IMG/VR virus record: IMGVR_UViG_3300045988_182940
Coordinates: 1 to 34,193 of that record
Direction: 5' to 3' (one strand)
Length of the DNA stretch: 34,193 nucleotides
Source: a virus
Shown: positions 1-34,193 of the stretch, piece after piece
How the letters are laid out: each line of letters opens with the position of its first letter
Position numbering within the stretch: position 1 is the stretch's first letter
Notes under the pieces: generated by a model
Told to the model about the DNA's origin: nothing
The model's database searches: none
What the model saw: the letters and a program-made list of their open reading frames with translations, nothing else
Translations under genes and position numbers: made by a program

Positions 1-119
1 GCTTTTTTGTTATGGAGAAAGCATTATGGCGGAAGAGTTCAAAAAGACCGGACTTATGGACGGAATGGGCGAAAACAATGATGACGACGATTTCAAAAAC
101 GACCCCGAGGGCGGCGGGA
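1..119. repeat. Terminal direct repeat, copy 1 (identical to 34075-34193)
   Basis: gcttttttgttatggagaaagcattatggcgg...gagggcggcggga was read at both ends of the window. Confidence 0.97.
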
Positions 120-937
120 ACAAAGCACTTCGTTTGCCGTTCGCACTGTGCAAAGCAAAGGGCATAAAGATACAGGATTGGTGGACACCTCGCGACGCTT
201 GGAACGCGTTAAAGAACGGCGGATATGTCGAAGATGTGGACGAAGAATACGCTAAACACTTGAAAGAAGAAAAGCGCGAGAAAGATAAAAAGTGGCGCAA
301 AGAGAACCCCGGGCGTGTTGCCATGTGGAAAAAGCGCGCCGAAATCAAGAAAGCGCAACTCAAAAACCCCGAGCATAATCCGGATAAGAGTTATATTCAC
401 GAGGACGGTAAGATTGCCGGTGCCGCCAAAGGTAAGCCGATGACGTTTGAACAGGCGGACAGCGGAAGCGTAAATCCCTATTATGGAACGGAGCAAATCG
501 GCTATGTAACCAACTGTCAAACTTGCGTGGCAACGTTTGTTGCTCGAAAACTCGGCTACGATGTAAAAGCATTGCCGAACCTCAACAACAAAAACATAGC
601 AGACCTATCGCATAATGTATCGCTTGCTTATCTCGATAAAGACGGAAATCACCCGAAACAAGAAAGTAGCGACGGCTCGTTAATGAGCGAACCCGGAAAG
701 ACGTACGCGTTGCGTTGGGCTTGGAAAGGCAGAAGTTCGGGACATATCGTCCTGATGATGAACGACGGACAAGGAACGTATTTATATGACCCGCAAACGA
801 ACACGAAGTATAGCGGCAAATCGGCATATTCGTTCATATCTCGTGGTTATGGTTTCAAAAAAATGGATTTGACCGATTGCACAATCGATGAAAAATTCTG
901 CGATAAAATCATGAAAGGAGTAAAGAAAAATGGATGA
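26..937 (+). CDS. Late effector/toxin candidate with a charged N-terminal half and a C-terminal papain-fold Cys-His-Asp domain (Tox-PL1/glutamine-deamidase-like; a CHAP or NlpC/P60-type hydrolase is the alternative)
   Basis: GGAG lies 8 nt upstream of the ATG. Motifs: NPYYG..GYVTNCQTCVATFVARKLGYDVKALP (Cys164), SSGHIVLMM (His240), YLYDPQ (Asp255). The N-terminus MAEEFKKTGLMDGMGEN is shared with the 1142 gene. Confidence 0.55.
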   Translation: MAEEFKKTGLMDGMGENNDDDDFKNDPEGGGNKALRLPFALCKAKGIKIQDWWTPRDAWNALKNGGYVEDVDEEYAKHLKEEKREKDKKWRKENPGRVAMWKKRAEIKKAQLKNPEHNPDKSYIHEDGKIAGAAKGKPMTFEQADSGSVNPYYGTEQIGYVTNCQTCVATFVARKLGYDVKALPNLNNKNIADLSHNVSLAYLDKDGNHPKQESSDGSLMSEPGKTYALRWAWKGRSSGHIVLMMNDGQGTYLYDPQTNTKYSGKSAYSFISRGYGFKKMDLTDCTIDEKFCDKIMKGVKKNG

Positions 938-1130
938 AATAAAAACACTCGTCGAAGAACTCGGCGCAAAGTCTTATAAAAAAGGCAAATCGTGGAACGG
1001 TTACGAGGTGTATATTCCCGTTTATACCGGTAATCCTTGTGTAGGCTTGCCTCTCGTGGTGCTTGTAAAGGGCGGCAAAGCAAGAATAAGCAACGCCAAA
1101 GAGGCAATTGATTACCTCAATTACGAATAA
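930..1130 (+). CDS. 66-aa protein translationally coupled to the papain-fold gene; candidate immunity or cognate partner
   Basis: The start overlaps the upstream stop (ATGGATGA). AAAGGAG lies 9 nt upstream. No TM segment or signal peptide. Confidence 0.5.
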   Translation: MDEIKTLVEELGAKSYKKGKSWNGYEVYIPVYTGNPCVGLPLVVLVKGGKARISNAKEAIDYLNYE

Positions 1131-1141
1131 ATCGGAGAAAC

Positions 1142-2071
1142 ATGGCAGATGAATTTAAGAAAAGCGGTTTGTTGGACGGCTTAGGTGAAAACGACGAAAT
1201 AGAACGTTGGATAACGGTCAAAGGCAATCACGTTCCGATAAAGAAAGGACAGTCGCAGGAAGAAGCAATCAAGCAGGCTTTCGGAGAAGCGGAAAAGACG
1301 CCCGAAATGAAGAAAAGCGGGCATATGGACGGCTTGGGAGAGTATAGCGAGAAAACTTCGGATGATACCGCCGAATCGGGATATAAAAGCGTAGACACGA
1401 AAACGTTTGTAAACACGCTGGCGGAAGCAAAAGCAACTGTTGCCAAAGACCGCCCGCAAGACGCTTGGAGAGTTTCGTCCCCGAATAGCGCAGTGTTTGA
1501 CGAAGAACATCCGAATGCAAAGAAATACACCACTCCCGGCGGAAGCACCGTTGCTATAACGCCCGACGGAGATATAGTGGCGGTTTGTAAGAGTACAAAC
1601 GACAGTTTGCACGGCAAACAGTTAATACAATTTGCAGTAAAGAACGGTGGGAACAAGTTAGACGCTTTCAGTGGATTGTGGAAGTTTTACACGCAGAACG
1701 GTTTTGAGCCTGTTTCGTGGACGCATTTCGTTGATAAAGAAGATGTGCGCCCCGACGATTGGAAACCCGAATACGGGAAAGAACCAGTTGTATTTTACAA
1801 ATATACAGGCAAAGCGACAAACGAATCACTTGAAGATTTTAAAAACAGAGTGCCGGAGAGCAAAGACTACTTTGCGGCGCAGAAAATAAGAGATGACCAA
1901 ATAAACGGAAAAGTCAAAGGGGTACATGCTATGACAAAAGAAAAAGAAGAGCAAATTAAGAGATTGGCAAAAGAAAAAGGTTTATCTTTTGCAAGCGCAA
2001 AGCGGATGCTTGAAGAAATGGAAGCGGATGATTTTGATTACGAACAATATATGGCTGAAATAGCATATTAA
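1142..2071 (+). CDS. Late effector candidate with a GNAT-like (acetyltransferase-fold) central domain and two copies of the shared leader motif
   Basis: GGAG SD. MADEFKKSGLLDGLGEN at residues 1-17 and EMKKSGHMDGLGEY at residues 55-68. Core STVAITPDGDIVAVCK...GKQLIQFAVKNGGNKLDAFSGLWKFYTQNGFEPV resembles GNAT motif A/B. Confidence 0.45.
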   Translation: MADEFKKSGLLDGLGENDEIERWITVKGNHVPIKKGQSQEEAIKQAFGEAEKTPEMKKSGHMDGLGEYSEKTSDDTAESGYKSVDTKTFVNTLAEAKATVAKDRPQDAWRVSSPNSAVFDEEHPNAKKYTTPGGSTVAITPDGDIVAVCKSTNDSLHGKQLIQFAVKNGGNKLDAFSGLWKFYTQNGFEPVSWTHFVDKEDVRPDDWKPEYGKEPVVFYKYTGKATNESLEDFKNRVPESKDYFAAQKIRDDQINGKVKGVHAMTKEKEEQIKRLAKEKGLSFASAKRMLEEMEADDFDYEQYMAEIAY

Positions 2072-2113
2072 AATCAAAAGCAAATATGGTTAAAAAACAG
2101 GAGGTAAAGAAGA

Positions 2114-2359
2114 ATGAAAGAAGTTGCTCCTACTTACGAAGAATTTTACAAAGAAGTAAAAGAGGGCTTTCGTTTTTGGTGGAAGAGCCTTTCCGAAAAA
2201 GAAGTCGATGACTATTTACATTCAGAAGAAGCACAAGAAGAAATCAAGTATAGATATAACGAAAATCTGAACGAGTTTAACAAAGGCGAAATTGACCGCA
2301 AAACGTTTATGATAGGTGGCGCAAGTTCAGTAGCATACTGCTTGCAAATGATGTACTAA
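2114..2359 (+). CDS. Hypothetical 81-aa protein downstream of the GNAT-like gene
   Basis: ORF track; AGGAGG SD 8 nt upstream. Confidence 0.6.
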   Translation: MKEVAPTYEEFYKEVKEGFRFWWKSLSEKEVDDYLHSEEAQEEIKYRYNENLNEFNKGEIDRKTFMIGGASSVAYCLQMMY

Positions 2360-2372
2360 GGAGAAAAAGGGA

Positions 2373-2522
2373 ATGAAAACATACTATGTATACGATACGC
2401 AGACGGACGAGTTTCTTTGTGAGGTGCGTGCATGGTCGGTGGTAGACGCCGAAATAAGAGCGTGCAAACAATTGAACAAAGGAAGCGACGATGTTTATGC
2501 GTTCACGGAGAAATTATACTAA
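2373..2522 (+). CDS. Hypothetical 49-aa protein (MKTYYVYDTQTDEFLCEVRAWSVVDAEIRACKQLNKGSDDVYAFTEKLY), below the ORF-track size cutoff
   Basis: Translated by hand. GGAGAAAAAGGG lies upstream of the ATG at 2373. It is tightly packed between neighbouring genes. Confidence 0.45.
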   Translation: MKTYYVYDTQTDEFLCEVRAWSVVDAEIRACKQLNKGSDDVYAFTEKLY

Positions 2523-2548
2523 CTAAAAACAAAAGGAGCAATAGAAGA

Positions 2549-2683
2549 ATGACGGCAGGCTTATTGGCGTACATATTTACCGGAATTGCGTTGGTAGCTT
2601 TTTATGTTTGTACTATTCTTTTGGTAACATCCGCCGACAAAGACGACAAAAAAGATAAAAAAGATAAAAAAGACGACAACTAA
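2549..2683 (+). CDS. 44-aa single-pass membrane protein with a DKDDKKDKKDKKDDN tail
   Basis: Internal ATG of the 2432 ORF, preceded by AAAGGAG. Hydrophobic helix LLAYIFTGIALVAFYVCTILLV. The longer ORF start overlaps the 2373 gene and has no SD. Confidence 0.5.
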   Translation: MTAGLLAYIFTGIALVAFYVCTILLVTSADKDDKKDKKDKKDDN

Positions 2684-2690
2684 AAACAAA

Positions 2691-2720
2691 AGGAGCAGAC
2701 AAAAAATCTGCTCCTTTTAA
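2691..2720. terminator. Intrinsic terminator between convergent gene sets, probably bidirectional
   Basis: AGGAGCAGA (2691-2699), a 7-nt loop, then TCTGCTCCT (2707-2715) followed by TTT. An A-run precedes the stem, which supplies the U-tract on the opposite strand. Confidence 0.8.
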
Positions 2721-2722
2721 TA

Positions 2723-2890
2723 TTACTTTTGCAAAGATTTAAGATACTGTTCAATCAGGAAGAGGATATATTCGGGTGGCTTTCTCGTCCCTTGCTCCCA
2801 ATTTCGGATAGTAGCAACGGGTACGTGAACAAGCAAAGCGAATTTACTTTGCGATAGCCCGGTAGAGGCTCGGAGTTCTTTAATCGTCAT
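2723..2890 (-). CDS. 55-aa XRE/MqsA-like helix-turn-helix protein (MTIKELRASTGLSQSKFALLVHVPVATIRNWEQGTRKPPEYILFLIEQYLKSLQK); last gene of the reverse cassette
   Basis: Translated by hand (below the ORF-track cutoff). AGAGGA SD 7 nt upstream. Classic HTH pattern LSQ..FA.....(V)..I..WE.G.R.P. Confidence 0.8.
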   Translation of the reverse strand: MTIKELRASTGLSQSKFALLVHVPVATIRNWEQGTRKPPEYILFLIEQYLKSLQK

Positions 2891-2901
2891 AGTTTAATCC
2901 T

Positions 2902-3117
2902 CTAATTTTCTTCGTATGCGTCGTTAAAACTTTCGGTTGAAAAATCGCTTTCGGTGCTTTGCTTGTACAAATCAATCTTATATTGGCTATATAGTTCTTC
3001 AACCGCTTCGCGCAAAGTTAAATCGTTTTTCTTTGCATAACTTTTTACTTCCTTACTATCCTTTTCGCTTAGGTAACAAGTATAAGTTACCGTTGCTTTA
3101 ACTTCGACTATAATCAT
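2902..3117 (-). CDS. Hypothetical 71-aa protein with an acidic C-terminus (ESDFSTESFNDAYEEN)
   Basis: ORF track. AAGGAG SD. The stop lies 11 nt before the HTH gene start. AT-rich codon usage. Confidence 0.6.
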   Translation of the reverse strand: MIIVEVKATVTYTCYLSEKDSKEVKSYAKKNDLTLREAVEELYSQYKIDLYKQSTESDFSTESFNDAYEEN

Positions 3118-3171
3118 TTTTCATACTCCTTTAATAGTCCGTCAATAATTTTATGAAAACTATAATATGCC

Positions 3172-3528
3172 TCAGACTGCTGTCCATTTTGTTATTAAAA
3201 ATATATCGTCAAATGCGCGAATAGAATATCTTCCGTTTAATGCGTATAATCTGTGGTTTTCTGCTATTGGATGATTATTGTCGATACCGTCGCAATCGTC
3301 AATCAAGATATGAGCGTTATTAAATCTTGCCGTGCCTAAATAATTGCTGTTATGCTCATAGTCTATGTTTTGATTTTTGCAATAATTTTCAAGTTCTTCG
3401 TAATTATCAAAAATGATAGCATACGTGTTTCCGTCCTCGCCATTTTGTTTTGGATAAGCAATAACATTGCCGTTTCCGCAATCGATTGCTAAACTACTTA
3501 TGTCGCTGTATGTGTCTATAACTTTCAT
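3172..3528 (-). CDS. Hypothetical 118-aa acidic, N/D-rich protein
   Basis: ORF track. AAGGAG SD. AT-rich compared with the flanking phage genes. Confidence 0.65.
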   Translation of the reverse strand: MKVIDTYSDISSLAIDCGNGNVIAYPKQNGEDGNTYAIIFDNYEELENYCKNQNIDYEHNSNYLGTARFNNAHILIDDCDGIDNNHPIAENHRLYALNGRYSIRAFDDIFLITKWTAV

Positions 3529-3575
3529 AATTTACTCCTTGCTTGCGTTTGACCGCACAAGCGCGGTTAATTATT

Positions 3576-3896
3576 TTAAGCGACGAAAATTTTTCTGTCG
3601 CATTTAGCCTGAGTTTTCTTTCCATAAAGCGAATACCACTTATCAGCCGTCGAGGTTATAAGCGTTTGCGCTTTTTCATTGTCGTTAGCAAAAACAGCTT
3701 CAAGGATATCTTTAACAGCACTTTCGCTTTGTTCGACAGAGTGGTTATCGTCATATCCGAAGTAATCGGCAAGGTTATACAGCTCTTGCATAAACCACTT
3801 TTCAACTTTAAGCTCGCCGCGCTTTGCTTTCCCGTAGATAACGCTTATCTGTCCTTTGCTGAACTCCGTTGCTTTCTGATAACCGTACTGCTTCAT
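3576..3896 (-). CDS. Hypothetical 106-aa protein, first gene of the reverse cassette, with a possible N-terminal HTH-like segment (QKATEFSKGQISVIYGKAKRG)
   Basis: ORF track; GAGGAG SD 6 nt upstream of the ATG at 3896. Confidence 0.6.
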   Translation of the reverse strand: MKQYGYQKATEFSKGQISVIYGKAKRGELKVEKWFMQELYNLADYFGYDDNHSVEQSESAVKDILEAVFANDNEKAQTLITSTADKWYSLYGKKTQAKCDRKIFVA

Positions 3897-3945
3897 TTTA
3901 AGCTCCTCGGACGATTTATTTCGTCCATTTGTTTTATCTGTCTAT

Positions 3946-3974
3946 ATTGTACCACATTGACATATATTTGTCAA
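3946..3974 (-). promoter_or_regulatory. Near-consensus leftward promoter for the reverse cassette (TTGACA-17-TGgTACAAT)
   Basis: On the minus strand, -35 TTGACA = 3974-3969, a 17-nt spacer follows, and -10 TACAAT = 3951-3946 preceded by TGg. Confidence 0.65.
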
Positions 3975-3986
3975 GCATTTTTTAAT
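3957..3986 (+). promoter_or_regulatory. Possible rightward promoter for the packaging/head operon; its -35 forms a palindrome with the leftward -35
   Basis: TTGACA (3957-3962), then 18 nt, then TTTAAT (3981-3986). TTGACAtatattTGTCAA is a perfect 6+6 inverted repeat. The -10 is only 5/6 and lacks the conserved A at position 2. Confidence 0.35.
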
Positions 3987-4077
3987 AAAAATCTAAAAAA
4001 AATCTAAAAAAATGAAAACAATCTCAAAAATGGGGTTGTTTTTTTATTTGGGAAAAACTTTTAAGGAGAAAAAAATT

Positions 4078-4398
4078 ATGGCAACAAATTTAACACGCGA
4101 AGATATGAAACGCATGATGAGTGCGAATCCGAGCATGAGAGAACCGGAAGAAGAGATAAAGGAGAAAGTCTATCCAAATATAGCAAAAGAGCGCGTAGAG
4201 CAAGAGTTAGACGAGTTACACGAAAAGATACTTAAATTGACTTGCTTTCTATACGGCAGAAAAATACCGGAGCGCGTTGTAACGCCTGAAATGCGTGAGC
4301 TTATGAAACAACAGCTCAAACACATGCAAGCGTATGCAGGAACGCTTCAAGACCGTTTAATCATATGGGACTTGTACAAAAACGAACATAAGGAGTAA
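4078..4398 (+). CDS. Hypothetical 106-aa helical protein upstream of the small terminase
   Basis: Internal ATG of the 4012 ORF, preceded by AAGGAG. The 4012 start lacks an SD. Confidence 0.6.
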   Translation: MATNLTREDMKRMMSANPSMREPEEEIKEKVYPNIAKERVEQELDELHEKILKLTCFLYGRKIPERVVTPEMRELMKQQLKHMQAYAGTLQDRLIIWDLYKNEHKE

Positions 4399-4402
4399 GA
4401 CT

Positions 4403-4861
4403 ATGCCAAAAAAGAAAAATTCAGAGCCGAAGGAGCGGTACAGAGCCGAGTGGTTAGGTCAACCGCTAACCGCCGAGGAAGCGCGAGCAAAAGGCAAGGC
4501 GGGCGGCATTAAGTCGGGACAGGTTCGTAAAGAGAAAAAAACGCTAAGAGAAACGATGAAATTGCTTCTTAAAGAGCAGTTCAAATTCAACAATCCCGTA
4601 ACGGACGAGTTCACAAGCGGCGACGGTTATGCTATGTGGTGCGCACAGGTAACGGCAGGCGCATTAAAAGGCGACAGAAAGTGCCTTGAATACCTGCGTG
4701 ATATTATCGGGGAGAATCCGTCCACCAAAGTTGTTGGTGCGGAAGAAGAGCCGCTCCGTAAGGTGGAAATAGAGTTTGTAGACAAAAGCAAGCGTTCTAA
4801 AACGGAAAGCGACCCGAAAATAGTCGGAGAGCAAAGTCCGACCGTCAGCGATGAAAGTTGA
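4403..4861 (+). CDS. terS: Terminase small subunit (probable)
   Basis: 152 aa, directly upstream of and overlapping terL. Basic N-terminus with KGKAGGIKSGQVRKEKK, a pattern common in small terminases. Confidence 0.6.
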   Translation: MPKKKNSEPKERYRAEWLGQPLTAEEARAKGKAGGIKSGQVRKEKKTLRETMKLLLKEQFKFNNPVTDEFTSGDGYAMWCAQVTAGALKGDRKCLEYLRDIIGENPSTKVVGAEEEPLRKVEIEFVDKSKRSKTESDPKIVGEQSPTVSDES

Positions 4862-6287
4862 GATTGCGGACGTATATGAACCTGCGTTCGATATGTCCAC
4901 GCCGAAATGTTGTAAAAACCTATGGTATGCGCCGAGAGCGTGCGGCAAATCGTCAGCGTTAGGTCGTATCTTATGGCTGTATTACATTAGCTTTCCCGAT
5001 TATGACGTGGCGATAGGCGTAGACAGTCTTACAAACGCGGGCGACGGCGTATTAAGCGAGTTTCAGTCGTTCCTTGAAAGCGAGAACCTTGCGGACGATT
5101 GGATATTCAGTGCCAAATCGTGCTATATGAAAGGCGCGCGTAATCAGATACGCTCGTATGCTGTTCAGACGAATAAGTTAGACAACGTGAACGCAACGAA
5201 GTCGAAGAAGCTCATACGTCCTGTTTCGTTGTTCGTAATGGACGAAGTGCAGAAGTTGCATAACAAAGGAATTTTGGATAACTGTTTATCCACGTTCTTA
5301 CGACAGATGAAAGCAGGGCATAGCAAGGTTATCCTTGCAGGAAACCCCGACCGTGCGGCGATGTGGTTTGATGACTACTACAAAGTCAAGTCGGAAGATG
5401 ACGAGTGGACGGTTATAAAGCCGACATATCTCGATATCATAGCGTGGCTTCCCGACGCTTTAATTCACGAAATCGAGATGATGAGAAAAACCGACCCGGT
5501 GTCGTACGCTCAAATATACTTAGGCGACCTCGAAGTAGCGGGCTGGGAACAAACGTTTCATTCGTTTATCGAAAGAGAGCATTATATTCCGAGAGAAGAG
5601 TTACTTGCCGCTCCGCAAAAGACGGGCGATATGCTTCACTCTATCGTTATCGGCATAGACGACGCGGAAAGCCAAGACGCCATAGCGGGCGAAGCCGTTA
5701 TGGTGCAGAGAAACGGACATATGAAAGTCAACGAGGGATTGTATCGCTCTTGCAAGGAATTACCGGTAAAGCCTGCACTTACGGAGCGGTGTGATATCGT
5801 AGCAGAGTATCTCGACTATATACAGGCGCATTTCAATCCCGAGCGTGCGATACCGATAATAATGGTGTTCGACTGCGCAAGCGGTATGTATAGACAAATG
5901 GCGGTTATGAAACGGACAGACCGCAATTTTATGAGGTGGAGAAACGTGTTATTAAAGCCTTACACAACCAAAGGAGAGAAAGAGGAACAATTGGACGAAG
6001 TAAACACGGCGTTTGCGAACGGGATATTGAAAGTCGTAAACGTAGACAGGTATTCGCCGAAGTATTCAAACGCTATGCTTGTCAAACAGATAAAAGCGTT
6101 GCGGTACTTGGACAACAAGAAGATAGACCCGACCATTCCGAACGACTGTACGGACGCATTGCAGTACGCGGTTATGACCGTGCTTGCGAATCCGTATCGT
6201 TTGTCGTTCCCGGAAAGACGCGCTATTTACGACGCGGACAACGGAGCGGAAACGTTCCTCGAAAAACTGAAATATGGAGAACTGTAA
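4851..6287 (+). CDS. terL: Terminase large subunit
   Basis: 478 aa. Walker A-like PRACGKSS, Walker B LFVMDEV, AGNP coupling motif, and the nuclease-domain acidic motif VIGIDDAES. Confidence 0.9.
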   Translation: MKVEIADVYEPAFDMSTPKCCKNLWYAPRACGKSSALGRILWLYYISFPDYDVAIGVDSLTNAGDGVLSEFQSFLESENLADDWIFSAKSCYMKGARNQIRSYAVQTNKLDNVNATKSKKLIRPVSLFVMDEVQKLHNKGILDNCLSTFLRQMKAGHSKVILAGNPDRAAMWFDDYYKVKSEDDEWTVIKPTYLDIIAWLPDALIHEIEMMRKTDPVSYAQIYLGDLEVAGWEQTFHSFIEREHYIPREELLAAPQKTGDMLHSIVIGIDDAESQDAIAGEAVMVQRNGHMKVNEGLYRSCKELPVKPALTERCDIVAEYLDYIQAHFNPERAIPIIMVFDCASGMYRQMAVMKRTDRNFMRWRNVLLKPYTTKGEKEEQLDEVNTAFANGILKVVNVDRYSPKYSNAMLVKQIKALRYLDNKKIDPTIPNDCTDALQYAVMTVLANPYRLSFPERRAIYDADNGAETFLEKLKYGEL

Positions 6288-6640
6288 TGAGATTAAGAGA
6301 GTTTTTGAACGGCGATATAGCATACACGCGTGCGGAGAAAGAGATACGCGAATGGGTAGAAACAGCATATCCGGGAATAAGCATAGAATTTTATCCGCAC
6401 TTGGAGCTTGTGCGAACGAATAAGCGTGCTATATCCGAAAGACGTTGCAGAAAGATAACCGAAGTGGTCAATATCAAGATAGGCGAGATATTGGAGAAAC
6501 ACTCGGAAGAAATCTACATCGGGGAGCGGTTAGACCGTATCTGGAAGAAACACCCCGAGTTTGACGCGGAAGTCGAGAGTATAGACGACATAAAGAAAAA
6601 CCCGCTCTTTCTCTCGTACCTGAAAGAGTTGATAATCTGA
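6287..6640 (+). CDS. Hypothetical 117-aa protein between terL and portal
   Basis: The ATG overlaps the terL stop (TAATG). This is the in-frame tail of the 5936 ORF. Confidence 0.55.
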   Translation: MRLREFLNGDIAYTRAEKEIREWVETAYPGISIEFYPHLELVRTNKRAISERRCRKITEVVNIKIGEILEKHSEEIYIGERLDRIWKKHPEFDAEVESIDDIKKNPLFLSYLKELII

Positions 6641-6641
6641 G

Positions 6642-8348
6642 GTGCTTATGGAAATTATAGACGATAAAAATTTTATGCCGCTCGGAGTTGGGAGCGAATT
6701 ATCCGCAGACAGTTTCAAAGTCGTGCAGTATTCAAACACATACTTGCTTGCCGCTCCGCGTTATTACACTTTTTACGCTTCGTATATCAAGCCTCTTGTC
6801 GGAATGTATACGGGCTGGATAGAGGGTTTCCACAATCTCGACTACGGCGTTATACCGACAAAGTTCTTGCAGAAGATAGGCAACGGGATAAAGAGCCTTT
6901 TGTTCTCGAATCCCGTCGTGCTTAACTCGTACAATCCCGACACGAACAACATAATCGATACGAAGTTCAAGAAAAAGAGCAATTTCGACAATGCAAAAAT
7001 CGAAGCGTACGATTTCTGCGAGGCAGGCGGTACGGGACTGTTAAAGCTCAATCGCGACGGTAACGGTGATTTGCGGTTTGAAGCAATACCAATGGACAAG
7101 TTCTTTATCGAAGTTGACGGCTACGGAGATATAGAGCGCGTTAAGTGCTTTATAGCGACTTATCACGACACTATATCGGCGACGACAGAGTATCACTTAT
7201 GCGAGGAGCGGTTCTTCAAATACACAACTATCGGAAGCGTTAAAAAGCGTTTCCCAATGGTGCATTATACGGTTTATCAGACCACGACGAATATTACATA
7301 CGACGCTGTACCGACAAACCCCGTGCGTTGGGCAGACGTTCCGCCCGAAGTAAGAAACAGCCTTAAACGCGATTACGGCGAAATCGATATAGACAAAACC
7401 GACGCATACACGATGACGAACGATTCGTCAAGGCAGTACGCAACAATGTGGCAGAACTGCACGCTGTTACCATTCGACGACGATTTAGGCGTAAGGCTGA
7501 TAAAATTCACTCGTAATATTCCGTCGTTTCCGAAAATGCCGTTCGGTATGCCGCTTGCGGACTTTCTGCAAAACGAACTGTATCAGTATGAGCAGTTAAA
7601 ATTCTTCGAGCGTGTGGAAGTATATACGGCACGCGCAAGGGTAATGATGGACGACTGCAACAGCAACCCGAACGACCCCGAAGAAAGACGGCGTGCGCTT
7701 GACCCGATAATCTTCAATTACTACGAGAATTTACTTAACGGCGAGAAAGACGGCAAGCCGCTCCCGATACAGCCTGAACTACGAGCGGACGAGATAAAGA
7801 CGCAAAAACAGAATATTTTGAACGACACGGCGGCGGCACTCGGGTTATCGAGTACTACGATAGCAAGTTGGCTATCAGACGGCACGACGCAGAAATCCGC
7901 TACGGAAATCAAAGCGGGACGAAGCAACACCGAAACGTTCATCAAAGACAAGATAGGTATCATATCACAGCCCTTGCAGGACTTGATTGATATCTATTTT
8001 CATTATTACGGGGTCGAGGCTCCCGAAATGCGTATTATGCCCGTAAGCCAAGAGATACAGGCAGAAGAGATACAGCAGTACGCAGAATTGTACGACGGCG
8101 GAAAGGTTACTGCTCGTATGCTTGCCGAAAAGATACTCGGCACTAACTCTTACAGGGAAACAAAAGACCTCGAAGAATTTATTATTTCTCACAGTAACAA
8201 AGCGCAAATGCCAATGGGCGGCGGTTTACCGCAAGAGAGCGGAGCGGCGGAGAACCCAAAACCGACGACTCAAAACACAAATGCGACGTTAAATAAAACA
8301 GCACAAGGAGGGCTGGCTAATGGCACTGATAAAATCAATGTTGGATAA
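6642..8348 (+). CDS. Portal protein (probable); the ATG at 6648, with GAGG 5 nt upstream, is the likelier start
   Basis: About 566 aa ORF after terL and immediately before the scaffold and capsid genes. The call rests on size and position only. Confidence 0.7.
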   Translation: MLMEIIDDKNFMPLGVGSELSADSFKVVQYSNTYLLAAPRYYTFYASYIKPLVGMYTGWIEGFHNLDYGVIPTKFLQKIGNGIKSLLFSNPVVLNSYNPDTNNIIDTKFKKKSNFDNAKIEAYDFCEAGGTGLLKLNRDGNGDLRFEAIPMDKFFIEVDGYGDIERVKCFIATYHDTISATTEYHLCEERFFKYTTIGSVKKRFPMVHYTVYQTTTNITYDAVPTNPVRWADVPPEVRNSLKRDYGEIDIDKTDAYTMTNDSSRQYATMWQNCTLLPFDDDLGVRLIKFTRNIPSFPKMPFGMPLADFLQNELYQYEQLKFFERVEVYTARARVMMDDCNSNPNDPEERRRALDPIIFNYYENLLNGEKDGKPLPIQPELRADEIKTQKQNILNDTAAALGLSSTTIASWLSDGTTQKSATEIKAGRSNTETFIKDKIGIISQPLQDLIDIYFHYYGVEAPEMRIMPVSQEIQAEEIQQYAELYDGGKVTARMLAEKILGTNSYRETKDLEEFIISHSNKAQMPMGGGLPQESGAAENPKPTTQNTNATLNKTAQGGLANGTDKINVG

Positions 8349-8988
8349 ATTGATTGCCGAACTGAAAAAAGCACCTCCCGAGGTAAAGAGCGAACTTAAA
8401 AGCGCACTCGGCGAGGAAACCGTAACCGCTCCCGAAGTTAAGGAAGAAACCGAAACGGACGGAAACGGCGAAAACAGCGCAGAAAAGGAAGTTGCAACCG
8501 ACGAAACGCAAGCAACCGAGGAAACGACCGCAGAAGAAGAAACGCCCGAAAATGGCGAAAATACGGAGCCTGAGAAAGAAACCGAAGAAGAGGAAACCGA
8601 AGAAGAGGAAACCGAAAAGGTCAGAACGGAAGCTCCCGAAACGGAAGAAGAACCGGTTATGCAGAAAGGCGTTGAAGCGGAAGAGAGCGACGACACGGGC
8701 GACGGAGAAACCGAAGCGATAGCGGAAACCGCTCCCGAAGAAACCGAAGAGGTCGAGGGCAACATTCCCGAAATGCGCAACGAACCTGCCGTAGAAGAAT
8801 CGGAGATGCCTGCCGATTACGAGGCTATTATTGACGGCTTGAACGCGAAAATACTTGCGTTACAGGCTGAAAATCAGAAGTTAAAGGCAAAAACCGAGGG
8901 TGCGTTCGGGTATTCGTCCAAAATCGGCGGAGCGGTTAAACACAACTGCCTGTATGACGATTGCGACGGATTGAAAATGCACAAATAA
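8320..8988 (+). CDS. Scaffolding protein (probable), highly acidic and E/T-rich with a C-terminal coiled coil
   Basis: Lies between portal and capsid. ETEEEETEEEETEK low-complexity region and LNAKILALQAENQKLKAK helix. GGAGGG SD. Confidence 0.6.
   Translation: MALIKSMLDKLIAELKKAPPEVKSELKSALGEETVTAPEVKEETETDGNGENSAEKEVATDETQATEETTAEEETPENGENTEPEKETEEEETEEEETEKVRTEAPETEEEPVMQKGVEAEESDDTGDGETEAIAETAPEETEEVEGNIPEMRNEPAVEESEMPADYEAIIDGLNAKILALQAENQKLKAKTEGAFGYSSKIGGAVKHNCLYDDCDGLKMHK
8578..8619 (+). repeat. 15-nt tandem repeat (gaaaccgaagaagag, about 2.8 copies) inside the scaffold gene
   Basis: Read directly; encodes ETEEE ETEEE ETEK. Confidence 0.85.
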
Positions 8989-9009
8989 TTTTTCAGGAGA
9001 ATAAAAAAC

Positions 9010-10287
9010 ATGTCACTTTTTAACCTTAACAACCAGCAGGTCGCAAGACTGACCTCTAAAACCGTTTACAAGAATCTGTATCAGGATATTATCCACAAGG
9101 ACGGATTCGGTATCACCGACAGATTCGTAACCCCCGAACAGACCAAAGCCGCAATGATTGATATTTTCGTCCCGATTCCTATCGGCGGCAGATTCCGTAT
9201 GCGCGGCGCAAGCTCCAATGGCGAATGGGCTAATACCAACAACGCGCCCAACGCGAACAAACAGCGCAATCACGTTCTGTCAAGACGTTTCACTATCGAT
9301 ATCCTCAAAAGATACGACTTCAACATTGCCGTTTCTGAGGACGAAATCGAAATGACCGGAGCGGCAAGCCTCAACGAATCGTTCGAGCAGATTTGTCGTG
9401 AACAGATTGAGCAGGATATCGCAATCAACATAAACGGCTATACTTTCGCGGCACAGGTGTTTGCGTTCTTCACCGAATCGTTCGCGGCGGCTTACGCAAA
9501 AGGCTCTTCGGCGGCGGCGACGGATATTACCGACGCAGAAGTCAAAGCGGCACTCGAAAAGTACACTTACGATTCGACCAACAGAACGGGCGCAATCCGT
9601 GCGTTCAAGATTTCCAACGCAAAAGTAAGCAAAGGCGACAGCAAACTGTATGCGGATTACTTCCCGGCAGACGCAAGACAGGCGTTCCTGTTCGACCCGA
9701 TTTATCTTGTAGACCTTTCCGAAACCGCTTCGATGTCCGCTTCCGACGTTGCAACCCGTATGCTTGCAGGCGGCGGAATGAACGCGTTCACTTCCGAGAA
9801 AAAGACCGTTGCAGACTTCCAGAAAGGCTATGTCGGTTGGCTCGACGGTATGCCTTTGTATGAAGTAAGCCAGCAGGTCAAAAATGCCGCTTGGTATTAC
9901 TTGGGACTTGACACGACCGATGACGCAACCGTTATAGGATATCTCAACGATATTCAGGCGATGATTGCACCTGCAAACGCAACCGTTCGCGGACTGCGCC
10001 CCACTTCGTTCAAAACCGTAGACGACCCCGATACTCAGGGCGTCATTATTCAGCCTAAGGTCAATATGGGCGTTCGTTGCCTTTCCGGTACCGCTCTTAA
10101 ATGCGTCGTGTCCGGTACCGAGTGGACGGGTGCCACTTCCAACGTGGACAACGCAAAAACCACTATCGTTGCTATTCTCAAAGCAATCAATATGGTTCTG
10201 CCCAACCTCTCGTACGACAACGACAACAAGGTCGCACAGGCTTCCACTTTGACCTCTAAGGCAGACGGAACTCAGACCCTTGCGTAA
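9010..10287 (+). CDS. Major capsid protein (probable)
   Basis: 425 aa ORF directly after the scaffold, with an AGGAG SD. Size and position are typical. A stem-loop follows the next small gene. Confidence 0.7.
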   Translation: MSLFNLNNQQVARLTSKTVYKNLYQDIIHKDGFGITDRFVTPEQTKAAMIDIFVPIPIGGRFRMRGASSNGEWANTNNAPNANKQRNHVLSRRFTIDILKRYDFNIAVSEDEIEMTGAASLNESFEQICREQIEQDIAININGYTFAAQVFAFFTESFAAAYAKGSSAAATDITDAEVKAALEKYTYDSTNRTGAIRAFKISNAKVSKGDSKLYADYFPADARQAFLFDPIYLVDLSETASMSASDVATRMLAGGGMNAFTSEKKTVADFQKGYVGWLDGMPLYEVSQQVKNAAWYYLGLDTTDDATVIGYLNDIQAMIAPANATVRGLRPTSFKTVDDPDTQGVIIQPKVNMGVRCLSGTALKCVVSGTEWTGATSNVDNAKTTIVAILKAINMVLPNLSYDNDNKVAQASTLTSKADGTQTLA

Positions 10288-10633
10288 GTTAAACCTTTTT
10301 GGAGAAGATACAAGTCGGCTCGTCGGTGTGCTTTACGGGCATAACGGGAGCGGAAAAGTCTATAACTATTTAGGCAAAAAAACGCTCAGAACGGGCGACT
10401 TGGTTACTCCGGAAGTTACTCACCCGGTATCGGGTAAGACTTACAAAACACTCGGCAGAATAGTGTACACGCGCGACGCAAACGGTGCGCCTGCCGAACA
10501 AACACTCGACAAATTATCCGACGAATTTGTTATGCTCAAAACATTAGGTTCGACCGACCAACGGTCACTGCCCGGCTACTACCCCGGGTGGGGAGATGAC
10601 ACAATGCACAAGCTTAACACGTTCGGCGAGTAA
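10280..10633 (+). CDS. Hypothetical 117-aa protein, with a TTG start overlapping the capsid stop, or a later GTG start
   Basis: ORF track. No clear SD. The N-terminal KLNLFGED and C-terminal KLNTFGE motifs resemble each other. Confidence 0.45.
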   Translation: MRKLNLFGEDTSRLVGVLYGHNGSGKVYNYLGKKTLRTGDLVTPEVTHPVSGKTYKTLGRIVYTRDANGAPAEQTLDKLSDEFVMLKTLGSTDQRSLPGYYPGWGDDTMHKLNTFGE

Positions 10634-10659
10634 TTACTCTCCATTTTCCCCTATTAAAG

Positions 10660-10690
10660 GAGCGGCGGTTTCCCTCAATTCCCGTCGCTC
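10660..10690 (+). other. Stem-loop after the capsid block (9-bp stem including one G-U pair, 13-nt loop); possible partial terminator or RNA-processing site
   Basis: GAGCGGCGG (10660-10668) pairs with CCGTCGCTC (10682-10690). There is no strong U-tract. Confidence 0.3.
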
Positions 10691-10753
10691 TTATGCCGTT
10701 AAGAGTATAGCCGTGCAACTCGGCAAAACGGCAACAACACACGGAGGTTTATT

Positions 10754-11215
10754 ATGTTAGATACCACATATCCGCTCAGCGACGACGCAATGGTGTACGA
10801 CTACACCAAACACAGATACATACTCACGCCTGAGTACGTGCTTAACAATCTCGGCATAGACTTATACGAGAAAATGGGCGGCAAACGTACGGTCAATACA
10901 ACTACGGCTATAAACGTGCTTTTGGACAACCGCATTTCGTTCAAGATTTATTCGGCGATATACGCTCATCAGGACAAGCAACTTATGGAGTATATCCTTG
11001 CGAAAAGTCCGTCTGCGCGTAAAGTCCTGCTCGAAGCAATGAGTAATCAATTGCTCGACCTTGTAACTTACGGCGAAAAAGAGAAAGAGCAAGTTTCTCA
11101 AACCACTTATAACGCGCTTTTACAGCCGATAGACGAAACGGGCAAGTCGGTTTTGTATAGGATTTACAGAGGTTTTTTAACCTACATCCCGACTTACGAA
11201 GAGGGGCATTACTGA
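10754..11215 (+). CDS. Hypothetical virion protein, possibly a head-tail connector/adaptor (by position)
   Basis: 153 aa; GGAGG SD; first gene after the capsid block. Confidence 0.4.
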   Translation: MLDTTYPLSDDAMVYDYTKHRYILTPEYVLNNLGIDLYEKMGGKRTVNTTTAINVLLDNRISFKIYSAIYAHQDKQLMEYILAKSPSARKVLLEAMSNQLLDLVTYGEKEKEQVSQTTYNALLQPIDETGKSVLYRIYRGFLTYIPTYEEGHY

Positions 11216-11216
11216 T

Positions 11217-11837
11217 ATGGATATAACGGATTTTCTCGCTCACGACCGCAAAAAAGAGTTTTTGGTCGGGTATTACAAAAACAGCGAATCCGCGCCCGAA
11301 GCGTATTTTGAGTACGGCATAGAAAGCGACAAAACAACGGCGTACAATATGCTTATCAAAAACGTTATGTCCGCACGGTCGAATATGATTATTCATACGA
11401 CGTGGGATATGGGCTGGGACACGCTCGGTTTCGTTGAATTACAAGACGGCACCGATTGGCAGGTTGTAGACTATACCACGAGATTGACAAAGCATAATCC
11501 TAACGTTTTACGCATTATAAAGAGCAATCCGGCGACGGAATACGTCTTGTCGCTCGTAGCGGTAGACAATCCGTTGAAAAAGTTCAGAAACGAATATCAA
11601 TTGTATATAACGGGTGTAACGGTTAAAGTCAACGAACATTACATCCCCGAAAATTACATTCTGCAAAACGGCGACAAGATAGAAGTTTTTGGTTATGGCC
11701 AGAAATTCAACGTCAACGACACAGAATACGATAACGGAGCGGACATTATCATTAAAAACCAAAATATCAGCATTTCGGGAACGGGTTCCGCAGTAAACCA
11801 TAGTTCGATGAAAATACTTTTCAGACAAACCGATTAA
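11217..11837 (+). CDS. Hypothetical virion protein (206 aa)
   Basis: ORF track; packed tightly in the late operon. Confidence 0.5.
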   Translation: MDITDFLAHDRKKEFLVGYYKNSESAPEAYFEYGIESDKTTAYNMLIKNVMSARSNMIIHTTWDMGWDTLGFVELQDGTDWQVVDYTTRLTKHNPNVLRIIKSNPATEYVLSLVAVDNPLKKFRNEYQLYITGVTVKVNEHYIPENYILQNGDKIEVFGYGQKFNVNDTEYDNGADIIIKNQNISISGTGSAVNHSSMKILFRQTD

Positions 11838-11894
11838 GTACCGAAATAACGCCGAAAATCAGCCCGTAACGGGTTTTAAGGAGAAAAACGTGAA

Positions 11895-12266
11895 ATGACA
11901 AGGGAACAATTTCAAAAAAGTTGCAACACGGCATTTTCCGCTTTTAAGGACTATGTGCCGAACCCGAAAACGAGAGGGAGCGGATATTACATAAACAAGT
12001 ACGGTCACAGGTGTAAATGCTCGACGGGCAATATGGCATTTAATGCGTCGAAGATAGAGTTCACCGACGACAGGACGTGCAACATTTATGTGGACGAGAA
12101 TATCGCACCGTATGTGCCGTACACTAATGAAAAATGGGTTTCGCCGAAATGGAAAGGAAAAAAGAACCCGAATGAGGGTTGGTTCGGTCGTGCGACTTAT
12201 GTCGTAGCAAAGAACATCGGTAGACAATTCAGAGTAAGACCGGGGTCAATAAGGAGAATAAGATGA
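11895..12266 (+). CDS. Hypothetical head-tail joining protein (HK97 gp10-like TGNMAFNA motif; weak)
   Basis: 123 aa. The position and the STGNMAFNA segment recall tail-completion/gp10-family proteins. Confidence 0.35.
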   Translation: MTREQFQKSCNTAFSAFKDYVPNPKTRGSGYYINKYGHRCKCSTGNMAFNASKIEFTDDRTCNIYVDENIAPYVPYTNEKWVSPKWKGKKNPNEGWFGRATYVVAKNIGRQFRVRPGSIRRIR

Positions 12267-13165
12267 TTTCGATACAGACAATAGCAGAGAGATTGACAAA
12301 GGATTTAAACGCGCTTGCGCCCGAAAACGTAGAGTTCGTGATAATGGGCGACGGCGGCAGTTATGTTCCGTCGATAAGAAAGCTGCGCTCGAATATCGTC
12401 ATACAGCGTGTAGACGGCGAAGCGGATATTATATCTTCGACAATTACGCCTGTTAATGGCATAATTGTTGCAACGCAAACGGTGGGAGTGTCGGTGTGCG
12501 TGCGTATCGATAAAAGCAAAGGCTTTGACGAAAGCGTGAGATATATTCGCGAAGCGATAGCAACGTATATGAGTACGCCCGTCGTGTTCGACGATACCGT
12601 TACAGATGACAAGGGCAATGAACAAACCTACACCGTGACTATGTACGGCTCACAGCCCGAAGCAGGCTCGCGAGAAGTGCGGCAGAATTACGGCGACAGC
12701 ATTGATTACAACTGGGTATGCAATTTTTCGATTGTGCAAAACGGCGTAAACAGTCAGAATCAGTCGGTAACGTTCGAGGGAGAGCCGATACCGTTCACAA
12801 GCCTTGTATTGACGCGAGTACCCGTGACCGACGGCGGCGCGTTCAGCAATACGAATGGCGTAGCGAAGTCGTGGCACTCGACTACGGCTTTACAGGTGAC
12901 CGTGACGGTGCCTGCTCTTACCAACAATAACCTTACCAAAGAACACGCTGACTATGTGATAAACGGCACCGAAAAGGTGTATGACGTCGTGATTAAATTC
13001 AGCGAACTGACTACGACCGGCGCGGACGGTAAAGCCGTCGTAAAAGAGAACAAAAAACGAATGATATTCGACGTGGGAAGCATAACGGCGCAACAGATAA
13101 ACAACGTCGGTATGGAAATAAACCTGTTGGAATACTTCGAGCCGAATGTTTCGGAGGAGGCGTGA
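12263..13165 (+). CDS. Hypothetical structural protein, possibly a tail tube or major tail protein (by position)
   Basis: 300 aa; AAGGAG SD; overlaps the upstream stop. Confidence 0.4.
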   Translation: MISIQTIAERLTKDLNALAPENVEFVIMGDGGSYVPSIRKLRSNIVIQRVDGEADIISSTITPVNGIIVATQTVGVSVCVRIDKSKGFDESVRYIREAIATYMSTPVVFDDTVTDDKGNEQTYTVTMYGSQPEAGSREVRQNYGDSIDYNWVCNFSIVQNGVNSQNQSVTFEGEPIPFTSLVLTRVPVTDGGAFSNTNGVAKSWHSTTALQVTVTVPALTNNNLTKEHADYVINGTEKVYDVVIKFSELTTTGADGKAVVKENKKRMIFDVGSITAQQINNVGMEINLLEYFEPNVSEEA

Positions 13166-13166
13166 T

Positions 13167-13655
13167 ATGGCGGACGGCAGACAATACACAATAACCATAT
13201 ACGACAAAACGACGGGGCAAGGCTCTCCGATAGCGGGCGAGCAAAACGACGGCAAGGACACGAAGAACGACGATTCCGCGCCCGATAAAGGCGAAGTCGC
13301 TTTCAATTGGATGTCGCTTAAACGCGTAGCGAACTACGCTAAACGCGCTATATCCTACGAAATATCTACCGTTAGTTTAAGAACGGGCGAGAACGAACGT
13401 CAACAGCGCATGCAGTTCACCTACGATATTTTAGGACAAACGAGCAGTGCTATTACGAATATAGTCATCGGGGCAAAGGTCGGCGGAGCGTACGGAGCGA
13501 TTGCCGCGGCGGCTTATACCGTTGTTGAAACGAGCATAAGCATAGGACAGAAAATAGACAGGTTCAATCTTCAAAAGAATTTGGAAAACGTTTCGCTCGG
13601 CTTTGCGAGAACGCGGAGCGGCGATTCGCTTGCTTACATAAACGGCGGAAGATAA
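13167..13655 (+). CDS. Hypothetical 162-aa protein with a Gly/Ala-rich hydrophobic segment (VIGAKVGGAYGAIAAAAYTVV)
   Basis: Internal ATG of the 13146 ORF, preceded by GGAGGAGG. Confidence 0.5.
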   Translation: MADGRQYTITIYDKTTGQGSPIAGEQNDGKDTKNDDSAPDKGEVAFNWMSLKRVANYAKRAISYEISTVSLRTGENERQQRMQFTYDILGQTSSAITNIVIGAKVGGAYGAIAAAAYTVVETSISIGQKIDRFNLQKNLENVSLGFARTRSGDSLAYINGGR

Positions 13656-13670
13656 AAGGAGAAAAGGACA

Positions 13671-14372
13671 ATGAAGAAAAAATCTTTGATAATTCTGTTT
13701 GCCGTCGTTATTGCGCTGATGATGTTCCCGATACTATGGCAAATACAAATAGTCAAGGACTACAAATACGAGTACGAATGGCGAAATGAGGCATATGAGC
13801 AGGACGTTGCAAGCGGCGTTGTTCAGGACGAAGAAAAGATGAACGCTTGGCTTGGCAGATATAAAACTAAATGGGTAATGCAAAGCGTAGTGCTTGCATT
13901 GCTCGTTGTGGGTGAATTTGCTTTAATATGTGTCGAAATAATAACCATATTCCCGAAAATACTTTTTCCGAAAACTACCGCTATAATACTGCTATGCGTA
14001 GGTGCTATGTGCGCTATATGTTTATTCCCGCAAGGCGGAAGAGCGAAACAAACAAAGCAAGAGTATAACTCGTGGGCTAAACTCAACACCTGCGGACTTG
14101 CCAACGTCGAAAGGGATAAACAAACGATGATGAATATTTGGGGCAACACGCTCACGGGCGACATTATTGCCGAAATATCCTACGGTGTTCTATGTCTTGG
14201 AACACTTGCGGGCGTGTGTATCGTGTACTCCGAACGGCTTCTTTTCTACAAAAACGCAATCACGCACAAAAACCTCGTACAAACGGAAGAAAAGCCGACA
14301 TTTTACGAAGAATTACCCGATTTTGACGACGCATACAACGAAATTTTAAGAAAAAACGAAAAACAGGGCTAA
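13671..14372 (+). CDS. Polytopic membrane protein (about 4 TM) embedded in the tail module; accessory candidate
   Basis: AAAGGAG SD. Hydrophobic helices at about residues 5-23, 68-95, 103-120 and 165-187. Confidence 0.6.
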   Translation: MKKKSLIILFAVVIALMMFPILWQIQIVKDYKYEYEWRNEAYEQDVASGVVQDEEKMNAWLGRYKTKWVMQSVVLALLVVGEFALICVEIITIFPKILFPKTTAIILLCVGAMCAICLFPQGGRAKQTKQEYNSWAKLNTCGLANVERDKQTMMNIWGNTLTGDIIAEISYGVLCLGTLAGVCIVYSERLLFYKNAITHKNLVQTEEKPTFYEELPDFDDAYNEILRKNEKQG

Positions 14373-14408
14373 AACGCTTGACTGATAGCAAAATATATTG
14401 TATTTATA

Positions 14409-14417
14409 TGCTATAAT
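14409..14417 (+). promoter_or_regulatory. TG-extended -10 element (TGcTATAAT) upstream of the 14445 gene
   Basis: TATAAT at 14412-14417 with TG at 14409-14410. TTGACT at 14378-14383 is too far away (28 nt) to serve as its -35. Confidence 0.45.
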
Positions 14418-14444
14418 TCATTTTATAAAAGGAGAAAAGTAAGT

Positions 14445-14822
14445 ATGAAAAAGAGGGTAATTTTAGGCATTATTTTAATAATAATAGCGATAGGCGGGAC
14501 TGCAACTATAAATATTATAGGAAGAACATACTTCTGTGATTATACAAATAACAACCGTTGTTTTAGGTTTCTTTCAGACGGGACTTGCGAAGAAAAAAGA
14601 CAAGGCGAAGCCGAGTATTCCAATCGAGGATATTATTATCACGTTGTTGATAACGGTGGCAGAGATATAAATCCATATTGTGTCACCATTAACGGCACAA
14701 AATATTGGAACGGAATGACAATTTTTATTCAAATTGTACTTGGGACAATGTTTATTGTAGGTATTTGCAAATTAACAATAGCCGCTTCATTAAGAGCGAA
14801 AAACGAAGAAAAGAAAGAGTAA
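14445..14822 (+). CDS. 125-aa bitopic membrane protein with a Cys-containing middle domain; moron-type accessory gene
   Basis: AAAGGAG SD. N-terminal TM VILGIILIIIAIGGTATINII and C-terminal TM IFIQIVLGTMFIVGICKLTI. AT-rich. Flanked by its own -10 element and a strong terminator. Confidence 0.65.
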   Translation: MKKRVILGIILIIIAIGGTATINIIGRTYFCDYTNNNRCFRFLSDGTCEEKRQGEAEYSNRGYYYHVVDNGGRDINPYCVTINGTKYWNGMTIFIQIVLGTMFIVGICKLTIAASLRAKNEEKKE

Positions 14823-14827
14823 AATAC

Positions 14828-14853
14828 AGCAAGCCGAAAGGCTTGCTTTTTTA
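14828..14853 (+). terminator. Strong intrinsic terminator inside the late operon
   Basis: AGCAAGCC (14828-14835), a GAAA loop, then GGCTTGCT (14840-14847) followed by a T-run. Confidence 0.85.
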
Positions 14854-14866
14854 ATAGGAGAATGTA

Positions 14867-17800
14867 ATGGAACTACTAAAATTTAACAGATTGAAAGTCT
14901 TGATAGGCGGCACGGATTACACAAATCACGTGCCGTTTCCTTTTAAGTGGAGTGCGCTTTTAGATGAACAACTCGACGAAGCAACGCTCGAACTTGTGCG
15001 CGTGCCGATAGAAAACTTTGAACCACTTCTCGATGTCGTTGTAAAAGTATGGAACGATAGCGACGAAACAAGAGTTATAACTCATAATATGTTAGTCGCA
15101 AATGACGACGCGCACGAAATTCCCGTAGGAAGCGGCAAGTACAATCATACGTTGTATCTGATAGAAGAAACAAAATATTTAGAGGGCTTTTATGTCAGGT
15201 CGCACGGGTATGTAAACTCGTTAAATAAAAAATTCCATCCGGTAGAAGTGTCCCCGGATAAAACACAGTGGGAAAATAGCAGTTTTCAAAAAGACTTAAA
15301 TGCTTATCCAATAAGTTCTCCAAAAACAGCAAATAGCGTTTTGTTTCCCTCGATGAGAAGCGTTTGGTACAATATGCACATCATACAGCCCCCAACAGGC
15401 AGTAATTCGTATGGCGGCTTAGATGACGGGTCAAAGATTGAGATTGTACAATCTAACGGGATTGTTTTTTCGACAAACACCGACAGAACGACAATGGGGG
15501 ATGTTACACTTAATGTCCCCAATGGCAGTTTTACGGCGCGCTATACTTTAAGATTTATTCTTGTCAGTACTGTCGGTAGTACCACAACTACAAGCGTTGA
15601 ACCTGTAATATTTACTTATTCTTTGCTTTGTGCGCCTAACGGGATATCCGACCCCACAACTTGGACAGCTCGTTCGGTAATCGAACGAGCTTTAATTTTA
15701 GCCGAACCGCTCCGTGAGGGAGATTGTCCTCGGTTTTGGCTCAACTCCGCGCAAGCCGCAGAGTTTGAAAAAATTACAGTTCCCGAATTTCAGTTCACTC
15801 AATCCAACCTACGCGAGATATTGCAAGGCATAGGACAATATGTACACGGTGAGCCGAGATTAAAAGGACACGAAATTTACTACGATATGTACGGCAGTTC
15901 AGAACAAACCGAACCATACAGCGTATACGCGGCAAAGGAAGTATCACGCACTCTCGACAGATACACTACAAATATCGACAGTAGCGTAGGCAATCTTGTC
16001 AATTCGCTCGGATATGCAAAGGGCGTGTTTATAGAGCCTTTTGCGGGTGCGGCACTGTCTATGCGTTGCGAAACGATGTATGCAAGAATAGATGAAAGCA
16101 ATATGCTTTTCGCTACGAGATTCGGCATAAACAGCGTAGAAAAGTTCGAGTATTTCAATGACGATACCAACGAATTTTTAGACATAACGCCTTATGTTTT
16201 TGAGTCTGCTGATTATAATCAGATGTCGTCATATGAGGGCGATTATCCGTACTCAAAGGCATACGCACTGTATTATACGCAAGGCGAAAGAAACATACGT
16301 GGTTTTTTGTTCAAAGAAAAAAATGCAATCAATAAAGTGTATGAAGAAGCGGCTATTAAAAACATATTGGGAAAGGTAATGGGAGCAATACCTAAAATCG
16401 GCAATTATGCAAAAATGCAATTCCGCATAACCTATCAGGCATTTATGCCGGCGAGAGTTCAACAAAACAAGTCGCTTATTGTGGCAAAAAAGCATTTCAC
16501 TACGGCGTATAATCAAGGGCAAAACGTCGTTGAAAGCAGACACTACGGAGAAAATCTCAAAGGCGTTGTCGCTCGTTTGGGTAACGTGGATAAGGTTGTA
16601 ACGGTGGTAAAACAAGGGCTTCCTATTATTCCGAAAGTCGGCACTCTTTACGATGACGATTATTATATATCTACCGTCGCCGTTGAGATACAGCCGCAAA
16701 CTACAAAGATAACGCTTGCGCTTTCGCAGGATTTCAACAGATATTCGGCTTACGTTTCGCTCGACAGACAGAAGCGACAGTACGAAATAAGCGAAAAGGC
16801 GGCATATGAAAGTATGCTTTCGTATCGCGATTATGCAATAATCGGGGATAACGCTACAACATACGGCGACGCTATAACTAAAATCAATAAAGTCGTGGAG
16901 TTTATCCAATACCCGCAGGACACGAACAAACCAGTAACATTGCTTAAAGCGAAAGGTGAAGATTCAAAAGCAAACATGTGGCAAGAAGTTGTGCTTCCTT
17001 GTCAGCCTGCGGCAATGGGCAATACAATAGTGTTTATATCCGGGTATAAGGATAACTATTCGGCTGGTGAAAGCGCAGTTGAATGGATAGCAAAAACAGA
17101 TACCAGCGGGACGACATACAACTATTATCAGCAAGGCGTGCCGTATTCTGATGTTTACGGCAATATAGAAAAACTTTACCTTGAATACTACACGGGCGGC
17201 AAGGCAATCGGTGAAGATAACGAGTTCAATCTTGCAAGCACGCTTCCTGCCGCAAATTACTTATTACCCGATAATTCGCCGCTTATAACTACGGGAGATA
17301 ATCCGTTGTGGGTAAAGAAAGGCTCGACGGAGATTTTGGGCATTAACTACCAAATAGATTTCGTAAGTAACCGCCGAAGCATTGTCATCGGCAGTGGATT
17401 CGCAAAGTACTGCTCGCTCGTAAACGGTTACGACGATTCGGCAATATCGTTGGTATTGCTCAAAAACCGCCTGAATAAATTCGAGCGCACGGTCAAGTTC
17501 ACGGAAGCGGACAAGCGCACGTTCCCGAAGTTTACAATTCTCGACGAGCCGAGAGCGTCGTTCAACGCTTATACCCTGACACAATCGGATGGGAATATAA
17601 AAGCGTGGGCGGTCGTTAAAGGCGACGAACTGTTATTCGGCGAAAACAAGGCGTATGCGGTGGGAGATAACATATTCGCGAATTTGTATATCACAATGGC
17701 GCACGACTATCTGCCGCCTGCATACACGGACAAGTTAGACGGCGGAATAACGCTATACCCGAATGATACGTCTGCGGACAATCCCGTGAAGAAAGTCGGC

Positions 17801-18004
17801 GACGAATATGTGGTCGATTGGCAAACGACGTACGATAATGCGTATTGGGTGAATATTCGAGGCGTGAATAAGCCGAACGACACGGCGACCGTTCCGAACG
17901 CGTTAAAGCCTTATCAGGACGCAAATGGAATATGGCACATAGTCGGCAAGTTATACACCGACGATAACGTTGTATTAAAAATCACTGCTTTTAAGTGGAG
18001 GTAA
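14867..18004 (+). CDS. Large tail protein (1045 aa), a distal-tail, tail-tip or nozzle candidate
   Basis: AGGAG SD. The N-terminus MELLKFNRLKVLIGGTDYTNHV resembles tail-tip family starts. The call rests on size and position. Confidence 0.55.
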   Translation: MELLKFNRLKVLIGGTDYTNHVPFPFKWSALLDEQLDEATLELVRVPIENFEPLLDVVVKVWNDSDETRVITHNMLVANDDAHEIPVGSGKYNHTLYLIEETKYLEGFYVRSHGYVNSLNKKFHPVEVSPDKTQWENSSFQKDLNAYPISSPKTANSVLFPSMRSVWYNMHIIQPPTGSNSYGGLDDGSKIEIVQSNGIVFSTNTDRTTMGDVTLNVPNGSFTARYTLRFILVSTVGSTTTTSVEPVIFTYSLLCAPNGISDPTTWTARSVIERALILAEPLREGDCPRFWLNSAQAAEFEKITVPEFQFTQSNLREILQGIGQYVHGEPRLKGHEIYYDMYGSSEQTEPYSVYAAKEVSRTLDRYTTNIDSSVGNLVNSLGYAKGVFIEPFAGAALSMRCETMYARIDESNMLFATRFGINSVEKFEYFNDDTNEFLDITPYVFESADYNQMSSYEGDYPYSKAYALYYTQGERNIRGFLFKEKNAINKVYEEAAIKNILGKVMGAIPKIGNYAKMQFRITYQAFMPARVQQNKSLIVAKKHFTTAYNQGQNVVESRHYGENLKGVVARLGNVDKVVTVVKQGLPIIPKVGTLYDDDYYISTVAVEIQPQTTKITLALSQDFNRYSAYVSLDRQKRQYEISEKAAYESMLSYRDYAIIGDNATTYGDAITKINKVVEFIQYPQDTNKPVTLLKAKGEDSKANMWQEVVLPCQPAAMGNTIVFISGYKDNYSAGESAVEWIAKTDTSGTTYNYYQQGVPYSDVYGNIEKLYLEYYTGGKAIGEDNEFNLASTLPAANYLLPDNSPLITTGDNPLWVKKGSTEILGINYQIDFVSNRRSIVIGSGFAKYCSLVNGYDDSAISLVLLKNRLNKFERTVKFTEADKRTFPKFTILDEPRASFNAYTLTQSDGNIKAWAVVKGDELLFGENKAYAVGDNIFANLYITMAHDYLPPAYTDKLDGGITLYPNDTSADNPVKKVGDEYVVDWQTTYDNAYWVNIRGVNKPNDTATVPNALKPYQDANGIWHIVGKLYTDDNVVLKITAFKWR

Positions 18005-18008
18005 AAAT

Positions 18009-18227
18009 ATGGACAAAGAGAAGATAGCACAGGCAATACTGGCGATTCGCGGAGCGCGTGACGAAGCGGACACGATAGCGGAATACCTTGCGCGATTAGC
18101 CGAGCAACCCGATACAAGCGAAATCGAGGACGAGTATACGGAGATTATCGGCGACGAGTTTAACCACATTATCAAATTCACGGAGTTAGCCTCGGAACTC
18201 TGCGGAATAGATATACCGGAGGACTGA
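18009..18227 (+). CDS. 72-aa strongly acidic protein between tail genes
   Basis: GGAGG SD; D/E-rich (EIEDEYTEIIGDEFNH). Confidence 0.55.
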   Translation: MDKEKIAQAILAIRGARDEADTIAEYLARLAEQPDTSEIEDEYTEIIGDEFNHIIKFTELASELCGIDIPED

Positions 18228-18228
18228 T

Positions 18229-19122
18229 ATGCTTATAGTACTTGACCAAAATTACCGTCCGATAGCGACGAGCGATATGACCATAACGCAGGGTGACGCG
18301 GCACTCGGCAGACTGCTTGTCGTCGCTCCGCCTGCGGTCGGAATTGCGGCTTCGTTTCAATTGCCCGATGAAACGATAACGCAAAAATATCCGTTGTTTA
18401 TGAACCCGGCAAAAGTTCCTGACGAAGTGGATTCCTATGTGTATTCGCTGAACGTAAAGAGCAATATTTTTTCGGGCGTTTCGGGTAAACTGCTGATACA
18501 ACTTTGGATATCCATACCGTACGCAGACCCGAATCAAGAGTTCACGTCTATTACAGGCGCGGCAGAAACGGCGCAAGAGTTTTCTGTTGACCCGATAGAA
18601 ATGAACGTGCTTCGAGGTGCGGTAACTATCCCGCAGGTCGGCAAAGACATACCCTCGGACGAAACGTGGACGGCTCTTTTGAACGGCATTGCTACTCTCA
18701 ATTCGGTAGTGTCGGATATGTCAAAACATTCCGTCAAAGCGATTTCAGGCGTTGAGGACATGTGGATGCTTGGCACGGGCTATTACAAACTACTTGTCGG
18801 AGGGCTGATAAGACTTAAACATTTAAGTACCACAGACGCGTTGTGGGACAAAAACGAAGATATGCTCGTGTGGGTAGACAACAAAACGGGCAAGAACGCA
18901 ACGTTTATCGCAATGAACGCTCCAAGCAGGGACAGCACGGGGGCAATGCCGAGTAATCCGACGTTTATCTACGGTTATTCGTACAAAAACGGTTCGGCTT
19001 ATTCTCGTAAAACTTTTGAGCTTAAAACCTATGCGGAGCCGTACAAGGCAGGCTACGGAATAGCGATAGAGAACCAAACTATAAGCGTAAATTTGCCCGT
19101 AGCGGAAACACAGAGTGTATGA
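18229..19122 (+). CDS. Tail/baseplate protein (297 aa), BppU-like N-terminus (weak)
   Basis: GGAGG SD. The N-terminal segment ...MTITQGDAALGRLLVVAP recalls baseplate-upper-protein N-domains. Confidence 0.4.
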   Translation: MLIVLDQNYRPIATSDMTITQGDAALGRLLVVAPPAVGIAASFQLPDETITQKYPLFMNPAKVPDEVDSYVYSLNVKSNIFSGVSGKLLIQLWISIPYADPNQEFTSITGAAETAQEFSVDPIEMNVLRGAVTIPQVGKDIPSDETWTALLNGIATLNSVVSDMSKHSVKAISGVEDMWMLGTGYYKLLVGGLIRLKHLSTTDALWDKNEDMLVWVDNKTGKNATFIAMNAPSRDSTGAMPSNPTFIYGYSYKNGSAYSRKTFELKTYAEPYKAGYGIAIENQTISVNLPVAETQSV

Positions 19123-19132
19123 GGAGGAATGT

Positions 19133-22100
19133 ATGGCAGATTGGATAATCAAAGATACAACGCTCCGAAGAATAGCGGATAAGGTTAGAGGTCTTAACGA
19201 TTCGGGCGCAAAAATGCTTGTTAAAAACATAGCAGATAATATTCCCGAAAAGCAGGATAAGAGCGTTGCTATTACCGAGAACGGCACGCAAACCATAAGA
19301 CCTGATAACGGTAAGATTTTAGGCGACGTTATTATCGAAACCAATGTCGAGGGCGACAATAAACCCGAACAGGCAAAGACGATAAACGTCACGGCAAACG
19401 GCACGCAAACTGTCAAGCCTGATACGGGGAAAACATTATCGCAAGTAACTGTAATAACCAATGTTGAGGGGCGCGAAGTTGTTTTGCAAGAAAAAACTGT
19501 TACACCTACGCAGGAGCAACAGCAAGTCCGCCCCGATACAGGATATAACGGTTTAAGCCAAGTAACGGTTGAAGCAATTCTCACAGAAGAAAAAACTGTT
19601 ACGCCTGCCGCAACGGAGTTTTATGTTTTGCCGACTACGGGTAAATACCTTACTCGTGTAAAGGTAAATGCCGTACCGGCGGAAGAGAAAACGATTACCT
19701 CGAACGGCACGTATGAGCCGAGCGACGGTAAATTTCTTTCCAAAGTGGTTGTAAACGTTCCAAGAGCAGAAGCACAAGTAAAAACCGTAACAGTTACCGA
19801 GAATAATAAAACAACTTATGTATTCCCGGACGAGGGAAAAACTCTGTCGCATGTGGTTATCAACACAAACGTACCCGGTACGGATTTTACAAAAGTAACG
19901 GCAGTGCCTGCGGATGTTGTTTCGGGTAAAGCTTTTTACGACAAAAACGGCTCGTTAGCATATGGCACAATGCCACAGTACAACGGCGAATATTTCGCAG
20001 GTCTTTATCCGCCGACCATAAGCATTGCAGATAATACGCTTATGTGGGAAGCGGTTTTGGATGCCGACGGATATAAAATATATAAACAGACAAGCTCATC
20101 TTCATATGAACTTATCGCAGAAATAACCGCCACTGAATACGATTTGTTGAACTTGGCTGTTGGAAATTATACATTGTGTGTTACTGCGTTTACGGTCGAT
20201 TTGGAAACGCCAAACAGCAACGCCGTCAATTGGGTAAAGGCAAAAATAGAATACACGCTTACGAATACGTCGCTTTTGAGCGCACCCGGATATTTTACAA
20301 CAAATACGCCTGCGACAATAACGTTTAATAAGGCGTTTGGGTATACATATCCGTCAACGCCCGTTGTGGTTTCGGCACAGCTCGATTCGTACAGCAACGG
20401 CGTTTTGGTTTTATCGTCGCCTAACAATATGAGCGTTAGCGTTACGGCGAACGGTGTAAAAGATACGAGTGCAACCATTACAGCTGGTTCTTACAAATTT
20501 AAAGTTGACCCGACCGCAATACGGTCAAATCTTACCGAAGATATTAACTTTACGGCGAATGGGGCAAGCTATACTGCTTTGAGTGCATATTCGAGCGGCA
20601 ATATAGATTACCGAAACGGAGATACTGTTGTACAGGCGTATAACGGGACTACTTGGAGCGATTCTCGCACTATAACAGTAACAAGCACTGCGCACGTGAG
20701 TGCTGATTTCCTCGCGTGGTTCAATAACGCAATGGAGCAAAAGCTCGGCGCACCTGTTATCAAAATTACGGGTGCTGTCGTTTCGTGGACAGCGGTTGCA
20801 AATGCGACTTCTTACGAAATACGCTTTGGTGTCACAACTCTTGCAACTACGAGCGGCACTTCGTTCAATATTTCTACTTATGGTAAGACTATGGGCGCAG
20901 GCTCGCACAATATTACCGTTATAGCGAAAGCAAACGGTTTTGCAGATAGCTCCGCGAGCAATGCTGTTACCTATACCGTGTACAGGCTGACAACGGCGGC
21001 GGATTTTCGCTGTCAAGCTATCGACAGATATTCTGAATTGTTCTCGTGGGACTATATGGACTCTCACGCAACAGGTGGCATAGTTTACGAGGAGTCGGAA
21101 GGCGGTTATACGCAGATAGCAGAGCATACGCGTGACGGCGTTTCCGTGCAATTGCCGTATTCAGGACCGTTCACTATCGGCGCGCATACCTATGTATGCA
21201 AGCTTGTAGATTCTACGGGAGTGTATGACGATAGCAATTACAGCGACGCTATTACGGTTTCTGTGTATGCTTTGACATGGAACGTAGCGGGCGCAAGCAA
21301 GCCTACACAGACATATGCGCTCGGCAATGCTTCGTCCAATTTTTACACGATAACGCCCGATTCGGGTAATGAATTGCCCGAAGCAATCGAGGTGCAAGGT
21401 TTATCAACCTATACTTGGAGTGTTAGAAGCAGTGGCAACGGCACGTTCTCGTTTGATTCTGCGAATATAAATGCGGCGACTTATGCGAGCGGGATTGTGG
21501 TAACTATTAACGCGACAAAACAAGCGACCATTGCCGCAGGCACTTATGTTTGGACGACAGACCCCACGCTTTCTTCAACTTTGGTAGAAGCGAATTTCAA
21601 TTTCACAAGTGGCGGCACGAGCTATACGAAGCTATCTTCGGGCAACAACGATTTTATCAAATATAACGATACTACCGTATATTCGATGTCGGGCGGCGCA
21701 ACATGGACACCTGCTACGGCGCAAACTATCACCGTAACGACCGAACAAAACGTTCCGCAAGACGTGTACAACTTTTTCTTCGGCGGTAGTTTATTGAAAC
21801 AATTAGCTCAACCGGTCATTGCGGCATGCGAAAGATTTATGTTTTGGAATAGAGTTGAAAATGCAACTCAATATTCGTTTAGCGTAACACAAGGTTCTAA
21901 CACGTATGATTTCGGAACAATATACGACATACACAACTTCGTAGAAGCAAAAGCGGCAAACTACAATTTCAATAATAAAAAAATTTCGCTGACGGAGGGT
22001 GATTACAATTACAAAGCACCTTTTGCGGGTAATACCGTCAGAATTATGTTTACCAACAGTTGTTACTTTGAAATTTTCTGCGGAGCAGGCATAACACTGT

Positions 22101-22300
22101 CGTATTATGACTCGGATACAAGTATGCCAAGTACGATTGCAAATGGTTCGTTCAATACGCCTATAAGCTTTACGTTCGGTGATACGGGCGAGCTGTATGT
22201 AGAAAAGTTCTTGCTCGGACAAGGCATATCGCCGTCGTCATTTGCGGAAATAACACCCGAAGAGTTCAAAGCAGGCATAACACTCAACTTTGATTTATAA
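19133..22300 (+). CDS. Tail fibre or receptor-binding protein (about 1055 aa) with six tandem beta-repeats and three FN3-like modules
   Basis: ATG at 19133 with GAGGAGG 5 nt upstream. Repeats of the form K(T/S)VT.T.NGTQTV.PD.GK.LS.V.V.TNV. FN3-like W..V..A..Y.I motifs (LMWEAVLDADGYKIY, VSWTAVANATSYEIRF, FWNRVENATQYSFSV). Confidence 0.75.
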   Translation: MADWIIKDTTLRRIADKVRGLNDSGAKMLVKNIADNIPEKQDKSVAITENGTQTIRPDNGKILGDVIIETNVEGDNKPEQAKTINVTANGTQTVKPDTGKTLSQVTVITNVEGREVVLQEKTVTPTQEQQQVRPDTGYNGLSQVTVEAILTEEKTVTPAATEFYVLPTTGKYLTRVKVNAVPAEEKTITSNGTYEPSDGKFLSKVVVNVPRAEAQVKTVTVTENNKTTYVFPDEGKTLSHVVINTNVPGTDFTKVTAVPADVVSGKAFYDKNGSLAYGTMPQYNGEYFAGLYPPTISIADNTLMWEAVLDADGYKIYKQTSSSSYELIAEITATEYDLLNLAVGNYTLCVTAFTVDLETPNSNAVNWVKAKIEYTLTNTSLLSAPGYFTTNTPATITFNKAFGYTYPSTPVVVSAQLDSYSNGVLVLSSPNNMSVSVTANGVKDTSATITAGSYKFKVDPTAIRSNLTEDINFTANGASYTALSAYSSGNIDYRNGDTVVQAYNGTTWSDSRTITVTSTAHVSADFLAWFNNAMEQKLGAPVIKITGAVVSWTAVANATSYEIRFGVTTLATTSGTSFNISTYGKTMGAGSHNITVIAKANGFADSSASNAVTYTVYRLTTAADFRCQAIDRYSELFSWDYMDSHATGGIVYEESEGGYTQIAEHTRDGVSVQLPYSGPFTIGAHTYVCKLVDSTGVYDDSNYSDAITVSVYALTWNVAGASKPTQTYALGNASSNFYTITPDSGNELPEAIEVQGLSTYTWSVRSSGNGTFSFDSANINAATYASGIVVTINATKQATIAAGTYVWTTDPTLSSTLVEANFNFTSGGTSYTKLSSGNNDFIKYNDTTVYSMSGGATWTPATAQTITVTTEQNVPQDVYNFFFGGSLLKQLAQPVIAACERFMFWNRVENATQYSFSVTQGSNTYDFGTIYDIHNFVEAKAANYNFNNKKISLTEGDYNYKAPFAGNTVRIMFTNSCYFEIFCGAGITLSYYDSDTSMPSTIANGSFNTPISFTFGDTGELYVEKFLLGQGISPSSFAEITPEEFKAGITLNFDL
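19259..19879 (+). repeat. Six imperfect tandem coding repeats, each about 30-39 codons long
   Basis: Residues 49-255 of the 19115 ORF. Repeated strings include aacggcacgcaaac...cctgata. Confidence 0.8.
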
Positions 22301-22309
22301 GGAGGCAAT

Positions 22310-22747
22310 ATGGCGAAAAAATATGAAGTCCCGTTGGAGAACCCAACGGGTGTAATTTTGCAAACTGCAAATAAGTTTGTAGACAGAGTTATTCTCGTTA
22401 AACCGAAATTACAATCTAAAACCGTAACCGCGTCGGCAGGCACAGTCCGAGCCGACGACGGCTATTGCGGGCTATTGGAAGTCACTATAAGCGGTGTGTC
22501 TACGCAAGCCGCTGTTGTGAGTGATACAGTGGAAATTTCGGGAAACAGCGGAGAATTTACGACAGCGGAATACGAAAAGATAAAATCGGGCGCAGACATA
22601 ATCAGGAACGGAGTGGGATTCGTTATGCTTAACGAATTAAACGACGTTAAATGCTACGCCGCAAGTGAGATAACGGGCGAAACGGTAACGCTTACTGTGA
22701 TAAAGGTCAAAGGCAAGTCATGGATTGTTTCGGCGTTCGAGATATAA
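22310..22747 (+). CDS. Tail-fibre-associated protein (145 aa) carrying one copy of the fibre repeat motif
   Basis: AAGGAGG SD. KTVTASAGTVRADDGYCGLLEVTISGV matches the repeat consensus of the 19133 gene. Confidence 0.5.
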   Translation: MAKKYEVPLENPTGVILQTANKFVDRVILVKPKLQSKTVTASAGTVRADDGYCGLLEVTISGVSTQAAVVSDTVEISGNSGEFTTAEYEKIKSGADIIRNGVGFVMLNELNDVKCYAASEITGETVTLTVIKVKGKSWIVSAFEI

Positions 22748-22757
22748 GGAGGTAAGT

Positions 22758-23231
22758 ATGGCGGACGAATATTGGGCTTTGGGCGATAATCCCGTCCTTT
22801 GGGACACGGCTACGCTTGGCAGCAATTTAACAGGCATAACATTTTCCATAGGCAGCAGTCAGGATACTTACAGCAAATTTACACAATTCACATCAGGCGG
22901 AACCATATATCTTAGAGCTGATGGCGATAATACGAGTACGAGGCGTATAATAGGTTCAAAACCAGCAACTGGTGTTTTTAGTTATGAAAAGCAATACGGT
23001 CGTGTTATTACTATTCATAGCATTGAATCTGGAAGTACTGCTTACGAGTGGATAAAGTCGGCAACGGGCGGCAAAGGCGTTAAGTATGATTTGATGCAAG
23101 ATTTAGCCAGCCTTAATTTAACAAATTATCAAAAACTATCCACAGGTTCAGACAGTACAACAAAAATAACAGCAAAAGCTAACGGCTATGCGCCAAACAG
23201 TAATACGGTAACGTGGAGAAAAGGGACGTAA
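22758..23231 (+). CDS. Hypothetical 157-aa tail-region protein
   Basis: ATG at 22758 preceded by AAGGAGG. Codon usage is noticeably more AT-rich than in neighbouring genes. Confidence 0.55.
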   Translation: MADEYWALGDNPVLWDTATLGSNLTGITFSIGSSQDTYSKFTQFTSGGTIYLRADGDNTSTRRIIGSKPATGVFSYEKQYGRVITIHSIESGSTAYEWIKSATGGKGVKYDLMQDLASLNLTNYQKLSTGSDSTTKITAKANGYAPNSNTVTWRKGT

Positions 23232-23240
23232 GGAGTTTTT

Positions 23241-23798
23241 ATGAAAATTAAAGTTGAAGAGAAAAGAGCGGTCATTATAGATAATGCACCGCTCATTATC
23301 GATGTAAGAGAAAAGAACTACATAGACGTCGAAATCCCCGATGATAAAACTTACTTCGTCGGGTTTATCGGCACTACAACCGAAAAGAGAGAGGTTTTAG
23401 GCGGTAAAGTCGAGTTGCCGAAAACCTTTTTCACGGAGCAGACGCTCCAACTTGTTGTTTATCGGGCGGACGGTGAGAGCATAACGGCAATACCGTGTGA
23501 GCCGATAAAGCTGTTTCGCGTAAACAACAAGGCGTTGTTTTTGATGTATATCGAAAACGCGCTCGGAAAGGAAGATGTAAGGGACAAAGCGGAATCGGCA
23601 ATGGCGCAGTGCTATGCTATGGCGGAAATGCTCCAAAAAGCATTGGCAAGAGTAGCCACTCTCGAAACGGAACTTACTGCGGCAAAGAACGACCTTGCGG
23701 ACTTCCACAAACTCTATGACGAGAACGTTGCAAAGATAAACGACGTCATTCAGCGCGTAGAGAACATGGAAGCCGACTACGACATTTTAACAAAATAA
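23241..23798 (+). CDS. Hypothetical 185-aa protein with a C-terminal coiled coil
   Basis: AAGGAG SD; LETELTAAKNDLADFHKLYDENVAKINDVIQRVENME. Confidence 0.55.
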   Translation: MKIKVEEKRAVIIDNAPLIIDVREKNYIDVEIPDDKTYFVGFIGTTTEKREVLGGKVELPKTFFTEQTLQLVVYRADGESITAIPCEPIKLFRVNNKALFLMYIENALGKEDVRDKAESAMAQCYAMAEMLQKALARVATLETELTAAKNDLADFHKLYDENVAKINDVIQRVENMEADYDILTK

Positions 23799-23813
23799 CG
23801 GAGGTATAAAACA

Positions 23814-24626
23814 ATGAAAAAATTAACCATTATATTCGCTATCCTTGTGTGCTTGTGTTTTACTGCGGGCATTTCTGTTGCATATGCGGAAAATACGCCG
23901 AATTTGCAAGTTGCAACCGAAGAAACGGGACAAACCGAGGAAACGGACGGAAAGACCGAAAACGGCTCTACGGGCGAAATTTCGGGCGAAAACAAAGATA
24001 TAAACAAGGGCGAAGAAACACCCGGCGACGGTTCGGGCGAAACTCCCGGGGATAAACCGGAAGAGGACAAGCCCGTCGATAAAGACGCACTGCTCGAAGA
24101 ACTCATTAAAAAGGTTGACGAGTTGATAGCGGAGAAGAACGACGAGGGGCTTGATAAACTATGGGAAGTAATCCGACCTTTTGTTATTTATGTTTTGTCG
24201 GCATTACTCAGCGGCACTATAATTGCAGGGTTTATAAGCAGAGCGATTGCGAAAAAATACGATACGAAAGCGATTGCGAAATCTGTTGTCGAAGATATAG
24301 CGAATAAGGATATTTCCGTTGACCTCGAAACTATGACGAGAAAGGAAATAATGGCTATCGGCACGGCACTTAAAGCGAATTTACAGGACGGGCTTGCAGG
24401 CGTTGAGAATATGCGCCGTTCGCTTGCGCTTGTGTGCGGTGCTTTGGCAAAATCTAAAACTTTGACGCAGGAAGAGCGGGAAGAACTTGCCGCAGAAGCG
24501 AAGAAACTTGATGAAACCGTGCAGGCGGAAGCAAAAGAGAAAGTCGTCGTGCGGCTTGAAAAGTCCGAGCCTGACAAAGAAACGACCGGGGAAACGGGCG
24601 GATTGTTCGACAACCTCGGCAAGTGA
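23814..24626 (+). CDS. Membrane protein (270 aa) with a signal-peptide-like N-terminus, an acidic E/T/G-rich linker, one TM and a helical C-terminal domain
   Basis: GGAGG SD. MKKLTIIFAILVCLCFTAGISVAYA, then ...EETGQTEETDGKTENG..., then TM FVIYVLSALLSGTIIAGFI. Confidence 0.6.
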   Translation: MKKLTIIFAILVCLCFTAGISVAYAENTPNLQVATEETGQTEETDGKTENGSTGEISGENKDINKGEETPGDGSGETPGDKPEEDKPVDKDALLEELIKKVDELIAEKNDEGLDKLWEVIRPFVIYVLSALLSGTIIAGFISRAIAKKYDTKAIAKSVVEDIANKDISVDLETMTRKEIMAIGTALKANLQDGLAGVENMRRSLALVCGALAKSKTLTQEEREELAAEAKKLDETVQAEAKEKVVVRLEKSEPDKETTGETGGLFDNLGK

Positions 24627-24634
24627 GGTGAACT

Positions 24635-25102
24635 ATGAAAGGCGCAAAATTGATATTTACGCTTTTTGAAGTGCTGTTCGTGGCGCTTGTGCCTGTCGCA
24701 TTGGTTATTTATCAATACGGCTATGTGCAACCGACTTCGGCGGCGTTCAAAATATCGCTTACGGGCATAATCTTAATTGCGCTCGTGTTCTACGGCGTAA
24801 AAAAGGTTATTCTCGACCGAAAACTTCGCAATTGGGAAGCGCAATATAATAACTATGTTTCGGCTTATAAAATCGAAACGGACTTAGAGAAAAAAGAGAG
24901 GGCAAAGCAGGAAATGCAGAAATATCAGACTTGCATAGTGCTGATTCGGGCGTTTATTCCGATGTTGATATTCTGCATGATTCAAGTTTTGGCAAAAGCG
25001 TTAGAAGCGGAAATGATAACTTTGTCCAGCCTTGCGGGGCTGATAACGGCAAGTTTCGCCGTCGGTATCGTATTTGCGGTGCTTGCGGCAAGAGAGGTAT
25101 AA
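24635..25102 (+). CDS. Holin-like 4-TM membrane protein (155 aa)
   Basis: GAGG SD. Two TM pairs are separated by a charged helix. It sits at the end of the late operon. No family-level evidence. Confidence 0.4.
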   Translation: MKGAKLIFTLFEVLFVALVPVALVIYQYGYVQPTSAAFKISLTGIILIALVFYGVKKVILDRKLRNWEAQYNNYVSAYKIETDLEKKERAKQEMQKYQTCIVLIRAFIPMLIFCMIQVLAKALEAEMITLSSLAGLITASFAVGIVFAVLAAREV

Positions 25103-26062
25103 ATGACTTATGAGCAAATAGACAAAAAACGCAGAAATATCGGAAGCGTGGTTCTGTTCGACATAATAATGGGCGTAATCACGCTTGCGTCGTTCGCAGT
25201 AAGTATCGTTTCCGACTATGTAAAAGTCGGGTTTGATTTTTCGTTCCTGATGTCTTTCTCGTATTGGGCGGGGCTTATCGCTAACAACATTATCAACATA
25301 GCAATGTGCGTAGCGTTCCGTTCGGTAATGAGGGACAGAGAATCAAGGCTTAACGGCGAACTCGTCAAGATGAAAGGCGATATAGAATCGGCAAAAAGAT
25401 ACATATATCAAAACAACCACAACAAAGAGTTGAAACAATTCGTCGATGAAAGAAACGCCGAGAGAAAATTCAAAATGTACGTCGAGCAGATAAAGCGTAA
25501 AGCGGATAAATCGAAAGCACGAAAGAACGTAGATAAATACGCTACGAAATTGCAGTACGAAAAAGAAAGCAAAAATCCACGTCCGTGGATTATTGCGAAG
25601 TACGAGAAGATTATCCTTAAAAACAGGTCGGAATACAATGGTATGCTCGCTAAATTGCAGACGGCGAAAGAGGACAGCGTTTGGAAGCGCGTTAAAGGTT
25701 ATCGCCCGATAAGAACGGCGATATTGTTTTCAACAGCGGAAAAGATAGCCGACAATACTGCCGACAATTACGAAGTGAACAACGCGAAAGAGTTCGCTTA
25801 CTTTTTTGTCAAAAAAATCGTATTTATGCTGTTGTTTACGACGTTCCTCGGAACGCTCGTGCCGCAAGGCTTTGTTTTTGACTACACGCTTTTGTGGTCA
25901 ACTGCCGTAAAAGTCTTTTGGGGTTCGATGTCGTTGTACGCGGGCGGCTCTTCGGGCATAGAATATATCCGTCAGGTGCTTGTCCCGGCGGTAAACGGAC
26001 GTGTAGATTTCGTTCAGCAATTCCTTGAAACACTCCCGAAAAAAGCGAGCGAACAGATGTAA
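25103..26062 (+). CDS. Membrane protein (319 aa): 2 TM, a long lysine-rich helical region, then 2 TM; last late gene, next to attP
   Basis: GAGAGG SD. The start abuts the upstream stop (TAAATG). Confidence 0.55.
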   Translation: MTYEQIDKKRRNIGSVVLFDIIMGVITLASFAVSIVSDYVKVGFDFSFLMSFSYWAGLIANNIINIAMCVAFRSVMRDRESRLNGELVKMKGDIESAKRYIYQNNHNKELKQFVDERNAERKFKMYVEQIKRKADKSKARKNVDKYATKLQYEKESKNPRPWIIAKYEKIILKNRSEYNGMLAKLQTAKEDSVWKRVKGYRPIRTAILFSTAEKIADNTADNYEVNNAKEFAYFFVKKIVFMLLFTTFLGTLVPQGFVFDYTLLWSTAVKVFWGSMSLYAGGSSGIEYIRQVLVPAVNGRVDFVQQFLETLPKKASEQM

Positions 26063-26067
26063 AAAAG

Positions 26068-26077
26068 TTTGGGTACT
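26068..26077 (+). repeat. TTTGGGTACT, candidate integrase arm-type site (left arm)
   Basis: The same 10-mer recurs twice at 26278-26299, on the other side of the tRNA-like core. Confidence 0.5.
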
Positions 26078-26163
26078 GAAATGTTATTATCGGAAAAATC
26101 AGGAGTTTTTAATAGATTTTAAGCGTTTTTCAGTACTTTTTGTTCCCTCTTAATCAGGGTGTC

Positions 26164-26191
26164 TAGGGTTCGAACCCCTAATCGTCCACCA
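26164..26191 (+). other. tRNA 3'-end fragment (T-arm plus acceptor strand plus CCA), candidate attP core
   Basis: TAGGG-TTCGAAC-CCCTA T-arm, ATCGTCC acceptor strand, discriminator A, CCA. No complementary 5' acceptor strand (GGACGAT) lies upstream, so it is not a complete tRNA. Confidence 0.7.
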
Positions 26192-26193
26192 AA

Positions 26194-26228
26194 ATAAGTG
26201 GTTATGTAAACGACTACTTATTTTTTTT
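26194..26228 (+). terminator. Intrinsic terminator directly after the tRNA-like fragment
   Basis: 10-bp stem (26194-26203 with 26212-26221, including two G-U pairs), an 8-nt loop and a 7-T run. Confidence 0.75.
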
Positions 26229-26261
26229 AGCCTGTTTTCTTATGGAAACGGGCTATTTTTT
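26229..26261 (+). terminator. Second hairpin plus T-run
   Basis: AGCCTGTTT (26229-26237) pairs with AAACGGGCT (26246-26254), followed by ATTTTTT. Confidence 0.6.
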
Positions 26262-26277
26262 ATTTTAAAGGGAAAAC

Positions 26278-26299
26278 TTTGGGTACTACTTTGGGTACT
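26278..26299 (+). repeat. Two tandem copies of (AC)TTTGGGTACT, candidate integrase arm-type sites (right arm)
   Basis: TTTGGGTACT at 26278-26287 and at 26290-26299, lying between the att core and the integrase stop. Confidence 0.5.
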
Positions 26300-26312
26300 A
26301 ATTTAGAAAAAT

Positions 26313-27551
26313 TCAGCCCTCAAAGCGTTTAAGTTTTACAAAATAATCAGTAAAAGGCGATTTTTCGCGTTTCATAAAATGCGTATAAACGTCTTTTGTC
26401 ATCGATAAAGTAGCGTGACCGAGCCATTTTTTGGTTAAAAGGTCGTCAATTTGTGTTAAATGGCACATAGTAGCGAATGTATGACGTGTAGAATGAACGG
26501 AAACGTCGGTAAAGCCTAATTTTACAAAAGTTCTGCCGAAAGCGAGTTTAACGGCGTTGTAGGTATAATTTTCCGAAACGCAGTAGTCGAGTTTTTCTCG
26601 TAAACTCTCGTCATAATTGATAAAGCGTTGTGACGTGCGGTTTTTCGTGTCGTGTTCGATGATACCGTCGCGGTTCATCATCTTATTGACCCGTATTTCG
26701 TCATCGCCTATATCGTTGGGCGTGAGAGCCAAAAATTCACTTATGCGCATACCCGTACAGCAAAGGACGGTAAAGAGCCGACTATACTTTTCGGGTAAAG
26801 TCGTAAGAATAGCCGTTTGTTCTTCCGCAGTAAAAGCGCGTTTATGCTCCGACTTAACTTTCGGGCGTTTCAAGAGTTCGCAAGGGTTTTTACGTATTTT
26901 CTCCGAAATGACCGCTTGACGAAGAGCGGAATTGACGACATCGAATACTTTGCGCCGTGAGTTTTCACCGTTTATAGATATAAAAAATTGTTGCAGAATA
27001 TCGGGCGTAAGTTGTTCCATAGGCGTTGCGATTGTCTTTATCTTATTAAATGCGTCCATATAACCTCTTTTCGAGTTCGAGCGTAAGTACGGTTCTTTAT
27101 ATGTTTCGTACCAATAATTAACCCATTCGATAAAAGACGAGCCTTTCTTTGTGACGCGTTCCGTTTTTTCCTTTTCTTTTAAAGGGATATTCTTTAATTT
27201 TTCAATAACCTCCTTTTGAGTTTTAGCCGTTACCGTGTGGCGTTGGAATCTACCCTCCCACCACGTGTAGCGGCTATTTTTGTTTTTCCGGGAACGTTTT
27301 CGAATAGACCCCGCCCCGAAAGGCAGATAAACAGACATTTTTTCCTCCGCCTGAATATCCGATAACAACCTGAAATTAACGTCAGGATAAGGGGACGGCT
27401 TTCCGCCCTCACTTACAATACGAAAAGGCGATTTGCGCGTAATCGGTTCATTTGCGAAATCGTCGTTTCCTATTATTTTGCCGCACAATAACGAGGCTTT
27501 TTGTAAAGCCTCCGCTAAAAGGTCGAGCAATCTCCTTGTATCATCTTCCAC
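26313..27551 (-). CDS. int: Tyrosine integrase (site-specific recombinase); the alternative start at 27338 has a stronger SD
   Basis: C-terminal catalytic signature HSTRHTFATMCH...LGHATLSMTKDVYTHF. GSIRKR...W.GRF arm-binding-type N-terminus begins at Met72 (GGAGGaaaaaATG). Confidence 0.93.
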   Translation of the reverse strand: MEDDTRRLLDLLAEALQKASLLCGKIIGNDDFANEPITRKSPFRIVSEGGKPSPYPDVNFRLLSDIQAEEKMSVYLPFGAGSIRKRSRKNKNSRYTWWEGRFQRHTVTAKTQKEVIEKLKNIPLKEKEKTERVTKKGSSFIEWVNYWYETYKEPYLRSNSKRGYMDAFNKIKTIATPMEQLTPDILQQFFISINGENSRRKVFDVVNSALRQAVISEKIRKNPCELLKRPKVKSEHKRAFTAEEQTAILTTLPEKYSRLFTVLCCTGMRISEFLALTPNDIGDDEIRVNKMMNRDGIIEHDTKNRTSQRFINYDESLREKLDYCVSENYTYNAVKLAFGRTFVKLGFTDVSVHSTRHTFATMCHLTQIDDLLTKKWLGHATLSMTKDVYTHFMKREKSPFTDYFVKLKRFEG

Positions 27552-27576
27552 TCCATATACTCCTCCAAAAAAATAT

Positions 27577-27927
27577 TTAACCTACATCGCTTTGGGAGTT
27601 TTTCAGAAACGCTTCGGCATAGCCGAGAACTTTTCCTTGCTGTACTGCTGTCAGTTGCCTGAACAGAGCGAGCATTTCTATCTCTTGCGATGTTAAGTTA
27701 CTTGATTGTGTACGAGCCGCTTTCGGGGCAGGCTCCGTGTAAAAATAATTCTCGGGCAAATCGAACGCTTCGGAAATTCTTGCAAGCGTGCGCCGAGAGG
27801 GGGCTGATAACCCGTTTTTCCAACGTTGAATAGCCCCGTTCGCTAAACCGACTTTTTTTTCAAATGTATGGGGGTTTAGCCCTTGTTTTTCGATTAGGTC
27901 ATATACTTTTTCAATGATTAAATCCAT
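27577..27927 (-). CDS. CI-like XRE-family repressor (116 aa) with no S24 peptidase domain
   Basis: HTH KVGLANGAIQRWKNGLSAPSRRTLARISEAF. Divergent from the cro-like gene and adjacent to the integrase. GGAG SD. Confidence 0.85.
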   Translation of the reverse strand: MDLIIEKVYDLIEKQGLNPHTFEKKVGLANGAIQRWKNGLSAPSRRTLARISEAFDLPENYFYTEPAPKAARTQSSNLTSQEIEMLALFRQLTAVQQGKVLGYAEAFLKNSQSDVG

Positions 27928-27985
27928 AATTTTTCTCCATAGACAAAAAAACTAAAAATATTTTCATTAAATTAACTAAAATCGC

Positions 27986-28014
27986 TTGACATTTAATTAA
28001 AATAATGATATAAT
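27986..28014 (+). promoter_or_regulatory. Consensus rightward (lytic, PR-like) promoter TTGACA-17-TGaTATAAT
   Basis: -35 at 27986-27991 and -10 at 28009-14, with TG at 28006-07. A 10-bp palindrome TTTAATTAAA (27992-28001) lies in the spacer. Confidence 0.85.
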
Positions 28015-28053
28015 ATAGGTGTAAACAAGGTAAAGCAAATGCAGTTGATTTCA

Positions 28054-28082
28054 ATTATAGCAAAGTTTATAAAAAATGTCAA
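28054..28082 (-). promoter_or_regulatory. Consensus leftward promoter TTGACA-17-TGcTATAAT, facing the rightward promoter
   Basis: On the minus strand, -35 = 28082-28077 and -10 = 28059-28054, preceded by TGc (28062-28060). Confidence 0.8.
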
Positions 28083-28110
28083 CAAGATTTACAAAAAGGA
28101 GGTGTTCTAA

Positions 28111-28302
28111 ATGGACGCAAAGAGATTGGAAAAGTTAAGAGTTAAGAAAGGGCTGTCGCAAGTAGAGTTTGCGGAACGAATCGGAGTAAGCCGTCAAGCC
28201 GTATGGAAAATGGAAAGCGGCTTTATGAATCCGTCGGTTGAAACACTTAAACTCATAGCGAAACTTTTCAACGTCACGACCGATTATTTGCTCGGTATGT
28301 AA
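28111..28302 (+). CDS. Cro-like XRE-family HTH regulator (63 aa)
   Basis: AGGAGG SD; LSQVEFAERIGVSRQAVWKMESG; first gene of the rightward early operon. Confidence 0.88.
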   Translation: MDAKRLEKLRVKKGLSQVEFAERIGVSRQAVWKMESGFMNPSVETLKLIAKLFNVTTDYLLGM

Positions 28303-28332
28303 AACTTCAAAAAGTCAATGGAGGATAGAATA

Positions 28333-28521
28333 ATGACTAACGAAGAATTTATCAAAAACTTAAAAACGGAAGAATTGGCGCGTGTGCTTAAATACGCAAC
28401 CGATTGTCGGCATTGTCCGATTCGCGCTTTTTGCAACAAAACCGATTGTGAAGATTGCGAAGAAACGTGGTTTCGTTGGCTGAAAGCAAAAAAGACGGCG
28501 GAGGACTTGAACAATGATTGA
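28333..28521 (+). CDS. Hypothetical Cys-rich 62-aa early protein
   Basis: ATG at 28333 preceded by GGAGG; CRHCPIRAFCNKTDCEDCEE. Confidence 0.55.
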   Translation: MTNEEFIKNLKTEELARVLKYATDCRHCPIRAFCNKTDCEDCEETWFRWLKAKKTAEDLNND

Positions 28522-28762
28522 CGTAAGCGATATATGCAGAATGACGCTCGAAGCGGAAGATATGCGCTCGAAACTCGATTGTTGGAAAAAAACCTGCAAA
28601 GAAAAAAGACTTGCTTTGGAACAAAACGGAGCGTGGGACGGCAAAGCATGGGAAACGGCATATGACATCGGGAAAGCCGTTGAAAAGGTAGACTTCATTA
28701 TGACCGACTTGCTCGGAGAAATGGACAAGCTTGTAGAACAAATAAAAAAGGAGAGTAAATAA
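28514..28762 (+). CDS. Hypothetical 82-aa early protein
   Basis: GGAGG SD; overlaps the upstream stop. Confidence 0.55.
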   Translation: MIDVSDICRMTLEAEDMRSKLDCWKKTCKEKRLALEQNGAWDGKAWETAYDIGKAVEKVDFIMTDLLGEMDKLVEQIKKESK

Positions 28763-28763
28763 A

Positions 28764-28931
28764 ATGTACATGGTAGTAATAAGACATGGGAAAGCATGCA
28801 ACGCTTACATAAAATTCGACGAAAAAACGGCGTTGGCAAAAATGAGGGAAATCGCCTTGACGAGGGACTTCGACAAAATCGTGTGTGTAAAAATGGAGGG
28901 CAGTAACATATGCGTAAACTCTTTGAGATAA
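28764..28931 (+). CDS. Hypothetical 55-aa early protein (below the ORF-track cutoff)
   Basis: Translated by hand (MYMVVIRHGKACNAYIKFDEKTALAKMREIALTRDFDKIVCVKMEGSNICVNSLR). GGAG lies upstream. It fills the gap between flanking genes. Confidence 0.4.
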   Translation: MYMVVIRHGKACNAYIKFDEKTALAKMREIALTRDFDKIVCVKMEGSNICVNSLR

Positions 28932-29419
28932 ACAGCGATATTGAAAAGTTGCTTGATAAAAACGCCGTTATCGTAATGGGCGAAAACGGCGTAGATACGG
29001 AAACGGGCGAGGTGTTCAACCTTGCGGAAAGACTGAACGCCTTGACGGTTGAGAAGAACGAGAAAATCAAAAGCGTTGTCGTGTATCTCGACGACCTGAA
29101 CGGCAAACTTGAAAGCATACGAGAGAAACTCGACAACTACAACAAAATCAAAAAGTCGCTCGAAAGAGAGATTGCGGGCTTAACAGATTATCTTCTGTTT
29201 GCGACGGACAAGCAAGGTTTTAAGGACGACGAAATCGAAATGAAAGTCAAAAAGACTATGCGGTGCGTGCTTACGGACGAAACGCTTATCCCCGAACAAT
29301 TCATTAAGACAAAAACGGAAACGAGCATTTCCAAAACGGATATTACGAAAGCGATAAAAGCGGGCGAAACCGTACCGGGCGCAGAAATGCAAGCGAACTA
29401 CTCCGTGCAGATACTGTGA
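28910..29419 (+). CDS. Siphovirus Gp157-family protein
   Basis: 169 aa with a coiled-coil N-terminal half. The C-terminal signature LIPEQFIKTKTETSISKTDITKAIKAGETVPGAEMQANYSVQI is typical of Gp157 proteins, which sit next to annealase genes. Confidence 0.75.
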   Translation: MRKLFEINSDIEKLLDKNAVIVMGENGVDTETGEVFNLAERLNALTVEKNEKIKSVVVYLDDLNGKLESIREKLDNYNKIKKSLEREIAGLTDYLLFATDKQGFKDDEIEMKVKKTMRCVLTDETLIPEQFIKTKTETSISKTDITKAIKAGETVPGAEMQANYSVQIL

Positions 29420-29427
29420 GGTGCCAT

Positions 29428-30072
29428 ATGGACAACTTGGAATTATACAAGGGCTGGGCAAATGTCCCGAAAGAAGCACAAAAACCGTTCGATAACGGTA
29501 CTTTCAAAGGAACCGACATCAATACCATGTGGCGCATTAAAGTGCTGACGGAAAGGTTCGGAGCCTGCGGCGTAGGCTGGTACTACAATATCAAACGCGT
29601 ATGGAGCGAGAACCTCGGCGACCAATGCGGCGAAATCTTATCGTATGCGGAAATCGAACTTTTCATTAAACACGACGGAGAGTGGAGCAAGCCTATCGCA
29701 GGTATCGGCGGCAATAAAATGCTGAAATACGTTCGTAAGAGCGAAGATTTCCGACCGAGCGACGAGGCGTACAAAATGGCAGTAACCGACGCTTTCGGAA
29801 ACGCTTGCAGAAATCTCGGAATCGGCGCAAATACATATTGGGAGAACGACAAAACCAAATACACGGAAGAGCCGAAGAAAAGCAAAGAAGAGTTAATAAA
29901 AGACGACCGCGCAAAGTTAATTGAGGCTAATAAGCCGCAGGATATGACGGTAGCGGAGTTGAAAGCACTTGCTTCCAACCATAACTGTCTTAAACTATCG
30001 GCGGCAAACGAAGCGGACTTCAAGGCGTTTATCAAGGAGTTGAAAGAATGGAAATCATCGACGGAAGAGTAA
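29428..30072 (+). CDS. Rad52-like single-strand annealing protein (SSAP)
   Basis: ATG at 29428 preceded by GAGGTG. GTDINTMWRIKVLTERFGACGVGWYY and DEAYKMAVTDAFGNACRNLGIGANTYW match the Rad52/Sak-type hairpin motif (..K.A.TDA.....LGIG..). Confidence 0.65.
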   Translation: MDNLELYKGWANVPKEAQKPFDNGTFKGTDINTMWRIKVLTERFGACGVGWYYNIKRVWSENLGDQCGEILSYAEIELFIKHDGEWSKPIAGIGGNKMLKYVRKSEDFRPSDEAYKMAVTDAFGNACRNLGIGANTYWENDKTKYTEEPKKSKEELIKDDRAKLIEANKPQDMTVAELKALASNHNCLKLSAANEADFKAFIKELKEWKSSTEE

Positions 30073-30713
30073 AGGACTATGACGAGCGCGGAATACTCAC
30101 GGTCGTTGCAGATTACCCGAACGCCGAGCGGTTCATAAATCGCGACTTCAAAACGTGCCGAATCGTCTTAAACGATAGCCGGGAAATATCCGCCGAACAG
30201 AGAAAAAAAGCATACGCGCTTCTAAACGAAATATCCGAGTATATGGGAGAAATGCCCGAATACACGAAGAGATTGTTCAAACTTAAATTCATACACGACA
30301 CAATGAAAGGGCTTGCGGACGGCATATTTTCGCTTTCGGACTGCGACGTGACTACGGCAAAGGAATTTATTACCTATTTGATTGACTTCATAATAGCGCA
30401 CGAAATTCCGACGAGAGTGCCGCTTGCAGAACTGTGCGAGGATGTTCAAAAATACGTTTACGCGTGTGCAATGCAAAAAGTCTGTTGCGTATGCGGCAGA
30501 AAAGCCGACTTGCACCACTACAACGCTATCGGGAGCAAATACGACCGAAGCAAGGCAGTGCATGAGGGTTTGCGAGCGTTGCCGTTGTGTCGGGAACACC
30601 ACACCGAAGCGCACAACGTCACGAAAGAAGTGTTTTTGAAAAAATACCATATCGAGCCGATAGTGCTTGATAAAAAACTGTGTAAAAAATGGAGGTTACC
30701 GTATGAATCTTAA
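30048..30713 (+). CDS. HNH-type nuclease of the kind associated with phage recombination modules
   Basis: C-terminal CCVCGRKADLHHYNAIG...LPLCREHHTEAHN (Cys/His HNH-like motif). Lies immediately after the SSAP. Confidence 0.7.
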   Translation: MEIIDGRVKDYDERGILTVVADYPNAERFINRDFKTCRIVLNDSREISAEQRKKAYALLNEISEYMGEMPEYTKRLFKLKFIHDTMKGLADGIFSLSDCDVTTAKEFITYLIDFIIAHEIPTRVPLAELCEDVQKYVYACAMQKVCCVCGRKADLHHYNAIGSKYDRSKAVHEGLRALPLCREHHTEAHNVTKEVFLKKYHIEPIVLDKKLCKKWRLPYES

Positions 30714-31221
30714 AGAATTGAGGAACAGCGTCGGCGTACGTCAGAGCGAACTCGTAGCCGCGCTGAACAAAGAGGGGCTGAAAGCAACCGAAGCGGACAT
30801 CTCCCGAATAGAGAACGGCATAATCGAAACGTACCTGTTTTTAGCGTTCAGAGCCGAGGAACTGCTCAAACGTAAAACTGCACTCCCAAAAGCAAAAAAC
30901 GCAACAGAGGCGAAATTTGGAAGTTGCAACCGCATTGCCGAGCGAGTTATGGAAAGGATAGAGCAAAACGGCTTTACAAACTACGAAGATTTGGCGATGA
31001 CGCTTATGACGAGCGATAAGCGCGAAATACGAGCGGGTGTAATGGAAACGCGTTGCGCTTACCCGATAATCGACCGTGAGGGCGGCGGTTGGGCGTTGGC
31101 AACAACGATAGCCGACTGCGACAAGCAGATAGGTATTTACGAGAAAAAGAAGCGTGTGTACTCTTATCAGGAAACGCCGCTTATTGCTAAAAAGTACGAA
31201 CTGCAAAAGGAGAGAGGTTAA
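30703..31221 (+). CDS. Hypothetical 172-aa protein with an N-terminal HTH-like segment
   Basis: ATG at 30703 preceded by GGAGG; LKELRNSVGVRQSELVAALNKEGLKATEADISRIENG. Confidence 0.5.
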   Translation: MNLKELRNSVGVRQSELVAALNKEGLKATEADISRIENGIIETYLFLAFRAEELLKRKTALPKAKNATEAKFGSCNRIAERVMERIEQNGFTNYEDLAMTLMTSDKREIRAGVMETRCAYPIIDREGGGWALATTIADCDKQIGIYEKKKRVYSYQETPLIAKKYELQKERG

Positions 31222-31958
31222 TGGAAGATTTACAGCAAAGTTTTTATGCAGTGATACCTGCGGACGTGAGATACGACGCGCGGCTTACGGCAAACTCGAA
31301 ACTGCTTTACGGTGAGATAACCGCCCTCTGCAATATGCACGGTTTTTGCTGGGCTAAAAACGAGTATTTCGCCAAACTTTACGGCACTTCCGAACGCAGT
31401 ATTCAACGCTGGATTGACACTCTCGTTTCGTGTGGTTATATCATCAAAAACTACCTCCGTGACGACAGCGGCGCACTTGCCGAACGTTGTATATCGATAC
31501 AAACGTACCGATTGTCACCACGTGACAAAAATGTCGTTTCCCCCACGACAAAAATGTCGTCCCTTAATAAGGATGAATATTTTAAATATTATAATAATAA
31601 CCCCCCTTACCCCCCAAAGGGGATTTCGGGAGAAAAAAACTCTTTTTCAATCGATGACTACGAGTTATCCGAGGCTATGAAAAGCAAGGTCAGCGAGTGG
31701 GTCGAGTACAAGAAAGAACAGCACAAATTCAAGTATTCGGAGCAAGGCTTCAAGTCGTTTATAAAACAACTTCAAAACTACATAGAAAGTTGCGGCGAAA
31801 GCAACGTCATAAAGGCGATAGACGAAGCAATGGCTAACGGATATAAAGGCGTTGTGTGGGATGTCCTGAAACGCAAGAAAAAGGACAAGCCCGAAAAGAG
31901 TTACACGAGCGAGCAACTTAACGGAATGTTCAATAATCTTGATTACGAGGACTTGTGA
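31221..31958 (+). CDS. Replication initiator / replisome organiser with an N-terminal winged-HTH
   Basis: AVIPADVRYDARLTANSKLLYGEITALCNMHGFCWAKNEYFAKLYGTSERSIQRWIDTLVSCGYI is the typical phage initiator HTH pattern. Iterons and an AT-rich tract lie inside the gene. Confidence 0.7.
   Translation: MEDLQQSFYAVIPADVRYDARLTANSKLLYGEITALCNMHGFCWAKNEYFAKLYGTSERSIQRWIDTLVSCGYIIKNYLRDDSGALAERCISIQTYRLSPRDKNVVSPTTKMSSLNKDEYFKYYNNNPPYPPKGISGEKNSFSIDDYELSEAMKSKVSEWVEYKKEQHKFKYSEQGFKSFIKQLQNYIESCGESNVIKAIDEAMANGYKGVVWDVLKRKKKDKPEKSYTSEQLNGMFNNLDYEDL
31510..31625. promoter_or_regulatory. Candidate origin of replication inside the initiator gene
   Basis: Inverted repeat TTGTCACcacGTGACAA (31512-31528). 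Direct repeats GACAAAAATGTCGT at 31524-31537 and 31547-31560, 23 bp apart. A 37-nt AT-rich tract at 31564-31600. C-tracts followed by GGGG at 31601-31622. Confidence 0.55.
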
Positions 31959-32332
31959 TTATGGATGAAAAGATTTTCAAAGATAAAAAGATTTTCCCAA
32001 CGATATATCCGTATTTTTCGGAGGTAAACTACGACGACATACTGAAACACGCCGAAAAGTTTTTACCGACACCCGAAAAGCCGATAACAAGGATAACTTA
32101 CAAAAAGCCTTTAATTTGGGAAGATATTGCAGACCCGAACAAACGCGCTACGATACAGGAGTTGATAAAAGTCGATATTGTGGCGCGTGAAGAACAGATG
32201 TTCATTGCACCGGTGTTAAAGTGGGCGCAAGAAAACAGAGTGACGACGCACATTCTTATCGACGAAGATTTCGTGCGAGAAGCACTTTACCGGGAAGCGG
32301 AGCGGCGGAGGGATATGCAATGGAAGAATTAG
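31955..32332 (+). CDS. Hypothetical 125-aa early protein (an ATG at 31961 is also possible)
   Basis: ORF track; overlaps the initiator stop. Confidence 0.55.
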   Translation: MIMDEKIFKDKKIFPTIYPYFSEVNYDDILKHAEKFLPTPEKPITRITYKKPLIWEDIADPNKRATIQELIKVDIVAREEQMFIAPVLKWAQENRVTTHILIDEDFVREALYREAERRRDMQWKN

Positions 32333-32433
32333 CGTTCGTGTTGTTCTCCGAGGCGTTCATCTTAACGCTTTACGGGATATGGGAAGTCGGCAAAAAAATA
32401 ACGAATAAAATCAAGGAGAGAAAAAGAAAATGA
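32320..32433 (+). CDS. Possible 37-aa membrane peptide (MEELAFVLFSEAFILTLYGIWEVGKKITNKIKERKRK)
   Basis: Internal ATG of the 32221 ORF, preceded by GGAGGG. The stop overlaps the ssb start (ATGA). Confidence 0.35.
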   Translation: MEELAFVLFSEAFILTLYGIWEVGKKITNKIKERKRK

Positions 32434-32855
32434 ACAAATGCGTTTTTATTGGAAACTTAACCAAAGACCCCGAGGGCGGCTCGACTACAAGCGGGATATC
32501 GTATTCGCGCTTCACTATTGCGGTCAATCGCAGATATACCGATTCCAACGGCGATAGAATAACGGACTTTATCCCGGTGACGGCGTGGCGAGGGCTTGCC
32601 GACAACTGCAATAAATACCTTGTCAAAGGTAACAAAATAGCCGTCGAGGGTCAATTAAACGTTTCGACTTACGAAAACGACAAAGGCGAAAGACGAACAA
32701 AGTTTGACATATCCGCCGATACGGTCGAGTTCTTATCCCCGAGAAATGAGGATAAACAGCCTGCGGAAGATAAACATACTGCGACGGTTGCGGATAAGAG
32801 CGAAAACAAAAAGTTTACCGACCTGAAAGAAGCCGAGGATGATTTTCCGTTTTGA
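32430..32855 (+). CDS. ssb: Single-stranded DNA-binding protein
   Basis: OB-fold pattern CVFIGNLTKDPE...FTIAVNR...DFIPVTAWRGLADNCNKYLVKGNKIAVEGQL and an acidic C-terminal tip EDDFPF. Confidence 0.93.
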   Translation: MNKCVFIGNLTKDPEGGSTTSGISYSRFTIAVNRRYTDSNGDRITDFIPVTAWRGLADNCNKYLVKGNKIAVEGQLNVSTYENDKGERRTKFDISADTVEFLSPRNEDKQPAEDKHTATVADKSENKKFTDLKEAEDDFPF

Positions 32856-33199
32856 GTAAGCGATACATATACAAGGTCGTCGTAAAAAACGGCGACAAAG
32901 TGAGAACGGTTTTGTCTGTTCGAGCAATAGCGGATATGCGGTTTGTCAAGCGTTGGTATTATCAGAAATACCAGCAAAAGGACGGCGACGTGTTCGTGAT
33001 TTGCTCGGACGAAGAGGCTGTGTGGGAGGCAATGATATGTTCCGTTGCCGACGTCGGATGTAGCATAGGAGAGGAACAATGCAAATATGTGAAAATAACA
33101 AAGATTGCTACTATAAGCAAGAAACAGCCGATTTACTGCAAGAATTGGCTATTGAACGCTCAGAAGCCGAATTTCAGGAAAAGCGATACGCGCGGTTAA
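32852..33199 (+). CDS. Hypothetical protein (TTG start; start and extent uncertain)
   Basis: ORF track. No good SD. The 3' 120 nt overlap the next, better-supported gene. Confidence 0.35.
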   Translation: MSKRYIYKVVVKNGDKVRTVLSVRAIADMRFVKRWYYQKYQQKDGDVFVICSDEEAVWEAMICSVADVGCSIGEEQCKYVKITKIATISKKQPIYCKNWLLNAQKPNFRKSDTRG

Positions 33200-33351
33200 A
33201 GAAAGCGTTACACACGAAAAACAAGAACGAGCGAATCGCAGGCGCGAGAAAGTTCGCGGACAGGCTCTGCTACGAGGTTGAAAACGATGTCGTTGCCGAG
33301 TATATTATGCAGGTTTTCTATAAATGGCTTAAAGAGGTCGAAAATGAATAA
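33079..33351 (+). CDS. Hypothetical 90-aa early protein
   Basis: GGAGAGG SD 5 nt upstream. Confidence 0.55.
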   Translation: MQICENNKDCYYKQETADLLQELAIERSEAEFQEKRYARLKKALHTKNKNERIAGARKFADRLCYEVENDVVAEYIMQVFYKWLKEVENE

Positions 33352-33529
33352 GCCGCATAGAAAAACGAGTTTCCGAAATTGCAACGAATGTACCTATCGA
33401 TTGACAATGCAATGCTTCAATTCGATAAGTGGCAATACGTGTTATGAGGGACACAAACAATACAGCCGCATAAAAATGACGGCGGACGAATTAAAGCGTT
33501 TACGGGAGGCGTTAAATGGACAACGGTAG
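33344..33529 (+). CDS. Hypothetical 61-aa Cys-rich protein
   Basis: Internal ATG of the 33278 ORF, overlapping the upstream stop (ATGAATAA). AGAGG SD. CNECTYRLTMQC...CYEGH. Confidence 0.45.
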   Translation: MNKPHRKTSFRNCNECTYRLTMQCFNSISGNTCYEGHKQYSRIKMTADELKRLREALNGQR

Positions 33530-33917
33530 AAGAAGAGAGATTGAAAGGGCGTTCTATGATTATCAAAAAAACCGTATGGAAGCGGCGGAGTACATATCGG
33601 ACTTATGCTCGACCAAATCCCCGGTGTTGGAGAATTTAGGTCACGGAAGCGGCATAAGCGACCCGACGGCGTTATCGGGAGTAAAACTTGCCGAGTACAA
33701 AAAATACTTGTGGTGTGAAGTGGTTGAAAAGACCTGCACGACGTTTCGCTTCGAGTATGAATACGAACTCATCAAACTGCGGTATTTCAATCACATATCC
33801 CGAAACAGCGTGAACTCGTATCTCAATATATCAGAGCGAACGCATAGTTATTGGTTGGAGCGAATACTGTCTACGGCGGAGCGTTGGGCGTACGAATTAG
33901 GCATTTACACCGATTGA
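33516..33917 (+). CDS. Late-gene transcriptional activator, RinA/ArpU-like
   Basis: 133 aa; last early gene before the late cassette. The pattern IERAFYDY...SDPTA...LIKLRYFN...ISERTHSYWLERILSTAERWAYELG matches RinA-family organisation, with a sigma region-4-like C-terminal HTH. Confidence 0.65.
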   Translation: MDNGRRREIERAFYDYQKNRMEAAEYISDLCSTKSPVLENLGHGSGISDPTALSGVKLAEYKKYLWCEVVEKTCTTFRFEYEYELIKLRYFNHISRNSVNSYLNISERTHSYWLERILSTAERWAYELGIYTD

Positions 33918-33926
33918 AAGTGCAAA

Positions 33927-33950
33927 ATGGCAAAAAGTTTGCCATAATTT
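33927..33950 (+). terminator. Hairpin with a weak T-tract after the activator gene
   Basis: ATGGCAAA (33927-33934), an aag loop, then TTTGCCAT (33938-33945) followed by AATTTT. Confidence 0.5.
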
Positions 33951-33951
33951 T

Positions 33952-33971
33952 GAGAAAATATGTGTTATAAT
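33952..33971 (+). promoter_or_regulatory. TG-extended -10 promoter element, copy 1 of a duplicated box (GAGAAAATATGTGTTATAAT)
   Basis: TGtTATAAT, with TATAAT at 33966-33971. There is no good -35 (CATAAT at 17 nt). Confidence 0.45.
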
Positions 33972-34034
33972 GGTAGCGTGAAGAAATATAAAGCGACCGA
34001 AAAAGAAAAAGTCGCGAAAAGATAAGCGTTACCA

Positions 34035-34063
34035 TTGACACATAGAGAAATATGTGTTAAAAT
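34035..34063 (+). promoter_or_regulatory. Near-consensus promoter TTGACA-17-TGtTAAAAT driving the effector cassette; includes copy 2 of the box (GAGAAATATGTGTTAAAAT)
   Basis: -35 at 34035-34040 and -10 at 34058-34063, with TG at 34055-56. The first CDS starts at 34100, equivalent to position 26. Confidence 0.7.
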
Positions 34064-34074
34064 ACAAAGGTAAT

Positions 34075-34193
34075 GCTTTTTTGTTATGGAGAAAGCATTA
34101 TGGCGGAAGAGTTCAAAAAGACCGGACTTATGGACGGAATGGGCGAAAACAATGATGACGACGATTTCAAAAACGACCCCGAGGGCGGCGGGA
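34075..34193. repeat. Terminal direct repeat, copy 2 (identical to 1-119); most likely an assembly overlap of a circular or circularly permuted molecule
   Basis: Exact 119-nt match to the window start. It cuts through the 5' end of the first CDS, so it is not a biological boundary. Confidence 0.95.

Follow-up and report, generated by a model that had tools for sequence, protein, structure and literature searches.

A short disordered leader on unrelated effector-like enzymes: a candidate virion incorporation tag in temperate Clostridia phages without a MuF carrier

Overview

Two otherwise unrelated enzyme-like proteins of a temperate phage of gut Clostridia carry the same short leader. This motif is real, modular and specific to each phage lineage; it occurs exclusively in phages whose heads lack MuF, and the cargo domains that it accompanies are fused to MuF elsewhere. 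On balance, comparison of sequences across the phage group points to a virion (procapsid) incorporation tag, which stand-alone effector- or toxin-like enzymes would probably use in temperate Clostridia phages lacking a carrier of the MuF/SPP1-gp7 type. Support comes from the MuF and minor-capsid-2 fusions of the cargo, the lineage variants of the leader, its restriction to MuF-less heads and its position in head modules. The original prediction of a detachable cargo-loading leader replacing MuF has passed every comparative test that was run; packaging itself, like binding, ejection and any cleavage of leader proteins, is still something that we infer. The proposed mechanism is as follows. (i) During head assembly, the leader would bind a lineage-specific head component, which may be the scaffold, the inner capsid surface or the portal. 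(ii) The enzyme attached to the leader would thereby be trapped in the head, and would subsequently leave it together with the DNA to enter the next host. (iii) In the producing cell, the enzyme would be neutralized by a small protein encoded downstream. The leader is portable and moves between genes; in some relatives, a Prp-like site may serve for its removal.

Genome and gene layout

The window, that is, the whole stretch of 34,193 nt that was analysed, holds a circular temperate phage genome of 34,074 bp, marked as circular by a 119-bp terminal overlap. The host group is uncultured gut Clostridia. Family scans identify a temperate phage gene set comprising terminase, portal, capsid and integrase. 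The features discussed below are:

26..76, + strand: leader copy 1, MAEEFKKTGLMDGMGEN, at the N-terminus of ORF1 (leader HMM, 15.7 bits)
26..937, + strand: ORF1, 303 aa, with a papain-fold Gln_amidase (PF15644) effector domain at aa 162–259 (nt 509–802)
77..121, + strand: acidic linker with a DFKNDPE motif (aa 18–32), kept in nearly all ORF1-family homologues, with or without a leader
122..232, + strand: module D (aa 33–69, LRLPFALCKAKGI..WWTPRDAWNALK), two helices; in other phages it also precedes GNAT domains
930..1130, + strand: 66-aa gene overlapping the ORF1 stop
1142..1192, + strand: leader copy 2, MADEFKKSGLLDGLGEN, at the N-terminus of ORF2
1142..2071, + strand: ORF2, 309 aa, with a helical tail (aa 256–309) that is missing in most relatives
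1199..1282, + strand: module C (aa 20–47, ERWITVKGNHVPIKKGQSQEEAIKQ), a beta-hairpin and a helix; found widely at N-termini and covered by no family model
1304..1345, + strand: leader copy 3, EMKKSGHMDGLGEY, placed where a disordered linker joins module C to the GNAT domain (leader HMM, 18.3 bits)
1379..1906, + strand: GNAT-fold effector domain of ORF2 (aa 80–255)
2688..2718, bidirectional: strong terminator-like hairpin closing the ORF1–ORF2 unit
4403..10287, + strand: head module without MuF and without protease
4403–4861, + strand: TerS-like gene, assigned by position, with no family hit
4851–6287, + strand: TerL
6642–8348, + strand: portal
8320–8988, + strand: very acidic scaffold-like protein, its gene right after that of the portal
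9010–10287, + strand: major capsid protein
33516..33917, + strand: activator-like gene (PHROG transcription regulator/activator), upstream of ORF1 in the circular genome
34035..34063, + strand: sigma70-like promoter, TTGACA-17-TAAAAT with TG, a consensus match only

The promoter agrees with the sigma70-like consensus at 11 of 12 positions. It ends 37 nt before the ORF1 ATG at 34100, which equals nt 26, and lies downstream of the activator-like gene. Both genes had been placed directly behind this promoter and just ahead of the packaging genes. The first half of that description stands, but in this genome the pair is set apart from the packaging genes by the terminator at 2688–2718 and a 1.2-kb reverse-strand island. 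The unit's own near-consensus promoter, terminator and island are compatible with moron-like expression from the prophage and count against an incorporation tag. Accessory genes nearby include one for a sequestin-like sponge.

Models for MuF, prohead protease and Prp match none of the window ORFs tested, and phmmer with seven MuF seeds gives zero matches in the window. The phage therefore has no detectable MuF gene, as claimed originally, and its portal is followed by the acidic scaffold-like gene instead. Searches with its capsid protein match nothing in the PDB or among GenBank phages. Candidate receptors for the leader lie within the head module at 4403..10287.

Three leader copies in two proteins

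The leader spans 12–17 residues and follows the pattern basic-x-x-(L/I)-(M/Y)-(D/S)-G-x-G-(E/S)-acidic. All three copies originally read in the two proteins were recovered exactly. A degenerate DNA pattern for KK.G.[LM]DG[LM]GE matches the window four times, against 0.00 in 100 shuffles; the fourth match (34115–34147) belongs to the terminal overlap of the circular genome, so three copies are real. Six-frame translation of the window reveals no further copy.

The leader is under strong purifying selection at the level of the peptide. Copies 1 and 2 share 13 of 17 residues while 15 of their 51 bases differ, and nine of the 13 conserved codons carry synonymous differences. When 15 random substitutions are introduced, a mean of 7.4 of 17 residues remain identical, and 13 of 17 was reached in 0 of 100,000 trials. 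The claim that the peptide was selected, rather than the DNA recently duplicated, is thus upheld. BLASTP of ORF1 against ORF2 gives an alignment essentially confined to the leader regions, in keeping with the unrelated Gln_amidase papain fold and GNAT fold of the remaining sequence.

In AlphaFold2 models, the leader regions are disordered, whereas the enzyme domains of the same models are confident. Values of pLDDT < 50 cover aa 1–20 of ORF1 and aa 1–6 and 50–76 of ORF2, the last of these being the linker with copy 3. This rules against the possibility, raised at the outset, that the motif is the start of a globular domain. Read from the sequence (KK-TGLMDGMGEN-acidic), the leader has no hydrophobic core of 10–15 residues of the Sec or Tat type, and the motif also occurs internally. 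No Prp site of the LQ[FH]FA type is present in the window.

Cargo domains and partner genes

ORF1 matches the Pfam family Gln_amidase (PF15644) with E = 1.5e-7. Its papain-like toxin fold finds structural matches that include CdiA-CT and other toxin structures. In three other loci (L058, L059 and L060), this domain is fused to Phage_min_cap2 or Phage_Mu_F. The GNAT domain of ORF2 has a similar record: P0049 and P0045 join it to PF04233 or PF06152, its matches in GenBank phages are 'minor capsid protein' genes only, and it is also carried by large polyvalent proteins. Pfam detects no MuF in ORF1 or ORF2 themselves, and neither has the N-terminal PF04233 or PF06152 by which MuF toxins are defined.

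Homologues of the 66-aa gene are read after ORF1 homologues in L048, L050, L062 and L063, and its product is likely to be an immunity protein or inhibitor partnering ORF1. An 81-aa ORF follows ORF2.

The N-terminal 75 aa belong to no family found in Pfam, PHROGs, NCBIfam or PDB sequence searches. Module C is widespread and unannotated: at E <= 0.001 its family comprises 269 cluster representatives (50% identity), and it has the same logic as the leader family, a constant N-terminus joined to a hypervariable C-terminus. In the one locus examined, L072, the module C family sits within the head module, and module-C proteins coexist there with a short MuF.

The leader across the phage group

A leader HMM recovers 155 proteins with 116 unique tails in this phage group. 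Just as had been anticipated, the motif recurs ahead of other domains: 13 unrelated C-terminal families stand behind it, among them Gln_amidase, GNAT, PBECR3, MuF_C, PBECR1-like and unknown domains. Among 4,237 ORFs, true matches reach 12.4–20.9 bits and are cleanly separated from the best of the rest, at 7.2. When IMG/VR and JGI metagenomes were scanned for the strict motif, this phage lineage alone had it, chance matches aside, and scans with variant patterns yielded nothing new. A full-text literature search for the motif strings gave nothing relevant.

Each phage lineage has its own variant of the leader, which is common to its different cargo proteins. The lineage of the window has KK[TS]GL[ML]DG[ML]GE; L054, L055 and L062 have NxLM[SN]GKGE; L063 has GGLYDGAGSE and NNLYDAGNSE. 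Leader identity is 0.62 within lineages versus 0.19 between them (permutation p ~1e-4). Similarity within a phage could reflect gene conversion as an alternative to co-evolution with a receptor. The leader is mixed with other short modules, namely module C, module D and module B (EHPRDxxGKF); it is one of several interchangeable N-terminal modules, a point missed by the original prediction.

In relatives, leader genes lie inside head modules in the order TerL, ORF1 homologue, immunity gene, scaffold, major capsid protein, leader protein. Five loci (L054, L055, L062, L063 and L073) have leader genes between the TerL, scaffold and capsid genes.

The exchange of modules has been considered as an explanation in itself. 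Leader and module C would then form the constant 5' region of polymorphic-toxin-like cassettes, retained so that homologous recombination can exchange the C-terminal effector part downstream of a single promoter and ribosome-binding site; no targeting role would fall to the peptide. C-terminal domains do switch abruptly just past leader and module C, cassette remnants with truncations and internal deletions persist in P0191–P0199, the leader type has been exchanged between genes in P0001, and L063 has several cassettes in a row, with a small ORF behind each one. Selection on the peptide, evident from the nine synonymous codon changes, argues against this account, however, and with 15 of 51 bases differing between copies 1 and 2 the DNA identity is too low for a good recombination substrate. 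The leader also stands internally, behind other modules (copy 3; L050, L063), and its restriction to one head type would be left unexplained. A recombination handle devoid of targeting function is therefore unlikely, although recombination and loading do not exclude each other.

Association with head type

The leader HMM gives 22 hits in nine loci with the window-type, MuF-less head and 0 in 13 loci with MuF or minor-capsid-2; the HMM was trained on sequences from the same lineages as used in this comparison, and the lineages that count as independent are few (L050, L073 and three whose head modules are complete). ORF1 homologues without a leader belong to MuF or min_cap2 phages in nine of nine cases with loci examined. 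On the tree of the catalytic domain, leader-positive sequences are scattered and at least eight changes are needed; together with the head-type association, this indicates that the leader follows head type and not cargo ancestry. The leaderless homologues in MuF phages are separate genes, so that, if they are packaged, something besides the leader is responsible.

Downstream of leader modules, three unrelated proteins of relatives carry a Prp-like site (NFINIQLF'G, PFINVYLF'G and PFINISLF'S). NFINIQLF'G belongs to a 125-aa family. These sites are the only hint of cleavage. Maturation cleavage by a phage protease, one of the functions first suggested for the motif, is weakened by the lack of any detectable prohead protease. 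The sites have been weighed as a sign that the leader addresses a host factor (a chaperone, a Prp-like protease or a regulator, for instance) and serves as a pro-peptide or as a stability or activation switch for toxic enzymes, its variants tracking hosts and not heads. The hosts are Clostridia, a class of Firmicutes, and Firmicutes are among the Prp-bearing phyla (PMC9405229). Moreover, the capsid and scaffold proteins of 80alpha have a common host-cleaved N-terminal leader, and adaptation to the host would equally give co-variation within a phage. Against a host factor, the window leaders lack the Prp-like site, the site is optional even inside one family, and the leader is unlike the L27 motif. 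Gut metagenomes and MAGs of the same sort (Christensenellaceae, Eubacteriales) also yield the phages with MuF-type heads, and these are leaderless without exception. We accordingly give a host-directed motif little credence.

Quite improbable is the view that ORF1 and ORF2 are morons expressed from the prophage, acting as toxins against other bacteria or as enzymes of defence and accompanied by immunity genes, with a leader that serves a purpose other than capsid loading, such as escape on lysis or attachment to a membrane. The flanking promoter and terminator, the toxin-and-immunity look of the gene pairs, the papain-like match to CdiA-CT and other toxins and the neighbouring accessory genes speak for it. 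Against it, the leader lacks a hydrophobic core and does not look like an export signal of the Sec or Tat type, other phages carry these domains as MuF fusions, and independent lysogenic expression is unlikely for leader genes amid the TerL, scaffold and capsid genes of the five loci above.

Two possible mimics of the leader within head proteins were rejected. Scaffold C-termini (..K.N.LYDD..) resemble the leader by eye, but the leader HMM gives them only 1.1 bits and the top PSSM hits do not include them. The N-terminus of MuF-type capsids, FV[KT]SALMG[LM]GAT, needs a one-residue gap, scores 5–11 PSSM bits and is absent from the HMM list, leaving a weak lead only.

Comparison with known systems

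The internal proteins IPI/II/III and Alt of T4 reportedly bear a capsid targeting sequence (CTS), the work of Mullaney & Black. This CTS is conserved on diverse internal defence proteins (PMC3012670). As with the leader, a short N-terminal peptide is common to unrelated proteins of one phage; the CTS is portable to foreign proteins, and T4 cargo is ejected with the DNA. The two have no sequence similarity. T4 cargo is loaded via the scaffolding core and its CTS is removed by the gp21 prohead protease, whereas no protease is detectable in the window ORFs. The present phages are, moreover, small and temperate with Clostridia as hosts, and their leader may stand internally, be present more than once or be combined with further modules.

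MuF polymorphic toxins and polyvalent proteins (PMC5576092, PMC5512222) share the effector domains found here (Gln_amidase, this GNAT, PBECR and MuF_C), as well as gene positions in or beside head modules, polymorphic C-termini and small downstream immunity-like ORFs of less than 150 aa, represented in the window by the 66-aa and 81-aa ORFs with putative immunity roles. They differ in their MuF or minor-capsid-2 carrier of ~110–350 aa, which is absent here from both proteins and genome; in its stead the present proteins have a disordered leader of 12–17 aa, alone or accompanied by small modules. Polymorphic toxin systems in general (PMC3482391) have a conserved N-terminal trafficking region and hypervariable C-termini that arise by cassette exchange; the 13 C-terminal families behind the leader, with the remnants and swaps, agree with this arrangement.

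Payloads of eCIS (PVC Pdp1/Pnf and Afp18; PMC10097599; bioRxiv 10.1101/2023.11.13.566157) have disordered N-terminal regions that act as address labels for a phage-derived particle, and differences between leaders have been proposed to decide which particle a payload enters. Their cargo enters a tail tube and needs the Pvc15 ATPase, whereas the particle considered here is the DNA-packaging capsid of a temperate phage; the sequences are unrelated, and family scans of the window ORFs show no eCIS component or Pvc15-type ATPase. The statement that no such detachable leader had been described was wrong in principle, given the precedents of the T4 CTS (PMC3012670) and the PVC/Afp packaging domains (PMC10097599; bioRxiv 10.1101/2023.11.13.566157). 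The principle is already known; the particular motif is absent from Pfam, NCBIfam, PHROGs and full-text string searches.

Prp recognizes the L27 motif (D/N)LQ(F/L)F'A, with the extension MLxx(D/N)LQ(F/L)F'A (PMC9405229, PMC5744158). This extension, present on the 80alpha capsid and scaffold proteins and on ribosomal protein L27, is likewise a short leader on unrelated head proteins of Firmicutes phages without a prohead protease, and the Prp-like site of some relatives adds to the likeness. The leader differs from MLxx(D/N)LQ(F/L)F'A, a site of this kind is missing from the window proteins, and the Prp leader is borne by structural proteins, whereas the present one is borne by cargo enzymes. 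Encapsulins load cargo by short Gly-rich terminal peptides that anchor a variety of enzymes to the interior surface of an HK97-fold shell. These peptides are usually C-terminal, and encapsulins have neither DNA nor portal. No sequence relationship between the two kinds of peptide is evident.

Significance

A broader reading, offered more tentatively, is that, in tailed phages, very short N-terminal address modules form a combinatorial code by which free-standing effector enzymes would be loaded into capsids without a carrier. The present leader would be specific to one MuF-less head type and co-evolve with its receptor, others (such as MPSYxQYxRQ with module C) may serve other heads, and the tags would be portable to arbitrary proteins for loading into gut-phage capsids.

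If an incorporation tag is indeed what the leader provides, it would give a sequence signature for virion-delivered effectors and anti-defence enzymes in uncultured MuF-less gut phages, where annotation now misses such cargo. Small temperate Firmicutes phages that have no prohead protease would have arrived on their own at a targeting-peptide solution like that of T4. Module C points to a much larger unannotated family. A tag of 12–17 residues with lineage-specific variants would, in addition, become available for engineering protein delivery by phage particles.

Leader copies and the proteins that carry them

The leader occurs at exactly the positions, and with the sequences, that the original prediction reported.

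26-937: ORF1, 303 aa, N-terminus MAEEFKKTGLMDGMGEN
1142-2071: ORF2, 309 aa, N-terminus MADEFKKSGLLDGLGEN
1304-1345: third leader copy, inside ORF2, EMKKSGHMDGLGEY

A back-translated pattern of the leader core matches the window four times, against 0.00 matches in 100 shuffles. One of these matches falls inside the 119-bp terminal overlap, leaving three real copies; no others were found in any frame of the window. Copies 1 and 2 have 13 of 17 residues in common and differ at 15 of 51 bases, with synonymous differences at nine of the 13 conserved codons. When 15 substitutions are placed at random, a mean of 7.4 of 17 residues stay identical, and 13 of 17 was reached in 0 of 100,000 trials. Selection thus acts on the leader peptide, as first proposed.

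The rest of the two proteins is unrelated, a BLASTP alignment of ORF1 and ORF2 being essentially confined to the leaders. ORF1 matches Pfam Gln_amidase ('papain fold toxin 1', E = 1.5e-7), and structures of papain-like toxins, deamidases and CdiA-CT match its AlphaFold2 model (pLDDT 85.5). ORF2 has no Pfam match. Its model at aa 80-255 (pLDDT > 90) finds only GNAT acetyltransferases in the PDB and, among viral models, large polyvalent-protein-associated domains. The papain-fold-like and GNAT-like assignments are thereby upheld. The pLDDT falls below 50 at aa 1-20 of ORF1 and at aa 1-6 and 50-76 of ORF2. The leaders are accordingly modelled as disordered in both proteins. The leader therefore does not open a globular domain, the reading that the original prediction had set against its own.

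ORF2 of the window has an additional helical tail of about 50 aa (aa 256-309, nt 1907-2071), which most relatives (254-263 aa) lack. Short remnant genes (P0191-P0199) join leader and module C straight to the final ORF2 residues; their sequences indicate internal deletions of the GNAT domain.

The window genome and its head module

The window ends overlap exactly over 119 bp, making the window a complete circular assembly of 34,074 bp. The phage is temperate, with integrase and CI-like repressor genes.

1-119 = 34075-34193: terminal overlap
2688-2718: strong bidirectional terminator
2723-3896: reverse-strand island, with an HTH_3 gene (2723-2890) and three unknown ORFs
3974-3946, minus strand: sigma70-like promoter (11/12), at the other side of the island from the terminator
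9010-10287: capsid protein, 425 aa
26313-27551, minus strand: integrase
27577-27927, minus strand: CI-like repressor
33516-33917: activator-like gene, upstream of ORF1
34035-34063: sigma70-like promoter upstream of ORF1 (11/12 consensus match)

The head module comprises a TerS-like gene (assigned by position alone, with no family match), TerL, a small gene between TerL and portal, a portal of weak T7-type similarity, a very acidic scaffold-like protein of 222 aa and the capsid protein, which has no relatives in Pfam, PDB or GenBank phages. Models for MuF, minor-capsid-2, prohead protease and Prp match none of the window ORFs tested, so the absence of a MuF-like gene stands. The original placement of ORF1 and ORF2 holds in part. 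A promoter after the activator-like gene does precede ORF1, but in the window genome the terminator and the reverse-strand island come between the ORF1-ORF2 unit and the packaging genes. The island is missing from close relatives L002-L004.

Directly upstream of the TerS-like gene, 4012-4398 matches PF21825 (crAss001_48/Sequestin, E = 1.5e-12). Abstracts of papers using the term Sequestin describe the binding-up of immune signalling nucleotides by phage proteins, which makes the activator-to-terminase region an accessory/counter-defence island. At 5936-6640, the listed 234-aa GTG ORF overlaps TerL; a gene of 117-134 aa sits between TerL and portal in relatives, so the true start is probably near 6290. 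The major capsid gene is unbroken in the window. In the close relatives L002 (13802-15949), L003, L004 and L052, an HNH (NUMOD4/HNH_3) endonuclease gene divides it into 148-aa and 283-aa parts, pointing to a mobile intron or homing element within the capsid gene.

The leader as a portable module

By homolog searches, this phage lineage is present in assemblies from the human gut, on contigs of 35-39 kb. From MAG matches to ORF1 homologs, Christensenellaceae, Eubacteriales and Flemingiibacterium are likely hosts of the wider family. Many different C-termini follow the leader in the window lineage. A leader HMM (17 columns, 20 leader variants) gives true matches of 12.4-20.9 bits, the next best among 4,237 six-frame ORFs being 7.2. 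Among pooled proteins, 155 carry a leader by this HMM. Their 116 unique tails sort into 13 unrelated C-terminal clusters, the recurrence ahead of other domains that had been sought. The clusters include Gln_amidase and GNAT domains, a 125-aa coiled-coil family, PBECR3, MuF_C and PBECR1-like nucleases, and several unknown domains. Most often the leader begins at residues 2-6, but it is also found at positions 26-57, behind other modules. Four other short modules are combined with it.

Module B: EHPRDxxGKF
Module C: WITVKGNHVPIKKGQS, beta-hairpin and helix
Module D: LPFALCKAKGI..WWTPRDAW, two helices
Fourth module: GGGxPQxY

The best sub-threshold matches, at 5.7-7.2 bits, fall at the very C-terminal ends of two immunity-like small proteins of L063 (10869-11144, ..KSTNLLDGKLSD; 6258-6530, ..KSTDLHDGKLSD) and of a small protein encoded directly before the L062 portal (14985-15377, ..KKKGGLYGKQR).

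Leader variants and head type

To judge from domain fusions, MuF delivers both window effector domains in other phages. Fusions join the ORF2-type GNAT domain to PF04233 or PF06152 (P0049, P0045), and also to a Treponema 'head morphogenesis' protein; the only genes that match this domain in GenBank phages are 'minor capsid protein' genes. Gln_amidase is fused to Phage_min_cap2 in L058 and to Phage_Mu_F in L059 and L060.

Leader variants are lineage-specific and common to the unrelated proteins of one phage, with an identity of 0.62 within and 0.19 between lineages (permutation p ~1e-4). L062 has NNDLMSGKGEN on its ORF1 homolog and KDTNLMSGKGEW on a 178-aa protein encoded 3' of the capsid gene; unrelated proteins of L054 and L055 likewise have a lineage variant in common. 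The L063 leaders are KKNNLYDAGNSED (ORF1 homolog), VKGGLYDGAGSE (MuF_C and PBECR3 proteins) and KSLLSGAGSE (further cassettes).

Only 24 of 121 ORF1-family sequences carry the leader, and a tree built from the catalytic part scatters them, with at least eight changes needed. Head type predicts leader status perfectly across all loci examined, which represent a small number of independent lineages. The phages that harbour nine leaderless ORF1 homologs have a MuF/min_cap2 gene 3' of the portal (L048, L056, L064-L068, L122, L123); the leader-bearing ones lie in MuF-less window-type heads (window clade, L054, L055, L062, L063, and, by TerL or capsid type, L050 and L073). At 10 bits or more, the HMM has 0 matches in 13 MuF/minor-capsid-2 loci (158,930 residues) against 22 in nine window-type loci.

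The ORF1 homolog and a small partner lie between TerL and the scaffold gene in L054, L055 and L062. Other leader proteins are found 3' of the capsid gene (L054, L062, L063, L073); the second leader gene of L055 lies several kilobases further downstream. A homolog of the small gene 930-1130 follows the ORF1 homologs of L048, L050, L062 and L063 (the loci where this was read), as immunity genes follow MuF toxins (PMC5576092).

Function of the leader

On the simplest reading, to which we give somewhat better than even odds, the leader serves as a virion-incorporation tag for effector enzymes. It would attach to a lineage-specific component of the MuF-less head, and free-standing effectors would thereby be loaded and later ejected into the next host. 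In function, the MuF domain plays this role in fusion proteins, as does the capsid targeting sequence in T4 (CTS; PMC3012670). Weighing against such a tag, in the window genome the ORF1-ORF2 unit is flanked by a sigma70-like promoter and a terminator of its own. Leaders are also swapped between genes (P0001), so their similarity inside one phage could reflect gene conversion.

Alternatively, ORF1 and ORF2 are moron-type toxins whose leader is put to some other use. The leader might instead be a recombination handle for swapping cassettes; remnants and swaps are indeed found, but the DNA of the copies is too divergent and the constraint falls on the peptide. In favour of a host-factor or pro-peptide motif is a Prp-like site (FINIQLF'G; motif as in PMC9405229) behind the leader modules of three relatives; this site is missing from the window proteins, however, and the leader is missing from MuF-type phages of comparable gut samples and MAGs.

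The Prp/L27-like sites, NFINIQLF'GSN, PFINVYLF'GGK and PFINISLF'SK, lie between leader modules and C-terminal domain in three unrelated proteins (the P0200-P0251 family, e.g. L013, L024 and L037; L050, 878-1474; P0389). In alternative alleles of the 125-aa family, KKTAKVSAKDN takes the place of the site. As clues to a leader receptor, scaffold-tail mimicry and capsid N-arm mimicry failed statistical tests. A MuF-type capsid N-terminal segment, FV[KT]SALMG[LM]GAT (aa ~12-24; L048, 16090-17391; L064, 11791-13089; L067, 5026-6576), weakly resembles leader FVKTGLMDGMGE with one residue deleted (5-11 PSSM bits).

Relation to known systems

The suggestion that no detachable leader had been described does not hold for the loading principle, which is known from the T4 CTS, MuF polymorphic toxins/polyvalent proteins and the N-terminal packaging domains of PVC/Afp (PMC10097599). 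The virion-incorporation tag plausibly works, by analogy, like these systems. Unlike MuF polymorphic toxins, leader proteins have no MuF domain; the prohead protease of the T4 CTS system was not found in the window phage, nor does it have the eCIS of PVC/Afp. The leader lacks the Prp motif of Prp-type leaders and the hydrophobic core of signal peptides. Since the defining features that could be tested failed for every family, the leader system is not to be filed in any of them. None of Pfam, NCBIfam and PHROGs has a model for the leader motif or its partner modules, and a full-text literature search with leader motif strings gave no relevant match.

Module C (window 1199-1282, ORF2 aa 20-47; pattern xWITV[KR]GNHIPIKKGQSKEEAV) is widespread as an N-terminal module. 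An exhaustive search with ORF2 aa 1-75 (E <= 0.001) gave 269 cluster representatives at 50% identity. The module, a beta-hairpin and helix, usually occupies aa 17-50 after a different leader, MPSYxQYxRQMAVLD, and is followed by hypervariable C-termini; giant proteins carry it in tandem (six copies in P0257). In L072, whose head-module gene families match a contractile-tailed (E217-like) phage, three module-C proteins (5580-7226, 8074-9333, 10001-11653) surround a short MuF inside the head module. MuF and short modules can therefore coexist and are not mutually exclusive in all phages. Together with the spread of module C, this head module suggests that a 'short address module plus variable enzyme' architecture may be general.

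Follow-up and report, generated by a model that had tools for sequence, protein, structure and literature searches.

Phage-borne polymorphic toxins were predicted from genome sequences between 2012 and 2017, and the described systems closest to the locus presented here are MuF-family phage toxins with a Tox-PL1 domain at their C-terminus (Zhang et al. 2012, PMC3482391; Jamet et al. 2017, PMC5576092). Bacteroides phage p00 (Hankyphage) has such a toxin in its 'Mu F-like' protein, and Acutalibacter phage Fontainebleau has one in its minor head protein; they belong to temperate phages, and their genes are located within the packaging and head module or next to it. The signature of Tox-PL1 is NC-H-DxQ (PMC3482391), and the Tox-PL1 row of the toxin table of Zhang et al. 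2012 carries no immunity family (PMC3482391). Imm35 has been reported as a Tox-PL1 immunity family, and SUKH immunity proteins have also been named with Tox-PL1 (PMC3482391). Two further systems offer comparison at the level of the enzyme: the papain-like cysteine protease toxin Cpe1 of E. coli and its immunity protein Cpi1, of type VI secretion or contact-dependent inhibition, in which Cpe1 cleaves GyrB and ParE at double-glycine motifs (PMC12136450), and OspI of Shigella, a papain-fold type III secretion effector and glutamine deamidase of Ubc13, near which a published classification places Pfam family PF15644 (PMC10318531).

The locus described here lies in a 34,193-nt window, by which we mean the whole stretch of DNA analysed. 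The window is a circularly closed genome, with ends that overlap by 119 nt, of a temperate phage of gut Clostridia with Christensenellaceae-like hosts. Comparison of positions 1-2400 with 50,697 phage records by blastn yielded no matches, so protein-level searches were required; Rfam and tRNA scans of the window also returned no matches. Two overlapping genes on the plus strand, ORF1 (26-937) and ORF2 (930-1130), encode the catalytic domain of the MuF toxins and a homologue of the gene that abuts it in Hankyphage p00. Our preferred reading, to which we assign a probability of roughly 0.6, is that they constitute an enzyme-inhibitor ('toxin-immunity') pair of the polymorphic-toxin kind in a variant that dispenses with MuF.

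A papain-fold catalytic domain in ORF1

ORF1 encodes 303 residues arranged as an N-terminal peptide, an N-terminal module, a helical linker and a C-terminal Tox-PL1/Gln_amidase papain-fold domain (413-925, plus strand; approximately aa 130-300). There are 155 homologues in the database (best E 1e-205), and these homologues, the adjacency of ORF2 and its confidently predicted fold together indicate that ORF1 and ORF2 are real genes and not chance ORFs. Pfam PF15644 (Gln_amidase, 'Papain fold toxin 1') matches aa 162-259 with 32.9 bits (gathering score 24.1; E 1.5e-7) over profile positions 1-113 of 114, and a precomputed PF15644 label is present on many of the homologues. In an alignment of 99 homologues with 47-83% identity, residues N163, C164, H240, D255 and Q257 are invariant, in agreement with the published NC-H-DxQ signature (PMC3482391); the codons, all on the plus strand, are at 512-517 (N163-C164, aac tgt), 743-745 (H240, cat) and 788-790 (D255, gac), with D255-P-Q257 spanning 788-796. 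The C-terminal ~170 aa of ORF1 is thus a member of the Tox-PL1/Gln_amidase papain-fold family with its Cys-His-Asp triad intact. The first-pass annotation had proposed this family from the same residues and the same Cys164, His240 and Asp255, and on both counts it was right; the span that it gave, 434-1130, takes in the C-terminal domain and ORF2 and misses the start of the gene at position 26.

The AlphaFold model of ORF1 (mean pLDDT 88.5, pTM 0.84) has a papain fold. Among its Foldseek neighbours in the PDB are YopQ, the Cpe1 toxin-immunity pair 9L5U, AvrPphB, a CdiA-CT toxin and OspI, which are secreted papain-fold effectors and toxins, and among those in BFVD are viral proteins annotated as 'Minor capsid protein', 'Papain fold toxin 1', capsid-maturation-protease and MuF-like (E 1e-16 to 1e-6). 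The structural comparison and the profile searches proposed by the first-pass annotation both lead to papain-fold toxins, and the former also to minor capsid proteins of viruses. We considered whether the top PDB match, YopQ, might be an SPbeta phage protein, and rejected this, since its 182 aa fit the Yersinia type III secretion protein.

Entry 9L5U, which from its title and the topic of the paper is likely to be the Cpe1-Cpi1 complex of PMC12136450, aligns with ORF1 with a probability of 0.98 (E 8.5e-3), and the C. rodentium CdiA-CT relatives of Cpe1 give a marginal match to the ORF1 profile in the GH..YDP region (E 0.27-0.85). Cpe1 resembles ORF1 in having a papain fold and a Cys-His-Asp triad, and it is antibacterial and neutralised by a small cognate protein encoded alongside, roles that we infer for ORF1 and ORF2; it differs in belonging to another family and in its Gram-negative delivery by type VI secretion or contact-dependent inhibition, and there is no relationship between Cpi1 and ORF2. 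The structural similarity of OspI to ORF1 is weak (E 0.04), and OspI differs in its eukaryotic target and in having no immunity partner. The nearest characterised structures are divided between proteases (Cpe1, C39) and a deamidase (OspI), and we note that the Pfam name 'glutamine deamidase' for PF15644 is itself a prediction.

The C39 resemblance bears on a different reading of the locus, in which ORF1 is not a toxin but a virion-assembly or 'releasing' cysteine peptidase that cuts the N-terminal peptide off itself and ORF3, or matures head proteins, with ORF2 timing its activity. The C39 domain of PCAT1 is a weak structural neighbour of ORF1 (E about 0.05), and at the sequence level ORF1 does not match the Peptidase C39 profile and one homologue (L014), with 17.8 bits, stays below the cut-off of 22. 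In the paper that defined Tox-PL1, some versions, including those linked to MuF, were proposed to be releasing or processing peptidases (PMC3482391), and the labels 'capsid maturation protease' and 'capsid maturation protease and MuF-like fusion' on BFVD neighbours point in the same direction, as does the fact that Pfam and PHROGs scans recognise no prohead protease in the window. We nonetheless regard an assembly peptidase as improbable, in part because assembly proteases seldom depend on an inhibitor of their own, stoichiometric and present in every genome; other evidence on this point comes from the N-terminal peptide and from the distribution of the cassette, discussed below.

The first-pass annotation had also raised the possibility that ORF1 is the missing lysin, a peptidoglycan hydrolase of the CHAP or NlpC/P60 type; such an enzyme might act as an endolysin or be associated with the virion. 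It is correct that no endolysin is recognised elsewhere, scans with Pfam, PHROGs or both finding none among about 47 ORFs of the genome; papain-fold cell-wall amidases do exist, and the Foldseek lists include, far from the top (E about 0.1), the type VI secretion amidase effector 4bi3 and a viral protein annotated 'peptidoglycan hydrolase'. However, ORF1 matches no CHAP, NlpC/P60, transglutaminase or amidase family in Pfam even at E<=1, and since Gln_amidase is the only credible Pfam family in the protein there is no known cell-wall-binding domain. Nor does the gene stand in a lysis cassette beside a holin, for the usual lysis position is occupied by membrane-protein genes at 23814-26062, whose distance from ORF1 is between roughly 11 kb, counted across the circular junction, and 23 kb. 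ORF1 is invariably accompanied by a soluble partner protein, the cassette survives in non-phage islands, and phage Fontainebleau, which has the domain on its minor head protein, also encodes a normal holin and N-acetylmuramoyl-L-alanine amidase. A lytic role is thus very improbable, and ORF1 should not be named an endolysin in annotation.

A small gene that always abuts the Tox-PL1 gene

ORF2 (930-1130, plus strand) encodes a 66-aa protein, soluble and with an alpha-beta4-alpha fold in the predicted structure, which is a putative inhibitor or immunity protein. Its ATG (930-932) and the TGA of ORF1 (935-937) form ATGGATGA, giving the overlap of the two genes (8 nt) to which the first-pass annotation had drawn attention, and a GGAG ribosome-binding site lies within the 3′ end of ORF1 (917-920, plus strand), 9 nt before the ATG. 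The AlphaFold model, for which the input was a 13-sequence alignment, has a mean pLDDT of 90.5 and no significant fold neighbour in the PDB, and the protein contains no 19-residue stretch hydrophobic enough for a membrane helix, which is consistent with action in the cytoplasm. There is no usable match to ORF2 in Pfam, PHROG, PADLOC, PDB sequences or PDB folds. Like ORF2, Imm35 is a small alpha+beta protein encoded beside the toxin and a proposed Tox-PL1 inhibitor; however, none of 22 members of the ORF2 family matches Imm35 or any other Pfam immunity family at E<=1, and ORF2 therefore appears to represent a separate partner family that lies outside the Pfam, PHROG, PADLOC and PDB libraries searched.

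Word-indexed protein searches for relatives of ORF2 yielded 6 and then 12 proteins, and the family was recovered from the neighbours of Tox-PL1 genes in fetched loci, scanned with a local HMM. All 49 related loci have a gene of this family directly beside the Tox-PL1 gene. At 42 of these the HMM scans detect it touching the Tox-PL1 gene, and at the other seven there is an abutting convergent ORF of 77-103 aa, which profile-profile comparison shows to be a homologue of ORF2 (probability 95.4%, E 1.7e-8). Where the two genes are co-oriented, the called partner in loci L001-L005 starts between a 4-nt gap and a 4-nt overlap with the toxin stop codon, and elsewhere the mechanically listed partner ORF starts at about -11 to +14 nt from it. 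The pairing is maintained with different carriers, namely the N-terminal module, fusions to Phage_min_cap2 or MuF (L015, L017) and 'WITxHP' N-termini (L014, L018, L020), and it spans Bacillota, Bacteroidota, Treponema, Gardnerella and Saccharibacteria. The Bacteroidota loci have the partner gene on the opposite strand; Hankyphage p00 is one of them, and its ORF2-family homologue abuts the Tox-PL1 gene as in the window. The small protein downstream of the Fontainebleau gene is not detectably a member of the family. In two loci (L018, L020) the ORF2 domain is fused to a head-maturation protease (DUF2213/phrog_2229), an association that links the partner to the virion, as the preferred reading has it, and that could also be expected if the Tox-PL1 enzyme were an assembly peptidase.

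A gene immediately beside the toxin domain is a feature by which polymorphic-toxin loci are recognised, and its constancy across carriers, phyla and orientations strongly supports the earlier proposal that ORF2 is a cognate partner. The further proposal of a toxin-immunity pair gains from this conserved adjacency as well, although no catalogued immunity family, Imm35 included, accounts for ORF2. Very probably ORF2 binds the Tox-PL1 domain and keeps it inactive in the producing cell, the two proteins being presumably translated together from their overlapping genes. So strictly conserved a neighbour could also act as a chaperone or loading adaptor, and both the toxicity of ORF1 and the immunity conferred by ORF2 are putative.

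N-terminal elements shared with other packaging-module proteins

The more distant Tox-PL1 homologues form the C-terminal part of minor capsid proteins of the MuF type (Phage_min_cap2), including those of cultured Bacteroides and Acutalibacter phages, and to this extent the first-pass annotation's placement of the domain on MuF proteins holds. It does not hold for ORF1 itself, which has the same PF15644 domain and NC-H-DxQ residues and a different N-terminus: no MuF-type match (PF04233 or PF06152) is found at E<=1, and a MuF domain is not recognised in the other scanned ORFs of the window either. In place of MuF or Phage_min_cap2, ORF1 has a 17-aa peptide and a module of ~45 aa.

The 17-aa peptide, MAEEFKKTGLMDGMGEN (26-76, plus strand), is also present at the N-terminus of ORF3 (1142-1192), with a looser internal copy at aa 54-68 of that protein. 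Thirteen of the 17 residues are identical between ORF1 and ORF3, of which nine are specified by different codons; because most of the conserved residues differ in codon, we can rule out a recent DNA duplication. In 19 of 20 database matches the peptide starts at residue 6-11, the exception (P0155) apparently being called from an upstream start, and four of the 20 peptide-bearing proteins are without a Tox-PL1 domain. The presence of three copies of a motif selected at the protein level in ORF1 and ORF3 is what an assembly peptidase that removes this peptide would lead one to expect, but the peptide lacks the Gly-Gly site of C39-type double-glycine leaders, the substrates of the peptidases that ORF1 weakly resembles.

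The N-terminal module (83-262, plus strand; aa 20-79), with the core ..RLPFALCKakGIkIQDWWTPRDAWnALK.., is absent from Pfam and strongly conserved in the alignment of ORF1 homologues. A phmmer search of 1.84 billion cluster representatives matched it in at least 168 of them, in proteins of 58-1886 aa in which it is mostly near the N-terminus and the C-termini vary. Pfam analysis of 103 of the 168 proteins identifies Gln_amidase in seven, ADP-ribosyltransferase in three and ADP-ribosyl cyclase in two; the remaining matches are single ones, such as HEPN and metallopeptidase, and no family is common to all. ORF1 thus conforms to the polymorphic-toxin pattern of a common N-terminal carrier joined to variable C-terminal toxin domains, in which the module would be the trafficking domain. 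Genes for other proteins with the module adjoin terminase, portal, Phage_Mu_F and prohead-protease genes.

ORF3 (1142-2071, plus strand; 309 aa) belongs to the ORF1 operon and consists of the peptide, a 'ERWITVKGNHVPI' motif and a C-terminal domain. The motif precedes Tox-PL1 domains elsewhere, a similar 'WITxHP' motif being N-terminal to Tox-PL1 in L014, L018 and L020. ORF3 matches phrog_2563, a family of unknown function, and has nothing significant in the PDB; by eye its C-terminal domain gives the impression of being GNAT-like, and ORF3 is probably a second effector.

Internal proteins of phage T4 bear an N-terminal capsid-targeting sequence, and T4 and the window phage have in common a short N-terminal element on several otherwise unrelated accessory proteins. 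The T4 protein Alt travels inside the phage head and enters the cell along with the injected DNA (PMC5512222). There is no sequence relationship between the T4 head-packaged proteins and ORF1 or ORF3, whose packaging we propose by functional analogy only. The roles that we assign to the N-terminal elements of ORF1 are guesses, and we put it at about even odds that the peptide and module do the job of the MuF domain, directing ORF1 (and ORF3) into the phage head. The enzyme would then enter the next cell with the phage DNA and there cleave or deamidate a cytoplasmic host protein, and cells expressing ORF2, whether lysogens or cells that keep the cassette, would be protected.

Transcription, placement and mobility of the cassette

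ORF1 also differs from the MuF toxins in having its own promoter and terminator. A predicted sigma-70/SigA-type promoter at 34035-34063 (plus strand), composed of TTGACA, a 17-nt spacer and TAAAAT, agrees with the consensus at 11 of 12 positions and has in addition a TG extension before the -10 element; a -10 element related to it recurs only at 33955-33967. The spacer contains the palindrome CACATA-gagaaa-TATGTG, which is absent from the repressor-region sequence (27900-28330), and we therefore discarded the idea of an operator common to the two regions. Homologues in four loci (L002, L012, L013, L026) are likewise preceded by consensus promoters, with another palindrome, CACGGG..CCCGTG, in the spacer of L002. 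In the 5′ leader a hairpin, AATGCTTT-(tttgttatggag)-AAAGCATT (34072-34099, plus strand), was found by reading the sequence; its loop contains a GGAG ribosome-binding site, its stem runs straight into the ATG of ORF1, and its 3′ part is the same sequence as window positions 1-25. By the same means the hairpin is seen to be kept in L001 and L006, with a similar one in L002. The transcription unit, ORF1 to ORF5, extends from this promoter to a bidirectional intrinsic terminator with a 12-14-bp stem at 2687-2719, which also ends a convergent minus-strand unit.

ORF1 is positioned between the regulatory and packaging genes, and in the window, as in L002 and L012, the cassette comes before the terminase genes, from which it is separated in the window by the convergent operon. 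It is directly after the large terminase subunit in L009 and L010, after portal in L011 and beside tape measure in L026. The cassette is thus mobile among packaging and virion modules, and these positions connect it with the virion. In a decayed prophage (L001) ORF1, ORF2 and the promoter are the only parts intact, an integrase fragment being joined directly to the cassette, and L004 and L027 are small islands of a similar kind; such persistence is in keeping with a polymorphic toxin. L027 contains a 302-aa toxin with its partner followed by a 170-aa ORF, consisting of the toxin domain only, with a partner of its own; such an orphan cassette occurs at this one locus, and none was seen in the window.

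With its own promoter and terminator, apart from the packaging genes, the cassette looks less like a structural gene than like a 'moron' or an addiction module. This raises the possibility of an intracellular addiction or abortive-infection module, toxin-antitoxin-like, that is expressed from the prophage promoter and not packaged. ORF2 would be labile, and once the element was lost or a second phage infected, the enzyme would be released and would halt the cell, with the result that the prophage is stabilised or the population protected. In favour of this are the autonomy of the unit, which has a promoter close to consensus, a palindrome that may be an operator, and a strong terminator, the overlap of ORF1 and ORF2, the retention of intact cassettes with their promoter in a decayed prophage and chromosomal islands (L001, L004, L027), and the proximity of the L027 cassette to a gene whose translation reads by eye like MazF/PemK. 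However, ORF2 is downstream of the enzyme and has no Pfam family, DNA-binding or other, in which it is unlike typical type II antitoxins, which bind DNA and are usually encoded upstream, and PADLOC defence models give no match. In addition, the same domain and partner are found mostly on MuF-type minor capsid proteins in late operons, where addiction is unlikely, and the N-terminal elements common to other packaging-module proteins are left unexplained. We consider an addiction role unlikely, though less so than the other alternatives to the enzyme-inhibitor pair. The decayed loci also weigh against a peptidase of virion assembly, as intact ORF1-ORF2 cassettes are kept where the capsid genes are gone, and duplicated or orphan toxin-partner pairs such as those of L027 are typical of conflict systems, not of morphogenesis.

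Taking an effector with its cognate inhibitor as the preferred reading, we can tentatively suggest a broader scheme, although it is more likely to be wrong than right. Phages of gut Clostridia may load interchangeable effectors into their heads without MuF, with a MAEEFKKTGLMDGMGEN-like peptide, the 'LPFALCK..WTPRDAW' module, or both serving as undescribed capsid-targeting signals, and the ORF2 family, likewise undescribed, may inhibit Tox-PL1 universally. While particles assemble, the inhibitor would hold the enzyme silent, and some phages have it built into the prohead protease; in lysogens it would guard against enzyme injected by sibling virions. Protection of this kind would explain why Bacteroidota phages such as Hankyphage transcribe the partner separately, on the opposite strand.

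The locus adds a compact, MuF-free Tox-PL1 effector that at 303 aa is easy to express. It further adds a partner family that is missing from the libraries searched; this family occurs with Tox-PL1 in five or more bacterial phyla and is also present in cultured Bacteroides phages (Hankyphage) in which genetics is possible. It also adds two candidate N-terminal address tags common to different effectors. If ORF2 is an inhibitor, it offers a handle with which to purify active enzyme and find its substrate, and should the N-terminal elements prove to be packaging signals, the delivery of proteins along with DNA by phages that lack MuF would be explained.

The papain-fold domain and the lysin alternative

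The Cys, His and Asp residues quoted in the first-pass annotation are present in the 303-residue product of ORF1 (26-937, plus strand) when the codons are read directly, with N163-C164 at 512-517, H240 at 743-745 and D255 at 788-790. The region originally delimited, 434-1130, does contain real genes, but it covers only the C-terminal half of ORF1. Membership of the Tox-PL1 family is confirmed by a match to PF15644 (Gln_amidase, 'Papain fold toxin 1') of 32.9 bits against a gathering score of 24.1, and the only other Pfam match at E≤1 is a sub-threshold compositional one to Synaphin. The NC-H-DxQ signature is the definition of Tox-PL1 (Zhang et al. 2012, PMC3482391), and N163, C164, H240, D255 and Q257 are invariant across 99 sequences. 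There are 155 database homologues, nearly all of ∼300 aa; the contigs that carry them are in many cases ∼30 kb long, as long as a complete phage genome.

The AlphaFold model of ORF1 is confident (pLDDT 88.5, pTM 0.84), and its structural neighbors in the PDB belong to the papain-fold toxins and effectors (Yersinia YopQ, a ubiquitin clippase, AvrPphB, the Cpe1 toxin-immunity pair, a CdiA-CT toxin, OspI and C39 peptidase domains), with cell-wall amidases appearing only at E ∼0.1. The best BFVD matches are labelled 'Minor capsid protein' (viral, E 1e-16), 'Papain fold toxin 1' (several) and 'VIP2-like toxin' (mycobacteriophage Centaur), together with actinophage proteins whose annotation is capsid maturation protease, MuF-like fusion or capsid morphogenesis. 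The family assignment is well supported; 'deamidase' in the Pfam name is a prediction (PMC10318531), and the structural neighbors include both a genuine protease, Cpe1, whose substrates are GyrB and ParE (PMC12136450), and the deamidase OspI.

The genome was also said to lack a recognizable endolysin, and this holds in that Pfam and PHROGs recognize none in any ORF scanned across the whole genome, including 22310-26062. Three membrane-protein-like ORFs (23814-24626, 24635-25102 and 25103-26062) occupy the usual lysis position before the integrase. That ORF1 is itself the missing lysin had been raised as the alternative, but every test run went against it. Pfam finds no muralytic family in ORF1 and no credible match outside Gln_amidase, and the protein is thus without a known wall-binding domain; its genomic position is wrong, a soluble partner gene is always alongside, the cassette is present in non-phage islands, and a cultured phage has both a Tox-PL1 domain and a canonical holin and amidase.

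A partner gene linked to Tox-PL1

ORF2 (930-1130, plus strand, 66 aa) overlaps the ORF1 stop codon as first described, starting within ATGGATGA with 8 nt shared, and has its own GGAG 9 nt upstream of the start. Searches of Pfam, PHROGs, PADLOC and the PDB, the last by sequence and by fold, gave no match for it; its predicted fold is a confident alpha-beta4-alpha (pLDDT 90.5), and no stretch is hydrophobic enough for a membrane helix. Among 49 loci encoding a relative of the Tox-PL1 domain, a local HMM places an ORF2-family member in contact with the toxin gene in 42; the remaining seven are distant Bacteroidota-type MuF fusions abutted by a convergent ORF of 77-103 aa, and profile-profile comparison shows these ORFs to be homologous to the ORF2 family (probability 95.4%, E 1.7e-8). 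The suggestion of a dedicated partner is therefore well supported, with an ORF2-family gene abutting the Tox-PL1 gene in 49 of 49 related loci.

The linkage holds whether the carrier has the N-terminal module seen here, Phage_min_cap2/MuF (L015, L017), a 'WITxHP' N-terminus (L014, L018, L020) or a metallopeptidase (L021), and such independence of carrier, phylum and orientation is the pattern expected of a protein that deals physically with the Tox-PL1 domain. The partner is on the opposite strand, overlapping the 3′ end of the toxin gene, in L014, many Bacteroidota loci, the cultured Hankyphage p00 and the Gastranaerophilales locus L049 (the arrangement is noted over L014, L038-L050 and L057). 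In Hankyphage (L057; Bacteroides phage p00, BK010646) the region spans 2628-4349, and the partner is annotated merely as a hypothetical misc_feature. In L014, the Bacteroidota MuF-Tox-PL1 loci and L049 this arrangement implies that the partner is transcribed separately, antisense to the late operon in which it lies. In L018 (6410-7309) and L020 (6493-7383), directly downstream of the Tox-PL1 protein, a head-maturation protease (DUF2213, E 2.6e-40; phrog_2229, E 2.4e-72) begins with a fused ORF2-family domain of ∼80 aa. A different small protein occupies the partner position in the cultured Acutalibacter phage Fontainebleau, so partners of more than one family exist, a common situation among polymorphic toxins. 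The most economical inference is that ORF2 is an inhibitor, that is, an immunity protein, and we put its probability at about 0.85.

N-terminal elements, genome and cassette

Pfam finds no MuF domain in ORF1. Its N-terminal half has two other elements. The first is a 17-aa N-terminal peptide, MAEEFKKTGLMDGMGEN, which recurs at the N-terminus of ORF3 (1142-2071, plus strand, 309 aa), with a looser internal copy at aa 54-68 of that protein. Thirteen of the 17 residues are identical between the two, nine of the 13 by different codons, so it is the peptide and not the DNA that is under conservation. It begins at residue 6-11 in 19 of 20 database matches, the exception being P0155, a 68-aa fragment whose start seems to have been called too far upstream, and in four of the 20 the protein has no Tox-PL1 domain. 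Four ORF2 homologues of 85-86 aa (P0122, P0124, P0125, P0126) have a C-terminal extension, ...DEMKPNDKLTGLGENE, resembling this peptide (..GLxDGxGEN); the extension could have arisen by joining to the beginning of the following gene, or the peptide could be in use at a third site.

The second element is a ∼45-aa module (RLPFALCK..GI.IQDWWTPRDAW.AL), conserved to the same degree as the active site. A phmmer search of 1.84 billion cluster representatives recovers it from 168 proteins, 58-1886 aa long, in which it mostly lies close to the N-terminus. Pfam analysis of 103 module-bearing proteins identifies Gln_amidase (7), ADP-ribosyltransferase (3), ADP-ribosyl cyclase (2) and, once each, HEPN, a metallopeptidase and DUFs; since these proteins share no Pfam family, the module itself is absent from Pfam. 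Three such proteins examined in context adjoin large terminase, portal, Phage_Mu_F and prohead-protease genes. ORF3 is probably a second effector in the same operon: it carries the 'ERWITVKGNHVPI' motif that precedes the Tox-PL1 domains in L014, L018 and L020, and its C-terminal domain, which matches only phrog_2563 (unknown function), may by eye be GNAT-like.

The first 119 nt (1-119) exactly match the last (34075-34193), so that the assembly either closes into a circle or has a direct repeat at its ends; the closed genome is ∼34,074 bp and the repeat cuts across the ORF1 leader and start. PHROGs and Pfam yield the gene map of a temperate phage, with an integrase (26313-27551) and a repressor-like HTH protein (27577-27927) on the minus strand, a Gam-like protein (28910), an exonuclease (29416), a replication initiator (31221), SSB (32430) and a transcriptional-activator-like gene (33516-33917). 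ORF1 and ORF2 begin just past the start/end junction, and beyond them are the large terminase subunit (4851-6287), the portal (6642-8348) and structural genes as far as ∼26062, the majority without a family match. A 1061-aa tail-fibre-like protein (19115-22300) has many repeated short units (VTxxxNGTxxVxPDxGKxLSxVxV..) and a single, weak Pfam match, to GH85_C. The host is probably a gut member of the Clostridia, since, among genomes, Christensenellaceae and 'Eubacteriales' MAGs contain the nearest full-length ORF1 relatives, and sporulation genes adjoin related loci.

The cassette is a discrete unit of promoter, leader hairpin, ORF1 to ORF5 and terminator. The promoter (34035-34063; TTGACA, 17 nt, TAAAAT, with TG) has a palindrome in its spacer (CACATA-n6-TATGTG), with a different one in the same place in L002, and the hairpin before ORF1 holds the ribosome-binding site in its loop. 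Two copies of the -10 region with its flank (GAGAAA(A)TATGTGTTAWAAT), one at 33955-33967 and one at 34047-34059, lie 92 nt apart, separated by an inverted-repeat-rich stretch (GGTAGCGT...GCGAC-n13-GTCGC...AGCGTTACC); this region (33940-34063) could be an operator or leader RNA. A strong bidirectional terminator (2687-2719) closes both ORF1-ORF5 and a convergent four-gene minus-strand unit (2723-3974), whose promoter (3974-3946, minus strand) is near-consensus (TTGACA-17-TACAAT with TG). The last gene of that unit (2723-2890) encodes a 55-aa HTH protein, with a homologue retained in L001 (72% identical over 46 aa), and the other three have no family match.

Delivery and function

Several features point to ORF1 being a head-packaged effector that would be injected with the phage DNA, as proposed for MuF toxins (PMC3482391; PMC5576092; PMC5512222): the recurrent MuF/minor-capsid fusions of the Tox-PL1 domain, the fusion of the partner domain to a protease, N-terminal elements common to different effectors, and cassette positions within virion modules. 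The ORF1-ORF2 pair is before the terminase genes in L002 and L012, immediately behind the large terminase subunit and ahead of scaffold and capsid genes in L009 and L010, after the portal in L011, and beside the tape measure in L026. In L026 (5575-10775 of a 35-kb 'Eubacteriales' contig) the flanks match aa 24-118 (N-terminal) and 249-947 (central) of the tape-measure-like protein of this phage, and the cassette is thus apparently inserted in or beside that gene. This delivery route is less certain than the family assignment and the partner. A third, less likely reading, suggested when the family was first defined, is a processing peptidase for virion proteins.

That the cassette has its own promoter and terminator and persists in decayed prophages favors an addiction or defence module acting inside the cell. 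One example is L001, the decayed prophage of a closely related phage next to a tRNA cluster: a C-terminal piece of its integrase (95% identical) runs straight into the promoter, ORF1, ORF2 and a truncated ORF3. In L004, an island of the same sort is flanked by sporulation genes and clpB. L027 has two tandem toxin-partner pairs, the second with the toxin domain only, beside a gene that by eye may be MazF-like.

The Tox-PL1 domain, its fusion to MuF and the toxin-immunity logic are already in the literature. Apparently uncatalogued in the libraries and literature searched are the ORF2 family with its universal Tox-PL1 linkage, its fusion to the prohead protease, its antisense position in phages of Bacteroidota, Hankyphage among them, and the MuF-free architecture in which N-terminal peptide and module are shared with other proteins. 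The packaged-effector and addiction or defence readings are not mutually exclusive, and a lysogen expressing ORF2 would be immune to the enzyme injected by sibling virions.

What the first reader, a model, noticed from the sequence alone, without database searches (positions are those of the whole stretch)
2723..3974. AT-rich reverse-strand four-gene cassette ending in a tiny HTH gene (Acr-Aca-like or TA-like) between effector and packaging modules
Four genes (106, 118, 71 and 55 aa) run against the flow of all surrounding late genes. They are visibly more AT-rich than their neighbours. They have their own near-consensus promoter (TTGACA-17-TGgTACAAT, 3974-3946) and strong SD sites, and they end at the bidirectional terminator.

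The last gene is a minimal XRE/MqsA-type HTH (…ATIRNWEQGTRKPP…). The preceding product is small with an acidic tail.

It is established that anti-CRISPR and anti-defence operons typically consist of small, unrelated proteins followed by a short HTH autoregulator (Aca). It is also established that prophage-expressed morons are often oppositely oriented, with their own promoter and terminator.

Inference: this is an anti-defence locus, an exclusion or TA-type locus, or another lysogenic-conversion locus. None of the three upstream proteins resembles a family I recognise.
Basis: partly seen in the sequence, partly recalled or inferred. Interest (0 to 1): 0.7.

Follow-up and report, generated by a model that had tools for sequence, protein, structure and literature searches.

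The report
Self-regulated accessory gene cassette in phage
This is a real, self-contained four-gene accessory operon in a temperate gut-Clostridia phage, built like the operons phages use to carry anti-defence genes, but none of its three non-regulatory proteins has a known function.

Summary
Four minus-strand genes (106, 118, 71 and 55 aa) lie between a near-consensus promoter (3974-3946) and a bidirectional terminator (2687-2719). The block is among the most AT-poor-in-GC 4% of the window.

- The 106-aa first gene (g1) belongs to an uncharacterised family, about 73 protein clusters, found only in gut and rumen Clostridia phage metagenomes.
- In about 50 distinct loci g1 is the first gene behind a consensus promoter. 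The genes after it differ from phage to phage.
- The downstream genes are enriched in very acidic small proteins. The only recognisable domains among them are DNA-binding ones (XRE HTH or RHH), free-standing or fused.
- Promoter repeats tend to track the DNA-binding type: several HTH lineages have palindromes and several RHH lineages have direct repeats, with exceptions. This suggests self-repression.
- g3 is a 281-bp mobile insertion, about 98% identical in DNA to a segment of an unrelated phage.
- g4 resembles HigA2 antitoxin and Aca10 HTHs about equally.
- g1 and g2 give confident AlphaFold models with no known fold match.

Best reading: an autoregulated moron of the Acr-Aca type, probably anti-defence (about 0.45). 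Toxin-antitoxin is disfavoured because g1 also occurs alone. Function remains untested.

The parts
3946..3974 (-). Sigma-A type promoter: -35 TTGACA (3974-3969), 17-nt spacer, -16 TGTG (3956-3953), -10 TACAAT (3951-3946)
   Evidence: 11/12 match with TG, the best site in the region. The same design precedes g1 homologues: 37 of 60 distinct upstream regions match at 11/12 or better, against 27 of 227 for other genes with at least 100 nt of upstream gap.
3957..3974 (.). Inverted repeat TTGACA-N6-TGTCAA overlapping the -35 and spacer; candidate operator
   Evidence: Arms are kept while the centre varies in close relatives (aatata / aatatg / aatgtg). On its own it is not significant (shuffle p about 0.06-0.12).
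3975..4011 (-). A/T-tract repeats (TTTTTTAGA units) upstream of the -35; UP-element-like or curved DNA
   Evidence: Copy number varies between relatives (L015 has more units). Function is inferred.
3897..3939 (-). About 43-nt 5' UTR with hairpin GGACGA-aataaa-TCGTCC (3926-3909) next to SD GAGGAG (3908-3903)
   Evidence: -9.1 kcal/mol, z -3.5. A hairpin at the same position with different stem sequences occurs in about 7 lineages.
3576..3896 (-). g1: 106-aa conserved leader gene of the cassette family; function unknown
   Evidence: 73 homologous clusters, all about 105 aa, with no Pfam domain. AF2 pLDDT 91.7. No PDB fold or sequence match. It is the first gene behind the promoter in every locus examined apart from L072/L073, where a 122-127-aa gene abuts it.
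3543..3570 (.). Stem-loop between g1 and g2
   Evidence: listed on the + strand. No T-run follows it on the minus strand. Role unknown.
3172..3528 (-). g2: 118-aa acidic (pI 4.5) beta-rich protein; a rare downstream gene
   Evidence: Only 2 close and 5 distant cluster representatives among 1.8 billion. AF2 pLDDT 92.8. No significant PDB fold match; the best is ComJ, TM 0.53, E 0.8.
2903..3183 (-). 281-bp inserted module that carries g3 with its own RBS and gives g2 a new 3' end
   Evidence: Absent from L014, L015 and L040-L043, where g1 is 98-100% identical. About 98% DNA identity to a segment in an unrelated early operon, L006.
2902..3117 (-). g3: 71-aa acidic protein, possibly ribbon-helix-helix
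   Evidence: Weak hits only: phrog_582 Arc-like E 0.058, DUF6364 E 0.023. One homologue is named Arc-like by a source. No PDB sequence match.
2723..2890 (-). g4: 55-aa XRE-family HTH (YiaG/HigA2/Aca10 type); candidate autorepressor
   Evidence: Pfam HTH_3 E 3.9e-10. PDB: Atu1735 1.8e-5, HigA-2 1.4e-4, Aca10 (7xi5) 3.7e-4.
2687..2719 (.). Bidirectional intrinsic terminator closing the cassette and the converging + strand operon
   Evidence: 14-bp stem with a T-run on both strands. Conserved in relatives.

Best explanation
The region is a self-contained accessory operon (a moron) in a complete, circular, temperate phage genome of about 34 kb from gut Clostridia.

**How it most likely works.**
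- A maximal-strength host sigma-A promoter drives one mRNA. It has a -35 box, a -16 TGTG element and a -10 box, with A/T tracts upstream.
- The mRNA encodes g1, g2, g3 and g4 and stops at a bidirectional terminator.
- g1 is the conserved core payload of a widespread cassette family.
- g2 and g3 are exchangeable, acidic add-on genes. g3 is a recent 281-bp insertion.
- g4, a 55-aa XRE HTH, most likely binds as a dimer to the repeat overlapping the -35 and spacer and represses the operon. This would give a burst of expression on entry, then low steady expression in the lysogen.

**Most probable role.** The payload neutralises host defences or otherwise takes over the host, as in anti-CRISPR/Aca and anti-restriction operons.

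**Shown:** the anatomy, the family-wide architecture, the turnover of downstream genes, and the tendency of promoter repeats to match the DNA-binding domain type.

**Inferred:** that g4 binds this promoter, the timing of expression, and the anti-defence activity.
For: **Anatomy.**

**g1 family.**
- 73 clusters of about 105 aa.
- First gene behind a consensus promoter in about 50 distinct loci. 37 of 60 upstream regions match at 11/12 or better, against 27 of 227 controls.
- Positions are typical of accessory or anti-defence loci. They include the lysin-integrase junction, the first early gene next to a CI-like repressor, and the position before the terminase.

**Downstream genes.**
- Non-homologous between lineages: 70 families among 169 genes.
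- The gene after g1 has pI below 4.6 in 8 of 16 lineages, against 11% of other small ORFs (Fisher p 4e-4).
- The only Pfam domains among 71 dereplicated downstream proteins are HTH or RHH, plus one HNH.
- DNA-binding domains occur free or fused to acidic domains, as in Acr-Aca fusions.

**Operators.**
- Five of eight lineages with this HTH type carry TACCAC..GTGGTA-type palindromes filling the spacer (the window's own lineage is not one of them).
- About half of the RHH lineages carry direct repeats flanking the -35 and preceding the -10.

**g4.** It is similar to Aca10, a 65-aa dimeric repressor that binds a palindrome over its acr promoter.

**g1 as payload.**
- g1 occurs alone in L053 as promoter, g1, terminator.
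- L083 carries two g1 paralogues.
- Both fit an effector rather than a regulator or a toxin.

**g3.** A mobile module.

**Published precedent.** A conserved acr with hypervariable neighbours at prophage ends in gut Clostridia (AcrIIA22, PMC8545432).
Against: - No homology of g1, g2 or g3 to any known anti-defence protein. No dedicated Acr or anti-defence HMM library was available, so absence is not fully tested.
- Acidic small proteins are common in phages. My ORF baseline includes uncurated ORF calls.
- The window's own palindrome is not significant alone.
- The window's palindrome type also occurs in two lineages whose regulator is an RHH (L033, L088). The operator-regulator pairing is therefore not clean.
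- The cassette HTHs are closer in sequence to HigA2 antitoxin than to Aca10.
- Some cassettes have no DNA-binding gene (L027, L011/L020).
- There are no expression or phenotype data.
Confidence: 0.45

Rival explanations
1. Prophage-expressed toxin-antitoxin, abortive-infection or superinfection-exclusion module. An upstream protein (g1 or g2) is a toxin or effector, and the HTH protein is a HigA2/MqsA-like antitoxin and repressor, in the toxin-first gene order.
For: - The g4 and cassette HTH profile hits HigA-2 antitoxin at 1.7e-10 and NCBIfam MqsA-family at 1.6e-6.
- Some lineages have g1 followed by a 144-154-aa protein with an extra N-domain and a C-terminal HTH. This is the HigA2/MqsA architecture.
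- The promoter is strong, carries repeats, and could be active in a lysogen.
Against: - g4 is a bare 55-aa HTH with no neutralising domain.
- The g1 and g2 models do not resemble RelE, MqsR or other toxin folds, and there are no PADLOC or Pfam hits.
- The supposed antitoxin domains are non-homologous between lineages although g1 is 50-100% identical.
- g1 exists alone with promoter and terminator in L053. In L072/73 no gene follows it, although a 122-127-aa gene abuts it upstream.
Confidence: 0.15
2. Developmental control module of the phage, such as an antirepressor or immI-like switch, or a regulator of late or packaging genes. Here g1 would act on the phage repressor or on transcription, with g3 (RHH) and g4 (HTH) as its controllers.
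For: - In L011 and L016, g1 is the first gene divergent from a CI-like HTH.
- In the window and L002 the cassette abuts the terminase module.
- Two small DNA-binding-type proteins plus a strong operator-bearing promoter recall P22 Pant-arc-ant/mnt (own knowledge).
Against: - The position is not conserved. Most lineages place the cassette at the lysin-integrase end.
- g1 is highly conserved while the phage repressors nearby are unrelated.
- There is no Ant, Rha or BRO domain.
- g3 is dispensable, being absent in the closest relatives.
- The RHH assignment of g3 is weak.
- The window's palindrome does not recur in the immunity region.
Confidence: 0.12
3. Some other lysogenic-conversion or host-modulating load that is neither defence nor counter-defence, for example altering host physiology in the gut. 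It would be expressed from the prophage under HTH feedback.
For: - Moron architecture, deviant composition, and location at prophage ends in many lineages.
- No family assignment that would point elsewhere.
Against: - No signal peptides, enzymes or membrane segments are evident in g1-g4 (read from the sequences; not run through a predictor).
- Downstream-gene turnover and strong acidity are more typical of arms-race inhibitors.
Confidence: 0.18

Closest known systems
Anti-CRISPR operons with an Aca autorepressor (e.g. acrIC7-acrIC6-aca10; Aca1 and Aca2 systems)
   Same: - A strong promoter drives small unrelated proteins and ends in a tiny HTH gene.
- A repeat overlaps the promoter.
- The upstream genes turn over between relatives.
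- DNA-binding domains are sometimes fused to the effector.
- g4 aligns to Aca10 (7xi5) at E 3.7e-4, and Aca10 is also a dimeric mini-HTH of about 60 aa.
   Different: - No Acr homologue is present.
- The conserved element here is the first gene (g1), not the regulator.
- Regulators are interchangeable, HTH or RHH.
- g4 is no closer to Aca10 than to antitoxin HTHs.
- Inhibition of any defence system is untested.
AcrIIA22 hypervariable loci of gut clostridial prophages (PMC8545432); Listeria acrIIA1-anchored loci (own knowledge)
   Same: One conserved small gene is kept while its neighbours are shuffled, at prophage ends in human-gut Clostridia. Many g1 lineages show the same pattern.
   Different: - g1 (106 aa, helical) is unrelated to AcrIIA22 (54 aa, PC4-like).
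- g1 is always promoter-proximal.
- In this window the cassette lies before the terminase module, not at the prophage end.
Phage morons (Hendrix/Juhala concept; own knowledge)
   Same: Own promoter and terminator, opposite orientation, deviant base composition, and presence or absence between related genomes.
   Different: Here the moron is itself modular: a conserved leader, swappable downstream genes and a regulator. It forms a recognisable family across many phages.
HigBA2/MqsRA-type type II toxin-antitoxin modules
   Same: Small genes in toxin-first order, an XRE HTH of the same subfamily as the last gene, and promoter repeats.
   Different: No toxin fold, no neutralising domain in g4, partners not co-conserved, and g1 occurs alone.

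Membership tests
Acr-Aca type anti-defence operon | Small genes co-transcribed from their own promoter, with an associated small HTH (Aca) gene | tested here: met
   Four tightly spaced genes sit between the promoter and terminator. The last is HTH_3, E 3.9e-10.
Acr-Aca type anti-defence operon | Aca belongs to a described Aca family | tested here: inconclusive
   Aca10 (7xi5) is hit at 3.7e-4, but Atu1735 and HigA-2 score better. No Aca HMM set was available.
Acr-Aca type anti-defence operon | Inverted repeat operator overlapping the promoter and bound by the Aca | tested here: inconclusive
   The repeat is present (3957-3974) but has shuffle p of 0.06-0.12. Family-wide, repeat type tends to follow DNA-binding domain type, with exceptions. 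Binding is not testable here.
Acr-Aca type anti-defence operon | At least one gene homologous to a known Acr or anti-defence protein | tested here: not met
   No hit in Pfam, PHROGs, NCBIfam, PDB sequence or PDB fold searches. Dedicated anti-defence libraries were not available.
Acr-Aca type anti-defence operon | Inhibition of a defence system | not testable with these tools
   Needs plaque or transformation assays.
Type II toxin-antitoxin (HigBA/MqsRA-like) | Toxin with a RelE, MqsR or other toxin fold | tested here: not met
   The AF2 models of g1 (pLDDT 91.7) and g2 (92.8) have no such PDB match. There are no Pfam or PADLOC hits.
Type II toxin-antitoxin (HigBA/MqsRA-like) | Antitoxin combines a DNA-binding domain with a toxin-neutralising domain | tested here: not met
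   g4 is 55 aa, and the HTH_3 match covers residues 3-51.
Type II toxin-antitoxin (HigBA/MqsRA-like) | Obligate co-occurrence of the two partners | tested here: not met
   g1 is found alone in L053. In L072/73 it has no gene after it, only an abutting upstream gene of 122-127 aa. Its partners elsewhere are non-homologous.
Moron | Own promoter and terminator, deviant composition, present or absent between related phages | tested here: met
   The cassette's position differs among phages.
XRE-family HTH (Pfam HTH_3), for g4 | Score above the Pfam gathering threshold | tested here: met
   40.1 bits against a cut-off of 23.
Arc/MetJ ribbon-helix-helix, for g3 | Significant profile match to an RHH family | tested here: inconclusive
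   Only sub-threshold hits (E 0.02-0.06). There is no PDB sequence hit.
P22 immI-type antirepressor operon | Antirepressor (Ant, Rha or BRO type) gene | tested here: not met
   No such domain in g1, g2 or g3.

The most novel reading that the evidence does not exclude
The g1 family is a previously unrecognised, widely distributed anti-defence or host-takeover protein of gut and rumen Clostridia phages. Together with its consensus promoter, it marks hypervariable counter-defence islands. The dozens of unrelated acidic proteins behind it (g2, g3, the 'WNHLT' family, and the HTH- and RHH-fused forms) would then be a large untapped set of new defence inhibitors. g1 could serve as a guilt-by-association anchor, much as aca1 and acrIIA1 did.
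Probability: 0.3. Interest if true: 0.75.

Novelty: new member of a known kind. Interest (0 to 1): 0.5.

Why it matters
Phages of gut Clostridia are almost entirely uncultured, and their counter-defence repertoire is largely unknown. If the reading is right, this cassette family gives three things:
- a conserved, easily searched anchor gene (g1) that points to about 70 families of candidate inhibitors;
- a natural set of matched mini-repressors and operators (HTH with palindromes, RHH with direct repeats) on maximal-strength Gram-positive promoters, which could be useful as genetic parts;
- a clear example of gene-sized module exchange, the 281-bp g3 insertion, between unrelated phages.

If the reading is wrong, the cassette is still a well-delimited moron whose conserved leader protein and g2 both give confident predicted structures with no match among solved structures.

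Tried and rejected
- **DNA similarity.** blastn of the cassette against 50,697 cultured phage records found nothing. tblastn of g1 against the cultured phages and against 72,556 plasmids also found nothing. The family is known only from metagenomes and MAGs.
- **RNA families.** Rfam found nothing above threshold. The weak hits are the terminator hairpin.
- **Family libraries.** Pfam, PHROGs, PADLOC and NCBIfam gave nothing significant for g1, g2 or g3.
- **g1 structure.** Foldseek found no PDB match. In BFVD it found only g1's own family plus one unnamed 84-aa protein. The 'FadR C-terminal domain' label on a BFVD homologue is not backed by any score here, so I rejected it.
- **g2 structure.** The best fold similarity is ComJ, a nuclease inhibitor (TM 0.53, E 0.8). 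It is a tempting lead but not significant.
- **PDB profile searches.** g1, g2, g3 and the commonest acidic downstream family gave nothing meaningful.
- **g1 as operator-binding regulator.** Rejected, because operators differ widely while g1 is conserved, and the repeats tend to follow the downstream DNA-binding domain type instead.
- **g1 as toxin.** Rejected as the main reading, because g1 occurs alone in some loci.
- **Control by the phage repressor.** The window's palindrome does not recur elsewhere in the genome.
- **Aca10 membership.** Other cassette HTHs (L058, L063) do not retrieve Aca10. The Aca10-like look of some operators stays an observation.
- **5' UTR hairpin.** A formal covariation test could not be made, because loop lengths differ and the UTRs do not align.
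Full report
**1. The observation**

- g1, 3576-3896, 106 aa
- g2, 3172-3528, 118 aa
- g3, 2902-3117, 71 aa
- g4, 2723-2890, 55 aa

Each has an AGGAG-type ribosome-binding site.

The promoter is TTGACA (3974-3969), 17 nt, then TGTG-g-TACAAT (3956-3946). It scores 11/12 with the Gram-positive -16 element and is the best site in 2000-4600.

A 14-bp-stem terminator at 2687-2719 scores on both strands.

The cassette has GC 0.373 against 0.445 for the window. It falls in the lowest 4% of equal-sized windows, and the window's GC minimum lies inside it. g2 and g3 are the most AT-rich (0.345), while g1 (0.417) and g4 (0.435) are close to the genome value.

Three corrections apply:
- The AT-rich zone also covers the small + strand ORFs at 1800-2722 and the spacer up to 4400.
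- The left neighbours are not late genes.
- The palindrome TTGACAaatataTGTCAA is real but is not statistically compelling alone. Shuffle p is 0.06-0.12, and the pattern is not enriched in the window.

**2. Context**

The window ends share a 119-bp repeat, so this is a complete circular genome of about 34.07 kb. It is temperate:
- tyrosine integrase at 26313-27551 (-)
- CI-like HTH at 27577-27927 (-)
- large terminase at 4851-6287
- a crAss001_48-like gene just right of the cassette
- a protein with a Gln_amidase papain-fold toxin domain at 26-937

Relatives come from human-gut and rumen metagenomes and from Clostridia, Lachnospiraceae and Eubacteriales MAGs. No cultured phage or plasmid has the DNA or g1.

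**3. The proteins**

*g4* is an XRE HTH (Pfam HTH_3, E 3.9e-10) of the 'W-E-x-G-x-R-x-P' YiaG/MqsA type (NCBIfam).
- Its nearest solved relatives are Atu1735 (1.8e-5), HigA-2 antitoxin (1.4e-4) and 7xi5 (3.7e-4).
- 7xi5 is Aca10, a 65-aa dimeric repressor that binds a 19-21-bp palindrome over the acrIC7-acrIC6-aca10 promoter (PMC9410881).
- A profile of nine cassette HTHs ranks HigA-2 (1.7e-10) above Aca10 (2.5e-5).
- The HTH subfamily therefore cannot separate antitoxin from Aca.

*g1* has no match in any family library.
- It has 73 homologous clusters, nearly all 104-106 aa, with 48-99% identity.
- Its AlphaFold model is confident (pLDDT 91.7): a beta-hairpin plus five helices.
- It matches nothing in the PDB by fold or sequence.
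- In BFVD it matches only its own family and one unnamed protein.

*g2* (pI 4.5) has two close clusters, and only five more distant representatives among 1.8 billion.
- Its model is also confident (pLDDT 92.8, mostly beta).
- It has no significant PDB match. The best by TM-score is the nuclease inhibitor ComJ (TM 0.53, E 0.8), which is a lead only.

*g3* (pI 4.5) has 16 close homologues and only sub-threshold Arc/RHH hints.

**4. The cassette is modular**

Relatives whose g1 is 98-100% identical carry g1-g2-g4 without g3 (L014, L015, L040-L043). The difference is a clean 281-bp insertion, window 2903-3183. It supplies a new stop for g2, an RBS and the whole of g3.

That segment is about 98% identical in DNA to part of an early operon of an otherwise unrelated phage (L006), and the flanks there are unrelated. 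g3 is therefore a recently moved single-gene module and not an integral part of the operon.

**5. The cassette family**

I collected 83 loci carrying g1.

In every locus examined g1 is the first gene behind a near-consensus promoter. The exceptions are L072/L073, where a 122-127-aa gene abuts or overlaps its start. 37 of 60 distinct upstream regions match TTGACA-N16-18-TATAAT at 11/12 or better. For other genes with at least 100 nt of upstream gap the figure is 27 of 227.

The position in the phage genome varies:
- Most lineages place it between the lysis genes and the integrase, at the prophage end.
- Some place it as the first early gene, divergent from a CI-like repressor (L011, L016).
- One places it ahead of recombination and replication genes (L001).
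- Two place it before the terminase (L002 on the same strand, this window on the opposite strand).

What follows g1 is not conserved:
- 169 downstream genes fall into 70 families.
- The gene immediately after g1 has pI below 4.6 in 8 of 16 dereplicated lineages. The figure is 11% for 176 other small ORFs (Fisher p 4e-4). The baseline uses my own ORF calls.
- Among 71 dereplicated downstream proteins the only Pfam domains are DNA-binding, plus one HNH: HTH_3 in 12, HTH_31 in 8, HTH_26 in 5, and RHH_1, NikA-like and TacA1 in one each. There is no toxin, defence or structural family. PHROGs adds only regulators and unknowns.
- The DNA-binding domains are either free-standing (54-64 aa) or fused N- or C-terminally to unannotated, mostly acidic domains.
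- g1 also occurs with nothing after it. L053 has promoter, g1 and terminator. L072/73 have no gene after g1, though the 122-127-aa gene abuts it upstream. One phage carries two g1 paralogues (L083).

**6. Who controls the promoter**

Repeats overlapping the promoter are strong in several lineages, with arms of 7-13 bp that 0-4% of shuffles reach. They differ between lineages although g1 is conserved. They tend to follow the type of DNA-binding gene in the cassette:
- Five of the eight lineages with the YiaG/MqsA-type HTH (L063, L022, L025, L089, L058) have TACCAC...GTGGTA-type palindromes filling the -35/-10 spacer. The window's lineage, L002 and L068 do not.
- About half of the lineages with the small RHH family (L054, L079, L080, L023, L060) have direct repeats, one copy upstream of the -35 and one before the -10.

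This is what self-repression by the cassette's own regulator predicts, and it argues against g1 as the operator-binding protein.

The rule is not perfect:
- The window's TTGACA-N6-TGTCAA arrangement recurs in two RHH lineages (L033, L088).
- A few cassettes have a strong repeat but no regulator (L027, L053).

In the window's close relatives the arms are kept while the centre changes. That is weak support for g4 binding there.

**7. Mechanism proposed**

*Shown:* a strong promoter, one transcription unit and a terminator. Also shown are a conserved leader gene, exchangeable acidic downstream genes, a terminal mini-HTH, and a family-level link between repeats and regulator type.

*Inferred:* host RNA polymerase fires the promoter as soon as the DNA enters. 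g1, g2 and g3 are made first. g4 accumulates, dimerises on the repeat at 3957-3974 and throttles the operon, leaving low expression in the lysogen. I rate a counter-defence or takeover payload as the most likely role, for four reasons:
- The architecture fits.
- The downstream genes are acidic and turn over.
- DNA-binding domains are fused to effector-like domains, as in AcrIIA1, AcrIIA13, AcrIIA15 and AcrIF24 (listed in PMC9410881).
- The genomic positions match the AcrIIA22 precedent in gut clostridial prophages (PMC8545432).

**8. Rivals**

*Toxin-antitoxin or exclusion.* This reading is favoured by the HigA2/MqsA-like HTH and the toxin-first order. It is disfavoured on four counts:
- g4 is a bare HTH.
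- No toxin fold is present.
- The partners are non-homologous between lineages.
- g1 occurs alone.

*Developmental switch (immI-like).* This fits L011 and L016. It does not fit the variable position, the dispensable g3, or the absence of an antirepressor domain.

*Other lysogenic-conversion load.* This cannot be excluded.

**9. Verdict**

This is a new member of the moron / Acr-Aca-like operon kind. It belongs to a widespread but undescribed cassette family anchored by an uncharacterised 106-aa protein.

My confidence is high (about 0.8) in the organisational claims and moderate (about 0.4-0.45) in the anti-defence function. Interest is 0.5. It is not strange in kind, but it is a concrete and testable lead into the counter-defence repertoire of uncultured gut Clostridia phages.

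Noticed in passing
window 1-119 and 34075-34193: The two ends of the window are an identical 119-bp direct repeat. The contig is therefore a circularly closed, complete phage genome of about 34.07 kb, and gene 26-937 continues the early arm that ends at 33917.
   Followed up: partly
window 26-937 and 1142-2071 (+): Two adjacent proteins of about 305 aa share only an N-terminal motif, MA[ED]EFKK[ST]GL[ML]DG[ML]GEN. The motif recurs at residues 55-67 of the second protein. The first carries a Gln_amidase papain-fold polymorphic-toxin domain (E 1.5e-7). The shared leader could be a targeting or processing signal for virion-delivered effectors.
   Followed up: partly
window 3909-3926 (-); L001, L002, L012, L016, L017, L022, L074 at the same position in the UTR: A small hairpin begins about 13 nt after the predicted transcript start and ends 1-4 nt before the SD (window: -9.1 kcal/mol, z -3.5). 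It recurs in about 7 lineages with different stem sequences. Other lineages instead share a 5'-proximal GTTAAGGAA. It may be an mRNA stabiliser or a translational element. No formal covariation test was possible.
   Followed up: partly
window 4014-4043 (+): A + strand terminator-like hairpin with a T-run lies between the cassette promoter and the crAss001_48-like gene. The real start of that gene is probably ATG 4078, since homologues are called at 106 aa. No room is left for a promoter after the hairpin, so the packaging and late operon may depend on read-through or antitermination.
   Followed up: no
L058, L053, L063, L025 promoters (upstream of g1): Palindromes in lineages with the HTH regulator resemble the published Aca10 operator ATACGCTCATTGAGCGTAT in length and central CTCA-T-TGAG core. 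Examples are TTATCACTCAATGAGTGATAA and ATACCACGCATTGCGTGGTAT. However, those HTHs do not retrieve Aca10 in sequence searches.
   Followed up: partly
L036 4001-5776, L037 1119-2496, L038 990-2666: Distant g2 relatives sit directly upstream of an FtsK/SpoIIIE-type ATPase of about 340 aa in two elements. In L038 a g2 relative itself heads a cassette with the same consensus promoter and UTR hairpin design, followed by very acidic proteins.
   Followed up: partly
L083 4001-4318 and 5260-5580: One phage carries two divergent g1 paralogues 1.2 kb apart, with a 383-bp gap before the second.
   Followed up: no
L011_1, L020_1, L023_1, L027_1, L051_1, L068_4 (proteins following g1): A recurrent acidic domain of about 70-100 aa has the motif GD-x-F...[ED]EA...W[NE]H[LW]T..[ED][QK]. 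It is the commonest downstream family and occurs free or fused to an HTH. It has no Pfam or PDB match and only sub-threshold PHROG hits.
   Followed up: partly
window 2432-2683 (+) and 2373-2522 (+): Two overlapping small ORFs lie just left of the terminator. The longer has a hydrophobic segment and a KDDKKDKKDKKDDN tail. It is unclear which of the two is real.
   Followed up: no
L003-L005 (elements with PcfJ/PcfK, DUF3846, SNF2, PAPS-reductase/ParB_N): In a non-phage-like mobile element, g1 leads an operon with an SNF2 helicase and an IbrA/IbrB-like pair. The element also encodes a PcfK-domain protein, which is the Pfam family of AcrIIA9 (PMC6739104).
   Followed up: no
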